DNA from: Candidatus Omnitrophota bacterium | Lineage (GTDB): Bacteria; Omnitrophota; Gorgyraeia; Zapsychrales; Fredricksoniimonadaceae | NCBI GenBank assembly: GCA_030650275.1 | Contig: JAUSEK010000011.1 | Location: 73,890 to 137,889, forward strand | DNA: 64,000 nucleotides | Direction of reading: 5' to 3' | Shown here: in pieces, positions 1 through 64,000 of the stretch | Numbering within the stretch: the first letter of the stretch is position 1 | Layout of the letters: each line of letters starts with the position of its first letter | Position numbers and translations under genes: made by a program | The notes under the pieces: model-generated | Told to the model about the DNA's origin: nothing | Databases searched by the model: none | The model's input: only the letters and a program-made list of their open reading frames with translations

Positions 1-1
1 C

Positions 2-517
2 CGCCGGCTTTATGATGAAGCCCAAGATGTTCCTGAGGGTGTTTATCGTGTTGCTTTTGGTCAGGCCCGTGTGGCCCTTGAGGGCAAGGACGTGACCCTG
101 GTCGCTTCATCCCATATGGTCTCTGAAGCCAAGAAAGCGGTCCGTCTGCTTGGCCTCAAGGGGATTTCAGCGGAATTGATCGATCTGCGGAGCTTAAGGC
201 CATTGGATGTTCAGACCGTGTATTCTTCAGTTAAAAAAACAGGCCATTTGGTCCTTGTGGAGGGGGATTGGAAACCATGCAGCGTTTCCGGCGAGATCAT
301 CGCTTCATTAGCGGAAAAAGACCCGGGGATCTTTAAGTCAGCGCCCCTGCGGGTCATGTGGCCTGATATGCCCGCACCGACGAGCGCGCCCCTGGAGGAA
401 GCATTTTATCCTTCTGTTAAGGATATAGGGGACGCTTGTTTCAAAGTTTTAGGCAGACCCGGCTCAGTGTCTGAAGAGGAAAGCCAGGAAAAAGTCAAGT
501 TTAGCGGGCCATTTTAG
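2..517 (+). CDS. 2-oxoacid (pyruvate/acetoin) dehydrogenase E1 component beta subunit, C-terminal part; 5' end lies outside the window
   Basis: The frame is open from position 2. Translation ...YDEAQDVPEGVYRVAFGQARVALEGKDVTLVASSHMV...LRPLD... matches the transketolase-C-terminal-like domain of E1-beta subunits. An unusual ~19-aa tail (PGSVSEEESQEKVKFSGPF) precedes the stop at 515-517. Confidence 0.7.
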   Translation, partial: RRLYDEAQDVPEGVYRVAFGQARVALEGKDVTLVASSHMVSEAKKAVRLLGLKGISAELIDLRSLRPLDVQTVYSSVKKTGHLVLVEGDWKPCSVSGEIIASLAEKDPGIFKSAPLRVMWPDMPAPTSAPLEEAFYPSVKDIGDACFKVLGRPGSVSEEESQEKVKFSGPF

Positions 518-539
518 CGGCTTTTTCGGATCGGGTAAA

Positions 540-2057
540 ATGTTTTTGCCCCAAGTGATCAAAAGCGCCAGGGTCATGAAAAAGTCTGCGGCTTATTCGA
601 CGCCAGGGGCGGGAACCATTGTGATGGCCACTGTCAAAGGGGATGTCCATGATATCGGTAAGGACATCGTCGGTGCAGTACTGGCTTGTCATGGTTTTAA
701 AATTATTGATCTGGGCGTCATGGTCCCTTGCGAGAAAATCCTGCAAGAAGCTAAACAAAATAATGCGGACATGATCGGCCTTTCCGGGCTCATTACCCCA
801 TCCCTGGATGAAATGGTGCATGTGGCTTCTGAATTGCAGCGTCAGGGCTTTTCCTTGCCTCTTTTGATCGGAGGAGCAACCACTTCGCCCGCGCATACAG
901 CTGTTAAAATTGAGCCCGTTTATAAAAACGGGTTGGTCATCCATGGTCAAGATGCTTCCGGTTGCGCGGCTGTTTGCCGATCACTGATGGATCCCGAATT
1001 AAAACAAGATCTGATCAACAAAGTCCGCAAAGAATTTGAAGAATTGCGTCAGGAACATTTAAGCCGCCGGTCGAGCCAATCCTTTGTTCCCATTAAAAAA
1101 GCCCGTGAAAAAGCTTTTATGACTGATTGGGAACAAGCCGGCATTACCAAGCCTTCATTTTTAGGCATTAAAGTTTTCCAGAATTTTGACCTGACCCTCA
1201 TCCGTAAACGCATCGACTGGTCACCGTTTTTTATTACCTGGGAACTTAAAGGGAAATTTCCACAGATCCTCAAAGATCCAGTCTTGAATGCTGAAGCCAG
1301 CCGTGTTTATCATGATGCCAACGCTCTTTTGGATGAGATTATTAATAAAAAACTTCTTAAGGCTAACGCGGTTGTAGGTTTTTTTCCTGCTAATTCTGTT
1401 GGAGACGATATCGAATTGTATAGCGATGACGATCGTCAGAATGTGGCTGCTATTTTCTATAATCTGCGCCAGCAGATCATTGTCTGGGAAGATCATCCGC
1501 TTTTATCCCATGCGGATTACGTGGCTCCAAGATCATCCGGGGTCAAAGACTATATCGGCGCTTTCGCGGTGAGTACCGGCATTGGTTTAGACGAGTTGGT
1601 CAAAAATTTTAAAGCCGACCACGATGATTACAAATGCATCATGGCCAAAGCTGTGGCTGACCGTTTGGCAGAGGCATTTGCAGAATTGATGCACGAGAAA
1701 GTGCGCAAAGAGCTTTGGGGTTATGCTCCGCAGGAGGATTTGACCGATGAACAAATTATTTTAGGTCATTATCGGGGTATTCGCCCGGCGCCGGGGTATC
1801 CGGCCTACCCCGACCATACAGAAAAAGCGACATTATTTAAAATTTTAGATGCTACTAAGAATACCGGCATTAACTTAACGGAGACTTTTGCCATGTTCCC
1901 CACTGCAGCCGTCAGTGGCCTCTATTTTGCTCATCCACAATCAAAATATTTTGCCATCAACACAATAGACCAGGACCAGATCACCGACTACGCCAAACGT
2001 AAGAAAATATCCGTACAAGAAGCTGAAAAATGGCTAGGGTCGAATTTGAGATACTAG
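540..2057 (+). CDS. metH: Methionine synthase MetH C-terminal half only: B12-binding Rossmann domain plus AdoMet reactivation domain; the N-terminal Hcy/folate/cap modules are absent (truncated gene, possibly pseudogene)
   Basis: Cobalamin-binding DxHxxG motif (TVKGDVHDIGKDIVGAVL). Long stretches are near-identical to recalled E. coli MetH residues ~745-1227 (ADMIGLSGLITPSLDEMV, IDWSPFFITWELKGKFPQIL, HDDYKCIMAKAVADRLAEAFAE, GIRPAPGYPAYPDHTEKATLF). The ORF begins 23 nt after the upstream stop, leaving no room for the catalytic modules. Confidence 0.8.
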   Translation: MFLPQVIKSARVMKKSAAYSTPGAGTIVMATVKGDVHDIGKDIVGAVLACHGFKIIDLGVMVPCEKILQEAKQNNADMIGLSGLITPSLDEMVHVASELQRQGFSLPLLIGGATTSPAHTAVKIEPVYKNGLVIHGQDASGCAAVCRSLMDPELKQDLINKVRKEFEELRQEHLSRRSSQSFVPIKKAREKAFMTDWEQAGITKPSFLGIKVFQNFDLTLIRKRIDWSPFFITWELKGKFPQILKDPVLNAEASRVYHDANALLDEIINKKLLKANAVVGFFPANSVGDDIELYSDDDRQNVAAIFYNLRQQIIVWEDHPLLSHADYVAPRSSGVKDYIGAFAVSTGIGLDELVKNFKADHDDYKCIMAKAVADRLAEAFAELMHEKVRKELWGYAPQEDLTDEQIILGHYRGIRPAPGYPAYPDHTEKATLFKILDATKNTGINLTETFAMFPTAAVSGLYFAHPQSKYFAINTIDQDQITDYAKRKKISVQEAEKWLGSNLRY

Positions 2058-2063
2058 GTTCTT

Positions 2064-2972
2064 ATGAGAATCGTTTCTTTAATTGCCAGCAGCACGGAGA
2101 TTGTCTGTGCCTTAGGTTTTGAAGGCTCCCTGGTTGGGCGTTCACATGAATGTGATTACCCGCTGGACGTCCGGCAGCTGCCCGCCTGTTCCGAGCCTAA
2201 ATTTAATATCCATGGGACCAGCCGTGAGATCGATGAGCGTGTTAAGACGATTGTCCGTGAATCTCTTTCCGTTTATCGTGTTGATACCGAGAGGCTTAAA
2301 GCTTTAAAACCGGATGTTATTATCACGCAGGACCATTGTGAGGTCTGCGCGGTGAGCCTTAAAGATGTACAAGAGGCAGTGTGTGATTGGGTTGGAGACG
2401 AAGTTAAAATAGTTACTTTGCGGCCCAATGCCCTGCTTGATGTGTGGCAGGGAATAAGACAGGTTGCGGATGCCTTGGGTCAGCCCAATCAGGCGGAAAA
2501 GCTTATCAGACACTGTCAAGAGCGCATGTCAGATATTGCGCGGAAAACGAAAAGTTTGCCTCAACACCCATCGGTGGCATGTATCGAATGGATTGAGCCA
2601 TTGATGTGCGCGGGTAATTGGGTGCCGGAATTGGTGGAGATGGCAGGTGGAAAGGACCTTTTTGGAAAACCGGGAGAGCATTCCCCGTGGATGAGCTGGG
2701 AACAATTGCACCAAGCCGATCCTGAGGTGATTATAGTAATGCCTTGCGGTTGGGATATTGAACGTATTCGCCAAGAAATGCCTATTTTAATGAAAAATCC
2801 CGGGTGGCATCAATTAAAAGCCGTCCGGCAAAACAAAGTCTATTTGACGGATGGTAACCAGTATTTTAACCGTCCGGGCCCCCGATTGGTTGAATCATTA
2901 GAAATTCTCGCCGAAATAATGCATCCTAAAGTGTTTCAATTTGGCCATGAAGGAGTCGGCTGGCAGCGTTAA
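2064..2972 (+). CDS. BtuF-like cobalamin/siderophore-binding protein (periplasmic-binding-protein type 2 fold) lacking a signal peptide
   Basis: N-terminus MRIVSLIASSTEIVCALGFEGSLVGRSHECDYP resembles mature BtuF/FhuD-type binding proteins (xVVSLsPsxTElLxALG...lVGvs..sdYP). No hydrophobic leader is present. It sits adjacent to the B12-domain fragment. Confidence 0.55.
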   Translation: MRIVSLIASSTEIVCALGFEGSLVGRSHECDYPLDVRQLPACSEPKFNIHGTSREIDERVKTIVRESLSVYRVDTERLKALKPDVIITQDHCEVCAVSLKDVQEAVCDWVGDEVKIVTLRPNALLDVWQGIRQVADALGQPNQAEKLIRHCQERMSDIARKTKSLPQHPSVACIEWIEPLMCAGNWVPELVEMAGGKDLFGKPGEHSPWMSWEQLHQADPEVIIVMPCGWDIERIRQEMPILMKNPGWHQLKAVRQNKVYLTDGNQYFNRPGPRLVESLEILAEIMHPKVFQFGHEGVGWQR

Positions 2973-3031
2973 AAGCATTTTGGCGAAAAAATTTGTATTT
3001 TTGTAAGAAATGTTGTAGGATAACCCCCCAT

Positions 3032-4000
3032 ATGCAAGCGCCGATCTTATCCATTATTTTTTCTTTTCGCAATGAGGAGCATGTTCTTCAGGAATTAATT
3101 TCACGCGTCAGGGCCGTATTGACCAAAGAAAAAGAACATAACGCCATTGCCGGATGGGAATTAATTTTTGTCAATGATGCTTCCAATGACAGGTCTTTAG
3201 AGGTCCTTTTGCGGCATGCCCAGAACACGAAAGACATTAAAATAATCACCATGTCGAGGGTTTTTGGAGTTGCTCCCTGTGTCATGGCGGGTTTGGCCCA
3301 AGCCCAAGGGGACGCGGCCATATATATGGATGCTGATCTGCAGGATCCTCCGGAATTGATCCCGGAAATGCTTAAAGCCATGCGCGAACAAAACGCCGAT
3401 GTGGTGCATACCGTGCGCCGTTCGCGTCAGGGAGAAAGCGCCTTTAAACTGTTCATTACAAAGATCGGCTACCGTATCCTCAATCGCTATTCAACAGTGC
3501 CCATCCCCCAGGAAGCGGGAGATTTCAAACTGCTTTCCCGGCGGGTCATTGACCATTTGCTGCTGCTCAAAGAGATCAATCCGTTCATGCGCGGGCTTGT
3601 GGCATGGGTCGGGTTTAAACAGGTTTTCATTGCCTATGACCGCCAGGCGCGGTTCGCGGGAAAAAGCAAATTTTTTGTGCTCGGGAAAAAGGTGATCTCC
3701 AATTTTTTAAACTCCGCCATCATCAATTTTTCTTCCGTGCCTTTGAAGATCGCTTCTTATTGCGGTTTATCTGCTATTTTAGTAAGTATCCTGTTTGCCA
3801 TGAATGCTTTGATCCAAAATATCAATGGCGCGGCGATCCCCGGGTGGACGGCCCTGATGCTGGTCATTATTTTTATCGGAGGGGTGCAGTTGTTTTGTAT
3901 CGGCATGATCGGCCTGTATTTAAATGCTGTCCACGAACAAAGTAAAATGCGGCCTAATTATATCATCGAGTCGACCTATGGGATCAACCCCCGCGCGTAA
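3032..4000 (+). CDS. GT2 polyprenyl-phosphate sugar transferase (GtrB/ArnC/DPM1-like) with two C-terminal TM helices
   Basis: MQAPILSIIFSFRNEEHVL...FVNDASND...DADLQDP motifs of GT-A GT2 enzymes. C-terminal hydrophobic segments are typical of bactoprenol-phosphate glycosyltransferases. Confidence 0.75.
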   Translation: MQAPILSIIFSFRNEEHVLQELISRVRAVLTKEKEHNAIAGWELIFVNDASNDRSLEVLLRHAQNTKDIKIITMSRVFGVAPCVMAGLAQAQGDAAIYMDADLQDPPELIPEMLKAMREQNADVVHTVRRSRQGESAFKLFITKIGYRILNRYSTVPIPQEAGDFKLLSRRVIDHLLLLKEINPFMRGLVAWVGFKQVFIAYDRQARFAGKSKFFVLGKKVISNFLNSAIINFSSVPLKIASYCGLSAILVSILFAMNALIQNINGAAIPGWTALMLVIIFIGGVQLFCIGMIGLYLNAVHEQSKMRPNYIIESTYGINPRA

Positions 4001-5018
4001 CAGTTATCACCGCCTTAAGGCCAAACTTTTCCTGACAGGGATGCTCAGCGGAAAGATCACTGTCCGCAAACTTTGGAATGTGCTCCTGTGCACCGCGGCC
4101 TATTTATTAAAAACAAAAAGATCAGCAAGCTCTCCTTTTATCCTTAGCCTTGAACTATGGAATGAATGCAACGCGGGCTGTCTTTTCTGCCGTGATAAAA
4201 AAGGGACCATTTACAACCTCAATCCCAACAACCCCACCTTAGGCAGTATCTCAAAAGGGAAAATGCCGGCTGAAATGGCCATGGACATCATCGACCAGGT
4301 CAAAAAAGATGTTTTGATCGCGGTGCTTTACACCAACGGCGAGCCGTTGCTGTATAAAGACCTTGGAAAAGTGATCCGGTTTGCCACCGAACGCAAGGTG
4401 ATGACCATGATCTCAACGAACGGCTTGTTGTTCACCGAACAGAACGCCCGAGAGATATTGGCGGCGGGACTGGACTTTATCAAGATCCAGTTGGGAGGGT
4501 TCACCCAGGACATTTACAGCATTCAGATCCGTTACGGCGAGGTTGAGAAACTTAAAGAAAATATCCGCATGGTGGCGCGCATCAAAAAAGAATTGAATAC
4601 GCCCGCTTTGATCATGATCGATTGGATTACCTATAATTATAATCGCCACCAGATCCCCTTGATCCGTCAATTCTGTCAGGAATTGGGCGTGATGTTGAGT
4701 TTCCGTCAGGGAAATCCCCGGGGAGGATTGGAAGGCAAAGAAACAGCCCTTCCGACCACGACACTTCCCATTTCTTGCGACTGGTTATGGAAAGCCATGC
4801 AGGTCAATTTCAACGGGGACATGCTGCAATGCTGTGAAGGGGTGGTCTGGAGTAATCTGAAACCATACGCCACCTACAAAGCCGGCGACAGGAATGTCCG
4901 TGAAATTTGGAACGGCCCCGCCGCCATAGCCACCCGTGAGTTGATGGCGACCAAAGGGCGTAAATCCATGCCCATCTGCAGTCAATGCCAACGTTCAGGC
5001 GTGGCATTTAAATGGTGA
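3978..5018 (+). CDS. Radical SAM enzyme with C-terminal SPASM/twitch-like Cys cluster
   Basis: CxxxCxxC motif (ELWNECNAGCLFC). C-terminal cysteines (CDW..., CCEG..., PICSQCQ) are consistent with an auxiliary Fe-S domain. Start is ambiguous (3978 or 4044). Confidence 0.6.
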   Translation: MGSTPARNSYHRLKAKLFLTGMLSGKITVRKLWNVLLCTAAYLLKTKRSASSPFILSLELWNECNAGCLFCRDKKGTIYNLNPNNPTLGSISKGKMPAEMAMDIIDQVKKDVLIAVLYTNGEPLLYKDLGKVIRFATERKVMTMISTNGLLFTEQNAREILAAGLDFIKIQLGGFTQDIYSIQIRYGEVEKLKENIRMVARIKKELNTPALIMIDWITYNYNRHQIPLIRQFCQELGVMLSFRQGNPRGGLEGKETALPTTTLPISCDWLWKAMQVNFNGDMLQCCEGVVWSNLKPYATYKAGDRNVREIWNGPAAIATRELMATKGRKSMPICSQCQRSGVAFKW

Positions 5019-5025
5019 GGGATCA

Positions 5026-6180
5026 ATGCGTTTGATACGGATTTGGACTGGAATTTTATTTGTATTGTTGGCGGCCCTTGGATTGTGGATCGCTTCCCAG
5101 AGGCCCTTATGGAACGATGAGTATTACTCTTTAATCTATATTACCTTGGGGCAGTCCTACAAAGCGATCCTCATAGGACTTCACGAAGGCGGTAATTCTC
5201 CGTTATCTTTTGTTTTACAAAAGGCGCAATGCGACCTGTTTTCTTATCATCTCCCGCAGGAATGGGTCAAAGGGCATTGGGAAGGGACCTATGTCTTTGA
5301 TCAGTTCTTTTTAAGGATACAATCAGTTGTTTTCATGTCAGCGGCCTTGAGCGCGGTATTTTATTATTTTGGACGGCGTCATTCCTGGGGCATGGGCCTC
5401 TACGCGTTAGCCGTGACCATGACATCTTTCTTGTTTTGGATCCATTGGACAGAAGCCCGGCCGTACGCGGAGTGGTTTGCTCTGAGCCTGTTCCAGATCT
5501 TATTTTTATTGAATATTTTAGAAGGCCCGGCCGATCAAAATAAAAAGAGCTGGTACGGTCTTGTTTTCATTCATTGGCTTTTGGCTTTGACGTCGATCAT
5601 CAGTGCCGTTCAAATTACGGCGGCCGGCGCGGTATTATGGATGTTCCGTCGTCCACGGCTCCTTTGGTATGTTCCCCTGGTCCTGCTCCCTCTGGGGATA
5701 TGCGGATTTTATTACATTCATTCGCCGCAATACCTCTCTTACTTTGTTGATGGTCCGGTGGCCTTAATTAATGCTAATATCTCCAAGGATCGATTATTTT
5801 TTATTTTTATGTCCGCCCTTGTTCTTATTGTTCAATGCCGGGGGAAGGATTGGAAGGCGCATTTGGAAATTAAATATTTAGCTTTTTTTCTTTTGATGCT
5901 GGGGGGCTTCGGGCTCCTGCTTTTGAAATTGAAGTATGGTCAAGGAGAAGGACAGAAAATTTTGCAAATTTCTAACCGTTATTTTTTGTCATTGACCCCA
6001 GCGGGGATCGTGGGGACCGTGCTTTTGTCGGAATATTTGATACGCGCCTTTCCGTCAAGGGTATGGAGAGCGGCGGCGATCGTGATTTTGGCCGGCTTTT
6101 TAGTTTTCCGTGCATACAGAACGATCCAACTGGTTCCCAACCAGATCTTACCTACCGGTCTAGAATTCATTAAGAGCTAA
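5026..6180 (+). CDS. Polytopic membrane protein, putative GT-C fold glycosyltransferase (ArnT/PMT-like)
   Basis: About 10 predicted hydrophobic helices, with an N-terminal TM followed by a DE-containing loop (RPLWNDEYYSL). It lies downstream of the GtrB-like gene, as in three-component Gtr glycosylation modules. Confidence 0.4.
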   Translation: MRLIRIWTGILFVLLAALGLWIASQRPLWNDEYYSLIYITLGQSYKAILIGLHEGGNSPLSFVLQKAQCDLFSYHLPQEWVKGHWEGTYVFDQFFLRIQSVVFMSAALSAVFYYFGRRHSWGMGLYALAVTMTSFLFWIHWTEARPYAEWFALSLFQILFLLNILEGPADQNKKSWYGLVFIHWLLALTSIISAVQITAAGAVLWMFRRPRLLWYVPLVLLPLGICGFYYIHSPQYLSYFVDGPVALINANISKDRLFFIFMSALVLIVQCRGKDWKAHLEIKYLAFFLLMLGGFGLLLLKLKYGQGEGQKILQISNRYFLSLTPAGIVGTVLLSEYLIRAFPSRVWRAAAIVILAGFLVFRAYRTIQLVPNQILPTGLEFIKS

Positions 6181-6200
6181 AGGTCATCGATAACTATCTC

Positions 6201-6229
6201 TTGACAGGGGAAAGAGAGAGTTTATAATT
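6201..6229 (+). promoter_or_regulatory. Consensus sigma70 promoter: TTGACA, 17-bp spacer, TATAAT
   Basis: cTTGACAggggaaagagagagttTATAATtgg. Perfect -35 and -10 hexamers at optimal spacing in one of the few intergenic gaps. Confidence 0.6.
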
Positions 6230-6234
6230 GGGAT

Positions 6235-6249
6235 GTTCAATAATTGAAC
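6235..6249. promoter_or_regulatory. Perfect 7-1-7 palindrome GTTCAATAATTGAAC at the predicted transcription start (candidate operator)
   Basis: Seen directly in the sequence. An identical palindrome recurs at 18020-18034 downstream of a second copy of the promoter. Confidence 0.45.
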
Positions 6250-6262
6250 TTCCTAACCGACT

Positions 6263-6820
6263 ATGCCTAAAGAACTTTTAAACGAACGCGAATTTGAATT
6301 GGTGAATATCGTGGGGGCGCAATTAGGCGTTAACCAGCGTGATATTTCCCGCCAATTGAGGGTTTCCTTAGGAATGACAAACATGCTTTTGCATCGTTTG
6401 ATCGCCAAAGGGTATATCCGCATCCATCAGCTGAATAAGCGCAAAATACAATACCTTTTGACCCCCAAGGGGTTTTCCGAGAAATTGCGCAAATCCATCA
6501 GATATACCATTAAAACCCTCAATTCCATTGAAACCATTAAGGATCATTTAAAAACAATTTTTAAGGAATCGTACCAAGAAGGAGAAAGAAACTTCAATAT
6601 TCTTGGCCATTCTGATCTGGCCTTGTTGGCGGAAATGGCTATCAAGGAAGTTTCCAAGGGAGATCACACCATCGTATTTATTCAAACACTTCAGGAAGCC
6701 AATAAAGATGCGTTGGCCTGTATTTGTAAGGAAGGGTATGAAGACCTACCTCTCCAGGGACCAAAAATGATGAATTTGATCACAGAGTTAGCTCAACGGG
6801 AAACAAGATTCATTCATTAA
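6263..6820 (+). CDS. Winged-helix transcriptional regulator (MarR-like N-terminal HTH) with uncharacterised C-terminal domain
   Basis: N-terminal ~80 aa (LVNIVGAQLGVNQRDISRQLRVSLGMTNMLLHRLIAKGYIRI) has the HTH-wing pattern. First gene after the consensus promoter/palindrome. Confidence 0.5.
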   Translation: MPKELLNEREFELVNIVGAQLGVNQRDISRQLRVSLGMTNMLLHRLIAKGYIRIHQLNKRKIQYLLTPKGFSEKLRKSIRYTIKTLNSIETIKDHLKTIFKESYQEGERNFNILGHSDLALLAEMAIKEVSKGDHTIVFIQTLQEANKDALACICKEGYEDLPLQGPKMMNLITELAQRETRFIH

Positions 6821-6826
6821 CAAAGG

Positions 6827-7888
6827 ATGGTTATGGATACGACTATTTTAGACAACAAAAGTATTTTGATCACCGGGGGAACAGGATCATTCGGTAAGAA
6901 AATGGTCCAGATCGTTTTAAAACAATTCCGTCCCAAGCGATTGGTCGTTTTTTCCAGGGATGAATTAAAACAATTTGAAATGGCGCAAAAATGGAAACCA
7001 TCCGAGCATCCTTGCCTGGAATATGTGCTGGGGGACGTGCGCGACGGCAACCGTTTATGCCGGGTTTTTGAAGGCATTGATTATGTGGTCCACGCGGCGG
7101 CGCTCAAGCAGGTCCCCGCGGCCGAGCGCAATCCCGATGAATATATTAAAACCAATGTCATGGGGGCGATGAACATCATTGAAGCGGCATTGCATTGCCA
7201 TGTCAAGAAAGTGATCGCCCTGTCAACGGACAAGGCGTGCAACCCCATCAACCTTTACGGGGCGACAAAATTATGTTCCGACAAACTGTTCGTGGCTGAA
7301 AACAACGCGGTCCTTCCGTCGAGAACGCAATTTTCAGTCGTGCGTTACGGCAATGTCGTCGGTTCCAGGGGTTCCGTCATCCCATTTTTCAGGGAACGCG
7401 CCAAAACAGGGGTCTTGCCCATCACTGATGATCGCATGACGCGTTTTTGGATCACCCTGGATCAGGCCGTTTATCTGGTGCTGATGTCCCTGCAAAGGTC
7501 CACGGGGGGAGAAATTTTTGTCCCTCGTATTCCGTCCATGAAGATCACTGACCTGGCCACGGCGATCGCCCCGGACTGCAAACAAGAAGTCATTGGCATC
7601 CGCCCCGGAGAAAAGATCCATGAAACATTGATCAGCGAGGATGAGGCCAGGTCTGCCATTGAATTTCAGGATTGTTTTGTGGTCCAATACAATGCCGACC
7701 AACGGGACATTCTTTTGGCCCAGGCAGGAAAACATAAAGGGAAGGCCTGTCCGGAAGGATTCACTTATCGTTCGGATTCCAATACCGAATGGATGACGGT
7801 CAACGAATTGAAAGAAATGATTGAGCGCATTGCGGACGATTATGCCATTGAAAAGTCGCGTTTTTCCATGACGGGCGTTTCCCAATAG
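6827..7888 (+). CDS. pseB: UDP-N-acetylglucosamine 4,6-dehydratase (inverting), PseB/FlaA1 family
   Basis: N-terminus MVMDTTILDNKSILITGGTGSFGKKMVQIVL is near-identical in pattern to H. pylori FlaA1/PseB (MLDNQTILITGGTGSFGK). Length 353 aa. Confidence 0.8.
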   Translation: MVMDTTILDNKSILITGGTGSFGKKMVQIVLKQFRPKRLVVFSRDELKQFEMAQKWKPSEHPCLEYVLGDVRDGNRLCRVFEGIDYVVHAAALKQVPAAERNPDEYIKTNVMGAMNIIEAALHCHVKKVIALSTDKACNPINLYGATKLCSDKLFVAENNAVLPSRTQFSVVRYGNVVGSRGSVIPFFRERAKTGVLPITDDRMTRFWITLDQAVYLVLMSLQRSTGGEIFVPRIPSMKITDLATAIAPDCKQEVIGIRPGEKIHETLISEDEARSAIEFQDCFVVQYNADQRDILLAQAGKHKGKACPEGFTYRSDSNTEWMTVNELKEMIERIADDYAIEKSRFSMTGVSQ

Positions 7889-7898
7889 GTGTAAGGAT

Positions 7899-10061
7899 AT
7901 GGCAAAACAACAAAGAATGATCATCACAGGCGTCAGCGGCCTTTTGGGCAATAATCTCGCCCTTTGCCTGAAGGATGATTACACCATTTTAGGATTGTTC
8001 CATCAGCATCCCTGCGCCATTGAAGGCAATAGGCTTGAGCGGGTAGATTTAACGGACCCGGACCGGGTTAGAACTGTCGTCAGGGAGTTTCAACCAGATG
8101 TTATTATCCATTGCGCGGCCCTTTCGGATATCGAATATTGCGAAAGTCATCAGGATCTGGCCACCAAGGCCAATGTTCTGGCAACACGCCATCTCATCGA
8201 AGCCATTGACCAGACCCCCTGCCAATTTATTTTTATCTCAACAGATTCTATTTATGATGAGACCAAGGGTCCTTTGATCAATGAACAGGGAGCGGTCAAT
8301 CCTTCCAATCATTATTCATGGACAAAGATCGAAGCGGAAAAAGAGGCCTTAAAGCATAAAAATACTCTTATTCTAAGGACCAATATTTTTGGCTGGAATA
8401 TCCAGGAAAAATTCAGTTTAGGCGAGTGGATCATCCACGAACTTTCGCATCAGACCAAGATCAAGGGGTTCAGCGACGCTGAATTTTCATCCATTTATAC
8501 TTTTGAACTGGCAAAGCTCATTGACCGCGCCATCCAAAAAAAGATCCGGGGGGTTTACAATGCCGCCAGCCGCACGCATTTGTCAAAATACCAATTTGCC
8601 CGCGCGATCGCCCGGCGCTTTCAACTGGATGAGACATTGATCGAGCCGATCCCTATCGGTGATTTTGCTTTTAAAGCCAAACGCCGGAAGTTCATGGCTT
8701 TGGACACAGGCAAAATACAGCGGGCTTTGAATGTTCCGTGTCCGACCATTGAAGAATGCATAGAGAAGTTCTATCAGGATCATCAAAAAGGAGTGCCTGC
8801 CAGGATCAAACAAGGCCGGCAGGGGAGCGTTTATCCGCAACTTGATTTTATTCCTTATGGGCGTCAGTGCATTGAAGATGATGATATCCGGGCGGTGACG
8901 GATGTTTTAAAATCAGGGTATCTGACGCAAGGGCCCAAGATCGCGGAATTTGAAGAGGCATTGAAAGCAAAGACCGGCGCTTCATTTGCCGTTGCCGTCA
9001 ATTCCGGAACGTCTGCTTTACACATCGGCTGTCTGGCGGCCGGTATTCATGCCGGCGATGAGGTGATCACCTCGCCCAATTCGTTTGTGGCGTCCGCCAA
9101 TTGCATCGTTTATTGCGCAGGCACGCCGGTTTTTGCCGATATTGATCCCAAGACCTATAATATTTCCCCCCTGGCGCTCGAGCAGAAAATGACAAGGGCC
9201 ACCAGGGCCGTCATCCCTGTTCATTTTGCCGGCCAAAGCTGTGATATGCAGGCGATCCATGATATTGTCCGGCAAAAACAGAAGGAATACGGCCACAAAA
9301 TTTATATCATTGAAGACGCTTCCCATGCGTTGGGGTCCTCTTATAAGGCCAAGAAAGTCGGGTCCGGCGCGTATTCGGACATGACGGTCTTGAGTTTTCA
9401 TCCGGTCAAACACATCACCACGGCCGAAGGGGGCGCTGTCCTGACCAATGACGAGAAATTATGCCATTCCTTAAGACGGTTTCGTTCCCATGGGATCACC
9501 AATGATCCCCTGGAATTGGTCAATGAGGATGAGGCCTTTGAGCCCTCTCACGAGGGGGAACGGATCAAGCGGCCCTGGTACTATGAGCAGCAGGATTTAG
9601 GGTTCAATTACCGGATCACGGACATTCAGTGCGCTTTAGGCATTTCCCAGATCAAGAAATTGGACCGTTTTATAAAGCGCAGAAAAGAGATCGTCGGGCG
9701 TTACAATGCCGCTTTTGAAGGGCTTGATCATGTCACGACACCCTTTGAAGCCGATTTTTGTCAAAGCAATTTTCATCTCTATGTTTTGCTGTTTGATTTT
9801 GGGAAATTGGGGATGTCCCGCGCGCATTTGATGCTTGAGTTGCGCAAAAAGGGCATTCAAACGCAGGTGCATTACATTCCCATCCCCACGCAGCCCTATT
9901 ATCAAAAGAAATTCGGATACCGACGGGGTCAGTATCCCCATGCGGAGAATTATTATCAGCGCTGTTTATCGATCCCTCTTTTCGCCGCGATGAAGGACGA
10001 GGAGGTCGGGAAGGTCATTGAAGCCATTCGTAGTTTAAAACCGGTCCCCGTCCACCCATGA
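7899..10061 (+). CDS. pseC: Fusion protein: N-terminal RmlD-like NAD(P)-dependent 4-ketoreductase domain (~300 aa) plus C-terminal PseC-type DegT aminotransferase (~410 aa)
   Basis: N-terminal domain has GxxGxxG (ITGVSGLLG) and YxxxK (NHYSWTK), with the RmlD substrate-binding pattern STDSIYDE...NP.N.Y. C-terminal domain matches recalled PseC strongly (SHALGSSYKAKKVGSGAYSDMTVLSFHPVKHITTAEGGAVLTND...RSHGI). 720 aa total. Confidence 0.75.
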   Translation: MAKQQRMIITGVSGLLGNNLALCLKDDYTILGLFHQHPCAIEGNRLERVDLTDPDRVRTVVREFQPDVIIHCAALSDIEYCESHQDLATKANVLATRHLIEAIDQTPCQFIFISTDSIYDETKGPLINEQGAVNPSNHYSWTKIEAEKEALKHKNTLILRTNIFGWNIQEKFSLGEWIIHELSHQTKIKGFSDAEFSSIYTFELAKLIDRAIQKKIRGVYNAASRTHLSKYQFARAIARRFQLDETLIEPIPIGDFAFKAKRRKFMALDTGKIQRALNVPCPTIEECIEKFYQDHQKGVPARIKQGRQGSVYPQLDFIPYGRQCIEDDDIRAVTDVLKSGYLTQGPKIAEFEEALKAKTGASFAVAVNSGTSALHIGCLAAGIHAGDEVITSPNSFVASANCIVYCAGTPVFADIDPKTYNISPLALEQKMTRATRAVIPVHFAGQSCDMQAIHDIVRQKQKEYGHKIYIIEDASHALGSSYKAKKVGSGAYSDMTVLSFHPVKHITTAEGGAVLTNDEKLCHSLRRFRSHGITNDPLELVNEDEAFEPSHEGERIKRPWYYEQQDLGFNYRITDIQCALGISQIKKLDRFIKRRKEIVGRYNAAFEGLDHVTTPFEADFCQSNFHLYVLLFDFGKLGMSRAHLMLELRKKGIQTQVHYIPIPTQPYYQKKFGYRRGQYPHAENYYQRCLSIPLFAAMKDEEVGKVIEAIRSLKPVPVHP

Positions 10062-10954
10062 CATTATTTTCGCGTATAGGACTTGGGACGGCACAGTTTG
10101 GCCAGGATTACGGGATCGCCAATAAAGGCGGGAAGATCCCCCGGGAAGTGGTTTTTGATATTCTCAAGTCAGCGGCGGACCGCGGCATTCTTCTTTTAGA
10201 CACGGCCTGTGCCTATGGAGACAGTGAAGCTGTTATCGGAGAATTTATCAAGAAGGGTCCATCCCCGTTTCGGGTGGTGTCAAAATTTTCCCTGGATCCT
10301 TACAAAGAAGGAGGATTAAAGCAGCTTTTACGGCAATCTCTGGCAAAAATGAACACCGCCGGCGTTTATGGATATTTGGCCCACCGTTTGACGGATGTTT
10401 TGAATGATGAGCGCCTTTGGGCGGATATGCTGGAGGTCAAAAGGCAAGGCCTTGTTCAAAAGATCGGGGTTTCCGTCTATTCACCGCGTGAACTGGAAGA
10501 ACTGGACAAGCGCGATATCAAATTTGACCTCGTTCAATTTCCTTACAGTATTTTTGACCGGCGATTTGAAAAATGCATGCACGGATTGAAACAAAAGAAT
10601 ATTGAAATTCACGCGCGGTCCGTCTTTTTGCAAGGCCTTGCATTTATGAAGGCCGATCAACTGCCGGGGCATCTCAAAGAAGCGGGGGTCCCGTTGAGGG
10701 GACTTGCGGAACTTTCGCTCAAGCACGGCATTTCCGTTCAATCGCTGTGTTTAAATTTTGCTTTATTAAATCCTCATATTGATCGGGTCATCATGGGGGT
10801 GGGCGGCTTACGGCATTTTGAAGAAAATTTGAAAGGCCTTGAGGATTTTGATAAGGTCCGCGGTATTTATGATCAACTGCAGGGATTGAGCATCGGCAAT
10901 GAAGATATTCTTCTGCCTAACCGTTGGCCGTTAGCAATGCCGAGCAGGCGATAG
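10058..10954 (+). CDS. Aldo/keto reductase family oxidoreductase
   Basis: IGLGTAQFG...LLDTACAYGDSE motifs of AKR (TIM barrel) enzymes. Start overlaps the upstream stop (ATGA). Confidence 0.7.
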   Translation: MTLFSRIGLGTAQFGQDYGIANKGGKIPREVVFDILKSAADRGILLLDTACAYGDSEAVIGEFIKKGPSPFRVVSKFSLDPYKEGGLKQLLRQSLAKMNTAGVYGYLAHRLTDVLNDERLWADMLEVKRQGLVQKIGVSVYSPRELEELDKRDIKFDLVQFPYSIFDRRFEKCMHGLKQKNIEIHARSVFLQGLAFMKADQLPGHLKEAGVPLRGLAELSLKHGISVQSLCLNFALLNPHIDRVIMGVGGLRHFEENLKGLEDFDKVRGIYDQLQGLSIGNEDILLPNRWPLAMPSRR

Positions 10955-10965
10955 GGAATATTCTT

Positions 10966-12294
10966 ATGTTAAAGACAGAAAAAATAAATAAGGGTGCGGC
11001 ATTGTGGAAAAAAGCAAAAACGTTTATTCCGGGCGGCAATCAACTGCTTTCCAAACGCTCGGAGATGTTTTTGCCTGACCAGTGGCCGGCGTATTACAAG
11101 AAAGCCAGGGGCTGTGAGATTTGGGACCTTGATGACCGTCACTATTACGATATGAGCATCATGGGCATTGGGAGCTCTCCTTTGGGCTACGCCCATGAGG
11201 AAGTCAACGCGGCGGTGCACCAGGCGATCGATGAAGGGAATATGACGACCTTGAATTGCCCCCAGGAGGTTGAGCTTGCCCAAAAGCTGGTGGATCTGCA
11301 TGCCTGGGCGGATATGGCGCGTTTTGCCCGTACCGGAGGGGAGGCCTGCGCCATTGCGGTGCGCATTGCCCGCGCCTTTACTCAAAAAGACAGGATCGCT
11401 TTTTGCGGTTATCATGGCTGGCATGATTGGTATCTGGCGGCTAATCTATCAGACGCAAAGAATCTGGACCAACTCCTTTTGCCGGGCCTTAGTCCGGTCG
11501 GAGTTCCCCAACACTTAAAGGGCAGCGCCATCCCTTTTTATTATGGAGATGCGCAAGCGTTTAAGGAATTGGTCCAACAGCATAAAGCTGATCTGGGCGT
11601 TGTGATCATGGAGGTTGCCAGACACTCCCAGCCGGATATTGATTTCTTGCGTACGATCCGTGAAATGACCCGGGACATGGGGATCGTGCTGATCTACGAC
11701 GAGATCTCCTCCGGATTCCGGTTGAATACCGGAGGGCTCCACCTGTTGTATGACCTTCAGCCGGACATGGCTGTTTTAGGAAAGGCCTTGGGCAATGGAC
11801 ATCCCATTTCCGCGATCTTGGGAAGAGAAAAAGTCATGCAGGCCGCTCAAGAGACATTCATCAGCAGTACTTATTGGACGGAACGCACGGGCTATGCCGC
11901 AGCCCTTGAGGTGTTAAAGATCTATGAACGGGACGCTGTGCCCCAGCAATTGATCAAACAAGGAAATAAGATCCGATTGGGTTTGGAAGGCCTATTCAAG
12001 AAACATCAATTGAATATTGAGATTGAGGGACTCGCATCAAACCCCATTTTTATGATTAAAGAAAAAGACGGACTTCTGATCAAGTCCGTGTATACGCAAG
12101 AAATGTTAAAACGCAGCTTTTTAGCTTCTTCCGTTATCTATGTATCCATAGCGCATACGGACAAGATCATTGATCTATTCTTGGCGAATGCTGATGAAGT
12201 TTTTGGATGCATATCTGCCGCGATCAAAGAGGGTCAATTGGCGTCATTATTGAAGGGGCCTGTTTGTCACAGTGGATTTAAAAGGTTAAATTAA
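10966..12294 (+). CDS. Class III PLP aminotransferase, glutamate-1-semialdehyde 2,1-aminomutase-like
   Basis: FIPGGNQLLSKR...ARGCEIWDLDDRHYYD...DEISSGFR pattern of HemL-like aminotransferases. Confidence 0.7.
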   Translation: MLKTEKINKGAALWKKAKTFIPGGNQLLSKRSEMFLPDQWPAYYKKARGCEIWDLDDRHYYDMSIMGIGSSPLGYAHEEVNAAVHQAIDEGNMTTLNCPQEVELAQKLVDLHAWADMARFARTGGEACAIAVRIARAFTQKDRIAFCGYHGWHDWYLAANLSDAKNLDQLLLPGLSPVGVPQHLKGSAIPFYYGDAQAFKELVQQHKADLGVVIMEVARHSQPDIDFLRTIREMTRDMGIVLIYDEISSGFRLNTGGLHLLYDLQPDMAVLGKALGNGHPISAILGREKVMQAAQETFISSTYWTERTGYAAALEVLKIYERDAVPQQLIKQGNKIRLGLEGLFKKHQLNIEIEGLASNPIFMIKEKDGLLIKSVYTQEMLKRSFLASSVIYVSIAHTDKIIDLFLANADEVFGCISAAIKEGQLASLLKGPVCHSGFKRLN

Positions 12295-13040
12295 TGGTCT
12301 TAGCGATCGTGCAGGCAAGAATGTCAGCATCACGGTTACCGGGCAAGGTCATGAAGAAAATCTTGGGCAAACCGATCATCGGGTATTTGTTGGACCGGCT
12401 TAAAGCATCCAAACGCATTGACAAAATTATTTTGGCCACATCTACCAATCAAGAAAACGATGAACTTGTGTCTTATGTTCAAGGCTTGGGATTTGATGTA
12501 TGGCGGGGGAGCGAAGAAGATGTGTTAGGACGCTTCTTTTTTTCCGCTAAGAAATACGCGGCTGATACGGTTGTCCGTATAACGGGAGATTGCCCGCTGA
12601 TAGACACGCGGATCTGTGACCAATTGATAGATGAATTTACCAAACATCAGGTTGATTATGCTTTTCTGGCACCTAGTTTTGCCGAAGGCCTGGATTGTGA
12701 AGTTCTGAAAGCAACGGCTTTAGAAAAATGCCACCAACATGCCAAATTAGCTTCAGAACGCGAACATGTGACGCCCTATATCAAGAACCATCAGGACCAG
12801 TTTAAGTTATTTTGCATGGATAACCGCGAAGATCATAGCGGTTATCGCGTTGTCGTGGATGAACCGGAAGATCTTGCCATGTTAGAGATCTTATTCAATG
12901 ATTTCTACAAAAAGATACATCCGCAGGGCAGTTTTGATGAAATTAAAGCATACCTGGACCAGCATCCTGAATTGGTCCGGATGAATTCTCATGTGGTCCG
13001 TAATGAGGGATTTATCAGATCGCTTCAGAAGGAAAGGTGA
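12294..13040 (+). CDS. pseF: Nonulosonic acid cytidylyltransferase (CMP-pseudaminate synthetase-like; CTP_transf_3 family)
   Basis: MVLAIVQARMSASRLPGKV...GDCPLID pattern of PseF/SpsF/NeuA-type cytidylyltransferases. Confidence 0.6.
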   Translation: MVLAIVQARMSASRLPGKVMKKILGKPIIGYLLDRLKASKRIDKIILATSTNQENDELVSYVQGLGFDVWRGSEEDVLGRFFFSAKKYAADTVVRITGDCPLIDTRICDQLIDEFTKHQVDYAFLAPSFAEGLDCEVLKATALEKCHQHAKLASEREHVTPYIKNHQDQFKLFCMDNREDHSGYRVVVDEPEDLAMLEILFNDFYKKIHPQGSFDEIKAYLDQHPELVRMNSHVVRNEGFIRSLQKER

Positions 13041-13041
13041 A

Positions 13042-13596
13042 ATGAAAAAGGGAGTCCATCTTAAAACAAAACGCTTGGACCTTAAGACCTTGCGTGTCAG
13101 GCATATTTCGGATCAATACGTCAATGGTTTAAATGATGGACAGGTGAATAAATTTTTATTGGCCCCCAGGCAGAAGAAGCAAACAAGAAAAACGGTCAGG
13201 GATTATGTTGAGGCCAATCTCAATTCACCATCGGGCCTTCTATTCGGATTATTTCATAAGACCACAGGGGATCTGATAGGCACTTTGCGCGTTCATGACA
13301 TCTCCTATTTTCACTATTCTTGTTGTTTAGGGATCTGTTTATTTGACAGGTCCTATTGGGGCAAAGGTTACGCGCAAGAGGCCTTAAAAGAGGCCGTTCG
13401 TTTCGCGTTTAAAGAATTGAGGATGCATTACATTGAAGCGGGCATTTACCAGGGGAATAGGGCATCAGTACAATTGTTCAAAAAATGCGGATTCCGGAAA
13501 GTCGCGACCCATAGGGATAAGTACCGGTATGACGCGTCTTTTAGACCAGTGTTTATTTTTGGCAAGACAAATCCAGATTTTAAGCTTCGGTCATGA
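13042..13596 (+). CDS. GNAT family N-acetyltransferase (RimL-like)
   Basis: GNAT acetyl-CoA-binding motif region (GKGYAQEALKEAVRFAF) in RimL-like arrangement. Start chosen at MKKGVHLK after RBS AGGAAAGG. Confidence 0.6.
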   Translation: MKKGVHLKTKRLDLKTLRVRHISDQYVNGLNDGQVNKFLLAPRQKKQTRKTVRDYVEANLNSPSGLLFGLFHKTTGDLIGTLRVHDISYFHYSCCLGICLFDRSYWGKGYAQEALKEAVRFAFKELRMHYIEAGIYQGNRASVQLFKKCGFRKVATHRDKYRYDASFRPVFIFGKTNPDFKLRS

Positions 13597-13605
13597 GGGA
13601 TTTTT

Positions 13606-15681
13606 GTGTACTTTATTGAAAAATTAACAGTTTATTCGTGGTTGTTTTCTGTTCTTCCCGAGATCCAGCGGCGATCCAAGGCGGATAAAGATCAGGGGAA
13701 TACGCTTTTATATTATGTGGATGCGTCTTGCCAGGGGCTATGGTTGTCCCGATCGATGGCGGCTTTTCTTAAAATTGAGATCAAGCGGCTGGATTTCACT
13801 TTTTTTGACGCTAAAGACAAAAATGGCGATTTTCTTTGGTGGACAGTCATGTTTGAGGATCTTGCGGATCTGCAGAAATATATGTTCCGGTATCCGGCCT
13901 TACAGGAGATCATCCAGAAGAATAAGGCGGATGAGCACCTAAGGTTTTTTCTGATGAGACGTATTTTGTATTTTGATTCAAGCCTGTTTATCTTGATGCA
14001 CATTCTCCTGGTGCTCCGGGTCGCTTCTTTAAAGCGGAAAAAAGAGGAAAGGATCAACGTGTTCCTTTTTTCCTCCCAAAGGCCGTGGCTGTCCCAGGTC
14101 AAGAAATGGGCGGAGGCCCGGAATGTCAATATTATTCCCATGCGCCGGGGGCGCGGTTTTAGCGTCAAAGAGATCATGGCAGGCCCCGGTTTTATCAAAC
14201 ATTCCATCAAACAAGTCCTGTTCGCCTGGATGGGCACGCAAAAGGCCCTTGGAATGGCGGGTCAGGGCGATCAGAGGCATAGTCAGGACCTGTCACCCAA
14301 GATAGCCGTTGAATTTTATGGACATCTTAATCTTGATTCCCCGCAATTGAGCTCGGACCTATTTTTCTGTCAACAGGCAAGCACCTTGAATAAAGATATC
14401 CTGATCTATTTTCAGCATCCGGTGTTCCCGGTCTCGGATCAAGCGTGGGATGAGATCAAGGCGCATGGGATGTCAGCGGTTGTTATGAATCCCAGGGCAA
14501 CCACCACCTCCCGGGTCCCTTTATTCAATTATGTCGGTCAGTTGAGAGAAGAAGACCGCTCCAGGGGGGCAGCCGATGACAAGGGTAAGGATGATATCAG
14601 AAGAGATCTGTCCCGACAGGTCGCAGAATATTATAAACAGAAGGATTATTGGTCCAATTTCTTTGCGCGGCACAACATCAAAATGCATGTGTCGTGGTAT
14701 AAGATCGAATCCAAATATTTTCCGATGGCGGATGCTTTGAATGGCTTGGGAGGGGTATCTGTTATTTATCAAAGGTCTTTTGAAAGCGATTCAAATCCAT
14801 GGATGGTGACGAAAGCGGACGTTGTTTTTGGTTTTTCCAAGTTTGGGGCGCATTTGGGAAAAGACACGGATTCTGTGATCCCTTATTATGTTGTCACGGG
14901 CTATTTGGGAGACCACCGGTATCCAATTCTCAAAAAAGAAGCAAGCGTGATACGCCATGATCTGCAGCGTCATGGGGCCAATAGGATATTGGCCTATTTT
15001 GATGAAAGTTCCGTAGATGATCCGCGATGGAATATAGGGCATCAGGTGACGCAGGAGAATTACGCGTTCTTGCTCAAGAAAATCTTGGACACACCATCGC
15101 TCGGATTGATATTTAAGCCAAAGATATATTCAAATTTACGCAAAAGATTGGGGGAGGATATTGCCGATCTTTTGGATCGCGCCCAAGAGACGGGGAGATG
15201 TTATATATTTAAAGAAGTCGCGTTTCATCTGGGATCGCACCCTCCCGCGATAGCGGCATTGGCATCAGATATCGCCATTCATGGCCATCTTTGCGCGGCA
15301 ACAGCGGGCGTTGAATCAGCTTTGACGGGAACACCGACGCTGATGCTGGACAGGGAAGGTTGTTCCAAGAGCCCGGTCTATCAGTTAGGAGAAGGCCGGG
15401 TTGTTTTTAAAAATTGGGATGATCTCTGGAAAGCATGCCTTGATCACTGGGGCCATTCAGACGGGAGGCCCGGTTTTGGCGATTGGTCGCCGATGTTGGA
15501 TGAGCTGGACCCATTCCGCGATGGCCGGGCGGCCCAACGGATGGGCAGCTATCTTGAATGGATCTCCCAAGGGTTAAAAGCAAAGATCCCCCGCGAAATG
15601 ATTCTGGCGGATGCCGCCCAGCGATACGCCAAGATCTGGGGGCAGGACAAGGTATTGGCCATCAATCATGGCAGGTTATAA
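13606..15681 (+). CDS. Large (691 aa) hypothetical protein; C-terminal region has a GT-B/MurG-like donor-binding motif (possible PseG-type UDP-sugar hydrolase or nonulosonate transferase)
   Basis: C-terminal HGHLCAATAGVESALTGTPTLMLD resembles the G-rich loop/E/GxP motif of MurG/PseG-type GT-B C-domains. The N-terminal ~400 aa has no motif I recognise. It sits where pseG would be expected. Confidence 0.3.
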   Translation: MYFIEKLTVYSWLFSVLPEIQRRSKADKDQGNTLLYYVDASCQGLWLSRSMAAFLKIEIKRLDFTFFDAKDKNGDFLWWTVMFEDLADLQKYMFRYPALQEIIQKNKADEHLRFFLMRRILYFDSSLFILMHILLVLRVASLKRKKEERINVFLFSSQRPWLSQVKKWAEARNVNIIPMRRGRGFSVKEIMAGPGFIKHSIKQVLFAWMGTQKALGMAGQGDQRHSQDLSPKIAVEFYGHLNLDSPQLSSDLFFCQQASTLNKDILIYFQHPVFPVSDQAWDEIKAHGMSAVVMNPRATTTSRVPLFNYVGQLREEDRSRGAADDKGKDDIRRDLSRQVAEYYKQKDYWSNFFARHNIKMHVSWYKIESKYFPMADALNGLGGVSVIYQRSFESDSNPWMVTKADVVFGFSKFGAHLGKDTDSVIPYYVVTGYLGDHRYPILKKEASVIRHDLQRHGANRILAYFDESSVDDPRWNIGHQVTQENYAFLLKKILDTPSLGLIFKPKIYSNLRKRLGEDIADLLDRAQETGRCYIFKEVAFHLGSHPPAIAALASDIAIHGHLCAATAGVESALTGTPTLMLDREGCSKSPVYQLGEGRVVFKNWDDLWKACLDHWGHSDGRPGFGDWSPMLDELDPFRDGRAAQRMGSYLEWISQGLKAKIPREMILADAAQRYAKIWGQDKVLAINHGRL

Positions 15682-15691
15682 AGAAGGTTAA

Positions 15692-16471
15692 ATGATGCCG
15701 GTCCATATCGGAATAAAAGTTTGGGCGCAAAACACCGCTTATATCCCGCACATTCAAAAATTGGGCCAACAGGGCCATTGTGATTTTGTGGAGATCTATG
15801 TCGGTGTCAAGGCAGAACAAGAAGAGGCCAGGTGTTGGCAGGATTTAGACCTGCCCATACGCTTGCACGCGCCCCACAGCTATGGCGGGTTTAATCCCGC
15901 GGACAGTGAGGGGATGGAGTTCAAACAAGAGGCCTTGCGTCGCCTTGAGAAGTTCCGGCGGCTTTTAGGGCCTGCCAGCATTATTTTTCATCCGGGGATC
16001 ATAGGCCCTTTGCAGGAAAGCATCAGGCAATATAAATTATTTAAACAGCAATTCCCGAAAATATTTAAAGCGGCGTTCATTGAGAATAAGCCGTCCATAG
16101 GTCCCAAGCAAGAATCTTGCCGGGGAGATAGCGTTGAAGAAATACGGCCATTGATGCAGGCCATCGGTTTTGGCTTTTGCCTGGACTTTGGCCACGCGGC
16201 TTGTCATGCCGCGTGGGCCAAGAAAGATTGGCGTCAGGTCGTTGAGGATTTTATGCAATTACGCCCGCAATTATTTCACATTTCCGACGGAGACATCCAT
16301 TCTCCCGTAGACAAACACCGTCATTTGGGGGCCGGCAGTTTTCCATTAAAGCAGATGCTGGATTTTTTACCCAAGGATGCGTTCTTAACGCTGGAAACTC
16401 CTCATGATCATGAGGACAACCTGGACGATTTTTCCAAAGACGCGGATTTTATCAGGGGTCTATTAAAATGA
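15692..16471 (+). CDS. Xylose isomerase-like TIM-barrel protein (sugar phosphate isomerase/epimerase family)
   Basis: Length and His/Asp/Glu spacing (FHPG..., DFGHA..., HISDG...) resemble AP-endonuclease-2/xylose isomerase-like TIM barrels. Confidence 0.5.
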   Translation: MMPVHIGIKVWAQNTAYIPHIQKLGQQGHCDFVEIYVGVKAEQEEARCWQDLDLPIRLHAPHSYGGFNPADSEGMEFKQEALRRLEKFRRLLGPASIIFHPGIIGPLQESIRQYKLFKQQFPKIFKAAFIENKPSIGPKQESCRGDSVEEIRPLMQAIGFGFCLDFGHAACHAAWAKKDWRQVVEDFMQLRPQLFHISDGDIHSPVDKHRHLGAGSFPLKQMLDFLPKDAFLTLETPHDHEDNLDDFSKDADFIRGLLK

Positions 16472-17502
16472 TGATCCAGGGCAGGCGGATAGGGGCGGGG
16501 CAGCCCTGTTATGTCATTGCCGAATTATCCGCGAACCACGGCGGAAGCCTTGAGCGCGCTTTGCGCATCGTTCGCGCGGCTAAAGAGGCAGGCGCGGATG
16601 CCATCAAGCTGCAGACATACACGGCAGACACAATGACCCTTGATGTGGACAATGAGTATTTTCGCATCAAAGACGGGTTATGGGGTGGTAAGAATTTATA
16701 TCAATTGTATCAGAAGGCCTCGACGCCATGGGAATGGCACAAGACATTAAAAGAAGAAGCAGATAAGCTGCAGATGCATTGCTTCTCCACCCCTTTTGAC
16801 GAAACAGCGGTGGATTTTCTGGAGTCATTGGGGGTTGCGGCATACAAGATCGCTTCTTTTGAATTGGTGGATGACCTTTTATTGATCAAGGTGGCCCATA
16901 CCCGAAAACCTGTCATTATGTCCACGGGCATGGCCACGTTAGAAGAGATCCGGCATGCCCTGCAGGTGCTCCATGACAACGGAACAAAGGAAATAGCATT
17001 GCTCAAATGCGTCAGCGCCTATCCCGCACCCGCACAGGAGATGCATTTGCGCACAATGTCCGATATGCGCGCACGTTTTAAGTGTCCGGTGGGTTTATCA
17101 GACCATACGTTAGGCCCGACGGTGGCCATTGCTGCCGTTGCCGTGGGCGCCGAATTATTGGAGAAACACATCAAATTAAACCAGGAAGACGATACGCCTG
17201 ACGCCGTATTTTCCATGACCCCTGAGGCCTTTGGAGATATGGTCCAGGCCTTGCGTTTGACCGAGTCCGCTTTAGGGGAAGTGCGCTATCAGAAGACGCA
17301 GCAAGAAGGCAATTCAGTGGTTTTTCGCCGTTCCATTTTTGTTTCCAGAGACATTAAAAAGGGCGAAGTATTCACATCGGAAAATATTAAAGTCATACGC
17401 CCGGGACAGGGCTTAAGTCCGAAGTATTATGCGCAATTGCTGGGCAGGAAGGCCAAACAAGATATTTCCCGGGGAACGCCGTTATCGAGGGCTATGATGT
17501 GA
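16468..17502 (+). CDS. pseI: N-acylneuraminate/pseudaminate synthase (NeuB/PseI/LegI family) with C-terminal SAF domain
   Basis: IAELSANHGGSLERALRIVRAAKEAGADAIKLQTY is the hallmark N-terminus of NeuB-family synthases. 344 aa. Confidence 0.8.
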   Translation: MMIQGRRIGAGQPCYVIAELSANHGGSLERALRIVRAAKEAGADAIKLQTYTADTMTLDVDNEYFRIKDGLWGGKNLYQLYQKASTPWEWHKTLKEEADKLQMHCFSTPFDETAVDFLESLGVAAYKIASFELVDDLLLIKVAHTRKPVIMSTGMATLEEIRHALQVLHDNGTKEIALLKCVSAYPAPAQEMHLRTMSDMRARFKCPVGLSDHTLGPTVAIAAVAVGAELLEKHIKLNQEDDTPDAVFSMTPEAFGDMVQALRLTESALGEVRYQKTQQEGNSVVFRRSIFVSRDIKKGEVFTSENIKVIRPGQGLSPKYYAQLLGRKAKQDISRGTPLSRAMM

Positions 17503-17969
17503 TGGAGCTTTCATTTCGAGACGCGGTGTGGGAAGATGCAGAATTTCTTTTGTCATTGCGCAATGATCCTTCAGTTTGGCCCCACTGTATTCAAGCACGT
17601 CCTGTTGGCCGGAGGGAGCATCTGGAGTGGTTTAAAGACGTATTGCGGCGGGATGATGTAAGAATTTTTATTTTGTTTCAGGACCGTATTTCCATTGGGC
17701 AGGTGCGGTATGATCTTAAGCAGGAGGGGGCTTATGTCAGCATTTCCCTTTGCGCAGATCACCAAGGGCAGGGGTTTGGCGTCCAGGCGCTTAAGTTGAC
17801 GGGTCAAAAGATCTTTTCTCTAGCCAATGTGACGGCTTTAAAAGCCCTTATTAAAGAAAATAATAAGGGATCCTTGCGGTGTTTTAAAAATGCAGGCTTC
17901 TGCCGTATAGACAGAGAAAGAAATGGGAACGAATATTTTATGATCATGGAGCTTCGCAAAGCCAGTTAA
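17499..17969 (+). CDS. pseH: Small GNAT N-acetyltransferase, PseH-like
   Basis: 156 aa GNAT immediately after the synthase gene. Size and position match PseH. Confidence 0.55.
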   Translation: MMELSFRDAVWEDAEFLLSLRNDPSVWPHCIQARPVGRREHLEWFKDVLRRDDVRIFILFQDRISIGQVRYDLKQEGAYVSISLCADHQGQGFGVQALKLTGQKIFSLANVTALKALIKENNKGSLRCFKNAGFCRIDRERNGNEYFMIMELRKAS

Positions 17970-17988
17970 CCCTTCGAAGCATTAATTC

Positions 17989-18016
17989 TTGACAGGACTA
18001 CTAATTCTCTTATAAT
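17989..18016 (+). promoter_or_regulatory. Second sigma70 promoter (TTGACA, 16-17 bp spacer, TATAAT), a copy of the 6201 promoter
   Basis: cTTGACAggactactaattctctTATAATt, followed by the same GTTCAATAATTGAAC palindrome at 18020-18034. Confidence 0.55.
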
Positions 18017-18019
18017 TAT

Positions 18020-18034
18020 GTTCAATAATTGAAC
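18020..18034. promoter_or_regulatory. Second copy of palindromic candidate operator GTTCAATAATTGAAC
   Basis: Identical 15-mer to 6235-6249, in the same position relative to the -10 hexamer. Confidence 0.45.
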
Positions 18035-18085
18035 TTTAAAACCTTAACTCCTTATGCCTAAAGAAGTTTTAAACAAGCTTGAATT

Positions 18086-18715
18086 ATGTCGGAGGTGATC
18101 ATGAACACCCTGGAAGAGATATTTAAGGAAAGCGGCCTGCGGGCCGATTATTTCAGAAAATATGGTGATTATGTCCAAAAATTGATCTCCGAGATCGATG
18201 TTGAGTCACTCAAAAGGGCGGTTGACTGCTTTTTGGAAGCCAGAAAGAATGACAAAACCATTTATTTTGCCGGTAACGGGGGAAGCGCTGCCACCGCCTC
18301 TCATTTTGCTCAGGACTTAAGCGAGGTCGGCCGCAAGATCCGGGGCAAAGGTTTCAGGGCCCAAAGCATCAATGACAATTCTTCTGCCCTGACAGCCATC
18401 AGCAATGATTATGGCTATGAAGACGTGTTCTCACTGCAGATCCAATACAGTTTTAATGCCGGCGATGTTCTGGTGGTCATCTCCGCCAGCGGCAATAGCC
18501 CCAATGTGGTCAAGGCCGTAGAACTGGCGAAGGAAAGAGGAGGAAGGACCGTGGCCCTGGTGGGGTTTGATGGCGGCCGCTTGGCCCAGATCTGCGATCA
18601 CGCGGTCCATATTAAGAGCAAAAAAGGGGAATACGGCCCGGTTGAGGATGTTCATTTGATCTTAAACCATATGATCGTTTCTTACCTGATGATGGAGTTG
18701 AAGAAAGAAAGCTGA
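18086..18715 (+). CDS. gmhA: Sedoheptulose-7-phosphate isomerase (SIS domain, GmhA family)
   Basis: SIS phosphosugar-binding motifs ([20 protein letters not shown]...VISASGNS). Alternative start at 18101 preceded by GGAGG. Confidence 0.75.
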
Positions 18716-19710
18716 TGAAAGAAAAGAAAATTTTAGTGACGGGTGGGGCGGGTTTTATCGGGAGCCATCTGGTTGACCGGCTGGTGGAAGAAGGCCATTC
18801 GGTCACGGTCATTGACAATTTTTCCACGGGCCGCCCCGGCAACCTCGCCCATCAAAAGAACAATGTCCGGATCATTGAAGCCGATATCACCGATTTTGAC
18901 GCCATTTTTCCTTATTTTAGGGAGCAGGAGATCGTCTTTCATTTGGCCGCTTTAGCCGACATTGTGCCTTCCATTGTCAAGCCCCGTGGATATTACGTGT
19001 CGAATGTTTTGGGGACCATGAATGTCGCCGAGGCCGCGCGCCTGGCCAAGGTCCAGAAACTCGTTTATTCCGCCTCGTCCTCCTGTTACGGCATTCCTTC
19101 CCGGGAGTTTTACCCGACCCCGGAAGGCGCTCCCATCCATCCCCAATATCCTTATGCATTGACGAAATATTTAGGGGAGCAGACCCTCCTGCATTGGGCA
19201 GGGGTGTATGGCTTGCCGGTTGTTTCCTTACGGTTGTTCAATGTGTATGGGCCGCGCTCCAGGACTTCAGGGACTTATGGCGCTGTGTTCGGGGTTTTTT
19301 TGGCTCAAAAACTTGATGGCAAACCTTATACCGTTGTCGGCGATGGGGATCAGACGCGCGATTTTATTTTTGTCACGGATGTGGCCCGCGCCATGGCGAC
19401 CGCCGCCTTTTCACCGGTCAAAAATGAAATTTTTAACGTAGGGGCCGGAAATCCCCAGAGCGTTAATACCCTGGTTTCTTTGCTCGGCGGAGAAAAAATC
19501 CACATCCCCAAACGCCCCGGCGAACCGGATTGCACCTGGGCGGATATCCGCAAGATCAAATCTGCTCTTTCCTGGGAGCCGAAAGTATCTTTTGCTCAAG
19601 GCGTGCAGGAGATCCTCAAAGACATTGATTACTGGAAAGACGCGCCGGTATGGACGCCCGCCACGATCGAGAAAGCCACAGAGGACTGGTTTAAATATCT
19701 GGTCAAGTAA
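18715..19710 (+). CDS. NAD-dependent nucleotide-sugar epimerase/dehydratase (extended SDR)
   Basis: [18 protein letters not shown]...YxxxK (YALTK) pattern. Confidence 0.7.
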
Positions 19711-19712
19711 AT

Positions 19713-21245
19713 ATGGACCTCAAAATTCTAAAAAAAATACAATCACCCGCCAAGCTGGCCAAGATCGTTGAAGACCTTAAGAAAAAAGGAAAGAAGGTGG
19801 TGCTTTGCCATGGCGTGTTCGATATCATCCATTTAGGGCATATACGCCATTTTAATCAGGCCAAGGAGCAGGGGGATGTTTTGATCACCACTCTGACCCA
19901 AGACAAATATGTCAAACGCGGGCCCGGCCGTCCGTATTTTACCGGCCGCTTGCGCGCCGAGACGCTGGCGTCTCTGGCCATGACGGACTATGTGTCCATC
20001 GTGGATGCCCCCACCGCGACGGATTTTATCCGCAAGGTGCGTCCCGATGTTTATGCCAAAGGCCCCGACTACAAGGCCAAGGACAAGGATGTGACCGGCA
20101 AGATCTTTGAAGAGGAAGAAGCTATCAAGGCCGTGGGCGGAAGGCTGTTTCTCACCGACGATATCACCTTCAGTTCCTCAAAGCTCATCAATGATTATCT
20201 GGATGCCTATCCTCCACGGACCGTGAAATACCTTAAGGCCATCAACAAGCGCTATAACATTGATTACATCGTCGGATCATTGGAGGCTTTAAAGAAATTA
20301 AAAGTGCTGGTGGTCGGTGACACCATCATGGATGAATATCATTACTGTTCGCCTCTAGGTAAGTCTTCCAAAGAACATTTGGTGGTCAACCGCTATGAAT
20401 CCAGGGAAATGTTCGCCGGCGGTGCTCTGGCGACGGCGAATAATGCGGCGAGCGTCTGCGGACAGGTGGATTTGGTGACGATCCTGGGCGCCAAGAGATC
20501 TTACAAGGATTTTATCGGATCGCATTTAAGCCCCAACGTCAAGCCAACTTTTTTCACCCGTCCGGATACCGGCACAATTGTCAAAAGAAGGTATGTTAAC
20601 AAGATCCAGAACCGCAAGCTATTCGAGATCTGTTTTATCGATGATTCCGATATCGCCGGCCGGGAAGAAGAAAAGGTCCTCAAGCATCTCAATAAGGTGA
20701 TCAAAAATTATGATCTGGTCATCATTTCCGATTATGGGCATGGATTTCTCACCAAGCGGATCCGCGACTTGATCTGTGTCAAGGCCAAGTATTTGGCCCT
20801 GAATGTTCAGACCAACAGCGCCAATATCGGGTTTAATCTGATCACCAAATACCGTCGGGCCAACTGCGTATGCGTGGATGAATTGGAATTACGCTATGCC
20901 ACTCACGACCGGGTCAGCGATCTGAGGACCCATGCCAAAAAGGTTTACCAGCAGATGCATTGCGAACACATCATCGCGACCCGCGGATCTTCCGGGTCCC
21001 TGTGTTATTCCAAGAAAAAAGGTTTTCATGAAACGCCGGCTTTTTCCAGCCGCGTGGTCGATGCCATCGGCGCGGGAGATGCTTTTTTCGCGTTCATCGC
21101 ACCCTGTTTTGCGGCACGCTTGCCCCAGGAAGTCGTTTCTTTTATCGGGAACGCCGTCGGATCCTTGGCGGTCCAGATCGTTTGTAACCGTGAACCGGTC
21201 AATGCGATCGACCTTATTAAATTCATCACAAGATTATTAAAATAA
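19713..21245 (+). CDS. Bifunctional heptose-phosphate nucleotidyltransferase/kinase, HldE-like but with permuted domain order (N-terminal cytidylyltransferase-like, C-terminal PfkB kinase)
   Basis: N-terminal CHGVFDIIHLGHIRHF (HxGH nucleotidyltransferase motif, RfaE domain II-like). C-terminal PfkB signature DAIGAGDAF. E. coli HldE has the kinase first. Confidence 0.65.
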   Translation: MDLKILKKIQSPAKLAKIVEDLKKKGKKVVLCHGVFDIIHLGHIRHFNQAKEQGDVLITTLTQDKYVKRGPGRPYFTGRLRAETLASLAMTDYVSIVDAPTATDFIRKVRPDVYAKGPDYKAKDKDVTGKIFEEEEAIKAVGGRLFLTDDITFSSSKLINDYLDAYPPRTVKYLKAINKRYNIDYIVGSLEALKKLKVLVVGDTIMDEYHYCSPLGKSSKEHLVVNRYESREMFAGGALATANNAASVCGQVDLVTILGAKRSYKDFIGSHLSPNVKPTFFTRPDTGTIVKRRYVNKIQNRKLFEICFIDDSDIAGREEEKVLKHLNKVIKNYDLVIISDYGHGFLTKRIRDLICVKAKYLALNVQTNSANIGFNLITKYRRANCVCVDELELRYATHDRVSDLRTHAKKVYQQMHCEHIIATRGSSGSLCYSKKKGFHETPAFSSRVVDAIGAGDAFFAFIAPCFAARLPQEVVSFIGNAVGSLAVQIVCNREPVNAIDLIKFITRLLK

Positions 21246-21258
21246 GAAAGGGTATTTT

Positions 21259-22284
21259 ATGGGCAAAGTGAACACTGTTCTGGTGACCGGCGGGGCGGGA
21301 TATGTCGGCGCGATCCTTATCCCGAAGTTATTGGAGAAAGGTTACCGGGTCAAAGTCCTGGATCTCTACACTTACGGAACGGATGTTTTCGACGGGATTA
21401 AGGATAAATCACGCTTAGAAGAGATCAAGGGCGACATTTGCGATACAGATTTGCTTAAGAAAAGTTTGGTTGGCGTTGAAGCCGTCATCCATTTGGCCTG
21501 TATTTCCAATGACCCGACCTTTGAATTGAATCCCGCGTTAAGCCGCAAGGTGAATTACGATGCCTTTGAACCCCTGGTGCGGACAGCCAAAGAAAGCGGG
21601 GTGCGCCGGTTTGTTTATGCTTCGACCTGCAGTGTTTACGGTGTCAGCGACGCCGAGAATGTTACCGAAGATCATCCGCTTTTGCCCGTCACTGATTACA
21701 ACAAGTATAAAGGATTATGTGAGCCCATTCTCTGGAAATACCGATCGCCGGGATTTACGGCCACGACCATCCGGCCGGCCACGGTTTGCGGGTATTCTCC
21801 CCGGCAGAGGTTTGACCTGACCGTCAATATTTTGACCAATCACGCGTATAACAACAATCATATCATCGTTTTTGGCGGTCAGCAGGAGCGTCCGAATCTG
21901 CACATTGAAGACATGACGGACCTGTATTGTTTACTTTTGGAATTGCCGGATGAAAAGATCGCGGGCAAAACCTACAACGCCGGTTATCAGAACCGTTCGG
22001 TCGCTGATATCGCCGAGATCGTTCGCCGGGTCATGGCTGAGGAATTGCCGGAGCGCCCCCCGATCACTGTGGAAACGCGGCCGTCCGACGACATCCGTTC
22101 CTACCGTATTTCTTCGGAAAAGATCAAACGCGAATTGAATTTTGTCCCCAAGCACACCATTGAAGATGCCGTGCGGGATCTCATCAGGGCCTTTAAAGCC
22201 GGGAAGTTCCAGGACCCCTTGAATAATATCCGGTATTTCAATATTAAGACGCTCAAATCGACGGAGCCCCAATGCGCTGTTTGA
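21259..22284 (+). CDS. NAD-dependent nucleotide-sugar epimerase/dehydratase
   Basis: VLVTGGAGYVGAIL...YxxxK (YNKYK) extended SDR pattern. Confidence 0.7.
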   Translation: MGKVNTVLVTGGAGYVGAILIPKLLEKGYRVKVLDLYTYGTDVFDGIKDKSRLEEIKGDICDTDLLKKSLVGVEAVIHLACISNDPTFELNPALSRKVNYDAFEPLVRTAKESGVRRFVYASTCSVYGVSDAENVTEDHPLLPVTDYNKYKGLCEPILWKYRSPGFTATTIRPATVCGYSPRQRFDLTVNILTNHAYNNNHIIVFGGQQERPNLHIEDMTDLYCLLLELPDEKIAGKTYNAGYQNRSVADIAEIVRRVMAEELPERPPITVETRPSDDIRSYRISSEKIKRELNFVPKHTIEDAVRDLIRAFKAGKFQDPLNNIRYFNIKTLKSTEPQCAV

Positions 22285-23387
22285 TGAATATCCCTTATGT
22301 GGATTTGGCCGAACAGCACGCTCCCCTCAAAGAGAAATTGCTGGAAGCGGTCAGCAGGGTCTTGGATCACGGGAAGTTTGTTTTAGGCGAAGAGGTGGCC
22401 GAATTTGAACGGCGTTTTGCAAAATTGTGTGGCGTGCAATATGCAGCGGCGCTCAATTCCGGGACAGATGCGCTTATTCTGGCTTTGCGGACGCTGGGGG
22501 TCACAGCCGGGGATGAGGTCATCACCGTTTCCAATTCTTTTGTGTCCTCGACGAGCTGTATTGTTTGCGCGGGAGCCAAGCCGGTTTTTGTGGATGTGGG
22601 AGAAGATTATCTGATGGATCCGGCTTTGATCGAAAAATCCATCACGCCGCGGACCAAAGCGATCTTACCGGTGCATTGGACCGGCCGCCCGGCGGACATG
22701 AAAGCGGTCATGGCCATCGCGAAGAAACATAACCTGCCCGTGATCGAGGATTGCGCGCAGGCCGTGAGCGCCGAACTCAACGGACAAAAGGTGGGCTCTT
22801 TTGGCGATGCCGGGTGTTTCAGTCTTCACCCTCTGAAAACCCTCAACGCCTGCGGTGATGGGGGTATTTTGACAACCAACGATCAAGAGACGTATGACAA
22901 GATCCTGGCCTTGCGTGATAACGGATTTTACCGGCGCCATGAATGCATTTACTGGAGCAATAATTCCCGGCTTGACACCATTCACGCGGCCATGCTTTTG
23001 GTGAAACTGGATCATCTGGAAGACTGGACAGAGGCCCGCCGCGCCAACGCGCATTTTTATCAAAAACATTTGGCCGGTTTATCGGCGGTTCAGGCGCCCA
23101 TTGCAGAAGAAAATATGCGCGCGGTTTACCACACCTTTATCATCCAGGCGGACCGCCGGGATGAACTTCAGGCCTTTTTAGCGGATAAGGGAGTGGGGAC
23201 CAAGGTGCATTACGCGGTGCCGATCCATCTTCAGCGGGCTGCCAAGGAGTTGAAATACAAAAAGGGCAGCTTGCCGGTGACCGAAGGGCAGGCCGAGCGG
23301 GTTTTAAGTCTGCCGGTTTCCCAGTCGCTTCAGCCGGACATGCTCGAGTATGTCGTTAACGCCGTTAAAGATTTTTATAAACGATAA
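22284..23387 (+). CDS. DegT/DnrJ/EryC1/StrS family sugar aminotransferase (PLP)
   Basis: NSGTDALILAL...ITVSNSFVSST...SLHPLKTLNACGDGG pattern. Start overlaps the upstream stop (ATGA). Confidence 0.8.
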   Translation: MNIPYVDLAEQHAPLKEKLLEAVSRVLDHGKFVLGEEVAEFERRFAKLCGVQYAAALNSGTDALILALRTLGVTAGDEVITVSNSFVSSTSCIVCAGAKPVFVDVGEDYLMDPALIEKSITPRTKAILPVHWTGRPADMKAVMAIAKKHNLPVIEDCAQAVSAELNGQKVGSFGDAGCFSLHPLKTLNACGDGGILTTNDQETYDKILALRDNGFYRRHECIYWSNNSRLDTIHAAMLLVKLDHLEDWTEARRANAHFYQKHLAGLSAVQAPIAEENMRAVYHTFIIQADRRDELQAFLADKGVGTKVHYAVPIHLQRAAKELKYKKGSLPVTEGQAERVLSLPVSQSLQPDMLEYVVNAVKDFYKR

Positions 23388-23395
23388 GGATCATT

Positions 23396-24544
23396 ATGAA
23401 CGTACCGTATTCTTACTTGGATGAACAATTCGCGCAGATCGATGACTATCTGGAGGATGTCCGTAAGCTTGTTCAAAGTGGAGATTTTACCCTCGGCAAA
23501 CCCGTGACGGAATTCGAAGAGCGATTTGCTGAATTATGCAACCTCCCGCACGCGATCGGTGTCGGTTCCGGAACGGATGCGCTCATTCTTTCTTTAAAGA
23601 TCATTGGCGTTGGGCCGGGAGATGAGGTCATTACGACCCCTAATACCTTTATTTCGACGGTTGGCGCGATCGTCATGGTGGGCGCCAAGCCGGTCTTTGT
23701 CGATAATAACGATGAATACACGATCGACGTGGACAAGATCGAGCAGGCGATCACCCAAAAAACCAAAGCACTTTTGCCGGTTCATTTGACCGGATGTCCG
23801 GCGGACATGCCGCGGATCATGGCCATCGCCAAGAAACATAAGCTGTTGGTCGTCGAAGACGCGGCCCAGGCGATCCTGGCTAAGATCGACGGTAAACATG
23901 TGGGCTTCTGGGGAGAAACCGCCTGTTTTAGTTTGCATCCTTTGAAAAATTTGAATGTTTGGGGCGATGGCGGCGTGATCGTGACCCGTTGTGCAGAATT
24001 GGATCGAAAATTAAAACTTTTTCGCAACCACGGCATGACCACCCGTGATGAGATCGAGATGTTTGCGCACAATTCCCGTCTGGATTCACTTCAGGCGGTG
24101 ATCGGCAATCGTTTGATCAACGAGGTTGAGGACATCACCCAAAAGCGCATTGCCAATGCCCGGCAGTATGACGAGGCGTTCAAGGACCTGAAAGAATCCA
24201 TCACGGTCCCCAAGCGCCGGCCCAATGTTCAACAGGTTTATCACACTTATGTGCTGCGCGTCAAAGATCGCGATGTGCTTTTGGAGCATCTGATCAAGCG
24301 TGGCATTAAGGCCAAGGTCCATTATCCGATCCCGGTCCATTTGCAAAAAGCAGCCGCGTATCTTGGATATAAGAAAGGCGATTTCCCGGTGTGCGAAGCG
24401 GATGCCAAGAGGATCCTCAGCCTGCCGGTCCATCAGTATCTGAGCCCTGAGCAAATGGCCTATGTGATCGATGCTGTGCGGGACTTTTATCGCAAGGGCG
24501 CCCCGGGGAGCGCGAAAGAAGATGCATTTTATTCTCGGCGTTGA
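23396..24544 (+). CDS. DegT/DnrJ/EryC1/StrS family sugar aminotransferase, tandem paralog
   Basis: GSGTDALILSL...ITTPNTFISTV...SLHPLKNLNVWGDGG. Clear paralog of the upstream gene. Confidence 0.8.
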   Translation: MNVPYSYLDEQFAQIDDYLEDVRKLVQSGDFTLGKPVTEFEERFAELCNLPHAIGVGSGTDALILSLKIIGVGPGDEVITTPNTFISTVGAIVMVGAKPVFVDNNDEYTIDVDKIEQAITQKTKALLPVHLTGCPADMPRIMAIAKKHKLLVVEDAAQAILAKIDGKHVGFWGETACFSLHPLKNLNVWGDGGVIVTRCAELDRKLKLFRNHGMTTRDEIEMFAHNSRLDSLQAVIGNRLINEVEDITQKRIANARQYDEAFKDLKESITVPKRRPNVQQVYHTYVLRVKDRDVLLEHLIKRGIKAKVHYPIPVHLQKAAAYLGYKKGDFPVCEADAKRILSLPVHQYLSPEQMAYVIDAVRDFYRKGAPGSAKEDAFYSRR

Positions 24545-25145
24545 TTTTGACAACACGCTGGTGAATTACGACGATGTTTTTTTGAAAACAGCCCGGCAGA
24601 TGGGATTGATCGAGAACGGCGCCGTCCGGCATAAAAAGAATATACGGGATGCGGTCCGTCAGCTGCCCGATGGAGAAACCAAATGGCAGCAAGTCCAGGC
24701 GCACGTGTATGGTAAGGCGATGGATGAAGCTGTTCTGATCAGCGGTGTCGGAAGATTTTTAAAGGCCTGCCGGTCTGCCGGTCTGCCGGTGTACATTGTC
24801 AGCCATAAAACCCGATTTGCCGCGCAAGATACCGACAGGATCGATTTGCGGCAAGCAGCCTTGGATTGGATGAAGCAAAAAGGGTTTTTTGATTTCCAGG
24901 GCTTTGGATTCTCGACCGATCAGGTTTTTTTTGAATCGACGCGCCAGGATAAGGTTGGGCGGATCAAACAATTGAACTGCACGCATTTTATTGATGACCT
25001 GGAGGAAACATTTTTAGAAAAGTCGTTTCCTGAACAAACCGCCAGGATCCTTTATTCCTCACAGGGGGAAGGTCCTCGCGGGGATATGAAGGTCCTGCAT
25101 GACTGGAAAGAGATCTATGACCACTTCTTTAGTAATGGAAGATAG
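24522..25145 (+). CDS. HAD-superfamily phosphatase (candidate heptose bisphosphate phosphatase, GmhB-like role)
   Basis: HAD motif I DxDxT (GVDFDNTLV) near the N-terminus. Contains an in-frame 3x CTGCCGGT tandem repeat at 24767-24790. Confidence 0.5.
   Translation: MHFILGVDFDNTLVNYDDVFLKTARQMGLIENGAVRHKKNIRDAVRQLPDGETKWQQVQAHVYGKAMDEAVLISGVGRFLKACRSAGLPVYIVSHKTRFAAQDTDRIDLRQAALDWMKQKGFFDFQGFGFSTDQVFFESTRQDKVGRIKQLNCTHFIDDLEETFLEKSFPEQTARILYSSQGEGPRGDMKVLHDWKEIYDHFFSNGR
24767..24790 (+). repeat. Perfect tandem repeat (CTGCCGGT)x3 inside the HAD phosphatase ORF
   Basis: Read directly: ctgccggtctgccggtctgccggt, 24 nt, in frame as present. Confidence 0.9.
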
Positions 25146-26187
25146 CCGGACCATTGCGCAAGTCGAGGATCTGGCCGCGAAAATGCTCAAACGCGTTGGT
25201 GTACGCGCGAAGCGTTTGGATCGCGGGAGAAACAGCCAAGTTTTCGTTCTGGAATCCGGTGGAGAAACCCCAAGGCACGTCGTGAAATTTTATTTTCGTC
25301 ATCCGGCCGACCCGCGGGACCGCCTGGAAACCGAGTTTACCAGCTTTTCGTTTTTATGGGGACAGGGCATCGCCAGCATCCCGCGTCCCGTTGCCGTCAA
25401 TCGGGAAGGATCCTGCGCGATCTATGAATTGATCGAAGGCGATAAGATTTTACCGGCAGATATCACGACGGAAGACATCAAATACGCCGTGAATTTTCTG
25501 GCAGATCTAAAGAGGCTGAACAATACCGCGCGTTCTTCCCCTATCGCGCCTGCCTCCGACGCGTGTTTTTCGATCTCAGCGATTGTTGCGGGCATTGAAA
25601 GGCGATTGGACCGGCTGACAAAGATCAGGCCCAAAGGGCAGGAGTATGAGGAGTTGGGGTCTTTTTTACGGGAAGATTTCAAACCGTTTCTGGGCATTTT
25701 AACCCAGTGGGCCAAAGAACAATGTTCCAGGAAACGCATTTTTTTTGATTCTGAAGTTTCTTGGGAAGAAAGGACTTTAAGTCCGTCGGATTTCGGGTTT
25801 CACAATGCCATTCGCGCGCGGGATCAACGCATTGTTTTTCTGGATTTTGAATATTTCGGCTGGGATGATCCCTCGAAGATGGTCGTTGATTTTTTATTGC
25901 ATCCCGCAATGAGTTTGAGTGAATCGATGAAAAAATGTTTTGCGCGGGGAATGCTTGATGTTTTTAAGGAAAATGAAAGGTTGATCGACAGGATCAGGGT
26001 GGTTTATCCGTTACATGGCTTAAAATGGTGCGCGATACTGCTCAATGAATTTATTCCAAACGATTTTTCCCGCCGGTCTTTTGCCGCGGGGAATCCATTG
26101 GACCCAAGCCAGGTGCGAAGACAACAATTGTTAAAGGCCAAGGGCCTGTACCGAACGATCAAAGAAACCTACCAACAGAACATATGA
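25117..26187 (+). CDS. Aminoglycoside phosphotransferase/choline-kinase-like (APH fold) small-molecule kinase, putative sugar kinase
   Basis: Brenner-like motif FHNAIRARDQRIVFLDFEYFGWDDP (catalytic HxD...D pattern of the APH/ChoK family). Start is ambiguous (25099, 25117 or 25135). Confidence 0.55.
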   Translation: MTTSLVMEDSRTIAQVEDLAAKMLKRVGVRAKRLDRGRNSQVFVLESGGETPRHVVKFYFRHPADPRDRLETEFTSFSFLWGQGIASIPRPVAVNREGSCAIYELIEGDKILPADITTEDIKYAVNFLADLKRLNNTARSSPIAPASDACFSISAIVAGIERRLDRLTKIRPKGQEYEELGSFLREDFKPFLGILTQWAKEQCSRKRIFFDSEVSWEERTLSPSDFGFHNAIRARDQRIVFLDFEYFGWDDPSKMVVDFLLHPAMSLSESMKKCFARGMLDVFKENERLIDRIRVVYPLHGLKWCAILLNEFIPNDFSRRSFAAGNPLDPSQVRRQQLLKAKGLYRTIKETYQQNI

Positions 26188-26990
26188 AACTGGACCAACG
26201 ATCGAAATATTTACGCTGTAGGATCATTGAAACGCTCAACGCCACCCGCCGCGGGCACGTCGGCGCGGCGTTGTCTTTAGTGGAAATTTTAAGAGCGCTT
26301 TATGACGATGTGCTCCGTTATGATGTCAAAAATCCCAAATGGGAAGAGCGCGACCGCTGTATTTTAAGCAAAGGCCATGGATGCCTGGCTTTGTATGTGG
26401 TTCTGCAGGACAAAGGATTTTTTCCGGAAGAAGAACTGTGGAGGTTTTGCGAGGCCGACGGGCTTTTGGGCGGGCATCCTGAGGTCAAAGTGCCCGGAGT
26501 GGAGGCCTCGACCGGAAGCCTGGGGCACGGATTACCGATCGGGATCGGTTTTGCTTTGAACGCCAGGCACGAGAAGGCCAGTCATCGCATTTTTGTGATC
26601 CTGGGTGACGGCGAATGCAATGAAGGATCGGTCTGGGAAGCGGCCCTTTGCGCCGGCAAACATAAATTGAGCAATTTAACGGTCATTGTTGATTACAACC
26701 AATATCAATCTTACGGCCCGATGCGCGAGGTCCAGAATTTGGAACCATTTGCCAAGAAGTGGGAGGCGTTTGGTTTTGCTGTCAAGGAAGTGAATGGTCA
26801 TGATGTTGCGGCGTTACGCGATGCGTTTTCCGCTTTGCCGCCCGACAACGAAAAGCCGACGGCGATCATCTGCCACACGCTCAAGGGCAAGGGCATGAAA
26901 TGCACGGAAGGCAATTTGAAATGGCATCACAAAAGCGGGATCAAGGACGAAGAGATCCGCCAGCTTTTAGACGAAGCGGAGGCATACTGA
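26184..26990 (+). CDS. Transketolase, N-terminal (TPP-binding) subunit of a split transketolase
   Basis: GHVGAALSLVEIL...LSKGHG...GSLGHGLPIGIG...ILGDGECNEG motifs. Confidence 0.8.
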   Translation: MKLDQRSKYLRCRIIETLNATRRGHVGAALSLVEILRALYDDVLRYDVKNPKWEERDRCILSKGHGCLALYVVLQDKGFFPEEELWRFCEADGLLGGHPEVKVPGVEASTGSLGHGLPIGIGFALNARHEKASHRIFVILGDGECNEGSVWEAALCAGKHKLSNLTVIVDYNQYQSYGPMREVQNLEPFAKKWEAFGFAVKEVNGHDVAALRDAFSALPPDNEKPTAIICHTLKGKGMKCTEGNLKWHHKSGIKDEEIRQLLDEAEAY

Positions 26991-27961
26991 TGCGTAAGAT
27001 GTGTCTGGATGTGGTCCATGAGCTTGCGCGCCGGGACAAGCGCGTTTTTTTTATTGGATCAGATCTCGGGATCGGCACCCTGCAGAAATTCAAAGAGGAA
27101 ATGCCGGAGCGTTTTTTTATGGAAGGTATCAGCGAAGCCAACCTGATCGGCATGGCCGCGGGGCTGGCCATGGAAGGGAAAATCCCCTACGTCAATACGA
27201 TCGCGACCTTCATCACCCGACGGTGTTTCGAGCAAGTCGTCGTTGACCTGGGGTTACATAATCTGAATGTGCGCTTGCTGGGAAATGGCGGCGGGCTGGT
27301 GTATGCGCCCTTAGGCCCTACTCATGAGGCCATTGAAGATATCGCGATCATGCGCGCGATCCCGAACATGACGGTGATCGCGCCCGCGGATGCCAATGAA
27401 ATGCGCCGGGCCATGCTGCAATCTCTCGATCACAAAGGCCCGATGTATATCCGGATCGCCAAGGGCGGAGATCCCATTGTGACCACCGACAATATTCCTT
27501 TTAAGATCGGCAAGGCTTTGGTCATGCGTCACGGCCTGGACGCCCTCATCATCACAACCGGGATCACGTTAAATAACGGATTGGAAGCCGCCGGCCGCCT
27601 GGAACAGGAAGGGATAAAAGCCAGTGTTGTGCATGTGCCGACCATTAAGCCGCTCGATCACGAGGCCATTTTGCGTCATGCCAAAGAGGTTCCGGTGATC
27701 GTGACCATCGAGGAACACAGCATTCTGGGCGGACTGGGCGGGGCGGTAGCTGAAATTGTGAGCGAAGCGAACTTCCCGACCCCCAAAAAGTTTAAGCGTT
27801 TGGGCATCCCGGATGTGTTCGCTGAGCAGTACGGTTCACAAGCGGGCTTGATGAAAGGCTTCGGTATCACCACAGACAATATCGTAGTCACCATAAGGAA
27901 TTTATCAAAGACAAAAGCACCATCGGGAAAGCTAATTGAACCGCAACTCATAAAGGAGTAG
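26990..27961 (+). CDS. Transketolase, C-terminal (pyrimidine-binding plus C-terminal domain) subunit
   Basis: FFIGSDLG...EANLIGMAAGLAMEGKIPYVNT pattern. ATGA overlap with the N-terminal subunit gene. Confidence 0.8.
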   Translation: MRKMCLDVVHELARRDKRVFFIGSDLGIGTLQKFKEEMPERFFMEGISEANLIGMAAGLAMEGKIPYVNTIATFITRRCFEQVVVDLGLHNLNVRLLGNGGGLVYAPLGPTHEAIEDIAIMRAIPNMTVIAPADANEMRRAMLQSLDHKGPMYIRIAKGGDPIVTTDNIPFKIGKALVMRHGLDALIITTGITLNNGLEAAGRLEQEGIKASVVHVPTIKPLDHEAILRHAKEVPVIVTIEEHSILGGLGGAVAEIVSEANFPTPKKFKRLGIPDVFAEQYGSQAGLMKGFGITTDNIVVTIRNLSKTKAPSGKLIEPQLIKE

Positions 27962-27969
27962 AACCAGAC

Positions 27970-28635
27970 ATGGGAACATTCGTTGAGATCTTCACACCGC
28001 TGCATAAAAAAACCGCGAGAAAATACATCGATCGCATGGTGGATGATAAGGTCCATTGCATGATCAAAGCCAAAGAATATGAGGCGGATTATTGGGACGG
28101 CAATCGCCGCTACGGTTATGGCGGCTACAAATATGATGGACGATGGAAGCCCGTCGCCGAAAGCCTTATTCAGCATTACAATCTTAAAAGCAATGTCAAA
28201 ATTTTGGATGTCGGCTGCGGCAAGGCCCATCTTCTGTACGAATTAAAACAACTTTTGCCCAATGCCGAACTGCATGGGTTTGATGTTTCCCGGCATGGCA
28301 TCGCCGATGCCCCGGAGCCGATCCGTAAATCCCTGACCCTCCGCAAGGCACAGGATGTTCCTTATCCCTGGCCGGATCAATATTTTGATCTGGTCATTGC
28401 TTTAGGAAGCCTCCATAACCTGCGCGTGCCCGAGTTGGCGGTGGCGGTCCCCGAGATCGAGCGCGTCGGTAAAAATAAATTCATCATGGTGGAAAGTTAC
28501 CGCAATGAACAGGAGTTGTTCAATATGGAGTGCTGGGCGCTGACAGCCGAGGCCTTTTTTGACAACAAGGCCTGGATATGGCTGCTTGAACATTTTGGGT
28601 ACACCGGAGATTACGAATTTATTTATTTTGAATAA
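27970..28635 (+). CDS. Class I SAM-dependent methyltransferase
   Basis: Motif I ILDVGCGKAHLL. Confidence 0.7.
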   Translation: MGTFVEIFTPLHKKTARKYIDRMVDDKVHCMIKAKEYEADYWDGNRRYGYGGYKYDGRWKPVAESLIQHYNLKSNVKILDVGCGKAHLLYELKQLLPNAELHGFDVSRHGIADAPEPIRKSLTLRKAQDVPYPWPDQYFDLVIALGSLHNLRVPELAVAVPEIERVGKNKFIMVESYRNEQELFNMECWALTAEAFFDNKAWIWLLEHFGYTGDYEFIYFE

Positions 28636-28660
28636 ACCATTTTTAGGAATAGAGAAAATT

Positions 28661-29746
28661 ATGGAACAAGCACAAATGACATTAGAAAACACAAGCCTTC
28701 CTGTTAAAACGATGAAGGCCGCGATCTTAACCGAGTTGAACAAGCCCTTGGTTGTTGCCCAAATAGAGCTTCCTAAAACGCTCGCTTTTGGACAGGTCCT
28801 GGTCCGTGTCCATTACAGCGGGATCTGTGGAGCACAGTTTAATGAAATTCAAGGGGCCAAAGGCCCGGATAAATTTTTGCCGCATCTTTTGGGACATGAA
28901 GGTTCGGCGACCGTCCTGGCCGTTGGAGAGGGCGTTGTGCGCGTTAAACCCGACGACCACGTCGTCATGCATTGGCGTCAAAGTGACGGGATCCAATCCC
29001 CGACGCCGACTTATCATTGGAACGGACAAAAGGTCAATTCCGGCTGGGTGACGACCTTTAATGATCATGCCGTTGTTTCAGAGAACAGGCTGACGGTCAT
29101 ACCGAATGATTTTGACATGAAGATCGCCCCTTTGTTTGGCTGTGCCGTCACAACAGCCATGGGGGTCATTAACAATGATGCCCATGTTAAGATCGGTCAA
29201 TCGGTCGTCGTTTTTGGAGTTGGAGGGGTTGGTTTAAATATTATCCAATCCGCGCAAATGGTTTCAGCTAATCCCATCATCGCCGTTGACCTTTTTGATA
29301 AGAAATTAGACATGGCCAAACGTTTCGGGGCCACCCATGGGTTCAATTCAAAGGACAATAAAGATCATCTGGCCCAGATCCGAAAGATCGTTGGTGAAAA
29401 GGGGGCGGATGTCGTTATTGATACGACGGGCAGCGCGCGGGTGATCGAAACAGCGTATGAACTGACCCATCCGGACGGCAAAACGATCCTGGTCGGCGTT
29501 CCGCGCAAAGGGGACAATATTTCCATCTATTCTTTGCCGCTGCATTTTAAGAAAGTTTTAAAAGGATCGCATGGCGGAAGCGCACAGCCCAATCTGGAGA
29601 TCCCGCGTTATATCGATCTCATGAAAAAGGGCAAGATGACGCTCGAGGGCATCATCACGCATGAGTTTAAGTTGGAACAGATCAACGAAGCGCTGAATAC
29701 CATCCGAAGAGGCGAAACCGGACGCGTTGTCATTGCGATGGATTAA
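28661..29746 (+). CDS. Zinc-dependent alcohol dehydrogenase (MDR superfamily)
   Basis: VHYSGICGAQ...GHEGSATVLAVGEGV and Rossmann VVFGVGGVGLN. Alternative start at 28712 (MKAAIL). Confidence 0.75.
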   Translation: MEQAQMTLENTSLPVKTMKAAILTELNKPLVVAQIELPKTLAFGQVLVRVHYSGICGAQFNEIQGAKGPDKFLPHLLGHEGSATVLAVGEGVVRVKPDDHVVMHWRQSDGIQSPTPTYHWNGQKVNSGWVTTFNDHAVVSENRLTVIPNDFDMKIAPLFGCAVTTAMGVINNDAHVKIGQSVVVFGVGGVGLNIIQSAQMVSANPIIAVDLFDKKLDMAKRFGATHGFNSKDNKDHLAQIRKIVGEKGADVVIDTTGSARVIETAYELTHPDGKTILVGVPRKGDNISIYSLPLHFKKVLKGSHGGSAQPNLEIPRYIDLMKKGKMTLEGIITHEFKLEQINEALNTIRRGETGRVVIAMD

Positions 29747-29764
29747 AGGGAAAAAGATGATCTT

Positions 29765-30316
29765 ATGAATACCCCCGTCAATATAAGGATAGAAGGCGAA
29801 GGGATTTTTTTTGCAAAAGGCCCCATTGTGAGCATCGGGGACAGTGAGATCAATTTTCTCAAAGAAGCAGCGTTACGCAACAGCCGCAAAAGCGCCAGAT
29901 TGTGTATGCATAAAGACATCGCGGATGATGTTCATGAGATGTTCATTTTACATTCAAAAGAGACCTATGTTCGGCCTCACAAGCATCCAGGCAAAGACCT
30001 GTCCTATCATATTATTGAGGGCATTGCCGACATGGTTTTGTTTGACGAGCAAGGGGAAATCACCGATGTCATTCCCATGGGCGAATATGGGACCGGGCGC
30101 AAATTTTATTATCGCCTTAATGAGGCGGCTTACTATGCTCCATTTGTGCGTTCGGATCTTTTATTATTCCATGAGACCATCAAGGGTCCATTTCAGCGCT
30201 CCGGCACCATTTATGCCCCATGGGCCGCTGAGGGAGATGACCCGGCTGAGGTCGATCAATTTCAGCAGGGATTAGCATCAAGGATCAGCAAATTCAGAAA
30301 GCCAGGCATGTCATGA
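29765..30316 (+). CDS. WbuC-family cupin-fold protein
   Basis: ~180 aa cupin with HKH...H pattern (CMHKD...HKHPG...YH). Position and size typical of WbuC in O-antigen loci. Confidence 0.5.
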   Translation: MNTPVNIRIEGEGIFFAKGPIVSIGDSEINFLKEAALRNSRKSARLCMHKDIADDVHEMFILHSKETYVRPHKHPGKDLSYHIIEGIADMVLFDEQGEITDVIPMGEYGTGRKFYYRLNEAAYYAPFVRSDLLLFHETIKGPFQRSGTIYAPWAAEGDDPAEVDQFQQGLASRISKFRKPGMS

Positions 30317-31563
30317 AGAACACGACACAGGCCGTCTACAGAAGAACGGATTGCCGGCTCTGCGGGAAAACCAGCCCGGAGACCGTTTTGTCCCTTGAGC
30401 CGATACCCATTGCCGGTGATTATGTTTCCCGGCAAGAGTTGGACATGGCCCAGGACAGATACACCATGGATCTTGCCTTATGCCGTCACTGTGGGAACGT
30501 ATTCTTGCTGGACGTCGTCGACCCGGAGATTTTATACAAAAATTTTAAATACACCTCATCAAGCTCTCCGGATTTAGGCGGGCATTTTAGAGGATACGCC
30601 GAGTATGTCTTGAAGAATTTTCCCATGCCCCAAGGGGCTTTTATTGTTGATGTCGGCAGCAATGACGGCCTGTTCCTTAGAGAATTTCAAAAGAGGGGAT
30701 TGCGGGTCTTGGGCGTCGATCCGGCGAGGGACATTGCCAGAAAAGCGACGGAATCGGGGATCGAGACCCTGGGCGCGTATTACGATATTGAACTTGCCCG
30801 GCAGACCAGGAATGAACGCGCAGCGGCCAATATCATTACCGCCAACATGGTCATGGCCAACGTCGACAATATGGCCATTTTTATTCAGAGTATCCGTGAA
30901 TTATTGGCCGATGACGGCATTTTTATATTTGAAACGGGTTATCTGCTCAAGTTGGTTGAAAATATGGTTTTTGATAATATTTATCATGAACATTTGTCTT
31001 ATTTTTCAGTTAAAGCGCTGGATCTGTTTTTCAAAAATAATGGGATGGAATTGCTGGACATCAATGTTGTGGCCACTAAGGGCGGGTCCTTGCGCGGCGT
31101 GGTGCAGCTGCAGGGCGGGCCCCGCAAAAGGCTGGCCTCCGTGGATAAAATGATACGGTTGGAAAAAGAGTTCGGCTTGGACCGCCCAGAAATCTTTTCA
31201 AACCTGAAAAGGCGGATCGACGCCGAGAAAGAGAAATTGTTGACCCTGATCGGGGACCTAAAGAGGAACAATAAGAAAATCGCGGGGTATGGGGCGTCCC
31301 ATAGCGTGACGACATTCCTTTATTATTTCGGCCTCGGAGATCAATTGGAATGTTTATTTGATGACAATGCGGCGAAATTCAACACGTTCAGCCCGGGCCA
31401 CCATATTCCCATCCTGTCATCCGAGGAAATTGATCAGCGAAAGTCCGATCATATTATTATCTTGGCCTGGCGTTTTCATGAAATGATCGTCAACAAACAC
31501 CGCTTGTACTTGGAAAAAGGAGGGCATTTTATTGTGCCCTTGCCTCAAATGAGAGTTATATGA
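30313..31563 (+). CDS. Sugar C-methyltransferase-like SAM enzyme with N-terminal zinc ribbon (TylCIII/NDP-hexose C3-methyltransferase-type architecture)
   Basis: N-terminal CxxC...CxxC (CRLCGK...CRHCGN), then class I MTase motif I (VDVGSNDG), then C-terminal domain typical of C-methyltransferase family members. Confidence 0.6.
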   Translation: MKNTTQAVYRRTDCRLCGKTSPETVLSLEPIPIAGDYVSRQELDMAQDRYTMDLALCRHCGNVFLLDVVDPEILYKNFKYTSSSSPDLGGHFRGYAEYVLKNFPMPQGAFIVDVGSNDGLFLREFQKRGLRVLGVDPARDIARKATESGIETLGAYYDIELARQTRNERAAANIITANMVMANVDNMAIFIQSIRELLADDGIFIFETGYLLKLVENMVFDNIYHEHLSYFSVKALDLFFKNNGMELLDINVVATKGGSLRGVVQLQGGPRKRLASVDKMIRLEKEFGLDRPEIFSNLKRRIDAEKEKLLTLIGDLKRNNKKIAGYGASHSVTTFLYYFGLGDQLECLFDDNAAKFNTFSPGHHIPILSSEEIDQRKSDHIIILAWRFHEMIVNKHRLYLEKGGHFIVPLPQMRVI

Positions 31564-32348
31564 AGAAAGAACATGTGCTTGTCATCGGCGGGAGCAAGGG
31601 CATAGGCCGGACGGTCGTGCAAACGATGGCCCAAAGGGGTTATCTGGTGTCTGTGATCAGCAGAAAACAGCCACAAGAAAAGACCGAAAAAGTCCATTAT
31701 TGGGACGCGGACATAACGAAGCCCGGCCGTTTCCTAAAAGTTTTCAATGAGATCATCCGCCGGCAGGGCCAATTGAATCATCTTGTTTTTTGTCAGCAGT
31801 TTAGGGGCGTCGGCGATGATTGGGCCGGGCAGATCGAGACGAGTTTGACCGCGGTCAAGCACGTGATCGAATCAGCCGTCGATCATTTTGAGAATGTCAA
31901 AGGAAGAAACACGATCATTGTGGTCACCTCCATCGCCGGCCGCCTGATCGCGGCCGAGCAGCCCGTGGGATACCACGTGGCCAAAGCGGGCCTGGAGCAA
32001 ATGACGCGTTACTATGCCCTGGCCCTGGGAGCTAAAGGGATCAGGGTCAATGCCATTGCGCCCAACATGGTCCTTAAGGAAGAAAACAAAGATTTTTATC
32101 TTAGAAACAAAAAAATTTACGACCTTTATAGAAAAATATCGCCGTTGGGAAGAATGGTGGCTTCTGATGACGTGGCCCACACGGTAGCGTTTTTCTGTAG
32201 TTCCCAGTCGGCCGGAATCACCGGGCAAATTCTGGTCATTGATGGGGGCGTCTCATTGCAAGAACACGCGGCCCTGGCGCGCGCGTTGATGTCTTTGGAC
32301 GGCACACAGATCACACAAAAGAACCGTCAACAAAAGAAATTTTCTTAG
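31560..32348 (+). CDS. Short-chain dehydrogenase/reductase (classical SDR)
   Basis: VLVIGGSKGIGRTV...YxxxK (YHVAK). Confidence 0.7.
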   Translation: MKKEHVLVIGGSKGIGRTVVQTMAQRGYLVSVISRKQPQEKTEKVHYWDADITKPGRFLKVFNEIIRRQGQLNHLVFCQQFRGVGDDWAGQIETSLTAVKHVIESAVDHFENVKGRNTIIVVTSIAGRLIAAEQPVGYHVAKAGLEQMTRYYALALGAKGIRVNAIAPNMVLKEENKDFYLRNKKIYDLYRKISPLGRMVASDDVAHTVAFFCSSQSAGITGQILVIDGGVSLQEHAALARALMSLDGTQITQKNRQQKKFS

Positions 32349-32358
32349 GAGATCGATC

Positions 32359-33984
32359 ATGAATGTTTTGGGGATCCACTGTGCGTTCTCTCATTTGAAC
32401 CATGATCCAAGCGCGGCCTTGATCTGCGATGGGAAGTTAATAGCCTTGGGTGAAGAAGAGCGCTTTACAAGGATCAAAGGGGCCAGAGGATTACTCCCTT
32501 TTTTCAGCATCCGGTTCTGCCTGAAACAGGCCGGATTAAAGATGGAAGATATTGATCTGGTTGTTTCGACCGGAGAAACGATCAAGGAACAATTGGACAA
32601 TAATGTGAAGTTGTTTTTCAAGCATTATTTCGGAGTGGTCCCGCCCATTCAATACATTAACCATCAGTTCTCTCACCTGGCTTCCGCCTTTTTTTATTCT
32701 GGATTCGATCGGTCCATGTGCATCTCTTATGACGGCCGGGGAGATGATTTGAGCGGAATGCTTGCGGTGGGTTCTTCCAAGGGGATCAAAGTATTGGAAA
32801 AGATGCCGATCAAGGATTCCGTGGGGCTTTTTTATTGCGCCGTAACTCAATTTTTGGGGTTTCGGCAAGCCCAAGATGAATACAAGGTGATGGGGCTGGC
32901 TTCCTTTGGAAAAGAAGGGGAAGATATCAGTTCTCTCGTGAGAATTTCCGATGATGGTTATTCTGTCCGTCAGGAGAATTTTGGCCACCCGTTCCCGATC
33001 AGAACTTTGGACGAGCCGATCTATAATGAAAACCTTATTCGCGCGCTGGGAACCCCCCGCCGTTTCGGTGAGCCCATCACGGACAGGCATAGAAATCTTG
33101 CTTTTGCCGTTCAAAGATCCTTGGAAGAATGCGTCGTGCGCCTTGTTAAACGGCTGCATGCCAAGACAGGATTGGATTCCTTATGCATTGCCGGCGGAGT
33201 TGGATTGAATTGCTCGGCTAACCGGATCATTCATCAATTGCCGTTTATCAAGCGGTTATTCGTGCAGCCGGCCGCTTCGGACAGGGGGTTATGTTTAGGC
33301 AATGCCTTGGTAGGCGCTTATGAAAATGGCGAGAAGATAGAATTGCCGGGACATGTGTTTTTTGGCCCTAGCTATACCAATGGGCAATTGTTAAGCGCCC
33401 TTAAGTTAACGGGGCAGGACTATATTGAGCTTCCGGACCCGGGGACAAAGGCCGCGGAAATGTTGGCTGAAGGTAAGATCATCGGATGGTTTCAGGGCCG
33501 GTCTGAATTTGGTCCGCGGGCGTTGGGTAACCGTTCTATTTTGGCTGATCCCCGCTCGATCAAGATGAAAGATGAGATCAATGCCCGAATTAAGTTTCGC
33601 GAAGAGTTTCGTCCTTTCGCGCCGGCGGTGCTGGAGGAGCGGGCTTCGGAGGTCTTCGAGATGGATCAACCATCCCCCTACATGACGGTTACTTTTACGG
33701 TGCGCCCCCACTGGGTAGAGAAGCTGCAGGCCGTCACCCATGTCGACAAGACGGCCAGGGTACAGACGGTGAGTAAGGAAACGAACCCGTTATTCCACGG
33801 TTTGATCGCGGCTTTTGGCCGCTTGACCGGAGTTCCCGTGGTATTAAATACCAGCTTTAACGCCCGGGGAGAGCCCATTGTGGAGACTCCATTGGATGCC
33901 CTGGCGACTTTTTCATCCGTCGGGATGGATGCTCTTTTTCTGGGGCCATACCTGATCACGAAGCCAAAACCACCCAGGCGGTAG
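32359..33984 (+). CDS. NodU/CmcH-family O-carbamoyltransferase
   Basis: MNVLGIHCAFSHLNHDPSAALICDGKLIALGEEERFTRIKG is the characteristic N-terminus of this family. 541 aa, two-domain length. Confidence 0.8.
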   Translation: MNVLGIHCAFSHLNHDPSAALICDGKLIALGEEERFTRIKGARGLLPFFSIRFCLKQAGLKMEDIDLVVSTGETIKEQLDNNVKLFFKHYFGVVPPIQYINHQFSHLASAFFYSGFDRSMCISYDGRGDDLSGMLAVGSSKGIKVLEKMPIKDSVGLFYCAVTQFLGFRQAQDEYKVMGLASFGKEGEDISSLVRISDDGYSVRQENFGHPFPIRTLDEPIYNENLIRALGTPRRFGEPITDRHRNLAFAVQRSLEECVVRLVKRLHAKTGLDSLCIAGGVGLNCSANRIIHQLPFIKRLFVQPAASDRGLCLGNALVGAYENGEKIELPGHVFFGPSYTNGQLLSALKLTGQDYIELPDPGTKAAEMLAEGKIIGWFQGRSEFGPRALGNRSILADPRSIKMKDEINARIKFREEFRPFAPAVLEERASEVFEMDQPSPYMTVTFTVRPHWVEKLQAVTHVDKTARVQTVSKETNPLFHGLIAAFGRLTGVPVVLNTSFNARGEPIVETPLDALATFSSVGMDALFLGPYLITKPKPPRR

Positions 33985-33991
33985 AAAAAAA

Positions 33992-35209
33992 ATGAAAGAT
34001 ATCGGTCAGGGGCCAATAAGGAAGTTATATCAGTGTCTTTTGGTCCCTCCGGCTGTCCTGATCGCCATAGGTATACGGATATTGCGGCCATTGATCGTTG
34101 TGCGATGGGGAAGGATCGACATCGCAAGGATAGGCGGAATATACCGGGCGGATTGGTACCTGTCTTTGTATCATGGCCGCATGTGCAGGGATAAATACTT
34201 TGATATTTTTTACTTCGATTGGTCCGGGGTCGTCGGCAACAGCCAATGGTGGGCGATGTGGAAGCGAGTTTTGCGTATTTTTCCATTCGGAGGATTGGCA
34301 AAACTCGTCGGGAGGATATCATGCATATTGCCAGGGGATAAGCTTTACATTGTTCCGGTGATGGATGCCACTCCATCAACGATCAGCGAGCATCAAGATA
34401 TTCTTAAGCGCATCCTTGAACATAAAGAACCTAATGTTGCTTTTACTCCGCAAGAAGAGCATTTTGGCCATCAAGAGATTCGGGGGTTAGGCATACCAGA
34501 AAAGGCCCCCTTTGTCTGTTTTCATGCCCGCGACGCGGCATATCTGGACGCCGTATATCCTGATAGAAGTTGGGGTTATCACGATTATAGAGATTCCAAT
34601 ATTTTTAATTATCTTCCTGCGGTCGAAGGACTTGCCCGGCGAGGTTACCATGCGGTTAGAATGGGCAGCACGGTGAAGGACAGGTTGCCCGCGTCGAACG
34701 CGGCCATTATCGATTACGCCGCCAATGGAAGCCGAACAGATTTTTTGGATGTTTATTTAGGAGCTAAGTGTCATTCTTTTTTATGCTCCGATACCGGGAT
34801 GTCTATTATCCCGGAGGCCTTTAAGCGTCCTGTTGTTTACGTGAATTGGGTCCCGATCCAGCGGATATCGATCTGGGTTTCAAACGGGATATTCATCTTC
34901 AAAAAATTCTACTCTGTGAGCAAAAAGCGTTGCTTAACGTTTAGTGAAATAATTCAGTCCGGCCTGGGGAACTGTTGGGATGGCAGAGATTTTGAAAAGA
35001 ATGAAATAGAATTAAGAGAGAATAGCCCGGAAGAGATCATGGCGCCGGTCTTTGAAATGGAGGATCGTCTTAAGGGCAAGTGGAAGGCTGGGCCTGAAGA
35101 CGAAGAGCTGCAGAGGCGTTTTTGGGCATGTTTAGGGTGGGATAATCTAAATCCTAACGTAAGGATCGGGGCCGAATTTTTGCGTCAAAATCAGGATCTC
35201 TTGAACTGA
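33992..35209 (+). CDS. Hypothetical protein, putative glycosyltransferase of the TIGR04372-like family (distant KpsS/KpsC-like); paralog of 39303-40901
   Basis: No classic GT motif I recognise. Shares conserved blocks with the 39303 paralog (VCFHARDAAYLD / VCLHVRESGWND; IDYA; VVYVNWVP / VVMTNCLP). Family assignment is from memory and uncertain. Confidence 0.35.
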   Translation: MKDIGQGPIRKLYQCLLVPPAVLIAIGIRILRPLIVVRWGRIDIARIGGIYRADWYLSLYHGRMCRDKYFDIFYFDWSGVVGNSQWWAMWKRVLRIFPFGGLAKLVGRISCILPGDKLYIVPVMDATPSTISEHQDILKRILEHKEPNVAFTPQEEHFGHQEIRGLGIPEKAPFVCFHARDAAYLDAVYPDRSWGYHDYRDSNIFNYLPAVEGLARRGYHAVRMGSTVKDRLPASNAAIIDYAANGSRTDFLDVYLGAKCHSFLCSDTGMSIIPEAFKRPVVYVNWVPIQRISIWVSNGIFIFKKFYSVSKKRCLTFSEIIQSGLGNCWDGRDFEKNEIELRENSPEEIMAPVFEMEDRLKGKWKAGPEDEELQRRFWACLGWDNLNPNVRIGAEFLRQNQDLLN

Positions 35210-35286
35210 TTTTATTACTTGCCTTACTCGGAAATATGCAATAAACTATAATTTGGTAATCCTTTAATCCTCTCAGGGAGGTCGGT

Positions 35287-37023
35287 ATGAAGATTTTAGT
35301 TGTCGTCCCCAAGTATGAACCAGATATTGAAAAAACAGGAGCGCCGTATTTCTTACCATTAGGGCTCATGTATGTTTCATCCTATTTGAAACAAAAGGGT
35401 TTTGATGTCCAGAATTTGAATCTTAACCATTATACAGATAATAAATTGCGGACGGTCCTTCAAGAGCAACCGTTCGACGCGATTTGTACGGGAGGTTTGT
35501 TTACGGAAATCAAACCTATTATGACCGTGATCCAGACAACGCGTGATGTGCGGCCCCATGCAAAAATAATTCTGGGAGGCGCTTTGGCCAGCGGGGACCC
35601 TGAATTTGCTTTGGAAAAAGTTGGCCCGGATTTTTTGGTATTAGGAGAGGGAGAGGCAACGTTGGCGCATCTTCTGGGTACCCTTAGAGATGGTTTGGAT
35701 TTAAAAGAGGTTAAGGGGATCGCCTATTTGAAAGATGGCACTATGTTCAAAACGTGCGGCCGGGAACTGATCTCGGATCTGGATAGTCACCCCTGGCCTG
35801 ATTATGAAGGTTTTGAATACAGGCATCACCTTGATCATCATTATGAAAAGGATTCATGTTTTGAAACGGTGATGGATCCTGCAAAACGGCGTATCGCCAA
35901 CATCATTACGAGTAGAAATTGTGTGGCCAAATGCACTTTTTGCTATCGGTTGATGACGGGCGGCCATCGGGTTCGCACCATTGAGAACGTTATGAAAGAA
36001 GTCAAGTTTTTGATGGATGAATACGGTGTTAATGAAATCAATTTGATCGACGAGATGTTTGCCAATGACAAACAACGTATTTACGATTTTTGTGAAGGGA
36101 TCAAACCGCTCAATGTCCGTTGGCAATGCCAGTTGAGATGCGGCGTTATTGATGAAAATGTGTTAGCGGCAATGAAAGACGCCGGTTGTCGTTATATCAG
36201 TTATGGATTTGAAAGCGCCAGTAAAGAGGTTTTAAAAAGTATGAAAAAAGGGCTTCACCCGACACAAATTGACAATGTTATCCGTTGGACATTAAAAGCA
36301 GGCATCACGATCCAAGGGAATTACATATTCGGGGACCCGGCCGAGACTTTAGGGACGATGGAAGAGACCCTTCGTTTCAGGCGGAGATTCCCGGCGCTTA
36401 ATTTGGGGATGTTTATGATCATCCCCTATCCCGGGACAGTCCTTTACCACGATTTAAAGGCAAAGGGAAGGTTTGAAAACCTGTATGATTTTTACATTAA
36501 CCCAAGTTCGGTGTTTCAGGGCAGACCCTTGAATATGACTAAATTGTCCGAAGACGATTTTGATTATATGTGTAAGAAGGTTTGGCATGAGGGAATTGTC
36601 TCGGTTGCTTATACAAAGATCCTCGGATCCAAACATCTTGATAAAATGACTTCATTGGTCAGTTATAAATGTCCCCATTGCTTAGAAATGCATAAAGACA
36701 TACCGATAACATTTTCTGGCAATGATGCGGAAACCCGTTTCTGTAAAAAATGTCTTCAGAGAGTGCATATAAAGAAATCATCCGTGTATTTTGATCTATA
36801 TGCCAAACTTCGCGAGTTTTATCACTACGCCATAGTCACCCCGGTCCTTATTCATCCAAAAGTTTATAAGACATGTAATCCTTTAATCAATCTTTTTAAA
36901 GGAACCGGAAAGATCGGGAAATTGATCAAACTATGCTTAAAGACAAGCAGACCTAAGGTGGTCCCTAAATTTCAAACTACGGCTTTAGAATTGCAAGGAG
37001 AGCTGGTGGCGTCTAAGGCATGA
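35287..37023 (+). CDS. B12-binding-domain radical SAM enzyme (class B radical SAM, methyltransferase-like) with C-terminal Cys4 ribbon
   Basis: N-terminal B12-binding Rossmann (KILVVVPKY...ICTGGLF). CxxxCxxC (SRNCVAKCTFC). C-terminal CPHC...CKKC. Confidence 0.8.
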   Translation: MKILVVVPKYEPDIEKTGAPYFLPLGLMYVSSYLKQKGFDVQNLNLNHYTDNKLRTVLQEQPFDAICTGGLFTEIKPIMTVIQTTRDVRPHAKIILGGALASGDPEFALEKVGPDFLVLGEGEATLAHLLGTLRDGLDLKEVKGIAYLKDGTMFKTCGRELISDLDSHPWPDYEGFEYRHHLDHHYEKDSCFETVMDPAKRRIANIITSRNCVAKCTFCYRLMTGGHRVRTIENVMKEVKFLMDEYGVNEINLIDEMFANDKQRIYDFCEGIKPLNVRWQCQLRCGVIDENVLAAMKDAGCRYISYGFESASKEVLKSMKKGLHPTQIDNVIRWTLKAGITIQGNYIFGDPAETLGTMEETLRFRRRFPALNLGMFMIIPYPGTVLYHDLKAKGRFENLYDFYINPSSVFQGRPLNMTKLSEDDFDYMCKKVWHEGIVSVAYTKILGSKHLDKMTSLVSYKCPHCLEMHKDIPITFSGNDAETRFCKKCLQRVHIKKSSVYFDLYAKLREFYHYAIVTPVLIHPKVYKTCNPLINLFKGTGKIGKLIKLCLKTSRPKVVPKFQTTALELQGELVASKA

Positions 37024-37254
37024 TCCTGATGTGATTCCTTTTGGCGCCAAACGGACTTGACCCCACCCCACCAATTAAAGCCATTTGCATGTAGAGTTTC
37101 CTAATAAGGGTAAACTAACCCAACAAGGAGGCTTTGCATGGCAACGCTACACCCCCGAAAACAGATCATTGAAGTCTTAAAAGAGGCCGAAACCGGGGCC
37201 AAAACTGCGGAGATTTTCCGCAAACACGGCGTTTCATATGAATACTCAATCTGA
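37021..37254 (+). mobile_element. IS3-family insertion-sequence relic: putative left end (TGATCC...) plus truncated orfA (38 codons, 37138-37254)
   Basis: ORF MATLHPRKQIIEVLKEAETGAKTAEIFRKHGVSYEYSI* matches the N-terminal HTH of IS3/IS911 OrfA (..EQIIRILQEAEAG..ELCRKHGIS..) and is preceded by the RBS CAAGGAGG. The rest of the element is absent. The next gene starts inside it in another frame. Confidence 0.5.
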
Positions 37255-38407
37255 GAAACCTTACGTTGATTTTTATAAGAAATACAAAATTTCGCCTGTT
37301 GCGCAGGATATTTCTGATGTAAGGAAACATTTTGAAAGAAGAGAGTTTTTATACAGACGTTTGGGTATTGTGGGTTCGTTCATTAAGGATCGATCGATCA
37401 TAGAATTTGGGCCAGGCAGCGGTCACAACGCCCTTTATACATATAGCTTACAGCCTTCGCAATACGTCCTTGTTGACGGAAATCCGAAAGGTTTAAAAGA
37501 TTGTGAGGACCTTTTCGGGAAGTATTTTCCGGACCAGAAATACCATGAACTGGTGGCGAGCTTAATTGAAGAATATAAAAATGACCAATTATTTGATCTG
37601 GTATTATGCGAAGGATTATTGGCGGGCCAAAAAGATCCACAGCAAAGTTTAAGGTCCGTTGCCAAGTTCACCAAACCCGGGGGAGTTTGCATCATTACGA
37701 CCCATGATTGTGTCGGCTTTCTCACAGACCTGCTGCGCGGTTTGATCGGCGGGATCGTTATGAAAGAAGAGATGTCTTTTGAGGAAAAGGCCGGGATATT
37801 ATCGGCGACTTTTGAAGGACACTTTGCCCATTTGAAGGGAATGAGCCGGTCATCCAAAGATTGGGTGGTGGACAGCATTATGAATAAAGCACTTTGGGGG
37901 AATAAAGAAACGGACATGCTCTCCATAGAACGTGCGATCAGGACGCTGGACGCCTCATTTGATGTGTACGGGGTATCTCCCTATTTTTTTGTTGACTGGC
38001 GCTGGTATAAAGATGTTTATGGGGAAAAAAGGGATCTTAATAAAGTGGCCATCGATTGTTATCGCAAGAACCTGCACAATTTACTGGATTGCCGCGACCA
38101 GTGGGGGCCGCGGCCTGCCGAAGAGAACACGGATCTTTTAAATGTCTGTCTGGAAATACGGCGTTTGATCGCATGTTTTGCCCATGAAAAAAACAGATCG
38201 CATATTGAGGGCATTTCTCAAAATGTCCATGCGCTGGAGGCGATGGTCAGGAGGTTTTCCAAGGTCACGGCGGACGCCTTGTCTGATTTTAATTCCGCGC
38301 TCAAAAAGTATCCTTCCATAACCCCGAAAACCGATTGGAAAAGTTTTTCTTCCTGGTGGGGGAGAGGATCGCAATATTTGAGTTTTATCCGTAATAAAAA
38401 CGAATAG
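37238..38407 (+). CDS. Class I SAM-dependent methyltransferase
   Basis: Motif I IIEFGPGSGHN. Confidence 0.65.
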   Translation: MNTQSEKPYVDFYKKYKISPVAQDISDVRKHFERREFLYRRLGIVGSFIKDRSIIEFGPGSGHNALYTYSLQPSQYVLVDGNPKGLKDCEDLFGKYFPDQKYHELVASLIEEYKNDQLFDLVLCEGLLAGQKDPQQSLRSVAKFTKPGGVCIITTHDCVGFLTDLLRGLIGGIVMKEEMSFEEKAGILSATFEGHFAHLKGMSRSSKDWVVDSIMNKALWGNKETDMLSIERAIRTLDASFDVYGVSPYFFVDWRWYKDVYGEKRDLNKVAIDCYRKNLHNLLDCRDQWGPRPAEENTDLLNVCLEIRRLIACFAHEKNRSHIEGISQNVHALEAMVRRFSKVTADALSDFNSALKKYPSITPKTDWKSFSSWWGRGSQYLSFIRNKNE

Positions 38408-38409
38408 AT

Positions 38410-39309
38410 ATGGTCCCCAAAACAGCCATCATCGGAGCATCAGGATTTATCGGAAAGGCCCTTTTATCTCTCCATCGCGAGACGCATCCGGACTGTGTCG
38501 GAACGGCTTTGAACCGATTGAAGGGAGATTTGAAACATCTGGACCTGCTTTCCTGCGACATTGCTTCCTTAAAACTTGCTGAGTCCGGGCATCAGGATGC
38601 GATCATTACGGCAGGGATAGCACGGATCCATGTCCCCCAGAAAGAAAAAGAATATACAAAAAAAGTCACCCAAGGGACGTTAAAGATCATTCAACAGCTT
38701 GTGGATGAAGGGATCAAGCCCATATACATTTCCAGTGAATGTGTTTTTGATGGACGCACGGGAAACTACGACGATGACGCGCCGGTGAACCCGATCAACG
38801 GATATGGACAACAGAAGGCGGAAATAGAACAAGGCATCCGGGAAATTTCTAAAGGCAGGTATCTGATCGCCCGGTTCAGCAAGGTTTTTACCATTGAAAA
38901 GAAAGATGGATCTATTTTTGATGAAATGGCGGCCGCGTTGACATCAGGCGGCACAATACGCGCGGCATACGATCAAATTTTTTCACCGACGCTTTTGTCT
39001 GATGCCATCAACGCCCTGAAAATATTACAAACGAAGAACGCGACAGGGATTTTTAACATCAGCACGACCGAAGTGTGGTCACGGTATGATCTAGCTTTAA
39101 TAATGGCCGATCATTTAGGGGTCGGCCATGAAAAAGTTGAGAAAATATCCCTGGATGATCTTAAGGAGGTCATCAATAATGAAGTTTTTAATCGTCCCAA
39201 GAATACGAGTATGAATGTCATGAAATTGATCAGGGAAACAAAGAGCACGTTTACGCCGATCTCCCAATGCATGGAGATCATAGCGAAAAATTGGACAACC
39301 CCATGTTGA
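38410..39309 (+). CDS. RmlD-like NAD(P)-dependent 4-ketoreductase (dTDP-4-dehydrorhamnose reductase family)
   Basis: IIGASGFIGKAL...SSECVFDG...NPINGYGQQK (YxxxK) pattern. Confidence 0.65.
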   Translation: MVPKTAIIGASGFIGKALLSLHRETHPDCVGTALNRLKGDLKHLDLLSCDIASLKLAESGHQDAIITAGIARIHVPQKEKEYTKKVTQGTLKIIQQLVDEGIKPIYISSECVFDGRTGNYDDDAPVNPINGYGQQKAEIEQGIREISKGRYLIARFSKVFTIEKKDGSIFDEMAAALTSGGTIRAAYDQIFSPTLLSDAINALKILQTKNATGIFNISTTEVWSRYDLALIMADHLGVGHEKVEKISLDDLKEVINNEVFNRPKNTSMNVMKLIRETKSTFTPISQCMEIIAKNWTTPC

Positions 39310-40901
39310 TCTCTTTCCTTCGGCGTCAGATGCTCCACATGAAAGAGGGGGGCATGCGCGTTTTTGGTCAAAAGGTAAGAAATTTATTTAAGTTCTTATA
39401 TATGAGCCTCTTGGCCCCGGCGGCTGTTTGCCTAAAAATTGATTGGCCTGAGGCCTATTATTTTGTTTTGCTTCGTATGTATAAGCAACATAAAGACATT
39501 TGTTTAAATCCTGCCTGTGACAGCAATTTAAGCAAGCGTATTAAATTAAAAAGAAAGATCGTTTATTGTATTAAAAAATACATCGCGCATGAACCGAGTT
39601 TGACTGATCTTTCCGTTTTTATATCAGCGAGCACCCTCCTGATCAATTTTTGTTATACCGGTCAAGAATTCGTAAGATCCATGGGTATTTTACGGAATAC
39701 TGAAAAAATGAGACGCCGGATATTGAAAGATCACCAATTGGATGAGCTTGGTTTTGAATTTATTCCCAGGGCTTTTGCCACAGGGAGCATCGGCGCCTGG
39801 GAGATCCTCGGGGTCCATATAAAAATGGGGATCCTTGGATTGAAGACCCCTAAAAAATTGGTGTTATTGCTTGATCCTGAAAGTCGTGTTAATAATCCCT
39901 GTTATTTAAAATACTGGCGCCAGTATATCACTGTTATCTCTGATCCATTATTGATTCAGGCGCTTTCTCCTTTGGAAAAATGCATGACCGTTCCGATCAA
40001 TTATTATATGTCGTTCCAAGGAAGGGTCATGTTGAGCCCGCAAGCCCTTGGATTCGTGCGAAAACAATGGAATGAAGAAAAGCGTCCGGCTCTTCTCAAG
40101 CTTTCCGATGATGATTTTGTGAAAGGATGGAAGCGCTTAAGCTCTTTAGGCGTCCCGAACCACGCATGGTTTGTCTGTCTTCATGTGAGAGAATCAGGAT
40201 GGAATGACAATAGCCACGCGGGGAACTTTCGCAATGCGGATATTAAGACCTATGTGCCGGCCATAAAGGCCATTGTTGATGCCGGGGGGTGGGTGGTCCG
40301 TATGGGAGACCTCGGAATGACCCCATTGCCGCCGATGGACCATGTGATCGATTATGCCCATAGTGATGCGAAAAGCGATTGGATGGACATTTTCTTGTGT
40401 TCGCAATGCCGTTTCCTTGTAGGAACATCTTCGGGAGTGCATACAATATCTTTAGTTTTCGGCGTACCTGTTGTCATGACAAACTGTTTGCCGGCCGCGG
40501 CGATGTACCAGTTCACTGTGAATGACCTGTTTATCCCAAGGCTTTGTCTGTCTAAAGATGACGATCATTATCTAAGTTTCCGTGAATTGATGTGTCCTCC
40601 TGTCAGCATGGGTGCCGAGCAGTATGTTTATGACAGGCTTAATCTTAAAGTCATGGAAAATACACCGGAAGAGATCAAGGATATCGTGATGGAAATGTTG
40701 ATGAGGGAAAGCGGCACTATTCAATATAGTCAAGAAGATGGATCTCTGCAGGAGCAGTTCAGGTCTTTGTCAGCCCGTTGCGGTGCATTATACGGAGATG
40801 ACGATATTGTTGTCCATGCCAGGATGGGGCGGGATTTTTTGCGAAAATATGCCGGGCTTTTACCCGTTGGTATGATGGAAGAATGCCGGAATAAAGGATA
40901 A
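39303..40901 (+). CDS. Hypothetical protein, second TIGR04372-like putative glycosyltransferase with N-terminal extension
   Basis: Paralogous blocks with the 33992 protein (see there). Start is uncertain (39267/39303). Confidence 0.35.
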   Translation: MLISFLRRQMLHMKEGGMRVFGQKVRNLFKFLYMSLLAPAAVCLKIDWPEAYYFVLLRMYKQHKDICLNPACDSNLSKRIKLKRKIVYCIKKYIAHEPSLTDLSVFISASTLLINFCYTGQEFVRSMGILRNTEKMRRRILKDHQLDELGFEFIPRAFATGSIGAWEILGVHIKMGILGLKTPKKLVLLLDPESRVNNPCYLKYWRQYITVISDPLLIQALSPLEKCMTVPINYYMSFQGRVMLSPQALGFVRKQWNEEKRPALLKLSDDDFVKGWKRLSSLGVPNHAWFVCLHVRESGWNDNSHAGNFRNADIKTYVPAIKAIVDAGGWVVRMGDLGMTPLPPMDHVIDYAHSDAKSDWMDIFLCSQCRFLVGTSSGVHTISLVFGVPVVMTNCLPAAAMYQFTVNDLFIPRLCLSKDDDHYLSFRELMCPPVSMGAEQYVYDRLNLKVMENTPEEIKDIVMEMLMRESGTIQYSQEDGSLQEQFRSLSARCGALYGDDDIVVHARMGRDFLRKYAGLLPVGMMEECRNKG

Positions 40902-40919
40902 GATATTCAAGAGGGATCG

Positions 40920-42716
40920 ATGAAAAATTTAAGGAAGATCTGGTTTTTATTGACGCTGGATAACCCCAGGAAGCTGTATATCACGGTGATCGCGATCGTC
41001 GTCATGTCATTATTCGATATGATGGGGGTTGCGTCCATATTCCCGTTTTTGAGCGTCATGTCAGACCCCGAGATCATTCACAAGAGCCATAAGATCGCAT
41101 GGGCATACGATCGGTTCGGGTTTACAAGTATAAACTCCTTCCTCATCGCCTTGGGCACGGCCTCTTTTGTCATCCTGATCGTCAGCAATGTCCTGCGCGC
41201 GGTCACCATGAAGTCCCTGATCCGGTTCACCTGGATGAAGCATCAAAGCATTGCCAAACGATTATTGGCCCAATACCTGTATGAGCCGTATGCTTTTTTT
41301 CTCAATCGCAACAGCTCTGAACTGACCGCTTATCTGATGTCGGAGGTGGCCCGTGTCGTCACCGGAACGCTGATCCCCTGCATGCAGATATTCGCGAGGT
41401 TTTTGCTGATCATCTTTATCCTTGGGCTTTTGTTCCTGGTGAACCCCCTGGTGGTCTTGCTGGTCCTGGGGGTGATCGGAGGGGGTTATGCCGCGATCTA
41501 TTTGTTCTTCCGCAACCGCATCGCCCGTACCGGAGAGGATTTTCAAAAACACAGCAAGATCATGTATAAGACCCTCAACGAGGCCTTTGGAGGGATCAAG
41601 GACGTTAAGCTCATGGGCAAGGAACATATCTTTATTGAGCAATATGCCACCCAAGCCAAACAGATCATCCATTGCTATTGTTCACAATTTTTGATCGCCC
41701 AGCTGCCCCGTTATGCCTTTGAGGCGGCCGCGTTCGGCGGGATCCTGATCATCATGATGTACATGGTCATCGTCACAAAAGATTATCAGCAGATCGTTCC
41801 GCTGGTCGGCTTGTATGCGCTGGCGGCTTATCGGCTGATGCCCGCTTTACAGCAGATCTTTCAGGACATCACCTCCGTGCGCTTTAGCCGTTCAGCCCTG
41901 AATGTGGTTTATAACGATTTTACGCAATGCGCGTATAAGGACCGCGAGCCGATCACCCCCGGAACAGAGCGGCCCTTGCCGTTCTCCAAAAGCATTGAAT
42001 TTCGCAAGCTGACGTTCCAATATTTTAAAGCGTCCAAGCCCGTTATTGAGGATTTTGATCTCCTGATCAATGCCAATACGACGATCGGGCTGGTCGGCAG
42101 TACCGGGGCCGGCAAAACGACGATCATTGATATTCTGCTTGGCCTCCTGGTCCCCCAGAAAGGGGACATTCTCGTCGATGGCGAAAAAGTGGATGAGAAA
42201 AATATCCGCGGCTGGCAGAAAAATCTGGGCTATGTTCCCCAGCACATTTATCTGTGCGACGACACGGTCACGCGCAATATCGCCTTTGGCGTGCCGGACC
42301 ATGAGATCGATGCGCAGGCGGTCCGGCGCGCGGCCTTGCTTGCCAATATCCATGATTTTGTTGAAAAGGAATTGCCTGATGGATATGAAACGGAAGTGGG
42401 CGAACGCGGGATCCGTTTGAGCGGCGGACAAAGGCAGCGCATCGGGATCGCCCGGGCCCTGTATCACAACCCTCCGGTCATCGTGTTTGATGAGGCAACG
42501 AGCGCCCTGGACGGCATCACGGAAGAGGTCATTTTGGAGGCGATCCATCATCTGGCGCATAGGAAGACCATCGTGATCATCGCGCACCGGCTGGGCACGG
42601 TGAAGGAATGCGATTGTATTTACCTTCTGGAACAGGGCCGGATCGTGAACCAGGGCACTTACCAGGAACTGCTGGCGAATGACCAGCGGTTCCGCAAGAT
42701 GGCCAAGGTGGCCTGA
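40920..42716 (+). CDS. ABC exporter, fused transmembrane plus ATP-binding domains (MsbA/PglK-like type I exporter)
   Basis: Six N-terminal TM helices. Walker A GSTGAGKTT, signature LSGGQRQR, Walker B VIVFDEATSALD. Confidence 0.85.
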   Translation: MKNLRKIWFLLTLDNPRKLYITVIAIVVMSLFDMMGVASIFPFLSVMSDPEIIHKSHKIAWAYDRFGFTSINSFLIALGTASFVILIVSNVLRAVTMKSLIRFTWMKHQSIAKRLLAQYLYEPYAFFLNRNSSELTAYLMSEVARVVTGTLIPCMQIFARFLLIIFILGLLFLVNPLVVLLVLGVIGGGYAAIYLFFRNRIARTGEDFQKHSKIMYKTLNEAFGGIKDVKLMGKEHIFIEQYATQAKQIIHCYCSQFLIAQLPRYAFEAAAFGGILIIMMYMVIVTKDYQQIVPLVGLYALAAYRLMPALQQIFQDITSVRFSRSALNVVYNDFTQCAYKDREPITPGTERPLPFSKSIEFRKLTFQYFKASKPVIEDFDLLINANTTIGLVGSTGAGKTTIIDILLGLLVPQKGDILVDGEKVDEKNIRGWQKNLGYVPQHIYLCDDTVTRNIAFGVPDHEIDAQAVRRAALLANIHDFVEKELPDGYETEVGERGIRLSGGQRQRIGIARALYHNPPVIVFDEATSALDGITEEVILEAIHHLAHRKTIVIIAHRLGTVKECDCIYLLEQGRIVNQGTYQELLANDQRFRKMAKVA

Positions 42717-42727
42717 AAAAGGGGACT

Positions 42728-43504
42728 ATGAAAAAAAACATATTAAAAACGAAATTGGCCAAACATCAACAAACTCTTGGGTGTTGGGTCACGCTGGCGC
42801 ATCCCTTGATCCCTGATATCCTGGCGCCGGCAGGTTTTGACTGGCTTGCGGTGGACATGGAGCATAGTTCCATCGGCCTGGGAGAGCTTTTGCCCCTTAT
42901 CATTTCCATTGAACATAGCGGGATGGTGCCCTTGGTGCGTGTAGGAGAGAACGATCCTAATCTTATTAAGCGTGTCATGGATGCGGGGGCTTACGGCGTG
43001 ATCGTCCCTAATGTGAATACGGCCCGTGAAGCACAGGCGGCGGTGAACGCGGTGAAATATCCTCCGCAGGGGACTCGCGGAGTAGGGCTTTATCGGGCCC
43101 AAGGGTATGGCCGGCAATTTGAGGCCTATAAGAAGTGGGTGGCCCAAGAGAGCGTGGTCATTATCCAAATTGAACATATTGATGCGGTCAATCATATTGA
43201 GGCCATTTTTTCTGTTGGGGGCATTGATGCGTTTCTCGTCGGTCCCTATGATCTTTCCGGGTCCATGGGCATGCCCGGGGCATTGACCCATCCTAAGGTT
43301 GAGGCCGCGATCAAAAAGGTTTTGGCGGCGGCGAAGAAATATAAGATCCCTGCCGGGTACCATTCCGTTTCAGCGGACCCAAAGATGGTCCTTAAACGCG
43401 CGAAGCAGGGATTTAAGTTTTTGGGTTTCAGCCTGGACTCCATATTTCTTGGCACGGCGGCGGCCGATGCCATGGCTGTCGTCAAGAAAGGCATGAGAAA
43501 GTGA
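42728..43504 (+). CDS. HpcH/HpaI-family class II pyruvate aldolase
   Basis: VRVGENDPNLIKRVMDAGAYGVIVPNV...YPPQGTRG pattern of HpcH/HpaI/KDR aldolases. Poly-A8 at codons 2-4. Confidence 0.75.
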   Translation: MKKNILKTKLAKHQQTLGCWVTLAHPLIPDILAPAGFDWLAVDMEHSSIGLGELLPLIISIEHSGMVPLVRVGENDPNLIKRVMDAGAYGVIVPNVNTAREAQAAVNAVKYPPQGTRGVGLYRAQGYGRQFEAYKKWVAQESVVIIQIEHIDAVNHIEAIFSVGGIDAFLVGPYDLSGSMGMPGALTHPKVEAAIKKVLAAAKKYKIPAGYHSVSADPKMVLKRAKQGFKFLGFSLDSIFLGTAAADAMAVVKKGMRK

Positions 43505-44412
43505 AGATCACCATCAACACTTCTTCTTTCGCGCAGGGTGATATTCAGCCGCTGGAAAGATTGCGCGCCAAGGGCATTGTGCCTGTTATGAATCCGCATA
43601 AGAAAACGATGACCGCCAAGCAGGTCATTGAGTTTTGCGCGGATGCCGATGGGATGATCGCGGGGACAGAGCCGTTGACCACGGAAGTTCTGGCGCAATT
43701 ACCATTGTTGAAGGTCATTTCCCGTTGCGGGACAGGGCTGGATCATATTGATCTGAAGGCGGCCCAGGCCCGGGGGATTAAGATTTTTAATACTCCTACA
43801 GCTGTGATACAGCCGGTTGCGGAACTGGCTGTAGGCCTGATGCTTTCTCTTTTGCGTCAGACCAATGCCATGGACCGCAACCTTCATGCCGGTATGTGGG
43901 ACAAGAAGATGGGGCATCTGCTGAATGGTAAGACGGTGGGGATCGTGGGGTTCGGGCGTATCGGGCAGAAGATCGCGGAGCTTCTGTTACCATTCGGCGT
44001 AGAAATTCTTTATACAGATCTCCGGGAAATAAAAATTTCTTTGAAGAGCATGCGGGTCAATTTAGATGAGCTTCTGAAACGTTCGGACATTGTCAGCCTG
44101 CATCTTTCCATGGAAGAGGGGAGATCTGTCATGAACGCGCCTCAGTTTTCTCTAATGAAAAAAGGCGCGTGGTTCTTGAATCTTTCCCGCGGAGAGGCCG
44201 TTGATGAGAACGCGCTTTATACTGTTTTAGAAAATGGGCATTTGGCAGGCGCGGCCCTGGATGTTTTTGGTCAAGAGCCCTATCAAGGGCCTCTTCAAAC
44301 ATTGGACAATGTTATTTTAACCCCGCATATCGGTTCCTATGCGCAGGAGGCGCGCGTTCTCATGGAGCAAGAGGCGGTTGAGAATCTTTTAAAAGGGCTG
44401 AATATCATTTGA
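43501..44412 (+). CDS. D-isomer-specific 2-hydroxyacid dehydrogenase (phosphoglycerate dehydrogenase-like)
   Basis: NAD-binding GKTVGIVGFGRIGQKIAELL and catalytic region typical of the D-2-HDH family. GTG start overlaps the upstream stop. Confidence 0.8.
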   Translation: MKITINTSSFAQGDIQPLERLRAKGIVPVMNPHKKTMTAKQVIEFCADADGMIAGTEPLTTEVLAQLPLLKVISRCGTGLDHIDLKAAQARGIKIFNTPTAVIQPVAELAVGLMLSLLRQTNAMDRNLHAGMWDKKMGHLLNGKTVGIVGFGRIGQKIAELLLPFGVEILYTDLREIKISLKSMRVNLDELLKRSDIVSLHLSMEEGRSVMNAPQFSLMKKGAWFLNLSRGEAVDENALYTVLENGHLAGAALDVFGQEPYQGPLQTLDNVILTPHIGSYAQEARVLMEQEAVENLLKGLNII

Positions 44413-44422
44413 GGGGAATCAT

Positions 44423-45301
44423 ATGAAAGCGATTGTTTTTGGAGGCGCAGGATTCTTGGGAAGTCATGTGGCGGACGCGTTGACGGATGCCGGATACGCG
44501 GTCACTATTTTTGACCGTAATCATTCGCCGTATGCGCGTTCTGATCAGAAAATGGTCGTTGGTGACATCCTGGACCGCCAGGCCGTGAATGACGTGGTCC
44601 GCGGCGCGGATGTTGTTTATAATTTTGCCGGGATCGCGGAGATCGATGAGGCGGCCCAGCATCCTTTTGACGCCGTGCAGGACAATATTGTTGGGAATAC
44701 AACAGTGCTTGAGGCCTGTCACGGAGCAAAGGTCAAACGTTTTGTTTTCGCGAGTTCTCTTTACGTGTACGGCAAAAGCGGTTCTTTTTACCGCAGCACC
44801 AAACTTGCCTGTGAACTTCTGATCGAGAATTATCATGAGGTCTACGGGCTTTCGTATACGATCTTGCGCTATGGTTCGTTGTACGGCCCGCGTGCGGGGG
44901 ACACGAACGCGATCCACCGTTTTGTCAAACAGGCGCTGACAGAGGGGAAGATCGTCCGTCATGGCGATGGCGATGAGTTGCGCGAATATATCCATGTTTT
45001 AGATGCCGCAAAGGGGAGTGTGGCCATTTTGGCGGATGAATTCAAGGACCAGAATGTGATCTTGACCGGCCAGCAGCAGATGCGGATGCGCGATTTTCTC
45101 ACGATGATCCGTGAGATCATGGACAATAAAGTGGCGGTTGAATATGTTCCGGCCACAGAGTCCTATCATTATGAAATTACGCCATATACCTTCATGCCCA
45201 AGATGGGCAAACGCCTTGTGCAACCTACGTATTTTGATCTCGGACAGGGGATTTTGGATGTTATTCACAGCATGTCCAGGGAGTTGAATTCACCTGTTTA
45301 A
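44423..45301 (+). CDS. NAD-dependent nucleotide-sugar epimerase/dehydratase
   Basis: MKAIVFGGAGFLGSHVADAL...YxxxK. Confidence 0.7.
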   Translation: MKAIVFGGAGFLGSHVADALTDAGYAVTIFDRNHSPYARSDQKMVVGDILDRQAVNDVVRGADVVYNFAGIAEIDEAAQHPFDAVQDNIVGNTTVLEACHGAKVKRFVFASSLYVYGKSGSFYRSTKLACELLIENYHEVYGLSYTILRYGSLYGPRAGDTNAIHRFVKQALTEGKIVRHGDGDELREYIHVLDAAKGSVAILADEFKDQNVILTGQQQMRMRDFLTMIREIMDNKVAVEYVPATESYHYEITPYTFMPKMGKRLVQPTYFDLGQGILDVIHSMSRELNSPV

Positions 45302-45323
45302 GTAGATGTTGAAAGGTTTAAGG

Positions 45324-45980
45324 ATGATCAAGGCCTTGATTTTTGATTTTGACGGGGTAATTCTTGAATCGGTGGATGTGAAGGGCTGGGCATTCCAAAA
45401 GATCTTTGAGGGCTATCCCCAGCGGCAAGAGCAGATCTTAGCCTACCATTATGAGCATGGGGGATTACCACGGGCGAATAAGATCCGGCATATTTTGAAG
45501 GAAATTTTAAAACTTTCTTATGATGACGCGATCGTCGCGCAATATTGCGAACGTTTTGGAGAGCTTGTTTTTAAAAGGGTCGTTGATTCACCCTTTGTCC
45601 CCGGCGCCCGCGAGGCATTGGAGGCCTTTCAAGGGCGCTTTTTGACCTTTGTTGTCTCCGGAACACCTCATGAAGAGATGAACCGCGTTGTGGATGCCAG
45701 GGGTTTGCGTTCCTGTTTTTCCGCTGTTTATGGTTCGCCGGTGATGAAGGATGAACGGACAGGAATGATCTTGGCCGAACACGGCCTTGCCCCGCGGGAG
45801 GTCCTTTGGATCGGCGATGCGACAAGCGACCTGCGGGCCGCGGCAAAATACGGGATCCGTTTTGTCCTGCGTTCCTGGCCGGGCAATGAAGGGATATTTC
45901 GTCATGCCAGGGCCGATTTCAGGATGAATGATCTCACAGGCCTGCCGTCTTTGATCCAACAATTGCAGGAGAAAAAATAG
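45324..45980 (+). CDS. HAD-superfamily hydrolase (beta-phosphoglucomutase/phosphatase subfamily)
   Basis: Motif I LIFDFDGVIL. Later GDATSD motif. Confidence 0.7.
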   Translation: MIKALIFDFDGVILESVDVKGWAFQKIFEGYPQRQEQILAYHYEHGGLPRANKIRHILKEILKLSYDDAIVAQYCERFGELVFKRVVDSPFVPGAREALEAFQGRFLTFVVSGTPHEEMNRVVDARGLRSCFSAVYGSPVMKDERTGMILAEHGLAPREVLWIGDATSDLRAAAKYGIRFVLRSWPGNEGIFRHARADFRMNDLTGLPSLIQQLQEKK

Positions 45981-46759
45981 TGAATATCGTAGGCGTCATT
46001 CCGGCCCGTATGAGCGCGTCGCGGTTCCCGGGAAAACCTCTGGCCAAGATCTGCGGACTGCCCATGATCGAGCATGTTTATAAACGCTGCGCGATGTCCT
46101 CCATTTTATCGGACCTTTATGTCGCGACTTGCGATGAAGAAGTTTTCAAGGCAACAGAGGCCTTCGGGGGGCGGGCGGTGATGACCAGCGATTCCCATCA
46201 ACGGGCCTCTGATCGCGTGGCTGAAGCTGTGGGGAAGATCGAATCTTCCAGCGGGCGGAAAATGGATATTGTGGTGATGATCCAGGGGGATGAACCCATG
46301 GTGTTCCCGGAGATGATCGACATGGCTGTTGGTCCGCTCATTAAGGAAAAAGATATTTTTGTGGCCAATCTGACGGCCGCCATCACCTCCAAACAAGAGC
46401 ACGAAGACCCCAACTGCATTAAGGTCGTCGTTGACCGTCACTTCAATGCCCTTTATTTTTCACGTCAACCGATCCCTTTTTTCAAAGGCCCCGCCGCTCC
46501 TCTGACGCTGTATAAACAAGTGTGCATTATCCCGTTTAAACGCGATTTTCTTTTTACATACTCCGCGCTGGAACCAACGCCGCTTGAAAAGGCGGAGTCC
46601 GTTGATATGCTGCGCGTCCTGGAGCATGGGTATAAGGTGCGCATGGTGCCTTTTGATCTGCTGACCTTTAGCGTGGACACGCCGGAAGACCTCGTGCGCG
46701 TGGAGGCATTGCTGTGTCAGGACCCGTTGAATGCCCAATATAATAAAAAAGGGAAATGA
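45980..46759 (+). CDS. Cytidylyltransferase of the KdsB/NeuA family (CMP-ulosonic acid synthetase-like)
   Basis: VIPARMSASRFPGKPL compares with the KdsB pattern IIPARyaSTRLPGKPL. 259 aa. Confidence 0.65.
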   Translation: MNIVGVIPARMSASRFPGKPLAKICGLPMIEHVYKRCAMSSILSDLYVATCDEEVFKATEAFGGRAVMTSDSHQRASDRVAEAVGKIESSSGRKMDIVVMIQGDEPMVFPEMIDMAVGPLIKEKDIFVANLTAAITSKQEHEDPNCIKVVVDRHFNALYFSRQPIPFFKGPAAPLTLYKQVCIIPFKRDFLFTYSALEPTPLEKAESVDMLRVLEHGYKVRMVPFDLLTFSVDTPEDLVRVEALLCQDPLNAQYNKKGK

Positions 46760-46760
46760 T

Positions 46761-47696
46761 ATGCCGGGCAAGCGTTATTTAGTGACAGGGGCAGCGGGAT
46801 TCATCGGCGCCGCCGTTGCCGGCAAGCTTTTAAATAACGGGCATGAGGTCTGGACGATCGATAATCTGTCCACGGGTTTTGAAGCCAATGTCCCGAAAGG
46901 TGTCCGTTTGATCAAGGGGAATTGTCAGGATCCAGAGATCATTGCCCAGCTTGAAGGCACACAGTTTGACGCCATCGTGCATATCGCCGGGCAATCATCG
47001 GGCGAGATCAGCTTTGATGATCCCGCCTATGACCTGCGCACGAATACCGAATCAACCCTGCGTTTGATCCAGTTCGGTCTTGGCACCGGCTGTGACCGTT
47101 TTGTTTATGCGAGTTCAATGTCCGTGTATGGTCCTGTGCCCGAGACAGCCATTCCGGAAACCCATGAACCCAAGCCGCTTTCTTTTTACGGAGTAGGAAA
47201 ATTAGCGAGTGAACATTATTTACGGATCTATCAGACCAAGGGCCTGAAATCCACGGCGCTTAGGTATTTTAATGTCTATGGCCCCTGTCAGAATATGCAA
47301 AATTTACGGCAAGGCATGGTCAGTATTTTTTTGGCCCAACTGATCAAGCACGACAAGGTGGTTGTCAAAGGCCCCCTGGACCGGTTCCGCGACATGATCT
47401 ACATTGATGATATTGTCAACAACACGATCAAGGTCATTGATCATCCGGGGACGTTCGCAGGAGTGTTCAATTTCGGTACAGGCGTGAAAACAACGGTGGG
47501 AGAGCTTTTGGAATTGATGATGAAACTCGGCAAGATCAAGAAAGAGATCGTCATTGCCGCCGGGACGCCGGGCGATCAAAAAGGGATCTACGCGGATATT
47601 TCCCTGGCCCGTGATACATTCGGGTTCAAGTGTGACTGGACCCTGGAGCAGGGGCTGACGAAAATGGTCCACTGGGCTAAAACAGCGCGATGGTAA
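46761..47696 (+). CDS. NAD-dependent nucleotide-sugar epimerase/dehydratase
   Basis: YLVTGAAGFIGAAV...YxxxK (YGVGK). Confidence 0.75.
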   Translation: MPGKRYLVTGAAGFIGAAVAGKLLNNGHEVWTIDNLSTGFEANVPKGVRLIKGNCQDPEIIAQLEGTQFDAIVHIAGQSSGEISFDDPAYDLRTNTESTLRLIQFGLGTGCDRFVYASSMSVYGPVPETAIPETHEPKPLSFYGVGKLASEHYLRIYQTKGLKSTALRYFNVYGPCQNMQNLRQGMVSIFLAQLIKHDKVVVKGPLDRFRDMIYIDDIVNNTIKVIDHPGTFAGVFNFGTGVKTTVGELLELMMKLGKIKKEIVIAAGTPGDQKGIYADISLARDTFGFKCDWTLEQGLTKMVHWAKTARW

Positions 47697-47707
47697 AGGC
47701 GGTTGTT

Positions 47708-48613
47708 ATGAAACCGGAGTGCCGGTTTTGCAAAGCGGGCAGTGCGGCCCAGTCCATTAAGGGAAAGAACGTGTACGGCGGCCGGCCGGACCAGCATTTC
47801 TGGCTGTGCGCGGAGTGCGGGATCATTTATCTTGATCCGCCTTTGAATGAGGATGAAGAACTTGATTTTTATAAGAAAGAATTTGAGAAGTTCATGGAGC
47901 GCCGCGCGGGGAGCGATATGGACTGGAGCGGTCCGGACCAGCATGTCCGGTCTAATCAACGGGAGGTCAAACGCCGCATGCCGTTCTTGGCCAGGCATCT
48001 GAAAGCGGGAGAGCGTGTTTTGGAGATCGGATGTTCATCCGGATTCATGTTGAGCGCCTTGCGGGAGAAGGGTTTGAACGTGACCGGTTTAGACCCCTCC
48101 GGGGGGTTTATGGATTATGTGCGGGCCAAAAAGATCCCTGTATTCCAGACCCTGGACGAACTGAAAGCGGCCGGCGCCCGAAATTTTGACGCGATCATTC
48201 ATTATTATGTTTTTGAACACATCCGTCATCCCCTTGATTTTATCAAGCAATACATGGAACTTCTTAAAGACGGGGGCCTCATGATCTTTGAAGTGCCTTG
48301 CGCCACCGACCCTCTTGTTGAGCTTTATAAGGTCCCGGCATTTGATGAGTTTTACTGGTCGGTCGCGCATCACTGGTATTTTACCCGCGATAGTTTGGGG
48401 AAGGTCCTTAAAAAGGCGGGGGTTGCTTTCGAGCTTTACCCGGACCAGCGTTATGATATTTCCAATCATATGACGTGGATGCTCGACGGCAAACCCGGCG
48501 GCTTGGCCCGCTGGAGCGCCGCTTTTGGAGAGGCGCTGGACCAACAGTACAAAGAACGCCTGAAAGAATTGTGGCTTTGCGACACCATTATTGCCGTTTT
48601 GAAAAAGACATAG
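47708..48613 (+). CDS. SAM-dependent methyltransferase with N-terminal zinc-ribbon
   Basis: CRFC...CAEC ribbon. Motif I VLEIGCSSGF. Alternative start at 47690. Confidence 0.6.
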   Translation: MKPECRFCKAGSAAQSIKGKNVYGGRPDQHFWLCAECGIIYLDPPLNEDEELDFYKKEFEKFMERRAGSDMDWSGPDQHVRSNQREVKRRMPFLARHLKAGERVLEIGCSSGFMLSALREKGLNVTGLDPSGGFMDYVRAKKIPVFQTLDELKAAGARNFDAIIHYYVFEHIRHPLDFIKQYMELLKDGGLMIFEVPCATDPLVELYKVPAFDEFYWSVAHHWYFTRDSLGKVLKKAGVAFELYPDQRYDISNHMTWMLDGKPGGLARWSAAFGEALDQQYKERLKELWLCDTIIAVLKKT

Positions 48614-48617
48614 AGAT

Positions 48618-49277
48618 ATGAAACTTCTGGCGATCATAGCGGAAAAGATGTATCTTCTCGCCCCCTTACGTCCGTTTGCCTTGCGTCTTTTAAAGAAGTC
48701 GCGGAAAAATGAGCTGGATAATGACCGCCTGCGTTCTATTTTTAAGAAGTATCATGGCGTTGAGATCGGCGCCTATAGTTATGGAGGGTGTTTTGACCCC
48801 AACAAGGTCCCGTCAGGGACAAAGATCGGCCGGTTTTGTTCATTTGCGGATGAAGTGATGATCATCCCGACGGACCATTTGGTTTCAGCGGTCTCAACGC
48901 ATCCGTTTTTGTTTAAACCGCATCTTGGGTTCATTGAAAAAGACCCGCGTCCTGCGCATGATTTAGAGATCGGCAACGATGTTTGGGTGGGGTATCGGGC
49001 TGTGATCCTCCCCGGGGTCAGAAGGATCGGCGACGGGGCCATCCTGGCCGCCGGCTGTGTGGTGACAAAGGATGTGCCTGCCTATGCGGTCATGGCCGGT
49101 GTTCCGGCCAGGGTCATTAAATACCGTTTTAACGAAACGATCGTGAAACGGTTATTGGAGGTCCGTTGGTGGAATTGGCCGGCGGAAAAGATCTTTTCCA
49201 AGGCCAGGGTTTTTTTGGATCCGGATGAATTTATGAGACGGGAGGGAATGGATGAGTTTAAAAAGAAAGGCCTTTGA
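48618..49277 (+). CDS. Hexapeptide-repeat (left-handed beta-helix) acetyltransferase, Vat/CatB-like sugar O-acetyltransferase
   Basis: Hexapeptide repeats ([36 protein letters not shown]). Confidence 0.7.
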   Translation: [219 protein letters not shown]

Positions 49278-50091
49278 TTGGCTTTCCTCTTTGGCTGTTC
49301 GCCGGGCCGTGAGGCAAGATCCTTCTTTGCGGCAGATGTGGGACCTTTCCAACAGGGTTTTGCCTGAGCTTGGAGATCATTACGCCACGGTCCACATCAA
49401 GGAGGAAGAAACCCTGCTTCGTTTGAGATTGCTTGTCTGCGCCCAGGCCTTGTTTGTCAAGAAAGTGATTGCCCGTTTGAAGGGCCAGGGCCAGCGGGTC
49501 AGCTCCTGGGTTGATGTGGGCGATTCCGACGGCGCGGCGCGGCTTTTGTTCCTTGCCGGCGTTGATCCGGGGGATGCGATCAAAACCTTGGGGGTCAATC
49601 TTGAGAAAGAGGCCATTGCCCTGATCAGAAGCAAGGGGCTTGAGGCCGAGCATATGAACGCGATGGATCTGCACAAAAAAGGGATCGGATGCGATCTGGT
49701 TTCGGTTTTTGAGACCCTGGAACATATGCCTGATCCGATCGGTTTTTTGGAAAACATGCAGGAGGTGGTCGGCGAACGGCTGTTGATCTCTGTGCCGCTG
49801 ATCGTCAGAAGCAGGGTCGGCCTGCGGTATTTGACCAAGAAATGGGAGCCCTCCAAGAAACCGGGGTATAGCAACAATCATATGTTTGAACTCTCTCCGG
49901 CGGATTGGCAAAAATTGTTCCAACACTCCGGCTGGGCCATCGACGAGGAGTGGAAGGTCCGTCAATATCCCCGCTCGGGGTTATTGAAGAATGTGATGCA
50001 GGCGGCCTGGCGCAAGATCGCTTTTGAGGGCTACTGGTTCGTTTCTTTAAAGAAGGACAAGACGTTTTCCAACCAATTTATTAAAGGTTAA
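49252..50091 (+). CDS. SAM-dependent methyltransferase
   Basis: VDVGDSDG motif I-like, and DLVSVFETLEHMPDP (the MTase motif that follows LEH). Confidence 0.55.
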   Translation: MSLKRKAFDWLSSLAVRRAVRQDPSLRQMWDLSNRVLPELGDHYATVHIKEEETLLRLRLLVCAQALFVKKVIARLKGQGQRVSSWVDVGDSDGAARLLFLAGVDPGDAIKTLGVNLEKEAIALIRSKGLEAEHMNAMDLHKKGIGCDLVSVFETLEHMPDPIGFLENMQEVVGERLLISVPLIVRSRVGLRYLTKKWEPSKKPGYSNNHMFELSPADWQKLFQHSGWAIDEEWKVRQYPRSGLLKNVMQAAWRKIAFEGYWFVSLKKDKTFSNQFIKG

Positions 50092-50095
50092 GATC

Positions 50096-51871
50096 TTGGC
50101 CGGCTGTAAAATCCATATTCTTTCAGGCCTTACTCATCGCAATGTCCCACTCAATTCGAATGGGATATTTTTCTTTTGCTCCCGCAAGCTTTCCCGCGCC
50201 GAGATCCGGGTCATCCGCTCCACAGGCCTCAAGAGGTATTATTTAAAGCCCTTATCAGCAGGGCAAGAACAAAAGTTTTTTTCCGCTTTCGGGGAGTTAT
50301 GGGAGAAGGTGGTCAAGGGCAAGGGCGCCGATGACCCCTTTTGGCGTAATGGTGTTTCTTCCAAGATGCAGGAATGGGAAAATTCAGCCGGGTATTTAGC
50401 CGTCACTCTTTTCGCCTTATCGCAAGACCCCCTGCTTGCGAAAACGGAATTGATCGTTTTACCCGACAGCGTTGAGGAAGCTTCGGTATGGCGCGCCTGG
50501 GGCTTGGCGCATGACTGGACCGTTGTTTCGTATACATTCGGTTTATGGCAGGGGATCAGGCAGGAGTTGGAGAATGGGATGAGGGCTTTACGTCTGGCCG
50601 GCCTTTTTCTTAGGAAGAAATGGCGCGCGCGGCCGCGGACTTTTCAAATAAGGCCGGGGGCTTTTTTAGTCGTGACATTGTTTTACCGTCGGGTTTTTGA
50701 TCGTCAAGAATATGAAGACCTGTTCTTTGGAGATCTGCGCAAAGAGAATGCCCGTTCGGAACGGGACATCTTTTATTTAGGGGACGCGATCGACGGACTT
50801 GAAAGCGGTGACCAAAAGCGAATGGGAAAAGAGAGCTGGCCGGTCAGTATTTACAGCCTGTTGTCCTGGCCCGATATGTTCGCGGGGTTGTCATCCGTGC
50901 TCATGGGGAGACCGCGTTTTGTCGGTTGTTCTTTTGCGGGCGTGGACTTTTCCGCTGTCCTGACGTGGCACGCGCGCCGGTCCCGCTATGATCATAACTT
51001 GACCGCCGAGTTTTTTTATCGCGCTGTGCGTCGGGCGTGTCAGAGATGCCGTTTTGATAAAATGCTTTTCGCCTTTGAGGGAAACGCGTATGAGCGCGCG
51101 GTGATACAGGCTTTCCGCCGGATGGGACACGGCGTGATCGACGCCTACAGCCACGCGGTGATCTATCCTTTAAATCTTAAATTATATCTTTCGGTCTCCG
51201 AGATCGCCCGGGCCCCGCAACCGGATCGTTACCTGGTCTGCGGCAGTTGGGTTCGGGACGCGTTCATGCGCGTCAGGCGTGTACAGGTGCCTGTGATCAG
51301 TGTTTGTTCTTTGAGGGCCATCCCCAGGACCATAGAACGGGCCGTAACTCAAAAGGAAGAAATTTTAGTGGTTTTAGACGGGGTTTGGTCCACGGTCCAT
51401 CTGGTGAACTGGCTCTATGAGAACCGGAATATTTTTACAAAATATAAGGTCTTCATCAGGCCCCATCCGAATGTGAACGGCCCGCGTCTTTTCAGCCAGT
51501 GCCCGCAATATCAAGAAGGGGTATTTGCTATTTCCAACCGGTCCCTTCAAGAGGACCTGCGGCAGGCGGCGTGTGTGCTCTATAGACAATCCTCCGTGGG
51601 AGTGACGGCCCTGATGAACGCGGTCCCTGTGATCCATTTGAGAATTGACCTGCCGCTTTCCGGGGATCCATTGGAAGGCCTGGAGGCGGGCAAGCTCTGT
51701 GTGGAAGATGCCGAAGGTTTAAGGCAGGCATTGCTTCGCATCCCTGATCTGCAGGCACAGCTCAATGATGATCAGGGGAAGGCCATTGACATCGCGCGTC
51801 ATTATTTTGACGCCTCTTCTTCAGAGCTGATCCGGCCTTTTTTAGAAATTTTTCCTTTAGCACGTTCTTGA
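50096..51871 (+). CDS. Hypothetical protein (591 aa), no confident family
   Basis: Long ORF with consistent codon usage in the operon. No motif I recognise. Possibly glycosyltransferase-like. Confidence 0.3.
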   Translation: MAGCKIHILSGLTHRNVPLNSNGIFFFCSRKLSRAEIRVIRSTGLKRYYLKPLSAGQEQKFFSAFGELWEKVVKGKGADDPFWRNGVSSKMQEWENSAGYLAVTLFALSQDPLLAKTELIVLPDSVEEASVWRAWGLAHDWTVVSYTFGLWQGIRQELENGMRALRLAGLFLRKKWRARPRTFQIRPGAFLVVTLFYRRVFDRQEYEDLFFGDLRKENARSERDIFYLGDAIDGLESGDQKRMGKESWPVSIYSLLSWPDMFAGLSSVLMGRPRFVGCSFAGVDFSAVLTWHARRSRYDHNLTAEFFYRAVRRACQRCRFDKMLFAFEGNAYERAVIQAFRRMGHGVIDAYSHAVIYPLNLKLYLSVSEIARAPQPDRYLVCGSWVRDAFMRVRRVQVPVISVCSLRAIPRTIERAVTQKEEILVVLDGVWSTVHLVNWLYENRNIFTKYKVFIRPHPNVNGPRLFSQCPQYQEGVFAISNRSLQEDLRQAACVLYRQSSVGVTALMNAVPVIHLRIDLPLSGDPLEGLEAGKLCVEDAEGLRQALLRIPDLQAQLNDDQGKAIDIARHYFDASSSELIRPFLEIFPLARS

Positions 51872-51886
51872 TCGAGAGGGGTCCTG

Positions 51887-52543
51887 ATGAGAGGGGTTGG
51901 TCATAAAAAGTGGATCGATGTCACGGTGCCTATTTGTCACGGGATGATCTCTTGGCCCAGTGATCCTCCCGTGGAAATTTCGCGGTACAAATGTATCGGC
52001 AGGAATGGGCAATTGAACAACGTTGCCTTATTGAAGATGGGGAGCCATACAGGCACGCATATTGATGCTCCCAGGCATTTTTTGAAAGACGGCCTGACCG
52101 TAGATGCCATGAGCCCTGAACTTATGGTGGGGCCTGTGAATGTTATTCAGATCAAGGACCCCGTTGCGGTCCGTGCCGCACAACTTAAAGATCAAGGAAT
52201 AAGACCGGGACAAAGGATCATTTTAAAGACGCGGAATTCTTCCACTCAATGGTGGCATAAAGGATTTAATAAGGATTTTGTATATTTGACATTGGAGGCC
52301 GCCGAATTTTTGGCCTCCCGACGGGTCAAATTGGTGGGGATCGATTACCTTTCCGTTGGCGGTTACAAACACGAAGACGGCGGTAAGGTCCATAAGGCCT
52401 TGCTGGAGCGTGGGATATGCATTGTGGAAGGCCTGGCTCTTTGTGATGTAAGGCCGGGACTTTATGATATAATGTGCCTTCCGATGAAGATAGGACAGGG
52501 GGACGGGGCCCCGGCCCGGGTTTTATTGCGCAAGAAGAGATGA
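51887..52543 (+). CDS. Cyclase-family protein (kynurenine formamidase/arylformamidase-like fold)
   Basis: GSHTGTHIDAPRHF is the signature metal-binding motif of the cyclase (KynB-like) family. Confidence 0.7.
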   Translation: MRGVGHKKWIDVTVPICHGMISWPSDPPVEISRYKCIGRNGQLNNVALLKMGSHTGTHIDAPRHFLKDGLTVDAMSPELMVGPVNVIQIKDPVAVRAAQLKDQGIRPGQRIILKTRNSSTQWWHKGFNKDFVYLTLEAAEFLASRRVKLVGIDYLSVGGYKHEDGGKVHKALLERGICIVEGLALCDVRPGLYDIMCLPMKIGQGDGAPARVLLRKKR

Positions 52544-52557
52544 GAAAGAGAACATCC

Positions 52558-53364
52558 ATGCCGGATAAAAAATTCAGTTATGAAGAGCCCCAGGAGGCCT
52601 TGAGTTCAAGAATATCCGCTCATCTGCGATATAGCGATTTTAACCTGCATGACTGGATCAGAAACAGATTTGTCATTGCTCGCGGCAGTAAAGTCCTTGA
52701 TCTGGGGTGCGGTAACGGGAATTTTACAAAGTTGTTTTGGGAATGCGTGCGGCCCAATGGGGCGGTGATCGGCTTGGATAAGAACGCGCAAGTCATCACG
52801 GATGCCAAAAAACAGAATAAGGGACTTCCGCCGTCGCTGGTCAAATATTTTGTGCAGGATTATGACCGTCCTTTCGCGGACCTTGGGATGCGGTTTGATT
52901 GGATATTCGCGATCTACTCGTTGTATTATACGGAAGACAGCGCCAGGATCCTGGATATTACAAAAAAAATGCTGTCATCGGGCGGGACGTTCGTGGTCAT
53001 CGGACCGGCCCCTCAAAATGTCCGCGATCTTACTGATTTCAGCCGGGACCTGACCAAAAAAGATCCTGATCAACAGCATTTTGGACGGATCGAACGGATC
53101 TCCAAAGAATTCCATCCGTTATTTGATCAAATGTTCGGCAAAGCCAATGTCACCTATGAAGAAATTGACAGTGTCATGACATTCCCTGACGCGCACAGTT
53201 TTGCGGAATATTACTGGTCAACGCTGTTATGGCGTGAAAGCATCCAGGGTCTTTCCGCGGACAAGATCGGGTCCCTGAAAGCGGAAACATTAAAACGGGC
53301 CTCAGCGCTCCCGGCCCTTCAGATCAAAAAACAGATGTCCTGTCTTGTCGGCAAGGTCAATTAG
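52558..53364 (+). CDS. Class I SAM-dependent methyltransferase
   Basis: Motif I VLDLGCGNGNF. Confidence 0.7.
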   Translation: MPDKKFSYEEPQEALSSRISAHLRYSDFNLHDWIRNRFVIARGSKVLDLGCGNGNFTKLFWECVRPNGAVIGLDKNAQVITDAKKQNKGLPPSLVKYFVQDYDRPFADLGMRFDWIFAIYSLYYTEDSARILDITKKMLSSGGTFVVIGPAPQNVRDLTDFSRDLTKKDPDQQHFGRIERISKEFHPLFDQMFGKANVTYEEIDSVMTFPDAHSFAEYYWSTLLWRESIQGLSADKIGSLKAETLKRASALPALQIKKQMSCLVGKVN

Positions 53365-53372
53365 GGGGGGTT

Positions 53373-54071
53373 ATGGATCTCAATTCAAAAACACGGTTGT
53401 TGATCATTGCCGCCCATCCTGATGATGAGTTATTAGGATGCGGGGGGACCATTGTCAAAGCCCTCAAATATAAAGCCAAGGTGGAAGTGGTCTTCTTGGG
53501 CGAAGGGATCTCGGCCCGTTTTCCCGTCGGCCGGTATGATTCTCCCGAATTTAAGAAATTCACTCAACAGAGAAGAAAAGAAGCGCAACAGGCGCTGAAG
53601 ATCTTGGGTGTCAAAAATGTTCATTTCGGCACAAGGCTGTGCGTCCAGTTCGATACATACCCCATGATCTCCATTGTCAAAGAGATCGAAGAGAGGATGA
53701 AGGCCTTTCGTCCCACCATGCTGTTGACCCACAATCCTTCAGAAGTGAACATTGACCATCGTATCACTTATGAAGCCGTTGAAGCGGCCTGCCGTCCGAC
53801 CAATCCGTGGGTCCCCAGGGCCATTTACACCTTTGAGGTCATCTGCAGCGGCAATTGGAAATTTGATCCATTTTTCAAACCGAATGTTTTCGTTGATATA
53901 GAAAAATATTGGCCCAAAAAGGCCATGGCGTGGCGTTGTTATAAGGGGGAGCAGAGGCCTTTTCCGCATTTCCGTTCTGAAAAAGGGCTGGAAACGCTCG
54001 CCATTTTTCGGGGATTGACGGTGGGCATCAGCAAAGCCGAAGCGTTCCGCCTGGTCCGCCGGATCGTTTAG
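53373..54071 (+). CDS. PIG-L/LmbE-family N-acetylglucosaminyl deacetylase
   Basis: AHPDDE motif near the N-terminus (LLIIAAHPDDELLGCGGT) and downstream His/Asp pattern. Confidence 0.75.
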   Translation: MDLNSKTRLLIIAAHPDDELLGCGGTIVKALKYKAKVEVVFLGEGISARFPVGRYDSPEFKKFTQQRRKEAQQALKILGVKNVHFGTRLCVQFDTYPMISIVKEIEERMKAFRPTMLLTHNPSEVNIDHRITYEAVEAACRPTNPWVPRAIYTFEVICSGNWKFDPFFKPNVFVDIEKYWPKKAMAWRCYKGEQRPFPHFRSEKGLETLAIFRGLTVGISKAEAFRLVRRIV

Positions 54072-54072
54072 A

Positions 54073-54987
54073 ATGACCTATAGCATCATCCTTCCGACAT
54101 TGAATCGCGCAAAGCTGGTCAGGAATTCACTGGCCTGTTTTGAGAAACAGACGGTCTTGCCCTATGAAGTCATCGTTGTGGATCAGAGCGATGATCAGGG
54201 CACCCGTGATATTTTTTCGGCATGGAACCCGCCGGGGATCAGGAAGAAATACATCCACCGGGAGGTCAAATCACTGATCCTGGCGCGGCATGCCGGTTTA
54301 GACGCCACAGATGAGACCGATCTGGTGACATTTTTTGATGATGACATCACGCTGGACCCTTTGTTTTGTGAGGAGATCATCAAGGTATTTATCAGCGATC
54401 AAGCGCACCGGTATGCCGGCGGCATGGGCACTGTTGCGGGTTGGAAATACCGGTTCAAACCATTTCAGGCCTTTTTTTTAATGCCGCATGAGGGCAGCGG
54501 CCGTTTTCTTGCCAGCGGGGCCCAAACGTTCCCTCACTGGAAGAAAGAATTTTCTGAAACGGAATTCCTGTCCGGCGGGTGCACATTCTGGCGACGGAAG
54601 ATCATTCAGAAATATCGTTTTGATGAACGGTTAAGCGGTTACGGCCATGCGGATGATGTGGATGTTTCGTATAGGGTCTCGCGGGACCATAAACTTTTTT
54701 TTCAACCCAAGTCGGTGTGTTATCAGATCAAAGATCCTGCGGGAAAAGATCCCGGCCGACAATATCGGCGGGTATGGATACAAAATATGTATTATTTAGT
54801 GCAGAAAAACAAATTGTCCATGGCCGCGTATGCCTGGTGCGTTGTGGGGCACATGTTGCGCGATCTGATATGCCTGGATCTCCAGAGATTTCTCGGATGC
54901 ACCGAAGGCGTATGGAATATCATCCGTGATCGCGTGGATACGGTCCAGGGATACGATGATTTTAAACACAGGACAGAGGCATTATGA
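54073..54987 (+). CDS. GT2 family glycosyltransferase
   Basis: SIILPTLNRAKLV...VIVVDQSDD...FFDDD (DxD). Confidence 0.7.
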   Translation: MTYSIILPTLNRAKLVRNSLACFEKQTVLPYEVIVVDQSDDQGTRDIFSAWNPPGIRKKYIHREVKSLILARHAGLDATDETDLVTFFDDDITLDPLFCEEIIKVFISDQAHRYAGGMGTVAGWKYRFKPFQAFFLMPHEGSGRFLASGAQTFPHWKKEFSETEFLSGGCTFWRRKIIQKYRFDERLSGYGHADDVDVSYRVSRDHKLFFQPKSVCYQIKDPAGKDPGRQYRRVWIQNMYYLVQKNKLSMAAYAWCVVGHMLRDLICLDLQRFLGCTEGVWNIIRDRVDTVQGYDDFKHRTEAL

Positions 54988-56003
54988 AGACCGGCAGGAC
55001 TAAATATTTGATCACAGGCGCGGCCGGTTTTATCGGGAGCAATTTCGTCCATTATTTATACCAGCAGCATAAGGATATTGAGGTGGTTGTGCTGGATAAA
55101 ATGGCTTACTCGGGCAGTCCGCAAAGCATCAAAGAGCTTAAGGCCTATCCCGGATTTCATTTCATTCAGGGTGATATTTGCGATCCCGCGGCAGTCAAGA
55201 AAGCCATGGCAGGAGCGCGGGTGGTGGTCAATTTCGCGGCTGAAGTGGCGGTGGACCGGTCCATCCTTGACCCGGATTCATTTCTTAAAACGGACATCAT
55301 GGGGACCTATACCCTCCTGCAGGAGGCCCGCCGGCAAAAGCAGCTGCAAAGGTTCGTCCAGATATCCACCGACGAGGTCTATGGCCAGATCCTGGAGGGC
55401 AGTTTTACGGAAAGCTCCGAATTGAAACCCCGCAACCCTTATGCCGCTTCCAAACTGGGAGCGGACCGTCTGGCATATAGTTTCTTTGTGACCTACGGTC
55501 TTCCGGTGCTTGTGACCAGATCGTCCAATAATTACGGACCGCGGGCCTATTTGGAAAAAGTGGTCCCGCTATTCATCACCAATCTGATCGACGGACAGCA
55601 GGTGCCTGTGTATGGCGAAGGCAAACAGATCCGGGACTGGTTGTTCGTGGAAGACCATTGCAGTGCCATTGATCTGCTCATTGAGCGCGGCATTAATGGT
55701 GAAACTTATAATATCGCGGGCGAACAAGAACTGACGAACATGGAATTGACGGGCCTTATCTTGAAATTCATGGGCAAGGACAAGTCATCGGTCAAATTTG
55801 TCCAGGACCGTCCCGGGCACGATTTCAGGTATAGTCTGGATTGTTCCAAGATGAAACAATTGGGCTGGCGCCAGCGGCACGGCATCAAAGAGGGGCTTCA
55901 AAAGACCATCGCGTGGTATCAGGACAATCCCGGCTGGTGGCGTCCGGTCAAGGAGCAGATGGACGCCCGTTATCCGGCCGGTTATTGGGGGGAGAAAAAA
56001 TGA
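54984..56003 (+). CDS. rfbB: dTDP-glucose 4,6-dehydratase
   Basis: YLITGAAGFIGSNFV...ISTDEVYG...YAASK motifs. 339 aa. Confidence 0.85.
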   Translation: MKTGRTKYLITGAAGFIGSNFVHYLYQQHKDIEVVVLDKMAYSGSPQSIKELKAYPGFHFIQGDICDPAAVKKAMAGARVVVNFAAEVAVDRSILDPDSFLKTDIMGTYTLLQEARRQKQLQRFVQISTDEVYGQILEGSFTESSELKPRNPYAASKLGADRLAYSFFVTYGLPVLVTRSSNNYGPRAYLEKVVPLFITNLIDGQQVPVYGEGKQIRDWLFVEDHCSAIDLLIERGINGETYNIAGEQELTNMELTGLILKFMGKDKSSVKFVQDRPGHDFRYSLDCSKMKQLGWRQRHGIKEGLQKTIAWYQDNPGWWRPVKEQMDARYPAGYWGEKK

Positions 56004-56725
56004 GAGGTGTTCTGCTTGCCGGAGGCACCGGCGCAAGGCTGCGTCCGCTGACCAATGTGACCAACAAGCATTTGCTGCCCGTGTATAAGAAGCCGATGAT
56101 CTTTTATCCGCTGCAGACATTGATCGATGCCGGCATCAAGGATATTTTGATCGTCACCGGAGGAGAGCATGTCGGGGATTTCTTCAGGCTGTTGGGGTCC
56201 GGAAAGAATTGGGGCGCGCGCTTCAGCTATGAGATCCAGGAAGGCAATGCCGGGACCGGGGCCGCTTTATTACTGGCGGAAGATTTTGTGCGTGATGAAG
56301 AATTCATGGTGATCCTGGGTGACAATGTGGTCACCGAAGATGTGTCGCGGTTCGTGAAAAGTTTTAAGAAAGAAAAAGAGCGGTTCAAGGCCAAAATTTT
56401 GATCGCCAAGGTCCCGGACCCGCAAAATTACGGGGTGGTGACCTTTAAGGGTAAAAAGATCTCCGGCATCATTGAGAAACCCAAGGACCCCCGTTCCCCA
56501 TACGTCAATACCGGTTTATGGATGTTTTTGCCCGACGTATTCGGACACCTGAAACAGCTTAAGAAAAGCCCCCGGGGAGAGTATGAGATCACCGATGTTC
56601 TGGCTTATTATGTCAAGCAGGGGCTGTTGACGTACTCCGTTTTAAGGTCCGCGTGGACCGATGCCGGTTCGTTTGATTCTTTGTATAGAGCAACGGTCCT
56701 GATGAGGCGGCTGGAATCAAGATGA
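56000..56725 (+). CDS. Sugar-1-phosphate nucleotidyltransferase (RmlA-like, short form)
   Basis: GVLLAGGTGARLRPLT...KHLLPV signature of glucose-1-phosphate thymidylyl/uridylyltransferases. ATGA overlap with rfbB. Confidence 0.7.
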   Translation: MRGVLLAGGTGARLRPLTNVTNKHLLPVYKKPMIFYPLQTLIDAGIKDILIVTGGEHVGDFFRLLGSGKNWGARFSYEIQEGNAGTGAALLLAEDFVRDEEFMVILGDNVVTEDVSRFVKSFKKEKERFKAKILIAKVPDPQNYGVVTFKGKKISGIIEKPKDPRSPYVNTGLWMFLPDVFGHLKQLKKSPRGEYEITDVLAYYVKQGLLTYSVLRSAWTDAGSFDSLYRATVLMRRLESR

Positions 56726-57558
56726 ATATCCTGGTGACAGGGGCCGGCGGCTTTGTCGGCAAAAGCTTGTGTCCGCGCCTGGTCCAACGCGGGCATAACG
56801 TGTCCGGCCTTGCCCACGACATCACCACACCTTTTCCTTCACCTCTTCGTTTTGATCTGGTCGTTCATTTGGCCGCGCATAATGTGACTCACGTCGGGGA
56901 CCAGGACAACGGTCTTTACGCGCGCGTCAATGTCCAGGGCACAAAGAACGTGCTGGAGGCCGTTGACGCCGGGCATTTTATATTTTTGTCCACGGCGAAG
57001 GTCTATAAGAACGAAGGCCTGCCTGCCGGCCAGGCAGGCCTGCCGTTGACCGAAGATTCTCCCCTGGGTCCCGTGGGCGCTTATGAAGCAAGCAAGTTGA
57101 AAGCGGAAGAGGCCTGCCGTTCATTTTTTAAAGGCAAACGTCTGGTCATTTTAAGGCCGGTCAATATCATGGGCGAAGGCCAGGCGCCCAAAGCCCTGCT
57201 TCCTATTTTCTTTCAGAAGGCCAGACAGCATCAGCCCTTAGAGATCATGGGTTCAGCCCGCACGCCTGTTCAGTTCGTCTATGTGGACGATGTGGCGGAT
57301 GCTGTTGAAGCTGTGATAGATCATCAGGAAGTTGACGGCATTTTCAATATTGCCTGTGATCAGATCGTGACCATTGAAGAATTGGCCCGCAAGGTCATTG
57401 CGTTGACCTGTTCGTCTTCACCGTTAAATATGCCCGGCGGCAGGGAGGATGTCCCCTGCTCGAGGGTCATTTGCGATAAGGCCCTGCGGCAATTGGGGTG
57501 GAAGGCCAAAACCGGTTTGGAAGAAATCCTGCAGAGATACCAGGAAAATGCCGCCTAA
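56722..57558 (+). CDS. NAD(P)-dependent sugar-nucleotide reductase/epimerase (short SDR-extended, RmlD-like)
   Basis: ILVTGAGGFVGKSL...YEASK. Confidence 0.6.
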   Translation: MNILVTGAGGFVGKSLCPRLVQRGHNVSGLAHDITTPFPSPLRFDLVVHLAAHNVTHVGDQDNGLYARVNVQGTKNVLEAVDAGHFIFLSTAKVYKNEGLPAGQAGLPLTEDSPLGPVGAYEASKLKAEEACRSFFKGKRLVILRPVNIMGEGQAPKALLPIFFQKARQHQPLEIMGSARTPVQFVYVDDVADAVEAVIDHQEVDGIFNIACDQIVTIEELARKVIALTCSSSPLNMPGGREDVPCSRVICDKALRQLGWKAKTGLEEILQRYQENAA

Positions 57559-58663
57559 GAAGATCAAAATATTGGTTTGCGGTGTTTTGCCGCCGCCGAA
57601 TTTCGGACATAGCATGATTTATAAGATGCTGATGGCGTCCTCGTTTGCCAACGCGTTTGAGACCAAATTCCTGAACATGCGGTTTTGGACCTACGGCACT
57701 GATCAAAAGGTGACGGCGGGAAAGCTTTTTAAGATGGTCAAATATTATGCGGTGTTCGTTTGGACCCTGCTTTTTTGGCGGCCTGAATATGTCCTTTATA
57801 ACAGCAGTTTCTATCGGATGCCGTTTTTGAAGGACCTTTTATTCTGTTGGACAGGGATCATTTTAGGAAGCAAGTTCATATTTCATGATCTGGGACAGTA
57901 TGTGAGGGAACTGGACGGGTCCTTGGAGGGGCTCAAGAAGTCGGCCCTGCGCTGGATGCTTAAGAACATGGGCGGGAGCATCATCATGGGCGAGAAAGTG
58001 CGTCAGGATTACGACGGCCTGGCAGATCCAGCGAAACTTTTTGTCGTCCCCGGCGCGGCAGAGGACTCCAAAGAGACCGTGATCGATGCCCCCAAAATTT
58101 CAGGGCGGATCAACGTTTTGTATTTTTCCCATATGAGCCGTTTAAAAGGCGTGTACACGGCTTTTGAGGCGGTGTCCCGCGTCCTTCAAGAACGCGCGGA
58201 TATTATGGCGACCTTTGGCGGGCCGATGGAGGACCAGGAAGTCAAAAGCCGCCTGGAAGAATTACAAAAGGGTTATCCCCAAAGGGTCCATTATCTGGGA
58301 TATGTAGAGGATGCGGTTGAACGGACAAGAATTTTCAGGCAGGCGGACATTTTTATTTTTCCGACCCTCAGGGACGTATTCGGACTTGTTCTTTTGCATG
58401 CGATGGCCGAGGGATTACCGGTGGTGGCCTCGCGAGAAGGCTCGATCCCTGAAATTGTACCGGAGGACACGAACGCCCTGCTCGTTGATAAAGGGGATGC
58501 AAAGGCCCTGGCTGACAAGATACTTCTTTTGGCGGACGATCGTCATTTGCGCGAGGAGATGGGCCAGGCCAACCGCCGCAGGTATTTAGACCACTATTCG
58601 CCGCAGGTGTACGGCCGCAAAATGGTTGAAGTTTTTGAACAGATCCACGGTATTATTCGTTAG
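57548..58663 (+). CDS. GT4 family (GT-B, retaining) glycosyltransferase
   Basis: C-terminal E-x7-E region FPTLRDVFGLVLLHAMAEGLPVVASREGSIPEIV. Confidence 0.75.
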   Translation: MPPKKIKILVCGVLPPPNFGHSMIYKMLMASSFANAFETKFLNMRFWTYGTDQKVTAGKLFKMVKYYAVFVWTLLFWRPEYVLYNSSFYRMPFLKDLLFCWTGIILGSKFIFHDLGQYVRELDGSLEGLKKSALRWMLKNMGGSIIMGEKVRQDYDGLADPAKLFVVPGAAEDSKETVIDAPKISGRINVLYFSHMSRLKGVYTAFEAVSRVLQERADIMATFGGPMEDQEVKSRLEELQKGYPQRVHYLGYVEDAVERTRIFRQADIFIFPTLRDVFGLVLLHAMAEGLPVVASREGSIPEIVPEDTNALLVDKGDAKALADKILLLADDRHLREEMGQANRRRYLDHYSPQVYGRKMVEVFEQIHGIIR

Positions 58664-58746
58664 ACAACTAAAAGCATGAACGCTATACTATTTGCGATTT
58701 ATGGACGATCCGACGTGTATTTTAGGCAAATGTTGACCAGGATGAA

Positions 58747-60201
58747 ATGATGGAACGTATCGCCTTATTTTTGATCGGCTTGTATTCGCTGGGCAGCGCC
58801 AGGTGGGGGTCCAATTTTTCCGAATACCACCTGTCGCTTCCTTCCCTGGATTTTCCTGTATTTATCAGCGAGATCCTGCTCGCCGTTTGTCTGCTGCTGT
58901 GGGCGGTCCAATATGAGCGGCAGAAGATGGTCTGGACCAAGGGACATAAACTGTTCGTTATTTATTGGGCTTTTGTGGTGGTCAAGGCCCTGGGAGAGTA
59001 CGGGGCATGGGGGCCGCTGGCCTTTCGTAACGCGGCGCTTTTTTATTATCCGGCGTTCGCTTTTCTGGGCTATTGTTTTTATAAACGGGAATATTTCAGT
59101 CCATGGTCCATTTACGCCGCCTTGGCATTGTGCATTGTCCTTTCGATCCGGCTTTTTGACACCGGTTATTTCGTATACACCCTGTTCGCGCTGGCCGTGG
59201 TGCTGCTCTTTCATGTCCGTCCTGTGGTCTTGCGCGCGGTGTTGGCCGTTATTTTGATAGGATCGGCGAACTATGCGGGGATGTTTGTCGGCAGCCGCAC
59301 GAATTTGATGGGAACGCTGGCGGCTTTGCTTTTTTTGATCGTGGTTTTTGTCCGCTATTTTTTAAAAGGCGGGTCCAGAGTCAAGACAGCGGTTGGCGCT
59401 GCCGTTGTCCTTGCCGTGCTGGCCGGGGTGGTCCATTTCGCGGACAGGAATGGCGTCCGGTCCCTTTTAAAAGTACGTAACCTGTATCAGATCTATCTGG
59501 ACGACAACGCGTATATCGCACAATTGAAGCAGCATTATCAACCGCGGCCGTTGACGGTGGCTTTGTATAACGACAATGCGGCGCTGAAGATACAGCGCAC
59601 GCCGGCAGCACCGGCCCCGCAACAACAGATGGTGAGTCCGCCGGCTTCCGTTCCTGTTGCGGCTCCTGCCCCACAGAGGCAGACATCTTCGGCATCTACG
59701 GAGCCTACGGGGCCTGTTGCCGCGCAACAGATCTACAGGTCCCTGGCGGATGCCCAAGGCAATGCCGTGTTCAGGCTTTTGATATGGCGAGATATGTTCG
59801 AAGAGTTAAAAGAGCATCCTCTGCGGGGTGTGGGGTTTGGAAAGCCCCAACGTTCGCCGTCGCTTGAGATCATGAATTGGGGGTTTGGTGACTGGAACCG
59901 GGATGGATGGATCACGCCGCACAATGTGTATTTGCACATGATCTACCGTCTGGGCATTGTGGGCGCGCTGGTGATCGTAGTCCTGTTCGGCGTGGTATTT
60001 TATCTGACCAAAAACTTTATATTATTGCGGTCCAAGGACGGGATACTTTTGGTCAGCATCTTGATTTACTGGCTGATGGCATGCAATTCCCTTGTGATCC
60101 TTGAACTGCCTCATTATGCCATCCCTTTCTGGACGCTGATGGGCCTGACATTGGCGTATTGTAACGAACAACGTAAAAATAAGGCCTTAAGGAACACATG
60201 A
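58747..60201 (+). CDS. O-antigen ligase/polymerase-like polytopic membrane protein (Wzy_C-type) with Pro/Ala/Gln-rich insertion
   Basis: Multiple TM helices. Large loop with RGVGFGKPQ...ITPHNVYLHMIYRLG resembles the WaaL/Wzy_C periplasmic loop motif. A low-complexity P/A/Q stretch is encoded around 59560-59740. Confidence 0.5.
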   Translation: MMERIALFLIGLYSLGSARWGSNFSEYHLSLPSLDFPVFISEILLAVCLLLWAVQYERQKMVWTKGHKLFVIYWAFVVVKALGEYGAWGPLAFRNAALFYYPAFAFLGYCFYKREYFSPWSIYAALALCIVLSIRLFDTGYFVYTLFALAVVLLFHVRPVVLRAVLAVILIGSANYAGMFVGSRTNLMGTLAALLFLIVVFVRYFLKGGSRVKTAVGAAVVLAVLAGVVHFADRNGVRSLLKVRNLYQIYLDDNAYIAQLKQHYQPRPLTVALYNDNAALKIQRTPAAPAPQQQMVSPPASVPVAAPAPQRQTSSASTEPTGPVAAQQIYRSLADAQGNAVFRLLIWRDMFEELKEHPLRGVGFGKPQRSPSLEIMNWGFGDWNRDGWITPHNVYLHMIYRLGIVGALVIVVLFGVVFYLTKNFILLRSKDGILLVSILIYWLMACNSLVILELPHYAIPFWTLMGLTLAYCNEQRKNKALRNT

Positions 60202-61013
60202 TGACCCTGATCCAGCCATCCCGCGGCTGGCGCCACATTGATTTTCGTGAAATTTGGGCCTACCGCGAGCTTTTATATTTTTTCACCTGGCGGGACCTGA
60301 AGATCCGCTATAAACAAACCGTCATCGGTGTTTTATGGGCGGTCCTGCAGCCATTTTTAACGATGGTTGTCTTCTCTGTATTTTTTGGCCACTTTGTTAA
60401 AGTCCCGTCGGAAGGGGTCCCGTATCCCATCTTTGTTTATTTGGGGCTTCTGCCATGGACATTATTTTCACAGAGCTTATCCAGAGCATCTGAAAGCGTT
60501 GTTTCCCATTCAAATCTTATCAAAAAAGTGTATTTTCCGCGGTTGATCATTCCGGTCTCGGCTTCCTTGTCCGCTGTGGTCGATTTTTTCATTTCCCTTG
60601 TCATTCTTTTGATCATGATGTTGTTTTATAAGATCGTCCCTGCCGTGGGCATCATTTACCTTCCTTTTTTGGTCATGTTGTGCTTTTTGTGCAGCATTGG
60701 AATAGGTTTTTGGCTGGCCGCGATCAATGTTATGTACCGGGACGTCCGCTATGCCATTCCATTTCTGATCCAGTTGGGGATGTATGTTACACCCGTGATC
60801 TATCCCGTGAGCGTCGTTCCGGAAAAATTTTCCTGGATCATTTATCTGAATCCAATGACCGGCATTATTGAAGGTTTTCGGGCGTCTCTGTTGGGATACA
60901 AGGCCATGCCGGTCGCCGGGATCGGCATTTCATTTTTGGTGACGGTCATTTTTTTGTTATCCGGCCTGTTTTATTTTCGTAAAGTGGAACGCGTTTTTGC
61001 CGATGTGATCTAA
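60198..61013 (+). CDS. wzm: ABC-2 type polysaccharide export permease (Wzm/KpsM/TagG family)
   Basis: N-terminal REIWAYRELLYFFTWRDLKIRYKQTVIGVLWAVLQP is the classic ABC-2 permease start. Six TM helices. Confidence 0.8.
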   Translation: MMTLIQPSRGWRHIDFREIWAYRELLYFFTWRDLKIRYKQTVIGVLWAVLQPFLTMVVFSVFFGHFVKVPSEGVPYPIFVYLGLLPWTLFSQSLSRASESVVSHSNLIKKVYFPRLIIPVSASLSAVVDFFISLVILLIMMLFYKIVPAVGIIYLPFLVMLCFLCSIGIGFWLAAINVMYRDVRYAIPFLIQLGMYVTPVIYPVSVVPEKFSWIIYLNPMTGIIEGFRASLLGYKAMPVAGIGISFLVTVIFLLSGLFYFRKVERVFADVI

Positions 61014-61016
61014 ATT

Positions 61017-62288
61017 ATGAGCCGATCTGTGATCAAAACCTGGGGTCTGGGGAAGGAATATCAAGTCGGCGAGCGCGGGCCCGGGTATCAGACCCTGCGC
61101 GATACGTTATCCAACTATTTTAAACCGGGCAGTTCCCATGTCAAAATTAGCCAGGAGAAGATCTGGGCGGTCAAGGATGTTTCATTTGAGGTCCAACAGG
61201 GTGAAATTATCGGGATCATCGGAAAGAACGGGGCCGGGAAAAGCACCCTGCTCAAGGTCCTTTCGCGTATTACGGAACCGACGGAAGGAAAGGCACAGAT
61301 CCATGGCCGTGTGGGGTCACTTTTGGAGGTGGGGTCCGGTTTTCATCTGGAATTGACCGGACGGGAAAATATTTTTCTCAACGGCGCTATTTTGGGGATG
61401 TCTAAAAGAGAAATAACCGGAAAATTTGATGCCATTGTGGATTTTGCCGAGGTGTCCCGGTTCATTGATACGCCGGTCAAGTTTTATTCAAGCGGCATGT
61501 ATGTCCGGCTTGGTTTTGCCGTCGCGGCTTTTATGGAAACCGAGATCCTTTTGCTGGATGAGGTTTTGGCTGTTGGCGATGTGGCGTTTCAAAAGAAATG
61601 CCTTGGAAGGATCGGAGACATCGCGCAAAGCGGAAGAACGATCTTCTTTGTCAGTCACAATATGGCCGCGATCAAGAACCTGTGCCACCGGGTATTGCTT
61701 TTTGAGCAGGGAAGGATGGTTCTTGATACGCATGCGGATGAAGCAGTCGCGCGTTATTTAGAGCAGCATATTACTGAAGGGGCCGTGGCTGACGAAGCAG
61801 AATGCGCCAAGAATGTTGTCGGAAAACGGGAGGTCGATGTAAACTTACGTTATCTTGAGGTGGCTGTTTTGAACAAGGAAGGAAAGCCGGCTGATCATTT
61901 CTTTTCGGATGAGCCGATCGATATTGCCGTCACCTATCAGTGCTTGTGTCCCGTTGCTGATCTATGGATAGCGGTGCAAATTGTTGATGAGGACAACCAG
62001 CCGCTTTTGATCAGTAATAATGTGGACGAAAAAAAAGAGTTTGAGTTCTATAAGCGTGAAGCCGGTATTTATAGATCGCTGTGCCGCATCGAAGGGAACC
62101 TTTTGGGAGAAAAACAATTCTATATCAGCGTCCAGTTGTTCTCTGTTACGACAGAGCGCCTCAGATTGAATAAAATACTTAAGTTTGCGGTCCAGTTCAA
62201 AGGATACAACAACATCCACGATGATCTGACAAAAAGCGTGTATTTCAGGCCGCATTGCAAATGGGAAACACGGTTAATACAAAAATAG
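61017..62288 (+). CDS. wzt: Polysaccharide ABC transporter ATP-binding protein (Wzt/TagH/KpsT) with ~170-aa C-terminal extension (candidate carbohydrate-binding domain)
   Basis: Walker A GIIGKNGAGKSTLLK. Signature region YSSGMYVRLGFA. Walker B ILLLDEVLAVGD. The C-terminal extension beyond the NBD is the length of Wzt terminal-modification-binding domains. Confidence 0.8.
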   Translation: MSRSVIKTWGLGKEYQVGERGPGYQTLRDTLSNYFKPGSSHVKISQEKIWAVKDVSFEVQQGEIIGIIGKNGAGKSTLLKVLSRITEPTEGKAQIHGRVGSLLEVGSGFHLELTGRENIFLNGAILGMSKREITGKFDAIVDFAEVSRFIDTPVKFYSSGMYVRLGFAVAAFMETEILLLDEVLAVGDVAFQKKCLGRIGDIAQSGRTIFFVSHNMAAIKNLCHRVLLFEQGRMVLDTHADEAVARYLEQHITEGAVADEAECAKNVVGKREVDVNLRYLEVAVLNKEGKPADHFFSDEPIDIAVTYQCLCPVADLWIAVQIVDEDNQPLLISNNVDEKKEFEFYKREAGIYRSLCRIEGNLLGEKQFYISVQLFSVTTERLRLNKILKFAVQFKGYNNIHDDLTKSVYFRPHCKWETRLIQK

Positions 62289-62980
62289 GGGCGATCATTT
62301 TGAGCCGGTACAATTCCGCGCGGCTTCCCGGAAAAGCTTTGATCAAAATAGCCGGTAAGGAAGCACTAGGTTATATCTACGAACGTTTGCTTTGCGTGAT
62401 GGCCCCGGAAGATATTGTTGTGGCGACGTCGGAAGAAAAAGATGATCAGGCGATCGTTGATTATTGCGCGGCCCGGAAGATGAATTATTTCCGGGGCCCC
62501 AAGGACAATGTGGCCCAGCGGTTTCTTTTATGCGGACAACAATTTCATTTTGATCACCTGGTCCGGATCTGCGGGGACAATGTTTTGGTGGACCATCGTT
62601 TATTAAAGAGGATGATCGAAATTGCTTTGAAAGGCGAATATGATCTTGTCAGCAATGCCAAGGACAGGACGTTTCCTGCGGGAATGAGCATAGAAATTGT
62701 TAAGCGCAGTTTTTATGAGCGCATCATCCAGCAAATCATGTCTAAAGAAGACCAAGAACATGTCACAAGCTATCTTTATAAACGCGAAAATCTTGGGAAA
62801 TATTTCTTTGTTTACAATGAGGATTGTCCACGGATGAAAGGCGTTAAATTGGCCCTGGATGATGCGGCTGATCTTCATTTTTTAACGAAAATTATTACAG
62901 CCATGGAAAAAGATCACTGCTCGTATTTGCTCAAGGACATTGAGCGGCTCATGGACCGGTTTAAAATATGCAGAAGCTAA
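62255..62980 (+). CDS. Cytidylyltransferase (acylneuraminate/SpsF-like CTP_transf_3 family), third CMP-sugar synthetase-like gene in the window
   Basis: KIGAIILSRYNSARLPGKAL N-terminal motif. Start is ambiguous and overlaps the wzt 3' end. Confidence 0.6.
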   Translation: MQMGNTVNTKIGAIILSRYNSARLPGKALIKIAGKEALGYIYERLLCVMAPEDIVVATSEEKDDQAIVDYCAARKMNYFRGPKDNVAQRFLLCGQQFHFDHLVRICGDNVLVDHRLLKRMIEIALKGEYDLVSNAKDRTFPAGMSIEIVKRSFYERIIQQIMSKEDQEHVTSYLYKRENLGKYFFVYNEDCPRMKGVKLALDDAADLHFLTKIITAMEKDHCSYLLKDIERLMDRFKICRS

Positions 62981-63978
62981 ACGTCGGTATCATCGGTTTG
63001 GGGGTAGGCGAAAGGCATTTGGAGGCGTACGCGGAACACGCGCGGTGCGGCTCGATCACCGTTTGTGATTTTGACGGCAAGAAAGTCAAACGCATCCAGA
63101 AAGAATATCCTGCCGTTAAGGTGGCCCGTGATGCCAACGAGATCCTGACAGATCCGAACATACAGGTCGTGTCCATCGCCTCCTACGATCATTATCATTA
63201 TGCCCAGGTGTGCCAGGCCGTCAAAAACAACAAGCATGTGTTCGTTGAGAAACCGATATGCCTTCATCCGCGTGAAGCAAAGACCATCAAAAAACTCCTG
63301 AACACCAGGCCGCATTTGAAGATCTCTTCCAATCTCATTTTGCGCAAGTCCCCGCGTTTTCAATTATTGAAAAAGATGATCGCTTCAGGAAAACTGGGGA
63401 CCATTTATCACGTGGAAGGCGACTACAATTACGGCCGGCTGCATAAAATTACTGAAGGGTGGCGGGGAAAGATCGATTTTTATTCAGTTGTGTATGGCGG
63501 GGGGGTCCATATGATCGACCTGATCCTGTGGTTGACAGGCGATCAAGTTGTCGAGGTCAGCGCCTGCGGGAACAATATCTCCAGCCGCGCCACCCAATTC
63601 CGCTACAATGACATGGTCACAGGTCTGTTGAAATTCAAAAGTTCAATGACGGCAAAGGTGTCTGCCAATTATAGTTGTGTCCAGCCGCATTTTCACGGCC
63701 TTACGATTTACGGGACCAAAGGCACCTTTATCAATGGTCCCCAGCATGCCTTGCTATATACCTCGCGGGACCCTTTGATCAGACCAAAGAAGATCGTTGG
63801 TCCCTATCCGGGAATTCATAAAGGGGCTTTGATCCGCGGGTTTGTTGATGCGATCGTCCGTGGGACCGAACCCGAGGTCACCCAAAAAGAGATCTTTCAG
63901 GTGATGGATGCGTGTTTTGCCTTAGAAAAAGCGGTCCAAAGAAACGGAGTTCGCGTTGCGCAGCATCCCATTCGGTAA
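62968..63978 (+). CDS. Gfo/Idh/MocA-family NAD(P)-dependent oxidoreductase
   Basis: LNVGIIGLGVGERHLEAY Rossmann N-terminus and the family's EKP motif (VFVEKPICL). Confidence 0.8.
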   Translation: MQKLNVGIIGLGVGERHLEAYAEHARCGSITVCDFDGKKVKRIQKEYPAVKVARDANEILTDPNIQVVSIASYDHYHYAQVCQAVKNNKHVFVEKPICLHPREAKTIKKLLNTRPHLKISSNLILRKSPRFQLLKKMIASGKLGTIYHVEGDYNYGRLHKITEGWRGKIDFYSVVYGGGVHMIDLILWLTGDQVVEVSACGNNISSRATQFRYNDMVTGLLKFKSSMTAKVSANYSCVQPHFHGLTIYGTKGTFINGPQHALLYTSRDPLIRPKKIVGPYPGIHKGALIRGFVDAIVRGTEPEVTQKEIFQVMDACFALEKAVQRNGVRVAQHPIR

Positions 63979-64000
63979 ACCGATCATTTTGGAAGAAGAA

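Follow-up and report, generated by a model that had tools for sequence, protein, structure and literature searches.

A pseudaminic-acid-type operon of Candidatus Omnitrophota in which an endonuclease-IV-like TIM barrel is predicted to replace PseG

In a MAG of Candidatus Omnitrophota, one tightly packed, same-strand gene unit (6263-17969, +) sits within a large O-antigen-like island. On balance, we favour reading it as a pseudaminic acid (Pse) operon for the synthesis, activation and probably also the transfer of a pseudaminic-acid-type nonulosonate destined for a polysaccharide of the cell surface. At this locus the core route is without PseG, and a TIM barrel encoded in the pseG slot is predicted to be a previously unreported, non-homologous replacement acting at the UDP-sugar hydrolase step. 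An aldo-keto reductase (AKR) and a class III aminotransferase (AT3) form an optional, co-inherited add-on pair, accessory to the core route, which is already known but uncharacterised.

By their curated family scores, PseB generates the UDP-4-keto-6-deoxy sugar, PseC aminates it at C4 and PseI condenses the free sugar with PEP. In the pathway we propose, a small acetyltransferase (GNAT2) would take the PseH role, and the TIM barrel, acting as a metal-dependent phosphoester hydrolase, would free the sugar from UDP. Activation to the CMP-sugar is assigned to an SpsF-type cytidylyltransferase (CT), optional tailoring to AKR, AT3 and a second acetyltransferase (GNAT1), and final transfer to a 691-aa GT-B protein. 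We expect the outcome to be a derivatised nonulosonate that bears one additional N-acylated amino group, rather than plain Pse5Ac7Ac.

The operon and its core enzymes

Domains were assigned by Pfam and NCBIfam profile scans, with the curated NCBIfam cut-offs as equivalog thresholds. The scans confirmed on the + strand every domain named in an initial annotation, which had placed the pathway at 10058-16471; AKR, AT3, CT, GNAT1 and the TIM barrel do lie inside that interval, while PseB, PseC, PseI and the second GNAT lie outside it. The genes of the unit were judged real, and the intergenic gaps are -50 to +10 nt on a single strand. A perfect sigma-70-type promoter (TTGACA-16-TATAAT, 12/12; 6201-6228, +) is followed by the palindrome GTTCAATAATTGAAC (6235-6249, +), and promoter and palindrome recur at 17989-18034 (+). 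These are the only two perfect 12/12 matches in the window, the 64-kb stretch of DNA analysed here, where 0 are expected, and both flank the Pse unit. The element at 6201-6249 is probably where the Pse operon starts and also its operator, and its copy delimits the unit on the 3' side, where the heptose operon begins. The tight spacing, single strand and flanking promoters support one operon, in which AKR and AT3 are co-transcribed with the core genes. The first gene (6263-6820, +) encodes a putative MarR/HTH_24-like regulator with weak Pfam MarR matches; a homologue lies directly upstream of PseB in three related loci (L002, L094, L129), and a weak HTH_24 gene takes the same position in a fourth (L086).

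PseB, PseC and PseI all score above their curated family cut-offs. The inverting UDP-GlcNAc 4,6-dehydratase PseB (6827-7888, +) reaches 489 bits against TIGR03589 (cut-off 407.75) and carries the GxxGxxG and YxxxK motifs. PseC is the C-terminal part (aa 317-712; TIGR03588, 506 bits, cut-off 423.5) of a 720-aa fusion (7899-10061, +) with an RmlD-like SDR reductase domain (aa 6-294; PF04321, 7.3e-43); L002, L003 and L004 contain ORFs of 708-739 aa whose C-terminal part is PseC-like, and a 716-aa product in L167 matches both RmlD_sub_bind and DegT. The synthase PseI (16468-17502, +) scores 485 bits against TIGR03586 (cut-off 340.25) and 332 bits against the NeuB model, under its cut-off of 399.65. 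Because all three enzymes exceed equivalog cut-offs, a different stereoisomer, offered initially as a possible product, is not favoured.

The remaining core steps are less canonical. GNAT2 (17499-17969, +; PF13302, 9.3e-13) and GNAT1 each score about 34 bits against PseH (TIGR03585, cut-off 93.1) and are PseH-like at the superfamily level only. Since related loci combine TIM and PseI with GNAT2-like genes or domains, GNAT2 is probably the PseH-type N-acetyltransferase. The CT (12294-13040, +; CTP_transf_3, PF02348, 4.6e-32), initially called PseF-like, scores 32 bits against PseF (TIGR03584, cut-off 205.7). For PseG (TIGR03590), neither family scans, nor phmmer at E<=10, nor a PseG-like HMM found a homologue in the window, although a copy elsewhere in the genome is conceivable because the window covers 64 kb of a MAG. 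Thus the claim of a full core pathway found no support at this locus, where PseF and PseH are represented by distant analogues only; the lack of PseG had gone unnoticed.

Compared with the canonical Campylobacter/Helicobacter pathway (PseB-PseC-PseH-PseG-PseI-PseF), the locus shares PseB, PseC and PseI equivalogs, a GNAT, a cytidylyltransferase and clustered, co-oriented genes. It differs in having no PseG, an SpsF-type CT instead of PseF, GNATs far under the PseH cut-off and a PseC fused to an RmlD-like SDR, and it adds AKR, AT3, a second GNAT, the 691-aa GT-B protein and the endonuclease-IV-like TIM barrel.

The TIM barrel in the pseG slot

The TIM barrel gene (15692-16471, +) adjoins pseI, and its product carries the Pfam domain AP_endonuc_2 ('xylose isomerase-like'). 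In the family alignment (A2), eight residues (H59, H100, E131, D165, H168, H196, D207, E235) are invariant, and a ninth, H209, nearly so. These nine residues align with the endonuclease IV motifs HAP / HPG / EN / DxxH / HxxD / DxH / E, so that all nine metal-ligand positions of endonuclease IV are kept (8 invariant, 1 nearly). Ketose epimerases have a four-ligand metal set, as against nine ligands in endonuclease IV, whose chemistry is P-O bond cleavage. Foldseek gave endonuclease IV (Nfo) as its top matches, and YcjR-type sugar epimerases and MbnB followed with E values only about 100-fold weaker. The protein scores far under the Nfo and CbiR cut-offs. As shown by CbiR, the AP endonuclease 2 / xylose-isomerase-like TIM-barrel superfamily includes small-molecule phosphodiesterases (PMC7733943); like CbiR, the TIM barrel would have as its target the sugar-phosphate linkage of a small molecule rather than DNA. 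Unlike Nfo and CbiR, which belong to DNA-repair and cobamide contexts, it is encoded in nonulosonate clusters and frequently carries a fused PseH-like acyltransferase.

Genomic context points to the same step. We gathered loci around three baits (TIM, the 691-aa protein and the aminotransferase), covering 10 kb of flank on each side. Of the TIM loci, 45 span at least 6 kb; 32 of these contain a PseI-type synthase, 28 PseC, 24 PseB and none PseG. Of 38 scored PseI loci, 34 have TIM only and 4 a PseG-like gene only, with none having both or neither, a table that is not an unbiased census because of those baits and that, with 10 kb covered per side, leaves room for PseG elsewhere in these genomes. 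Compact clusters of the form PseB-PseC-TIM-PseI and PseB-PseC-PseF (272 bits)-TIM-PseH::PseI were also seen. A GNAT-like domain is present in 43 of the 150 best representatives of the TIM family; of its 48 long members, 41 match the PseH model and 1 has a formyltransferase domain.

Conserved residues, the nearest matches in sequence and in fold, synteny, gene fusions and the mutual exclusion of TIM and PseG together point to the TIM barrel acting at the PseG step, where its product would be either the free sugar itself or a sugar-1-phosphate needing a further phosphatase. The same evidence goes against its initial description as a tailoring 'sugar-phosphate isomerase', and it is probably not a tailoring enzyme. 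The strongest competing explanation nevertheless retains that role: the canonical pathway would be complete, with PseG elsewhere in the genome, and AKR, the aminotransferase, GNAT1 and TIM, as an isomerase or epimerase, would be four independent tailoring enzymes giving a modified or epimeric product. In its favour, the Pfam family includes sugar isomerases and epimerases, the top fold matches include YcjR (a 3-keto-glucoside 4-epimerase) and a 'D-tagatose 3-epimerase-like' protein, a MAG window leaves space for PseG, and L167 has an AP_endonuc_2 gene, of this subfamily or another, some 10 kb upstream of its Pse cluster, which includes a PseG-like gene. Yet the ligand set is that of endonuclease IV and not the epimerase one, TIM and PseG-like genes never coincide in the scored loci, compact clusters hold TIM plus every canonical Pse gene but PseG, and PseH::TIM fusions are frequent. 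Moreover, TIM occurs both with and without AKR and AT3 and so is not part of their module. We therefore regard this explanation as unlikely and retain the TIM barrel as the candidate PseG replacement.

The AKR-aminotransferase pair and GNAT1

In the AKR (10058-10954, +; PF00248, 1.7e-34), motif inspection showed D48, Y53, K76 and H109 at the positions expected for the AKR tetrad. AT3 (10924-12294, +; PF00202, 2.2e-41; true start likely the ATG at 10966) is a GSA-aminomutase-like PLP enzyme with the motifs DEISSGFR and GK(286)A, which scores 255 bits against PRK06209 (cut-off 486) and 189 bits against HemL TIGR00713 (cut-off 527), under both cut-offs. Its homologues in Omnitrophota, Colwellia, Pseudoalteromonas and Thalassotalea are 57-65% identical. 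GNAT1 (12991-13596, +; PF13302, 3.7e-24; likely starting at the ATG at 13042) is RimL-type and appears to be an accessory N-acyltransferase.

Across 38 Pse loci, AKR and AT3 are both present in 17, both absent in 18 and discordant in 3. The initial placement of the extra genes outside the core route thus stands for this pair but not for TIM. The conserved order is PseB-PseC-AKR-CT-AT3-(TIM or PseG)-PseI, the same as in the Aeromonas polar-flagellin glycosylation island, group I subgroup IA, for which the AKR/class III aminotransferase pattern has been published (pseB-pseC-AKR-pseF-class III aminotransferase-pseG-pseI; PMC7874193). As matched by gene pattern, both extras flank the cytidylyltransferase within the Pse cluster. 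Comparable gene sets are found in O-antigen clusters of L. pneumophila Sg6/Sg12 (PMC3694923) and in a Vibrio Pse cluster (PMC7371886). What the pair does is uncharacterised in the Aeromonas, Legionella and Vibrio papers as well (PMC7874193, PMC3694923, PMC7371886). Aeromonas and Legionella keep PseG, whereas the TIM barrel fills that slot here. In contrast to the Aeromonas island, the context here is O-antigen-like (Wzm/Wzt, an O-antigen ligase domain and KdsB), with no flagellin or Maf genes present; close homologues do occur in Pseudoalteromonas-type flagellin loci (L085, L168, L169).

Four AT3 homologues (P0112, P0139, P0141, P0144) carry a GNAT1-type domain as a natural N-terminal fusion, such a domain is also fused to a 691-aa-protein homologue (P0026), and CT is fused to AKR in L101 and in a Vibrio Pse cluster (PMC7371886). 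These fusions suggest an order in which the CMP-sugar would undergo redox at a hydroxyl or carbonyl, transamination, N-acylation and transfer. A. hydrophila AH-1 belongs to subgroup IA with AKR and the class III aminotransferase as its only extras, and its glycan is a 403-Da Pse derivative, compared with 316 Da (PMC4691044); this 87-Da increment is not a simple OH-to-NHAc change (+41), and any chemistry we assign to the module is a guess. Given the linked pair, the GNAT1 fusions and the AH-1 precedent, the derivatised nonulosonate forecast at the outset is a reasonable prediction.

Activation and transfer

The CT is probably a CMP-nonulosonate synthetase, a functional analogue of PseF. An SpsF-type CT is the sole cytidylyltransferase found in seven Pse loci (L085, L086, L094, L102, L105, L108, L154) and would therefore have to activate the nonulosonate. 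In B. subtilis, spsF is needed for legionaminic acid transfer, not synthesis, and encodes a putative cytidylyltransferase (PMC7439481). That sps pathway (SpsM, C, D, G, E, F) resembles the present one in its SpsF-type CT instead of NeuA/PseF and its UDP-linked precursors; it differs in making Leg rather than Pse, in using SpsG for the hydrolase step and in having no reported AKR, class III aminotransferase or TIM barrel (PMC7439481).

The 691-aa protein (13606-15681, +) belongs to an unannotated family with no Pfam or NCBIfam match. It is the product of the largest gene within 10058-16471 and had been left out of the initial annotation. Its AF2 model (pLDDT 86, pTM 0.87) has a GT-B fold, with Foldseek matches including TagF, OtsA, NeuC/UDP-GlcNAc 2-epimerase and a polysialyltransferase. 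Members of the family were located at 79 genomic loci, mostly in legionaminic-type clusters without AKR and AT3, and NeuB, LegG or PseG lies within 10 kb in 29 of the 51 long loci. Judging from model and context, the protein is probably a nonulosonate glycosyltransferase.

Alternatively, AKR, the aminotransferase and the SpsF-type CT might constitute a separate small pathway whose product, resembling an amino-alcohol or amino acid and activated with CDP or CMP, would be added to the glycan as a phospho-substituent by a TagF-like 691-aa protein, apart from Pse activation. TagF, a CDP-glycerol glycerophosphotransferase, is indeed among the best fold matches, CT-AKR fusions are known, and the CT is not a PseF equivalog. 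This proposal seems quite improbable, because it conflicts with the seven loci having an SpsF-type CT alone, with six loci in which AKR and AT3 accompany a PseF-type and no SpsF-type CT (L124, L135, L137, L139, L144, L160), with the mainly legionaminic setting of the 691-aa family and with the genetic link of spsF to a step after legionaminic acid synthesis. Least credible is that the 691-aa protein, not the TIM barrel, is a diverged PseG/LegG-type nucleotide-sugar hydrolase, as its GT-B fold, shared with PseG and NeuC/LegG, its NeuC and UDP-GlcNAc 2-epimerase matches and its place between the PseC and PseI sides of the operon might suggest: the family occurs alongside LegG (Epimerase_2) in L081 and L083 and alongside PseG-like genes in L002, L003, L004, L074, L076 and L078, and 31 of 34 TIM-type clusters do without it.

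The Pse-type operon and its divergent enzymes

Three core enzymes of pseudaminic acid (Pse) biosynthesis are encoded in the + strand block at 6263-17969, each scoring above the cut-off of its equivalog model: PseB (ORF 6827-7888; TIGR03589, 489 bits against 407.75), PseC (aa 317-712 of ORF 7899-10061; TIGR03588, 505.7 against 423.5) and PseI (ORF 16468-17502; TIGR03586, 485.2 against 340.25). The initial annotation had also counted PseH- and PseF-like genes in the core set, whereas neither reaches its model. On the PseH model TIGR03585 (cut-off 93.1), the RimL-type GNAT1 (12991-13596) and GNAT2 (17499-17969) give 33.5 and 34.4 bits, and the PseH-like GNATs of related clusters that carry the TIM barrel described below are similarly low (27-53 bits). 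The cytidylyltransferase at 12294-13040 (CT) gives 32.1 bits on the PseF model TIGR03584 (cut-off 205.7) and resembles SpsF-type enzymes, not the PseF equivalog. For PseG, the GT-B-fold UDP-sugar hydrolase, no ORF of the window matched TIGR03590, and searches of the window by phmmer with two PseG-like proteins (E<=10) and by an HMM of eight PseG-like sequences (E<=0.01) returned nothing. Nor is PseG concealed among unannotated ORFs such as 5026-6180 (384 aa) and 24471-25145 (224 aa): these two have no Pfam or NCBIfam match, and no NCBIfam, phmmer or custom-HMM match to PseG was found in them or in the others. The PseH, PseG and PseF functions of this Pse-type operon are predicted to be supplied by distant or non-homologous proteins.

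The domains assigned earlier to 10058-16471 are mostly in place: an aldo-keto reductase (AKR, 10058-10954), a class III aminotransferase (AT3, 10924-12294), the CTP_transf_3 cytidylyltransferase, the RimL-type GNAT1 and an AP_endonuc_2 barrel are all there, while PseB, PseC, PseI and the second GNAT lie just outside. A 691-aa ORF (13606-15681), which fills a third of this interval, had been overlooked.

The accessory genes belong to the same transcriptional block. Intergenic spacing is -50 to +10 nt throughout 6263-17969, terminator-like matches within it stay at chance level, and the only two perfect TTGACA-16-TATAAT promoters in 64 kb (0 expected), at 6201-6228 and 17989-18016, sit in the intergenic gaps that bound it. 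The extra genes are therefore not transcriptionally separate, an arrangement that would have spoken against a derivatised product.

In the product of ORF 7899-10061, PseC is preceded by an RmlD-like SDR domain of the 4-reductase type, whose GxxGxxG and YxxxK motifs are intact. Three related loci (L002-L004) have ORFs of 708-739 aa that resemble PseC in their C-terminal part, and the Omnitrophota locus L167 encodes a 716-aa product with RmlD_sub_bind and DegT domains. The RmlD-like and PseC domains are expected to compete for one UDP-4-keto sugar, and the former may serve to produce a 6-deoxy-L-hexosamine alongside Pse.

An endonuclease IV-like barrel in the PseG position

We examined the AP_endonuc_2 barrel (TIM, 15692-16471) at the level of fold and sequence. 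Its AlphaFold2 model (pLDDT 96.6) is a TIM barrel nearest endonuclease IV: the top Foldseek match is M. tuberculosis Endo IV (5zhz, 4e-12), followed by Apn1, 3aam and 1qum, with the YcjR epimerase and MbnB close behind. A profile of the family searched against PDB sequences matched MJ1311 (2e-16), 5zhz (8e-14) and 1qtw (1e-5), the endonuclease IV matches coming from M. tuberculosis, S. aureus, T. thermophilus and E. coli (1e-5). Eight positions never vary across the family alignment (H59, H100, E131, D165, H168, H196, D207 and E235), and H209 is nearly invariant. The invariant residues align to the HAP, HPG, EN, DxxH, HxxD, DxH and E motifs in the alignments with MJ1311 and the M. tuberculosis and S. 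aureus enzymes, so that all nine Endo IV metal-ligand positions (H, H, E, D, H, H, D, H, E) are present. By the ligand identities of E. coli Nfo, the aligned motif residues are the nine ligands of the Endo IV trinuclear metal site. Ketose epimerases of the same superfamily retain just four.

To place the barrel in context, 80 metagenomic loci with a TIM homologue were fetched, 45 of them at least 6 kb long, and viewed for 10 kb per side; the sample is biased by its bait. Of these 45, 32 have a PseI-type synthase and 8 more a LegI-like best match; PseC is present in 28 and PseB in 24. A PseG-like gene was found in 0 of the 45, either by BLASTP or by the HMM built from eight PseG-like sequences. 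In two loci (L117 and L145), PseB, PseC, TIM and PseI follow one another directly. Three others (L156, L136 and L155) read PseB-PseC-PseF-TIM-PseH::PseI, where PseF reaches 272 bits (cut-off 206) and the synthase bears an N-terminal PseH-like domain; clusters of this type have all canonical functions but PseG, with TIM in its place. Reciprocally, no TIM gene occurs in the eight loci with a PseG-like gene (L002, L003, L004, L074, L076, L078, L085 and L086). A table of 38 loci with a PseI-type synthase, collected with TIM, the 691-aa protein or the aminotransferase as bait and thus likewise biased, gives TIM only in 34, PseG only in 4, and both or neither in 0.

One locus is a possible exception to this exclusivity. 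In L167 (1-1222; Omnitrophota MAG GCA_015233405.1), an AP_endonuc_2 gene that runs past the locus end lies beside an Epimerase_2 (LegG-like) gene, and a Pse cluster with a PseG-like gene follows ~10 kb downstream. A TIM-type cluster, L015, is present in this MAG too.

The family is large and recurrently fused. An exhaustive profile search (E<=1e-30) collected 470 representatives of 50% identity clusters, and a GNAT-like domain is present in 43 of the best 150 (~30%). Among the long members of the alignment, the PseH model matched 41 of 48, and one carries a sugar N-formyltransferase domain. A PseG-GNAT fusion in L076 follows the same logic as the TIM-PseH fusions. The one long member with an ArnA-like N-formyltransferase instead of a GNAT domain is a hint that this architecture may also serve to make N-formylated forms of Pse.

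Collectively, these data bear on what the barrel does. The initial annotation had regarded it as a tailoring isomerase; the conserved Endo IV ligands, the position in the PseG slot, the exclusion of 34 against 4 loci and the PseH-like fusions all speak against that role. Membership in the AKR/aminotransferase module, for example in a hydroxypyruvate-isomerase-like step, was rejected on the many TIM clusters that are without AKR and AT3. A role in DNA repair, despite the Endo IV likeness, is argued against by the genomic context. We propose instead that TIM would release the sugar from its UDP-sugar in Pse biosynthesis through metal-dependent phosphoester hydrolysis, and would have displaced PseG, a GT-B hydrolase with which it shares no homology. 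Within the same superfamily, CbiR is a small-molecule phosphodiesterase cutting a sugar-phosphate linkage (PMC7733943).

No relevant paper came up in literature searches on Omnitrophota together with pseudaminic acid, or on TIM-barrel or AP-endonuclease proteins as part of Pse clusters or Pse biosynthesis. The predicted replacement of PseG by an Endo-IV-like barrel seems not to have been described before; it is a prediction, as are all functional statements past family membership. Pseudaminic acid is found on flagella, pili, capsules and O-antigens. Its biosynthesis is under study as a target for anti-virulence agents, and genome-based prediction of the pathway depends on the six canonical Pse genes. 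If an Endo-IV-like TIM barrel does carry out the PseG step, complete Pse pathways are now overlooked in many uncultured lineages, PseG-directed inhibitors would miss TIM-type organisms, and a superfamily known from DNA repair and sugar isomerisation would gain a new reaction.

The AKR/aminotransferase module and the 691-aa protein

AT3 homologues are 57-65% identical across Omnitrophota and gammaproteobacteria (57-61% for those of Pseudoalteromonas, Colwellia and Thalassotalea). AT3 falls far below the HemL equivalog (188.6 bits against the TIGR00713 cut-off of 527.3), and its gene context is that of nonulosonate clusters, not haem clusters. The gene order here is PseC-AKR-AT3-CT; related loci have PseC-AKR-CT-AT3, and the commonest order is PseB-PseC-AKR-CT-AT3-(TIM or PseG)-GNAT-PseI. 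AKR and AT3 travel as a pair: among 38 loci with a PseI-type synthase, 17 have both, 18 have neither and 3 are discordant, at least two of these three lying at contig ends. Since the pair is found with either PseF-type or SpsF-type cytidylyltransferases, it is not a PseF replacement, and a strict coupling of the SpsF-type CT to AKR/AT3 as a PseF alternative is likewise ruled out.

Accessory enzymes in a Pse cluster are nothing unusual in the field, and the present cluster adds to a published pattern, to which the papers describing it assign no function. In subgroup IA of the Aeromonas flagellin-glycosylation islands (PMC7874193), as here, AKR and class III aminotransferase genes stand in the pse cluster by the cytidylyltransferase gene, a likeness of gene pattern; in that subgroup they are the only extras. 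The Aeromonas islands, however, are linked to flagellin and Maf genes, none of which was found in the window. Similar gene sets are listed for the O-antigen clusters of L. pneumophila serogroups 6/12 (PMC3694923), and a CT-AKR fusion like the one in L101 is known in a Vibrio Pse cluster (PMC7371886). In a Pseudoalteromonas assembly (L085) and the similar L168 and L169, AT3 lies within a flagellin/Maf locus beside an SpsF-type CT, PseI, AKR, PseC and PseB. The Pse clusters of these three loci add an amine-oxidase-like flavoprotein, two methyltransferases, a WbqC-like protein and a second short DegT protein, which implies further elaboration of the flagellin nonulosonate.

A. hydrophila AH-1, which a supplementary table assigns to subgroup IA, carries a Pse-like flagellin glycan of 403 Da (PMC4691044). 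By arithmetic this equals Pse5Ac7Ac (316 Da) plus 87 Da, and the odd nominal mass entails an odd nitrogen count, which fits one extra amino group. Isobaric options for +87 Da are addition of a seryl or isoseryl group, exchange of an acetyl for a glutamyl or N-acetylseryl group, and exchange of OH for NH-glyceroyl. The AKR/aminotransferase pair is found again in Aeromonas, Legionella, Vibrio and Pseudoalteromonas-type loci, and its possible link to the 403-Da glycan is open to a direct genetic test.

Besides those of CT with AKR, natural fusions join a GNAT1-type domain to the aminotransferase in four proteins and to a homologue of the 691-aa protein in one (P0026). Read as consecutive steps, they suggest that tailoring would take place at the CMP-sugar level, in the order redox, transamination, N-acylation and transfer. 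The optional AKR/aminotransferase/GNAT module enters our scheme as a prediction of a derivatised product. Our combined reading is a tentative one: TIM might found a new and widespread family for UDP-sugar release, and AKR, the class III aminotransferase and GNAT1 might add a third N-acylated amino group to a CMP-activated nonulosonate and so yield a hitherto undescribed class of sugar.

The 691-aa protein (13606-15681) is identical to hypothetical protein Q7K71_03215 of a Candidatus Omnitrophota MAG and has no Pfam or NCBIfam match. Its AlphaFold2 model (pLDDT 86, pTM 0.87) adopts a GT-B fold with two Rossmann-like domains; 65 PDB matches were obtained at E<=0.001, and all 50 of the matches listed are GT-B-fold enzymes, among them TagF, OtsA, UDP-GlcNAc 2-epimerase/NeuC, polysialyltransferase and capsule polymerase, at modest TM-scores of 0.3-0.57. 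The family comprises ~100 unannotated proteins and was found at 79 genomic loci, whose MAG labels include Omnitrophota, Planctomycetales, Deltaproteobacteria, Acidobacteria, Elusimicrobia, Nitrospirae and SAR324. A NeuB-family, LegG or PseG gene lies within 10 kb of the homologue in 29 of 51 long loci, and the Pfam-annotated examples are complete legionaminic-type clusters with NeuB, Epimerase_2, PglD-like, PtmE-like, LegB and LegC genes. This ~700-aa family spans many uncultured phyla, mostly within legionaminic- or pseudaminic-type clusters (L002-L080). No significant BLASTP similarity connects the protein to the TIGR04326-like ORF 50096-51871 as a paralogue. It was also considered as the absent PseG or LegG, a role ruled out because the family coexists with both Epimerase_2 (LegG) and PseG-like genes. 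The most economical role, and one that we consider quite possible, is that of a CMP-nonulosonate transferase.

The surrounding glycan island

The window, whose large ORFs are all on the + strand, is a very large island of surface-glycan genes. Its heptose-nucleotide genes (SIS, an HldE-like protein and epimerases) are accompanied by several DegT aminotransferases, two TIGR04372 glycosyltransferases, GT2 and GT4 enzymes, a Wzy_C/O-antigen-ligase-domain protein and a Wzm/Wzt ABC exporter. Among the window ORFs scanned, Wzm/Wzt, Wzy_C and KdsB were present, and no flagellin or Maf gene or MptE-like domain was detected. Because flagellin and Maf genes are missing, the context is O-antigen- or capsule-like rather than one of flagellin glycosylation.

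A second SpsF-type cytidylyltransferase (62255-62980), for which NCBIfam gave no PseF match, adjoins a GFO_IDH_MocA oxidoreductase (62968-63978) at the window's end. Together with CT and KdsB (ORF 45980-46759, 301 bits), it brings the CTP_transf_3 enzymes of the island to three.

The palindrome GTTCAATAATTGAAC lies 3' of each of the two perfect promoters. Promoter and palindrome form two identical modules, at 6201-6249 upstream of the Pse operon and at 17989-18034 upstream of the heptose operon, in which the promoter is followed by ATGTTCAATAATTGAACTT, which includes the palindrome. The twin modules suggest co-regulation of the two operons, perhaps by the MarR-like protein encoded at 6263-6820. 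The close relatives L087, L089, L090 and L096 have the palindrome as well.

Finally, a sub-cluster at 26184-33984 suggests a heavily modified branched sugar. It comprises a split transketolase (26184-27961), a sugar C-methyltransferase (30313-31563), a carbamoyltransferase (32359-33984), further methyltransferases, a Zn-dependent alcohol dehydrogenase-family gene, a WbuC-type cupin and an SDR, and is followed downstream by a B12-radical SAM enzyme (35287-37023).

Follow-up and report, generated by a model that had tools for sequence, protein, structure and literature searches.

An uncultured Omnitrophota bacterium carries a giant sugar-coat gene cluster in which two related proteins of uncharacterised function are encoded close together; the gene of the shorter one is directly followed by that of a cobalamin-binding radical SAM enzyme. 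We asked what these proteins do, what they act on, and whether the radical SAM enzyme is their partner. The window (the whole stretch of DNA that was analysed, 64,000 nucleotides) had previously been described by a sequence-only reading, in which the two proteins were putative TIGR04372-like paralogous transferases, resembling a family distantly related to KpsC/KpsS and prime candidates for ulosonic-acid transferases.

Two members of the TIGR04372 family

Both proteins are new members of a known but uncharacterised family. Their scores against the NCBIfam model TIGR04372 (Table 1) are about five times the curated cut-off of 45 bits, confirming by HMM search the resemblance noted earlier, and the whole 207-position model is covered in both, by amino acids 172-380 of the short paralogue (model positions 1-206) and 300-501 of the long one. 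NCBI already names the identical proteins TIGR04372 family glycosyltransferase, and no member besides these two was found in the window. The conserved blocks that they had been said to share were borne out by BLASTP (28% identity over 270 aa, E 5e-32) and by profile-profile comparison of their homologue alignments (probability 100%, E 1.3e-57). Residues invariant in both subfamilies include N83, R180, R200, R223, D241, D253 and E355, with the invariant arginines counted as four.

The subfamilies differ at their N-termini. Among homologues of the short paralogue, 58 of 62 have an N-terminal 19-residue hydrophobicity window of at least 1.6, while in the subfamily of the long paralogue a helical bundle is added at the N-terminus. 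The long paralogue probably starts at the ATG at 39303; residues preceding the NCBI-annotated start are conserved among its homologues.

Table 1. Features of the window discussed in the text.
Feature	Position	Strand	Size	Basis
Cytidylyltransferase	12294-13040			PF02348
Sugar-building and tailoring module	18086-33984	+		Pfam and NCBIfam scans
Short TIGR04372 paralogue	33992-35209	+	405 aa	TIGR04372, E 3.9e-67, 225.7 bits
Cobalamin-binding (class B) radical SAM enzyme	35287-37023	+	578 aa	PF02310 and PF04055
N-terminal relic of an IS3-family OrfA transposase	37138-37251	+	38 codons	HTH_Tnp_1, tblastn
Class I SAM-dependent methyltransferase, long C-terminal extension	37238-38407	+	389 aa	Methyltransf_31/23/11
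RmlD-like NDP-4-keto-sugar reductase	38410-39309	+	299 aa	PF04321, E 8.3e-26
Long TIGR04372 paralogue	39267-40901	+	544-aa ORF	TIGR04372, E 1.3e-68, 230.6 bits
Fused half-transporter ABC exporter, PglK/HepA/MsbA type	40920-42716	+	598 aa	PF00664 and PF00005
Cytidylyltransferase	45980-46759			PF02348, above KdsB cut-offs
Cytidylyltransferase	62255-62980			PF02348

A predicted GT-B fold closest to GT9 enzymes

AlphaFold2 models were obtained for the short (pLDDT 92.1, pTM 0.91) and the long paralogue (pLDDT 91.8). The first is predicted to consist of a hydrophobic N-terminal helix and the second of an N-terminal five-helix bundle, each followed by two Rossmann-like domains with a cleft between them, that is, a GT-B fold. 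All significant Foldseek matches of both models were GT-B proteins, so that the earlier description as putative transferases agrees with a glycosyltransferase-type fold in both predicted structures. The nearest solved structures were GT9 heptosyltransferases, which matched both paralogues with probability 1.00: the best entries were 3tov, 1psw and TibC for the short paralogue and TibC, 3tov, WaaF and WaaC for the long one, at modest TM-scores of 0.28-0.44 normalised to query length and 0.36-0.50 normalised to target length. At sequence level, neither protein matched the GT9 family PF01075 (Glyco_transf_9) in Pfam at E <= 0.01, and hhalign comparison with E. coli WaaC/F/Q/U was not significant (probability 16% and 7%). 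In the weak profile-profile alignment that resulted, the C-domain motif SDTGMS of the short paralogue falls on the invariant D261-T-G of E. coli WaaC, where the long paralogue has TSSG, and WaaC K192 falls near the H178-x-R180 strand of the family; no counterpart of WaaC D13 was established from the alignments.

Kinship with KpsC/KpsS, as the sequence-only reading had supposed, found no support: neither paralogue matched PF05159 at E <= 0.01, and KpsC/KpsS were absent from the best 50 Foldseek matches of both models, among which the beta-Kdo transferase WbbB appeared once (rank 43, probability 0.38).

A GT-B fold is also compatible with enzymes other than glycosyltransferases, such as TagF-type phosphotransferases or enzymes like the nucleotide-sugar 2-epimerases. 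TagF and UDP-GlcNAc 2-epimerases were indeed among the structural matches (probability 0.7-0.9), and the Zn-dependent dehydrogenases and cytidylyltransferase-like domains found in loci of the family recall CDP-alditol synthesis, for which we take TarI/TarJ as the model. However, GT9 enzymes outrank these matches for both paralogues, NeuC-type epimerases are already encoded in the loci, and the family carries the GT9-like DTG motif (in a weak alignment) in place of the TagF histidines; we therefore think it scarcely probable that the paralogues are not glycosyltransferases.

A recurring sugar-building module and an ABC exporter flank the family

The module upstream of the short paralogue begins with a GmhA-like isomerase, epimerases, an HldE-like kinase/nucleotidyltransferase whose domain order is swapped and whose score is below the cut-off, two DegT aminotransferases and a split transketolase, and ends with a 221-aa methyltransferase, a Zn-ADH, a WbuC cupin, a sugar C-methyltransferase, an SDR and a carbamoyltransferase. 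We surveyed 81 loci with 97 family genes, counting 34 loci as well-flanked, from Omnitrophota, Planctomycetota, Chloroflexota, Patescibacteria, SAR11, Chlorobiaceae, Leptospiraceae, a Methanoregula and others. Genes upstream of the family in these loci encode sugar-activating and tailoring enzymes in recurring order, and the module of the window is collinear with those of other loci and of a sister genome (86% identity).

The most constant neighbour of the family is the ABC exporter. It lies directly downstream of a TIGR04372 gene in 23 cases, against a rough estimate, made without calculation, of about 2 by chance; 30 of 34 exporter copies stand downstream of the family gene, and in about 45% of loci there is none within 10 kb. 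The sister genome retains the whole block, which runs from the carbamoyltransferase gene over both paralogues to the ABC gene, and the core of the block, from the short paralogue to the ABC gene, recurs in a relative at 50% identity. From its sequence, the exporter is assigned to the ABC exporter superfamily and to no narrower group, with 333 bits for PglK (cut-off 1000), 311 for HepA and 279 for MsbA. An O-antigen-ligase-like gene lies 16 kb from the exporter gene. The family also occurs in natural fusions with a B12 radical SAM enzyme, an RmlD-like reductase or a GT2, each seen in one sequence on a single contig.

These observations are the basis of our best reading, to which we give about an even chance: the paralogues would be membrane-associated glycosyltransferases that add tailored sugars made by the cluster to a lipid-linked acceptor, and the adjacent ABC exporter would flip the product. 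Some carriers of the family (Patescibacteria, Dehalococcoidia, an archaeon) are lineages that we take to be without lipopolysaccharide, which argues against lipid A as the general acceptor.

The acceptor could instead be a protein, as it is for TPR-bearing O-GlcNAc transferases and for the GT9 enzyme TibC, an autotransporter heptosyltransferase. The long paralogue, with its N-terminal helical bundle, has TibC as its best structural match, and some relatives are fused to long TPR arrays (P0237-P0240, P0288 and P0322). Yet TM-scores to TibC are low (0.28-0.32 normalised to query length, 0.36-0.40 to target length), a hydrophobic anchor is present in the short form, the neighbour most strongly conserved is an exporter of the lipid-glycan type, and no conserved candidate target protein was found near family loci. 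Protein glycosylation thus appears very unlikely to us.

Intact tailoring genes and an insertion relic between the paralogues

The insertion-sequence relic that had been placed between the paralogues is real but tiny. Its translation, MATLHPRKQIIEVLKEAETGAKTAEIFRKHGVSYEYSI*, matches HTH_Tnp_1 (PF01527) with E 2.8e-4 and 21.5 bits, just below the gathering score of 24.1, and is 64-76% identical to annotated IS3-family transposases by tblastn. The radical SAM and methyltransferase genes stand 214 bp apart, with the relic in the gap; in the sister genome the relic is absent and the corresponding gap is 25 bp. As only these OrfA codons were found, with neither OrfB nor inverted repeats, it is a relic and not an element, and we propose that it is a lineage-specific insertion scar without a role.

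The interval also holds two intact genes, for the methyltransferase and the RmlD-like reductase, that the sequence-only reading did not mention. Homologues of the methyltransferase occur in 15 of the 81 loci, usually upstream of the TIGR04372 gene, and those of the reductase (93 bits against TIGR01214, below the cut-off) in 17. In two other loci, L005 and L007, the paralogues directly adjoin each other, and the intervening genes of the window therefore look like inserted tailoring cassettes. The stop codon of the reductase gene overlaps the probable start of the long paralogue, and in the natural fusion P0341 an RmlD-like and a TIGR04372 part are joined in one protein; both features speak for an NDP-deoxysugar donor.

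A B12 radical SAM enzyme as a probably exchangeable neighbour

The enzyme reported directly after the first paralogue is indeed encoded there, and its domains place it in class B of the radical SAM enzymes: an N-terminal B12-binding domain (PF02310, 61.4 bits) precedes a radical SAM core (PF04055, 61.6 bits), both above cut-offs, with CxxxCxxC present as C-VAK-C-TF-C and followed by a C-terminal CxxC...CxxC pair. No characterised NCBIfam subfamily was reached, the best being HpnJ (168 bits against a cut-off of 578), with PhpK and BchE also far below; the closest relatives by sequence in the PDB are AprD4 (6fd2, E 4.6e-16), CysS and OxsB.

The pairing, called unexplained earlier, can now be explained in part. 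It could reflect an obligate two-enzyme unit, in which the radical SAM enzyme and the short paralogue form a complex or the former acts only on the bound product of the latter. The two genes adjoin each other in the window, in the sister genome and in L001, immediate adjacency to a B12 radical SAM gene is seen 12 times among the 97 family genes, such genes are present in 14 of the 34 well-flanked loci (a count that stands without a genome-wide base rate), and the fusion with TIGR04372 argues that the radical SAM enzyme works in the same pathway. The pairing is thus recurrent, but the enzymes involved are non-orthologous and stand at varying positions: they fall into two clusters and are 21-44% identical to that of the window, the one at the same position in L001 being 24% identical and the closest (44%, in L005) lying five genes away. 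In addition, some 60-65% of family loci have no B12 radical SAM gene within 10 kb, none of 26 loci seeded with relatives of the window enzyme holds a TIGR04372 member, and B12 radical SAM enzymes are fused to an unrelated GT2 as well. We therefore regard an obligate unit as improbable, and under our best reading the enzyme would be one among several exchangeable tailoring enzymes and not a fixed partner of the transferase.

CMP-ulosonate enzymes and the donor

Three CMP-ulosonate synthetase-like enzymes had been noted in the window, and three PF02348 enzymes are present (Table 1). If the paralogues were the CMP-ulosonic-acid transferases of the cluster, acting on pseudaminic, legionaminic or Kdo-like donors, they would fit a window that holds PseI (485 bits, above the cut-off) and three PF02348 enzymes, one of them a KdsB equivalog. 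Across the family, nonulosonic-acid genes are found in 17 of the 34 well-flanked loci, typically 3-6 genes downstream, and in L112 the radical SAM-TIGR04372 fusion directly precedes a legionaminic-type module. As the family is associated both with these genes and with B12 radical SAM genes, the co-occurrence does not speak against the sequence-only reading. Neither the family loci nor the window yielded a Maf-like homologue, and in the related locus L111 a Maf-like PF01973 protein takes the usual position of the family member, which fits a CMP-nonulosonate donor equally well.

The ulosonic-acid claim is supported by this association, but not by a kinship with Kps proteins or by a conserved linkage to the KdsB module of the window. 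The paralogues have no PF05159, GT52 or GT80-type match and their nearest folds are ADP-heptose enzymes, with WbbB as the sole Kdo transferase match; in the sister genome, the KdsB module is unlinked to the cassette. Few loci (1-4 of 80) have homologues of the window's CMP-ulosonate synthetases near the family, while another, separate cluster of PF02348 cytidylyltransferases is found in 14 of 79; an NDP-sugar donor is suggested by the RmlD-like fusion and by the overlap of stop and start codons. Furthermore, two orphan proteins (13606-15681 and 50096-51871) sit inside CMP-sugar modules, the first travelling with a Pse-like module in L007, and are at least as good candidates for ulosonate transferases as the paralogues. 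We consider it rather unlikely, though worth serious attention, that the paralogues use CMP-ulosonic acids.

A working model

According to our best reading, the N-terminal hydrophobic helix of the short paralogue probably anchors it to the membrane on the cytoplasmic side, and the short and long paralogues would act in succession. We infer that the donors are unusual sugars from the co-transcribed upstream module, whose chemistry would comprise nucleotide-sugar formation, thiamine-dependent branching, C- and O-methylation, amination, carbamoylation and 4-keto reduction, and that the acceptor is a lipid of the polyprenyl-phosphate type. The radical SAM enzyme would most likely C-methylate an unactivated sugar carbon, at the level of the nucleotide sugar or of the lipid-linked product, and the product may then be flipped across the membrane by the PglK/MsbA-like exporter encoded directly downstream.

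A wider reading is possible, and we put it forward tentatively: TIGR04372 may be a new glycosyltransferase family at the CAZy level and, paired with a dedicated exporter of the MsbA/PglK type, may make up the assembly core of an as yet undescribed surface-glycan pathway that is widespread, occurring in CPR bacteria, SAR11, Omnitrophota and a methanogen. Its hyper-modified sugars would carry thiamine-dependent branches, C-methyl groups and radical-SAM alkylation and might be joined to nonulosonic acids; the cobalamin radical SAM enzymes would be physically associated with the transferase, as the fusion suggests, and act on the sugar once it is lipid-linked.

About 8,000 sequence clusters at 50% identity make up the family, which is found in many lineages that are uncultured and ecologically dominant; no Pfam model, solved structure or studied member of it was found, and no searchable paper mentions 'TIGR04372'. 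Its enzymes most likely load a membrane lipid carrier with unusual, heavily modified sugars for export, and a working model with a GT9-like fold, a membrane anchor, an exporter partner and a recurring donor module makes the family testable. The loci also mark places to search for unusual branched, C-methylated sugars from cobalamin radical SAM chemistry. For the window itself, the result is a refined annotation and a useful clarification, not a discovery or a new type of system.

Comparison with known systems

The radical SAM enzyme shares B12-binding and radical SAM domains and a sugar-pathway setting with GenK, GenD1, Fom3 and AprD4-related enzymes, but differs in reaching no equivalog cut-off and in its additional C-terminal Cys-rich tail. 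With KpsC/KpsS (GT107) and WbbB (GT99), the paralogues have in common a predicted GT-B-derived fold, a presumed cytoplasmic action and a presumed coupling to export by an ABC transporter, and CMP-ulosonate synthetases are encoded in the window; in contrast, the exporter here is of the fused MsbA type instead of KpsMT, PF05159 is not matched, and no HP motif was seen by eye in the alignment.

The GT9 enzymes WaaC, WaaF, TibC and 3tov are the best structural matches of both paralogues and share with them the predicted two-Rossmann GT-B architecture; in a weak alignment, a DTG-type motif of the short paralogue falls at the corresponding C-domain position. Enzymes of the GmhA-like and HldE-like types are encoded in the window, and the family transferase is paired with an MsbA-type exporter, as are WaaC/WaaF with MsbA. 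The family nevertheless differs from GT9 in its lack of a Glyco_transf_9 match, in profile-profile probabilities of 7-16%, in low TM-scores and in its presence in organisms presumed to be without lipopolysaccharide.

In the Campylobacter PglK and Helicobacter Wzk pathways, a glycan is assembled in the cytoplasm on undecaprenyl-diphosphate and then flipped by a fused ABC exporter. Beside the exporter of the window, which scores far below the PglK cut-off, no oligosaccharyltransferase was noticed, and the transferases belong to a different family; nonetheless, PglK is the best NCBIfam match of this exporter, and the gene order, transferase and then fused ABC exporter, is alike.

Two members of family TIGR04372 in one glycan-biosynthesis supercluster

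The whole 64-kb window, part of a Candidatus Omnitrophota metagenome-assembled genome, forms one glycan-biosynthesis supercluster, and its only two family members flank a set of putative tailoring genes. The two proteins are 28% identical over 270 aa (E 5e-32), and comparison of their homologue alignments gave a probability of 100% and an E-value of 1.3e-57, in agreement with the paralogy proposed by the sequence-only reading. Both match the full NCBIfam model TIGR04372, as had been suspected, with 225.7 (short) and 230.6 bits (long) against a cut-off of 45, and an identical copy of the 405-aa protein is present in NCBI on a 149-kb contig under the name 'TIGR04372 family glycosyltransferase'. 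Both genes are ordinary members of this named, uncharacterised family. The Pfam scan matched no family in either protein, and sequence and profile searches against PDB sequences gave no match. No papers were found under the family name, and literature searches on radical SAM with O-antigen, transketolase with nonulosonic acid, and LA1599 returned nothing relevant; a preprint on Omnitrophota shed no light on the matter either.

Features of the window; all genes are on the + strand
Feature	Position	Remarks
MetH-like protein	540-2057	B12-binding and reactivation domains
Periplasmic-binding protein	2064-2972	B12/siderophore type
SPASM radical SAM	3924-5018	
691-aa protein	13606-15681	Between GNAT and PseI, pseudaminic-acid-type module
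PseI equivalog	16468-17502	
GmhA-like isomerase, then HldE-like bifunctional enzyme	18086-21245	
Split transketolase, 221-aa methyltransferase, Zn-dependent dehydrogenase	26184-29746	
WbuC cupin	from 29765	
Sugar C-methyltransferase	from 30313	
SDR	from 31560	
NodU-like carbamoyltransferase	from 32359	
Short paralogue (405 aa)	33992-35209	TIGR04372
B12 radical SAM	35287-37023	B12-binding and Radical_SAM domains
Tail of B12 radical SAM	36577-37023	About 150 aa
SAM methyltransferase (389 aa)	37238-38407	
RmlD-like reductase	38410-39309	
Long paralogue (544 aa)	39267-40901	TIGR04372
PglK/MsbA-like ABC exporter	40920-42716	
HpcH/HpaI class II aldolase, D-2-hydroxyacid dehydrogenase, epimerase, HAD phosphatase, then KdsB equivalog	42728-46759	KdsB equivalog at 45980-46759
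591-aa protein	50096-51871	KdsB gene lies about 3.3 kb upstream
Second export/ligation system	58747-62288	Wzy_C/O-antigen-ligase-like protein, Wzm/Wzt

The sequence-only reading had observed the locus accurately, including the B12 radical SAM enzyme and three CMP-ulosonate-type cytidylyltransferases, one of which scores above the KdsB cut-offs; its interpretation was right only in part. New from this window are a predicted GT9-like fold for the family, a conserved exporter partner, a recurring tailoring module and Rosetta-stone fusions.

The NCBI start of the long paralogue (515-aa product; around 39354 by arithmetic) looks too far downstream. Residues ahead of it (SF..RQ..Q..EGG) are kept in homologues, and a 79%-identical homologue begins at the window's Met13, ATG 39303. 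This probable start overlaps the stop codon of the RmlD-like gene (ATGTTGA, 39303-39309), suggesting translational coupling. The repeat search found nothing beyond a coding motif common to both paralogues, the promoter scan gave no excess, and terminator-like sites showed a modest surplus (17 versus 10.8 in shuffles, sd 3.0), from which we draw no inference.

Relics at the joint between the paralogues

The 214-bp gap 3' of the radical SAM gene encodes 38 codons of the N-terminus of an IS3 OrfA (HTH_Tnp_1 E 2.8e-4; 64-76% identity to annotated IS3 transposases). The IS relic reported between the paralogues is thus present, in an interval that also contains three intact genes. In a sister genome (86% identity) with the same gene order the corresponding gap is only 25 bp, so that the relic is a private insertion scar.

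In two comparison loci, L005 and L007, the paralogues lie side by side, with the exporter after them, and the radical SAM, methyltransferase and reductase of the window therefore look like inserted tailoring cassettes. A third, L001, has a 51-aa ORF (13551-13706) between its radical SAM and RmlD-like genes, a relic of a short-paralogue C-terminus that carries …EDEKLQQDFWAFFGP…RIGAEFLRQN… and occupies the same joint as the IS3 relic of the window. The two relics at one joint point to repeated cassette shuffling there.

A recurring gene order upstream of a conserved exporter

At 50% identity the family falls into about 8,042 clusters, and it is spread over Omnitrophota, Planctomycetota, Bacteroidota, Chloroflexota, Acidobacteriota, Nitrospirota, Patescibacteria, SAR11, Chlorobiaceae, Gallionellaceae, Leptospiraceae, Myxococcota and a Methanoregula. 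We collected 80 loci from different species in addition to L001, called and clustered their ORFs without reference to the window, and named the clusters by Pfam and NCBIfam. The order that recurs is HldE-like, GmhA-like, SPASM radical SAM, split transketolase, 221-aa methyltransferase, Zn-ADH, (C-methyltransferase, WbuC, C-methyltransferase), 389-aa methyltransferase, HldE-like, RmlA-like, one to three TIGR04372 genes, ABC exporter, and then NeuB, NeuC-like, DegT, PseB-like and CMP-synthetase.

Among 97 family genes, the immediate downstream neighbour was an ABC exporter in 23 cases; the immediate upstream neighbour was an RmlA-like nucleotidyltransferase (14 cases), another family member (10), a B12 radical SAM (8, in two clusters of 5 and 3) or an RmlD-like reductase (5). 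The exporter lies downstream of the family gene in 30 of 34 copies. Gene content was counted in the 34 loci flanked by 8 kb or more on each side: thiamine-dependent enzymes occur in 24, the 221-aa methyltransferase and any radical SAM in 21 each, a SPASM radical SAM in 18 and a B12 radical SAM in 14, the ABC exporter in 19, nonulosonic-acid genes in 17, and HldE-like genes and C-methyltransferase or WbuC in 15 each.

The split-transketolase sub-module is tight and conserved, being found in at least 20 related loci, and its 221-aa methyltransferase reaches 82% identity between phyla. Other loci substitute PDH-E1-like or acetolactate-synthase-like thiamine enzymes for the transketolase, which suggests two-carbon branched sugars. 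In the HldE-like enzyme, found again in 25 family loci, the domain order is reversed, with the nucleotidyltransferase first and the PfkB kinase second; its score and that of the GmhA-like isomerase are both under the equivalog cut-offs. The aldolase module beside the exporter could be a route to a 3-deoxy-2-ulosonic acid, and in the sister genome two YfhO genes replace it.

The radical SAM association is real but loose

The pairing with a cobalamin radical SAM enzyme holds as an association and not as an obligate partnership. The B12 radical SAMs near family genes are only 21-44% identical to that of the window and vary in position: the positional counterpart in L001 shares 24% identity and falls in another cluster, and the closest relative (44%, L005) is five genes distant. 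When 26 metagenome loci were seeded with radical SAM relatives (27-36% identity), none held a family member.

Fusions exist, each as a single sequence. A B12 radical SAM is fused to a short-type family domain in a CPR bacterium (P0296, EKD26225.1), an RmlD-like reductase to such a domain in P0341, apparently a GT2 to such a domain in P0308 (read by eye), and a B12 radical SAM to an unrelated GT2 in P0393; a search for more radical SAM-TIGR04372 fusions found none. These fusions show a shared pathway rather than an obligate radical SAM-transferase pair.

The C-terminal tail of the window's radical SAM has a zinc-ribbon-like CxxC...CxxC pair, ends in a basic hydrophobic stretch and matched no family. 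The MetH-like, periplasmic-binding and SPASM radical SAM genes that form the left end of the cluster may be tied to cobalamin supply for radical SAM chemistry.

Acceptor and export

Patescibacteria, Dehalococcoidia and the archaeon are not known to have lipopolysaccharide, and the presence of the family in such lineages argues against lipid A as the acceptor. The conserved exporter, a fused ABC type, speaks for the flipping of a lipid-linked intermediate. We infer that the paralogues would contribute to such an intermediate and that, after flipping by this exporter, the unit would be transferred extracytoplasmically. The YfhO genes of the sister genome, of GT-C type and directly after the exporter, would fit this transfer, as would the ligase-like protein and Wzm/Wzt of the window, whose Wzt has a C-terminal carbohydrate-binding domain.

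Predicted fold and donor

AlphaFold2 models built with 60-62 homologues per paralogue (pLDDT 92.1, pTM 0.91 and pLDDT 91.8, pTM 0.89) predict a two-Rossmann GT-B fold for both proteins, with five extra long N-terminal helices in the long one. Foldseek searches of the PDB with either model placed GT9 heptosyltransferases on top (3tov, WaaF 1psw, TibC, WaaC; probability 1.00, E 1e-4 to 1e-5), followed by TagF, UDP-GlcNAc 2-epimerases, POMGNT2 and FUT8, in line with the proposed transferase nature of the proteins. The suggested kinship with KpsS/KpsC lost ground: no Pfam family matched, KpsC and KpsS were not among the top 50 PDB matches of either model, and WbbB came up a single time (rank 43, probability 0.38).

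Twelve residues are invariant in both subfamilies (N83, R180, R200, G218, R223, G225, D241, D253, G269, I349, E355, L373). A hydrophobic N-terminal segment, present in 58 of 62 short-subfamily members, suggests a membrane anchor. The FHARD motif may resemble the HxRRxD sequence known as motif I in fucosyltransferases and GT61 enzymes, and it carries no argument here. Giant cyanobacterial-type relatives (P0288, P0322, P0237-P0240; one named source is Microcoleus) show, by eye, TPR-like arrays and DUF4214-like repeats besides one or two family domains of the long type.

Our general model for both paralogues, in which we favour an NDP-sugar donor made by the upstream module, has about an even chance of being right. 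Evidence for this donor comes from GT9 as the nearest folds, from the RmlD-like fusion together with the overlap of the RmlD-like stop and the long-paralogue start, and from the nucleotidyltransferases immediately upstream of family genes. A CMP-nonulosonate donor, in line with the ulosonic-acid transferases first envisaged, seems to us less likely. It would agree with the Neu/Leg-type module that half of the loci have close by on the downstream side, with the detection of no Maf-like gene in any family locus, and with locus L111, an otherwise similar cluster in which a Maf-like PF01973 protein takes the place of the family member. Against it, and for an NDP-sugar, each CMP-sugar module in the window comes with an orphan protein of its own (691 aa and 591 aa).

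The 691-aa protein, a candidate nonulosonate transferase, has no match in Pfam, NCBIfam or PDB sequences and a 57% homologue in L007 (18338-20404). The 591-aa protein, a candidate orphan transferase, has no relatives among PDB sequences and matches TIGR04326, the Leptospira LIC13510 surface-carbohydrate family, weakly (46 bits; cut-off 250). In L111 the 608-aa MptE/Maf-like protein (11667-13493) sits at the usual TIGR04372 position before NeuB/NeuC, with the upstream module as in family loci (transketolase, 221-aa methyltransferase, RmlD-like, DUF6016, B12 radical SAM), and may be a non-orthologous displacement of the family gene. Orphans of 580 aa and 317 aa in L111 and L112 were examined and are not family members.

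A profile comparison with four E. coli GT9 proteins was not significant (probability 16% and 7%); in that non-significant alignment the family's SDTG motif stands opposite the invariant D261-T-G of WaaC. By predicted fold, GT9 enzymes are the nearest solved relatives of TIGR04372 members, which differ from them in having no significant profile match and only modest TM-scores (0.28-0.44 when normalised to query length and 0.36-0.50 to target length). In conclusion, the models indicate that TIGR04372 is a distinct GT-B family, not a member of GT9, with the GT9 heptosyltransferases as its nearest solved relatives.

Follow-up and report, generated by a model that had tools for sequence, protein, structure and literature searches.

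What does an uncultured Omnitrophota bacterium make with a 2-oxoacid aldolase, a hydroxyacid dehydrogenase and a KdsB-like cytidylyltransferase encoded side by side? The window, that is, the whole stretch of 64,000 nucleotides that we analysed, carries these genes as part of a five-gene set within a giant cell-surface sugar gene cluster. The ORFs lie exactly where the earlier note had placed them, and searches against Pfam and NCBIfam bore out the families that it had assigned:

42728..43504, + strand: ALD, class II (metal-dependent) HpcH/HpaI-family 2-oxoacid aldolase, the proposed acid-sugar synthase
43501..44412, + strand: HADH, NAD-dependent D-2-hydroxyacid dehydrogenase, short and PGDH-like, the proposed precursor-supplying oxidoreductase
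44423..45301, + strand: SDR1, short (292 aa) extended-SDR epimerase/oxidoreductase, accessory set A
45306..45980, + strand: HAD-IA phosphatase, accessory set A
45980..46759, + strand: CMPT, KdsB-like CTP:ulosonate cytidylyltransferase of a predicted distinct specificity subfamily

The genes overlap or are separated by at most 10 nt, the HADH start overlapping the ALD stop by 4 nt. Promoter-like and terminator-like sites between 38 and 56 kb showed no enrichment over shuffles, and thus gave no hint of separate transcription units. The cluster contains three cytidylyltransferases, each with one adjoining synthase: a NeuB at 16468 with the cytidylyltransferase at 12294, ALD with that at 45980, and a second NeuB with that at 62255. 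A scan of the window's + strand ORFs of 150 aa or more, 62255-62980 excepted, turned up no KdsA-type (DAHP_synth_1) protein.

The enzymes of the gene set

Motif inspection showed that all five enzymes keep their catalytic residues. ALD belongs to HpcH_HpaI (Pfam PF03328, 125 bits); its closest solved relative is GarL (1DXE, 152 bits), followed by HpaI and YfaU, and the HpcH-family “hydroxyketoacid aldolases” (6R62) are also among its PDB matches. GarL uses pyruvate and tartronate semialdehyde, and characterised HpcH aldolases act on C2-C4 aldehydes. All of the 21 family members compared share the DxEH motif (H46), R71, E149 and D175. A search at E<1e-20 gave 6971 homologues of ALD, with identities of 65-91% for the best, and “2-dehydro-3-deoxyglucarate aldolase” is the name used in databases. 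ALD itself reaches none of the NCBIfam equivalog cutoffs (e.g. 180 bits vs. 369 for HpaI).

HADH consists of 2-Hacid_dh_C (PF02826, 182 bits) and 2-Hacid_dh (PF00389, 85 bits) domains, and type III PGDH is its closest relative (best PDB match P. horikoshii PGDH, 1WWK, 200 bits). Its catalytic Arg/Glu/His triad is present in 59/59 sequences. As the arginine of the PGDH “VRS” motif (R54, human numbering) is deleted in 56 of these 59, 3-phosphoglycerate may not be the substrate of HADH. A phosphatase gene follows HADH in 28 of 43 cases, and an IMPase gene follows it directly at 10 of 14 IMPase loci. Given the PGDH-like character of HADH and the phosphatase gene that usually comes next, the dehydrogenase and the phosphatase are more probably precursor suppliers acting upstream of the aldolase step. 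The other two enzymes are also intact at their motifs: SDR1 (Epimerase, Pfam PF01370, 163 bits) has GxxGxxG and YxxxK, and the phosphatase (Pfam HAD_2/Hydrolase, 59 bits), which shows weak similarity to phosphoglycolate phosphatases, has DFDGV (DxDG) and GDxxxD.

CMPT is a CTP_transf_3 protein (PF02348, 152 bits) whose homologues are named KdsB or “CMP-KDO synthetase” in databases, and with 300.8 bits it passes the cutoff (255) of the NCBIfam KdsB subfamily NF009905. R10, R15, K19, Q98, D100, R157 and D235, its conserved catalytic residues, are kept, including all those for attack of the hemiketal O2 on CTP. The replacements H181Q, Y185I, E210D/Q211M and S74R, on the other hand, each occur in ~90-98% of 54 locus homologues; the LEQLR motif of KdsB becomes VDMLR; and the resulting signatures Q..I and DM are found in 118 and 120, respectively, of the top 120 database homologues. 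Y185 is the published ligand of Kdo O5, and H181 is a known Kdo-contacting residue. Judged by these residues, CMPT is a KdsB-annotated but distinct subfamily with a changed sugar pocket.

Conservation and gene neighbourhood

Of the 81 ALD loci that we compared, 44 have full flanks, and these represent more than 20 phyla. A CTP_transf_3 gene was counted as linked if it had the same orientation as ALD and was no more than 9 kb away. Such a gene was found at all 44 full-flank loci, which upholds the proposal that the logic of ulosonic acid synthesis is built here from non-canonical families, with no dedicated NeuB or KdsA. The cytidylyltransferase is KdsB-like at 32 loci, usually immediately downstream of ALD, and NeuA-like at 24, usually immediately upstream; 12 loci (about a quarter) have only the NeuA/PseF-like type. 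No same-strand NeuB was found near these 12 loci, and the NeuA-like enzyme therefore appears to serve the aldolase product. A PGDH-like HADH is present at 39 of the 44 loci and, being absent from the other five, is not indispensable. The epimerase and HAD phosphatase, which had been counted among the pathway parts, are present and intact here and are nevertheless accessory rather than core: this set A occurs at 22/44 loci, a set of Gfo/Idh/MocA, SIS and IMPase proteins replaces it at 17/44, and the two mutually exclusive sets were never found together (0/44).

The module is spread over many bacterial phyla and also turns up in some archaea and in a few viral contigs; Sulfurimonas sp. CS5 is one of the bacteria that have it. 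Its carriers include archaea, CPR bacteria, Dehalococcoidia and Peptococcaceae, all of which, to our knowledge, lack lipid A-Kdo. An 11-gene block is syntenic in another Omnitrophota contig (32-79% protein identity), and the trio of ALD, CMPT and HADH persists in IMG/VR viral contigs (aldolase identity 37-40%). The same genes thus stand together in dozens of phyla, a grouping far beyond chance.

The genes on either side of the set are as follows:

39267-40901, + strand: TIGR04372-family glycosyltransferase (230 bits vs. cutoff 45), module membership uncertain
40920-42716, + strand: PglK/MsbA-like ABC exporter (PglK 333 bits, below cutoff), module membership uncertain
46731..47696, + strand: SDR2, GalE/heptose-epimerase-like SDR (Pfam PF01370, 168 bits)
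47690..48613, + strand: MT1, SAM-dependent methyltransferase, putative tailoring (Methyltransf_23, 87 bits)
48618..49277, + strand: hexapeptide-repeat acyltransferase, putative tailoring (Hexapep, Vat/CatB-like)
49252..50091, + strand: MT2, second methyltransferase, putative tailoring (Methyltransf_23)
50096..51871, + strand: 591-aa GT-B fold protein, candidate transferase for the new sugar (weak TIGR04326)
51887..52543, + strand: cyclase/arylformamidase-family hydrolase (PF04199, 87 bits)

Homologues of the upstream glycosyltransferase and exporter also precede ALD at one further locus (L028). SDR2, which probably tailors the activated sugar, lies directly 3' of CMPT and is followed by a syntenic MT1 at eight loci; at two of these (L001 and L004) the position of the acyltransferase is also conserved, and L004 has a same-position orthologue of MT2 (63% identical). 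The 591-aa protein, 100% identical to a protein of an NCBI Omnitrophota MAG, has no Pfam match and reaches 46 bits against TIGR04326; with its AF2 model (pLDDT 91.7), Foldseek retrieved only GT-B glycosyltransferases and 2-epimerases (E ~1e-9), so that the GT-B assignment is a generic one. Its C-terminal domain recurs at eight distinct ALD loci. The hydrolase family occurs at 20 ALD loci and is often linked to the module.

The proposed pathway and its rivals

Our results suggest, with a probability of about 0.55, that the module encodes a complete pathway of its own, in which a class II aldolase leads to a CMP-activated 2-ulosonic or ulosaric acid distinct from Kdo and from the nonulosonic acids. 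We infer as follows what its substrates are, in which order the steps run, what the dehydrogenase does and which protein is the transferase. HADH and the HAD phosphatase would start from a phosphorylated D-2-hydroxyacid of central metabolism and yield a free 2-oxo or hydroxy-oxo C3-C4 unit, in the most economical case hydroxypyruvate or its tautomer tartronate semialdehyde from 3-phosphoglycerate; ALD would turn pyruvate (or hydroxypyruvate) into a metal-bound enolate and couple it with an aldehyde, giving a 4-hydroxy-2-oxo acid, a short (~C6-C7) 3-deoxy- or 3-hydroxy-2-ulosonic/ulosaric acid that would cyclise to the hemiketal; SDR1 may adjust a stereocentre or oxidation state; the C2 hemiketal hydroxyl would attack CTP on CMPT; and the CMP-sugar, tailored by SDR2, the two methyltransferases and the acyltransferase, would be passed by the GT-B protein to an O-antigen-like glycan. 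We found no published description of the module. Against our reading, there are no reports of short ulosaric or ulosonic acid glycans from these taxa, and the literature that could be searched mentions ulosaric acids only from plants and algae.

The two NeuB pathways of the same cluster raise the doubtful alternative that its pseudaminic/legionaminic acids are decorated with an acyl group of the glyceroyl or di-O-methylglyceroyl type, made by the dehydrogenase, phosphatase and methyltransferases, with CMPT activating the modified nonulosonic acid. Campylobacter is known to have nonulosonic acids with glyceroyl and 2,3-di-O-methylglyceroyl groups, glycerate or hydroxypyruvate would be an obvious product of a PGDH-like enzyme with a phosphatase, and two methyltransferases follow the module. 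However, NeuB occurs at only 9 of the 44 full-flank loci; both NeuB proteins here already have their own cytidylyltransferase; the conserved set contains no acyl-activating enzyme or carrier protein; CMPT is KdsB-like, not PseF/LegF-like; and the universally conserved aldolase would be left without a role.

An alternative route to CMP-Kdo would make ALD a synthetic-direction Kdo aldolase (pyruvate and D-arabinose), with the phosphatase and SDR supplying arabinose and CMPT acting as a functional KdsB/KpsU for a Kdo-containing glycan. The names of CMPT homologues, its PDB matches (all KdsB or KpsU), its score above the NCBIfam KdsB cutoff, which also counts against our own reading, and a weak Capsule_synth (KpsC/KpsS-like) protein adjoining the trio at one viral locus would fit this route. 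We nonetheless consider it improbable: H181, Y185 and LEQLR are replaced in essentially the whole CMPT family, the 12 loci noted above use only a NeuA/PseF-like enzyme, characterised HpcH aldolases take shorter aldehydes (C2-C4), and the module is often carried by organisms whose envelopes contain no Kdo. The altered contact positions and this distribution also answer the earlier note's concern that CMPT might be an ordinary KdsB.

That note had read the set as condensing, dephosphorylating and activating with CTP, a logic that stands, and had added reduction of the aldol product at C2 by HADH, so that a 3-deoxy-aldonic (2,4-dihydroxy) acid would be cytidylylated. The order of ALD and HADH with their overlap, the place of HADH in the conserved trio and the loss from CMPT of the KdsB ring-hydroxyl ligands, which could suit an acyclic substrate, are consistent with this step. 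In KdsB/NeuA-type enzymes, however, the C2 hemiketal hydroxyl attacks CTP, and CMP serves as a leaving group only on a ketosidic carbon, as in the KdsB and NeuA products; we know of no donor chemistry in which CMP is bound as a monoester to a secondary carbon other than the anomeric one. As CMPT keeps every hemiketal-attack residue, a phosphatase gene comes after HADH in most cases, and five loci have the aldolase and cytidylyltransferase without HADH, the reduction is unlikely.

Finally, a catabolic GarL/GhrB-type pair beside a housekeeping KdsB by chance in a polysaccharide cluster, as the database names would have it, is effectively refuted by the comparative data, given overlapping genes in one operon, linkage at every full-flank locus and in viral contigs, catabolic equivalog cutoffs all missed by about half, and no glucarate, galactarate or hydroxyphenylacetate catabolic genes in a Pfam scan of the neighbouring ORFs.

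Comparison with known systems

We thus describe a conserved and previously undescribed enzyme set for a probable Kdo-like acid sugar made via a pyruvate aldolase and not the usual synthases. In the Kdo pathway (KdsD-KdsA-KdsC-KdsB; capsule paralogues KpsF/KpsU) as in the module, a 2-keto acid sugar would be made, phosphate removed and a CMP monoester formed, and the last enzyme of the module is a close KdsB/KpsU homologue (165 bits to KpsU, 1GQ9) with identical catalytic residues. The module differs in that a metal-dependent HpcH aldolase would form the C–C bond in place of PEP-dependent KdsA; its phosphatase is HAD-IA or IMPase, not KdsC; it has an extra PGDH-like dehydrogenase; Kdo-contacting residues are replaced; and it also occurs in organisms without LPS. 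The nonulosonic acid pathways (NeuB/PseI/LegI with NeuA/PseF/LegF) share the 1:1 pairing of a CTP_transf_3 enzyme with a synthase in glycan clusters, the NeuA/PseF-like enzyme (the only one at 12/44 aldolase loci) and methyl- and acyltransferases for downstream tailoring, whereas the module's synthase is not of the NeuB family, its conserved set has no UDP/GDP-HexNAc dehydratase, aminotransferase or acetyltransferase steps, and its product is probably nitrogen-free and smaller than C9.

Like the phosphorylated serine pathway (SerA PGDH, SerB HAD phosphatase), the module couples a PGDH-like dehydrogenase genetically to a phosphatase; unlike it, no aminotransferase stands between the two, HADH lacks the anion-binding arginine of PGDH, and the phosphatase is of the IMPase family in other lineages. 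ALD shares fold, metal ligands, catalytic Arg/His and ~35-45% identity with the catabolic class II pyruvate aldolases GarL, HpaI and RhmA/YfaU and the biocatalytic hydroxyketoacid aldolases, and the substrate pair of GarL would fit a 3-phosphoglycerate-derived precursor. ALD nevertheless forms a separate, tightly conserved clade whose scores come to about half of the respective equivalog cutoffs; it lies in a biosynthetic glycan cluster, not in a catabolic setting; and CTP-dependent activation would pull its reaction towards condensation.

Conservation of the aldolase module

The genes at 42728-46759 are best explained, judging from sequence and with a probability of about 0.55, as encoding an aldolase route to a CMP-activated 2-ulosonic or ulosaric acid that would be neither Kdo nor a nonulosonic acid. 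They lie in a window occupied by one + strand glycan biosynthesis cluster; neighbouring genes of the set overlap or are at most 10 nt apart, and the stretch 38-56 kb shows no enrichment of promoter-like or terminator-like sites. The five ORFs listed in the earlier note are all present at exactly its coordinates, each with its catalytic motifs:

The five genes of the module in the window
42728-43504, +, ALD, HpcH/HpaI aldolase; DxEH, R71, E149 and D175 intact
43501-44412, +, HADH, D-2-hydroxyacid dehydrogenase; Arg/Glu/His triad intact
44423-45301, +, SDR1, extended SDR; GxxGxxG and YxxxK intact
45306-45980, +, HAD, HAD-IA phosphatase; DxDG and GDxxxD intact
45980-46759, +, CMPT, CTP_transf_3 cytidylyltransferase; R10, R15, K19, Q98, D100 and D235 intact

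When one genome was scanned per GTDB species, 336 relatives came to light, and the best 80 were analysed: ORFs were called and clustered, clusters were typed with Pfam and NCBIfam, and counts were restricted to the 44 loci in which both flanks of the aldolase span 7 kb or more. The best 80 of the 336 include Omnitrophota, Planctomycetota, Thermodesulfobacteriota, SAR324, Dehalococcoidia, Patescibacteria, Elusimicrobia, Nitrospirota, Nitrospinota, Acidobacteriota, Bacteroidota, Spirochaetota, Campylobacterota, Gamma- and Alphaproteobacteria, Bdellovibrionota and Peptococcaceae, together with the archaeal Methanoregula, Methanomethylovorans, Nitrososphaeria, Micrarchaeota and Woesearchaeota. Complete genomes with the module include that of the cultivable Sulfurimonas sp. 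CS5 (NZ_CP180409.1, at about 741-750 kb) as well as OZ245742.1 and OZ252023.1. Glycosyltransferases and Wzx or ABC exporters are encoded around the modules; in every locus examined the context of ALD is a glycan cluster, not a catabolic operon.

Gene content of the 44 loci with full flanks
Any CTP_transf_3 cytidylyltransferase on the aldolase's strand within 9 kb: 44/44
KdsB-like cytidylyltransferase, typically the next gene downstream of the aldolase: 32/44
NeuA/PseF-like cytidylyltransferase, typically the gene just upstream of the aldolase: 24/44
HADH near the aldolase: 39/44
Type A set (SDR1 and HAD, as in the window): 22/44
Type B set (Gfo/Idh/MocA with GmhA-like SIS and/or IMPase): 17/44
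Type A and type B together: 0/44
NeuB near the aldolase (within 9 kb): 9/44

HADH is thus absent from five of these loci; a HAD phosphatase occurs in 23/44 and an IMPase in 11/44, and none of the 12 loci with only a NeuA-like enzyme has a NeuB nearby. The trio of ALD, CMPT and HADH is kept even in four IMG/VR viral contigs, where the aldolase is only 37-40% identical. From these counts and the viral trio, therefore, the conserved core is the aldolase, the PGDH-like dehydrogenase and the cytidylyltransferase, and the epimerase and HAD phosphatase form a replaceable accessory set. The aldolase-based CMP-sugar route of the earlier note holds in its pathway logic, but the epimerase and HAD phosphatase that it counted as steps are accessory only (22/44 loci). 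Another Omnitrophota contig carries the whole 11-gene block of ALD, HADH, SDR1, HAD, CMPT, SDR2 (a second SDR), methyltransferase, hexapeptide acyltransferase, methyltransferase, cyclase and a 590-aa protein, with the final two genes in swapped order.

About 40% of the aldolase loci have the type B set (L030, L032, L034, L041, L054, L068, L043, L057 and L061 are of this type). In place of SDR1 and HAD it has a Gfo/Idh/MocA oxidoreductase resembling IolG, an SIS isomerase resembling GmhA and a phosphatase of the IMPase family; some loci add an SDR resembling FabG and a match to TIGR04425, “AroB-related sugar phosphate phospholyase (cyclizing)” (439 bits, cutoff 400). The predicted viral contigs with the trio are L086 (trio at 8001-10404) and L087-L089, all from IMG/VR and one of them 188 kb long; in L086 the genes beside the trio encode NeuB, two proteins resembling formyltransferases, one methyltransferase, one sulfotransferase and a protein of 579 aa that weakly matches Capsule_synth (KpsC/KpsS-like). 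Because no INPHARED phage has a close ALD homologue, the cyanophage kdsA and kdsB reported in one paper could not be linked to the module.

The cytidylyltransferase and the Kdo alternative

Ordinary CMP-Kdo synthesis is the reading that profile scores and database names would favour: CMPT scores 152 bits against PF02348, 300.8 against NF009905 (cutoff 255) and 167.6 against TIGR00466 (cutoff 155.2), the capsule enzyme KpsU is its nearest relative of solved structure, and databases label its homologues KdsB, those of Dehalococcoidales and Peptococcaceae included. We aligned 54 aldolase-linked CMPT homologues to KpsU and to the KdsB proteins of E. coli and V. cholerae, using E. coli numbering. 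A 2025 study (PMC12199768) describes Q98, H181, Y185, D100 and D235 of KdsB as Kdo ligands or active-site residues, with Y185 as the O5 ligand; PMC3149649 gives no such list of Kdo-binding residues. The CTP/Mg2+ residues R10, R15, K19, Q98, D100 and D235 are kept in CMPT and in 52-54 of the 54 locus homologues; H181 is replaced by Q in 53/54, Y185 by I in 48/54 and S74 by R in 50/54. LEQLR, a conserved KdsB motif, becomes VDMLR (EQ to DM) in 52/54, and among the best 120 database homologues of CMPT the Q..I pair is found in 118 and DM in all 120. Although above the KdsB model cutoffs, CMPT fails this Kdo-pocket test and, judged by its aligned residues, is no ordinary KdsB.

The gene context points in the same direction. 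The earlier note had proposed a route that does not use a KdsA- or NeuB-type synthase, and this is supported: the window's large ORFs include no KdsA (DAHP_synth_1), KdsC- or KdsD-type protein, NeuB accompanies the aldolase in only 9/44 loci, and the neighbours conserved in 81 loci are the HpcH aldolase and HADH, in place of KdsA, KdsC and KdsD.

The cluster contains three CTP_transf_3 genes, at 12294-13040, 45980-46759 and 62255-62980. The first adjoins a PseB/PseC/PseH/NeuB set (NeuB at 16468-17502); the third is followed, just past the window end, by genes for a MocA oxidoreductase, an aminotransferase, an epimerase, a GNAT, a second NeuB and amidotransferases (3351-8966 of locus L090). As each nonulosonic acid pathway has its own activating enzyme, the KdsB-like CMPT would be left for the aldolase product, and the three predicted cytidylyltransferase-synthase pairs imply that a single glycan locus of more than 75 kb accounts for three distinct acid sugars activated with CMP.

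The aldolase, the dehydrogenase and the predicted product

ALD matches PF03328 (125 bits, Pfam), and its H46 (of DxEH), R71, E149 and D175 are invariant in 21/21 family sequences; the catalytic His of DxEH, the Arg70 equivalent and the Glu/Asp metal ligands presumably have the roles familiar from the HpaI literature. The family comprises 6971 homologues at E<1e-20, the top matches being 65-91% identical, and its scores against the NCBIfam models for HpaI, GarL and RhmA come to only about half of each cutoff: ALD scores 180, 175 and 140 bits against these models, with cutoffs of 369, 407 and 441 (the HpaI pair being 180 against 369). A PDB search gave GarL as the closest solved aldolase, and the matches also include 6R62, an HpcH-family enzyme with hydroxypyruvate as nucleophile.

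HADH has 2-Hacid_dh domains, and the Arg/Glu/His catalytic triad is present in 59/59 sequences; its closest solved relative is the type III phosphoglycerate dehydrogenase 1WWK (200 bits). Its score against TIGR01327 is 211 bits (cutoff 454), and the “VRS” arginine (R54 position), presumably the substrate anion-binding Arg of PGDH, is deleted in 56/59 sequences; because this arginine is missing, we rejected ordinary 3-PGDH as a firm assignment. A phosphatase gene follows HADH in 28/43 cases, and an IMPase follows it directly in 10 of the 14 IMPase loci.

The earlier note had HADH reduce the 2-keto group to give a C2-reduced product. Such a step is unlikely: the nucleophile in KdsB/NeuA chemistry is the C2 hemiketal hydroxyl, and CMP monoesters can serve as glycosyl donors at this ketosidic carbon alone; CMPT retains all residues for this hemiketal chemistry; and HADH is closest to type III PGDH and usually precedes a phosphatase gene.

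In the aldolase route to an unreduced acid, HADH and the phosphatase would instead form a unit like SerA with SerB, minus the aminotransferase, and would supply hydroxypyruvate or a similar free 2-oxo/hydroxy acid. Hydroxypyruvate and tartronate semialdehyde interconvert by tautomerisation, and GarL naturally pairs pyruvate with tartronate semialdehyde. This putative unit, together with GarL as the closest aldolase and 6R62, leads us to propose that the product may be a short (C6-C7) 3-deoxy- or 3-hydroxy-2-ulosonic or ulosaric acid. A broader proposal, which we hold tentatively and at somewhat less than even odds, is that the module represents a third, so far unrecognised, biosynthetic logic for acid sugars activated with CMP: a class II pyruvate aldolase fed by a PGDH-like dehydrogenase and a phosphatase would build a C6-C7 ulosonic or ulosaric acid directly from central C3 metabolites, a dedicated KdsB- or NeuA-derived cytidylyltransferase would activate it, and the sugar would decorate the cell surfaces of bacteria from more than 20 phyla, of archaea from several lineages and of some viruses.

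The surrounding cluster and known pathways

SDR2 (46731-47696) and a methyltransferase follow CMPT in many loci; in the window SDR2 and the methyltransferase MT1 are accompanied by a hexapeptide acyltransferase, another methyltransferase and a hydrolase of the cyclase family. Next to them, a 591-aa protein (50096-51871), 100% identical to NCBI protein Q7K71_03390 of a Candidatus Omnitrophota MAG, has no Pfam domain. Its structural model has a GT-B fold (pLDDT 91.7), its C-terminal domain recurs in eight aldolase loci, and a type-B relative shows faint similarity to a Tannerella BFO_1060-family glycosyltransferase model; on this modelled fold it is a reasonable candidate transferase for the new sugar.

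Two further proteins, at 33992-35209 and 39267-40901, carry a TIGR04372 glycosyltransferase domain (226 and 231 bits, cutoff 45) and have no Pfam match; one follows the Pse/carbamoyltransferase genes and the other lies just upstream of the aldolase module. The latter was considered as the counterpart of the “PFTS_polysacc” gene upstream of the aldolase in relatives and rejected, having no match in those loci; the protein of locus L004 is unrelated to the 591-aa protein and to a 691-aa protein of the window. This 691-aa protein (13606-15681), between a PseH-like GNAT and the NeuB region, has no Pfam or NCBIfam match; by eye it resembles the ~680-aa ORFs of cluster c27 in five aldolase loci, which lie directly downstream of the aldolase in L009 and L016 and share its C-terminal “PFRDG.AA.RMG.YL.W”.

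Elsewhere in the cluster, a split transketolase-like pair, a sugar C-methyltransferase (Methyltransf_13/14), a carbamoyltransferase and a B12-binding radical SAM enzyme (26184-27961, 30313-31563, 32359-33984 and 35287-37023) suggest chain-extended or C-methylated, carbamoylated sugars. At the cluster head, a 505-aa protein (540-2057) shares with methionine synthase only the B12-binding and reactivation domains, those for homocysteine and folate being absent, and is followed by a periplasmic binding-protein-family gene (2064-2972); in a cluster with B12-dependent radical SAM enzymes it may be an accessory for cobalamin handling or reactivation. Two fusions also occur: an HldE-like protein (19713-21245) with an N-terminal cytidylyltransferase-like domain and a C-terminal PfkB kinase, presumably the reverse of the E. 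coli HldE order, and a 720-aa protein (7899-10061) joining an RmlD-like reductase to a DegT/PseC-type aminotransferase.

Kdo and the sialic, pseudaminic and legionaminic acids, all of them keto-acid sugars activated with CMP, play a central part in the integrity of the envelope, in evasion of immunity and in recognition by phages, and all routes to them known to us rely on PEP-dependent KdsA or NeuB. Searches of full-text literature outside subscription-only sources turned up no HpcH aldolase assigned to the synthesis of a CMP-sugar or glycan, and a full-text search for ulosaric acids returned only plant and algal papers. If the route proposed here is true, it would give microbial glycobiology a new class of monosaccharide, still absent from glycan databases; the annotation of the module everywhere as “KdsB” and “glucarate aldolase” would be a systematic error, and thousands of “KdsB” and “GarL” entries, some in organisms without LPS, would be reassigned. 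It would also supply new biocatalysts, in the form of an HpcH aldolase working anabolically and a cytidylyltransferase whose specificity is altered, and its genes would mark unknown glycans in the genomes of uncultured phyla, Omnitrophota, Planctomycetota and CPR bacteria among them.

Compared with the Kdo and nonulosonic pathways, the module has in common a synthase, a phosphatase and a CMP-activating enzyme within a glycan cluster, whereas the defining PEP-dependent KdsA or NeuB synthase is absent from it and, for Kdo, its cytidylyltransferase lacks the expected sugar-pocket residues. The module is widespread and, on this reading, consistently misannotated, and it is probably an aldolase variant of the known CMP-ulosonic pathway type.
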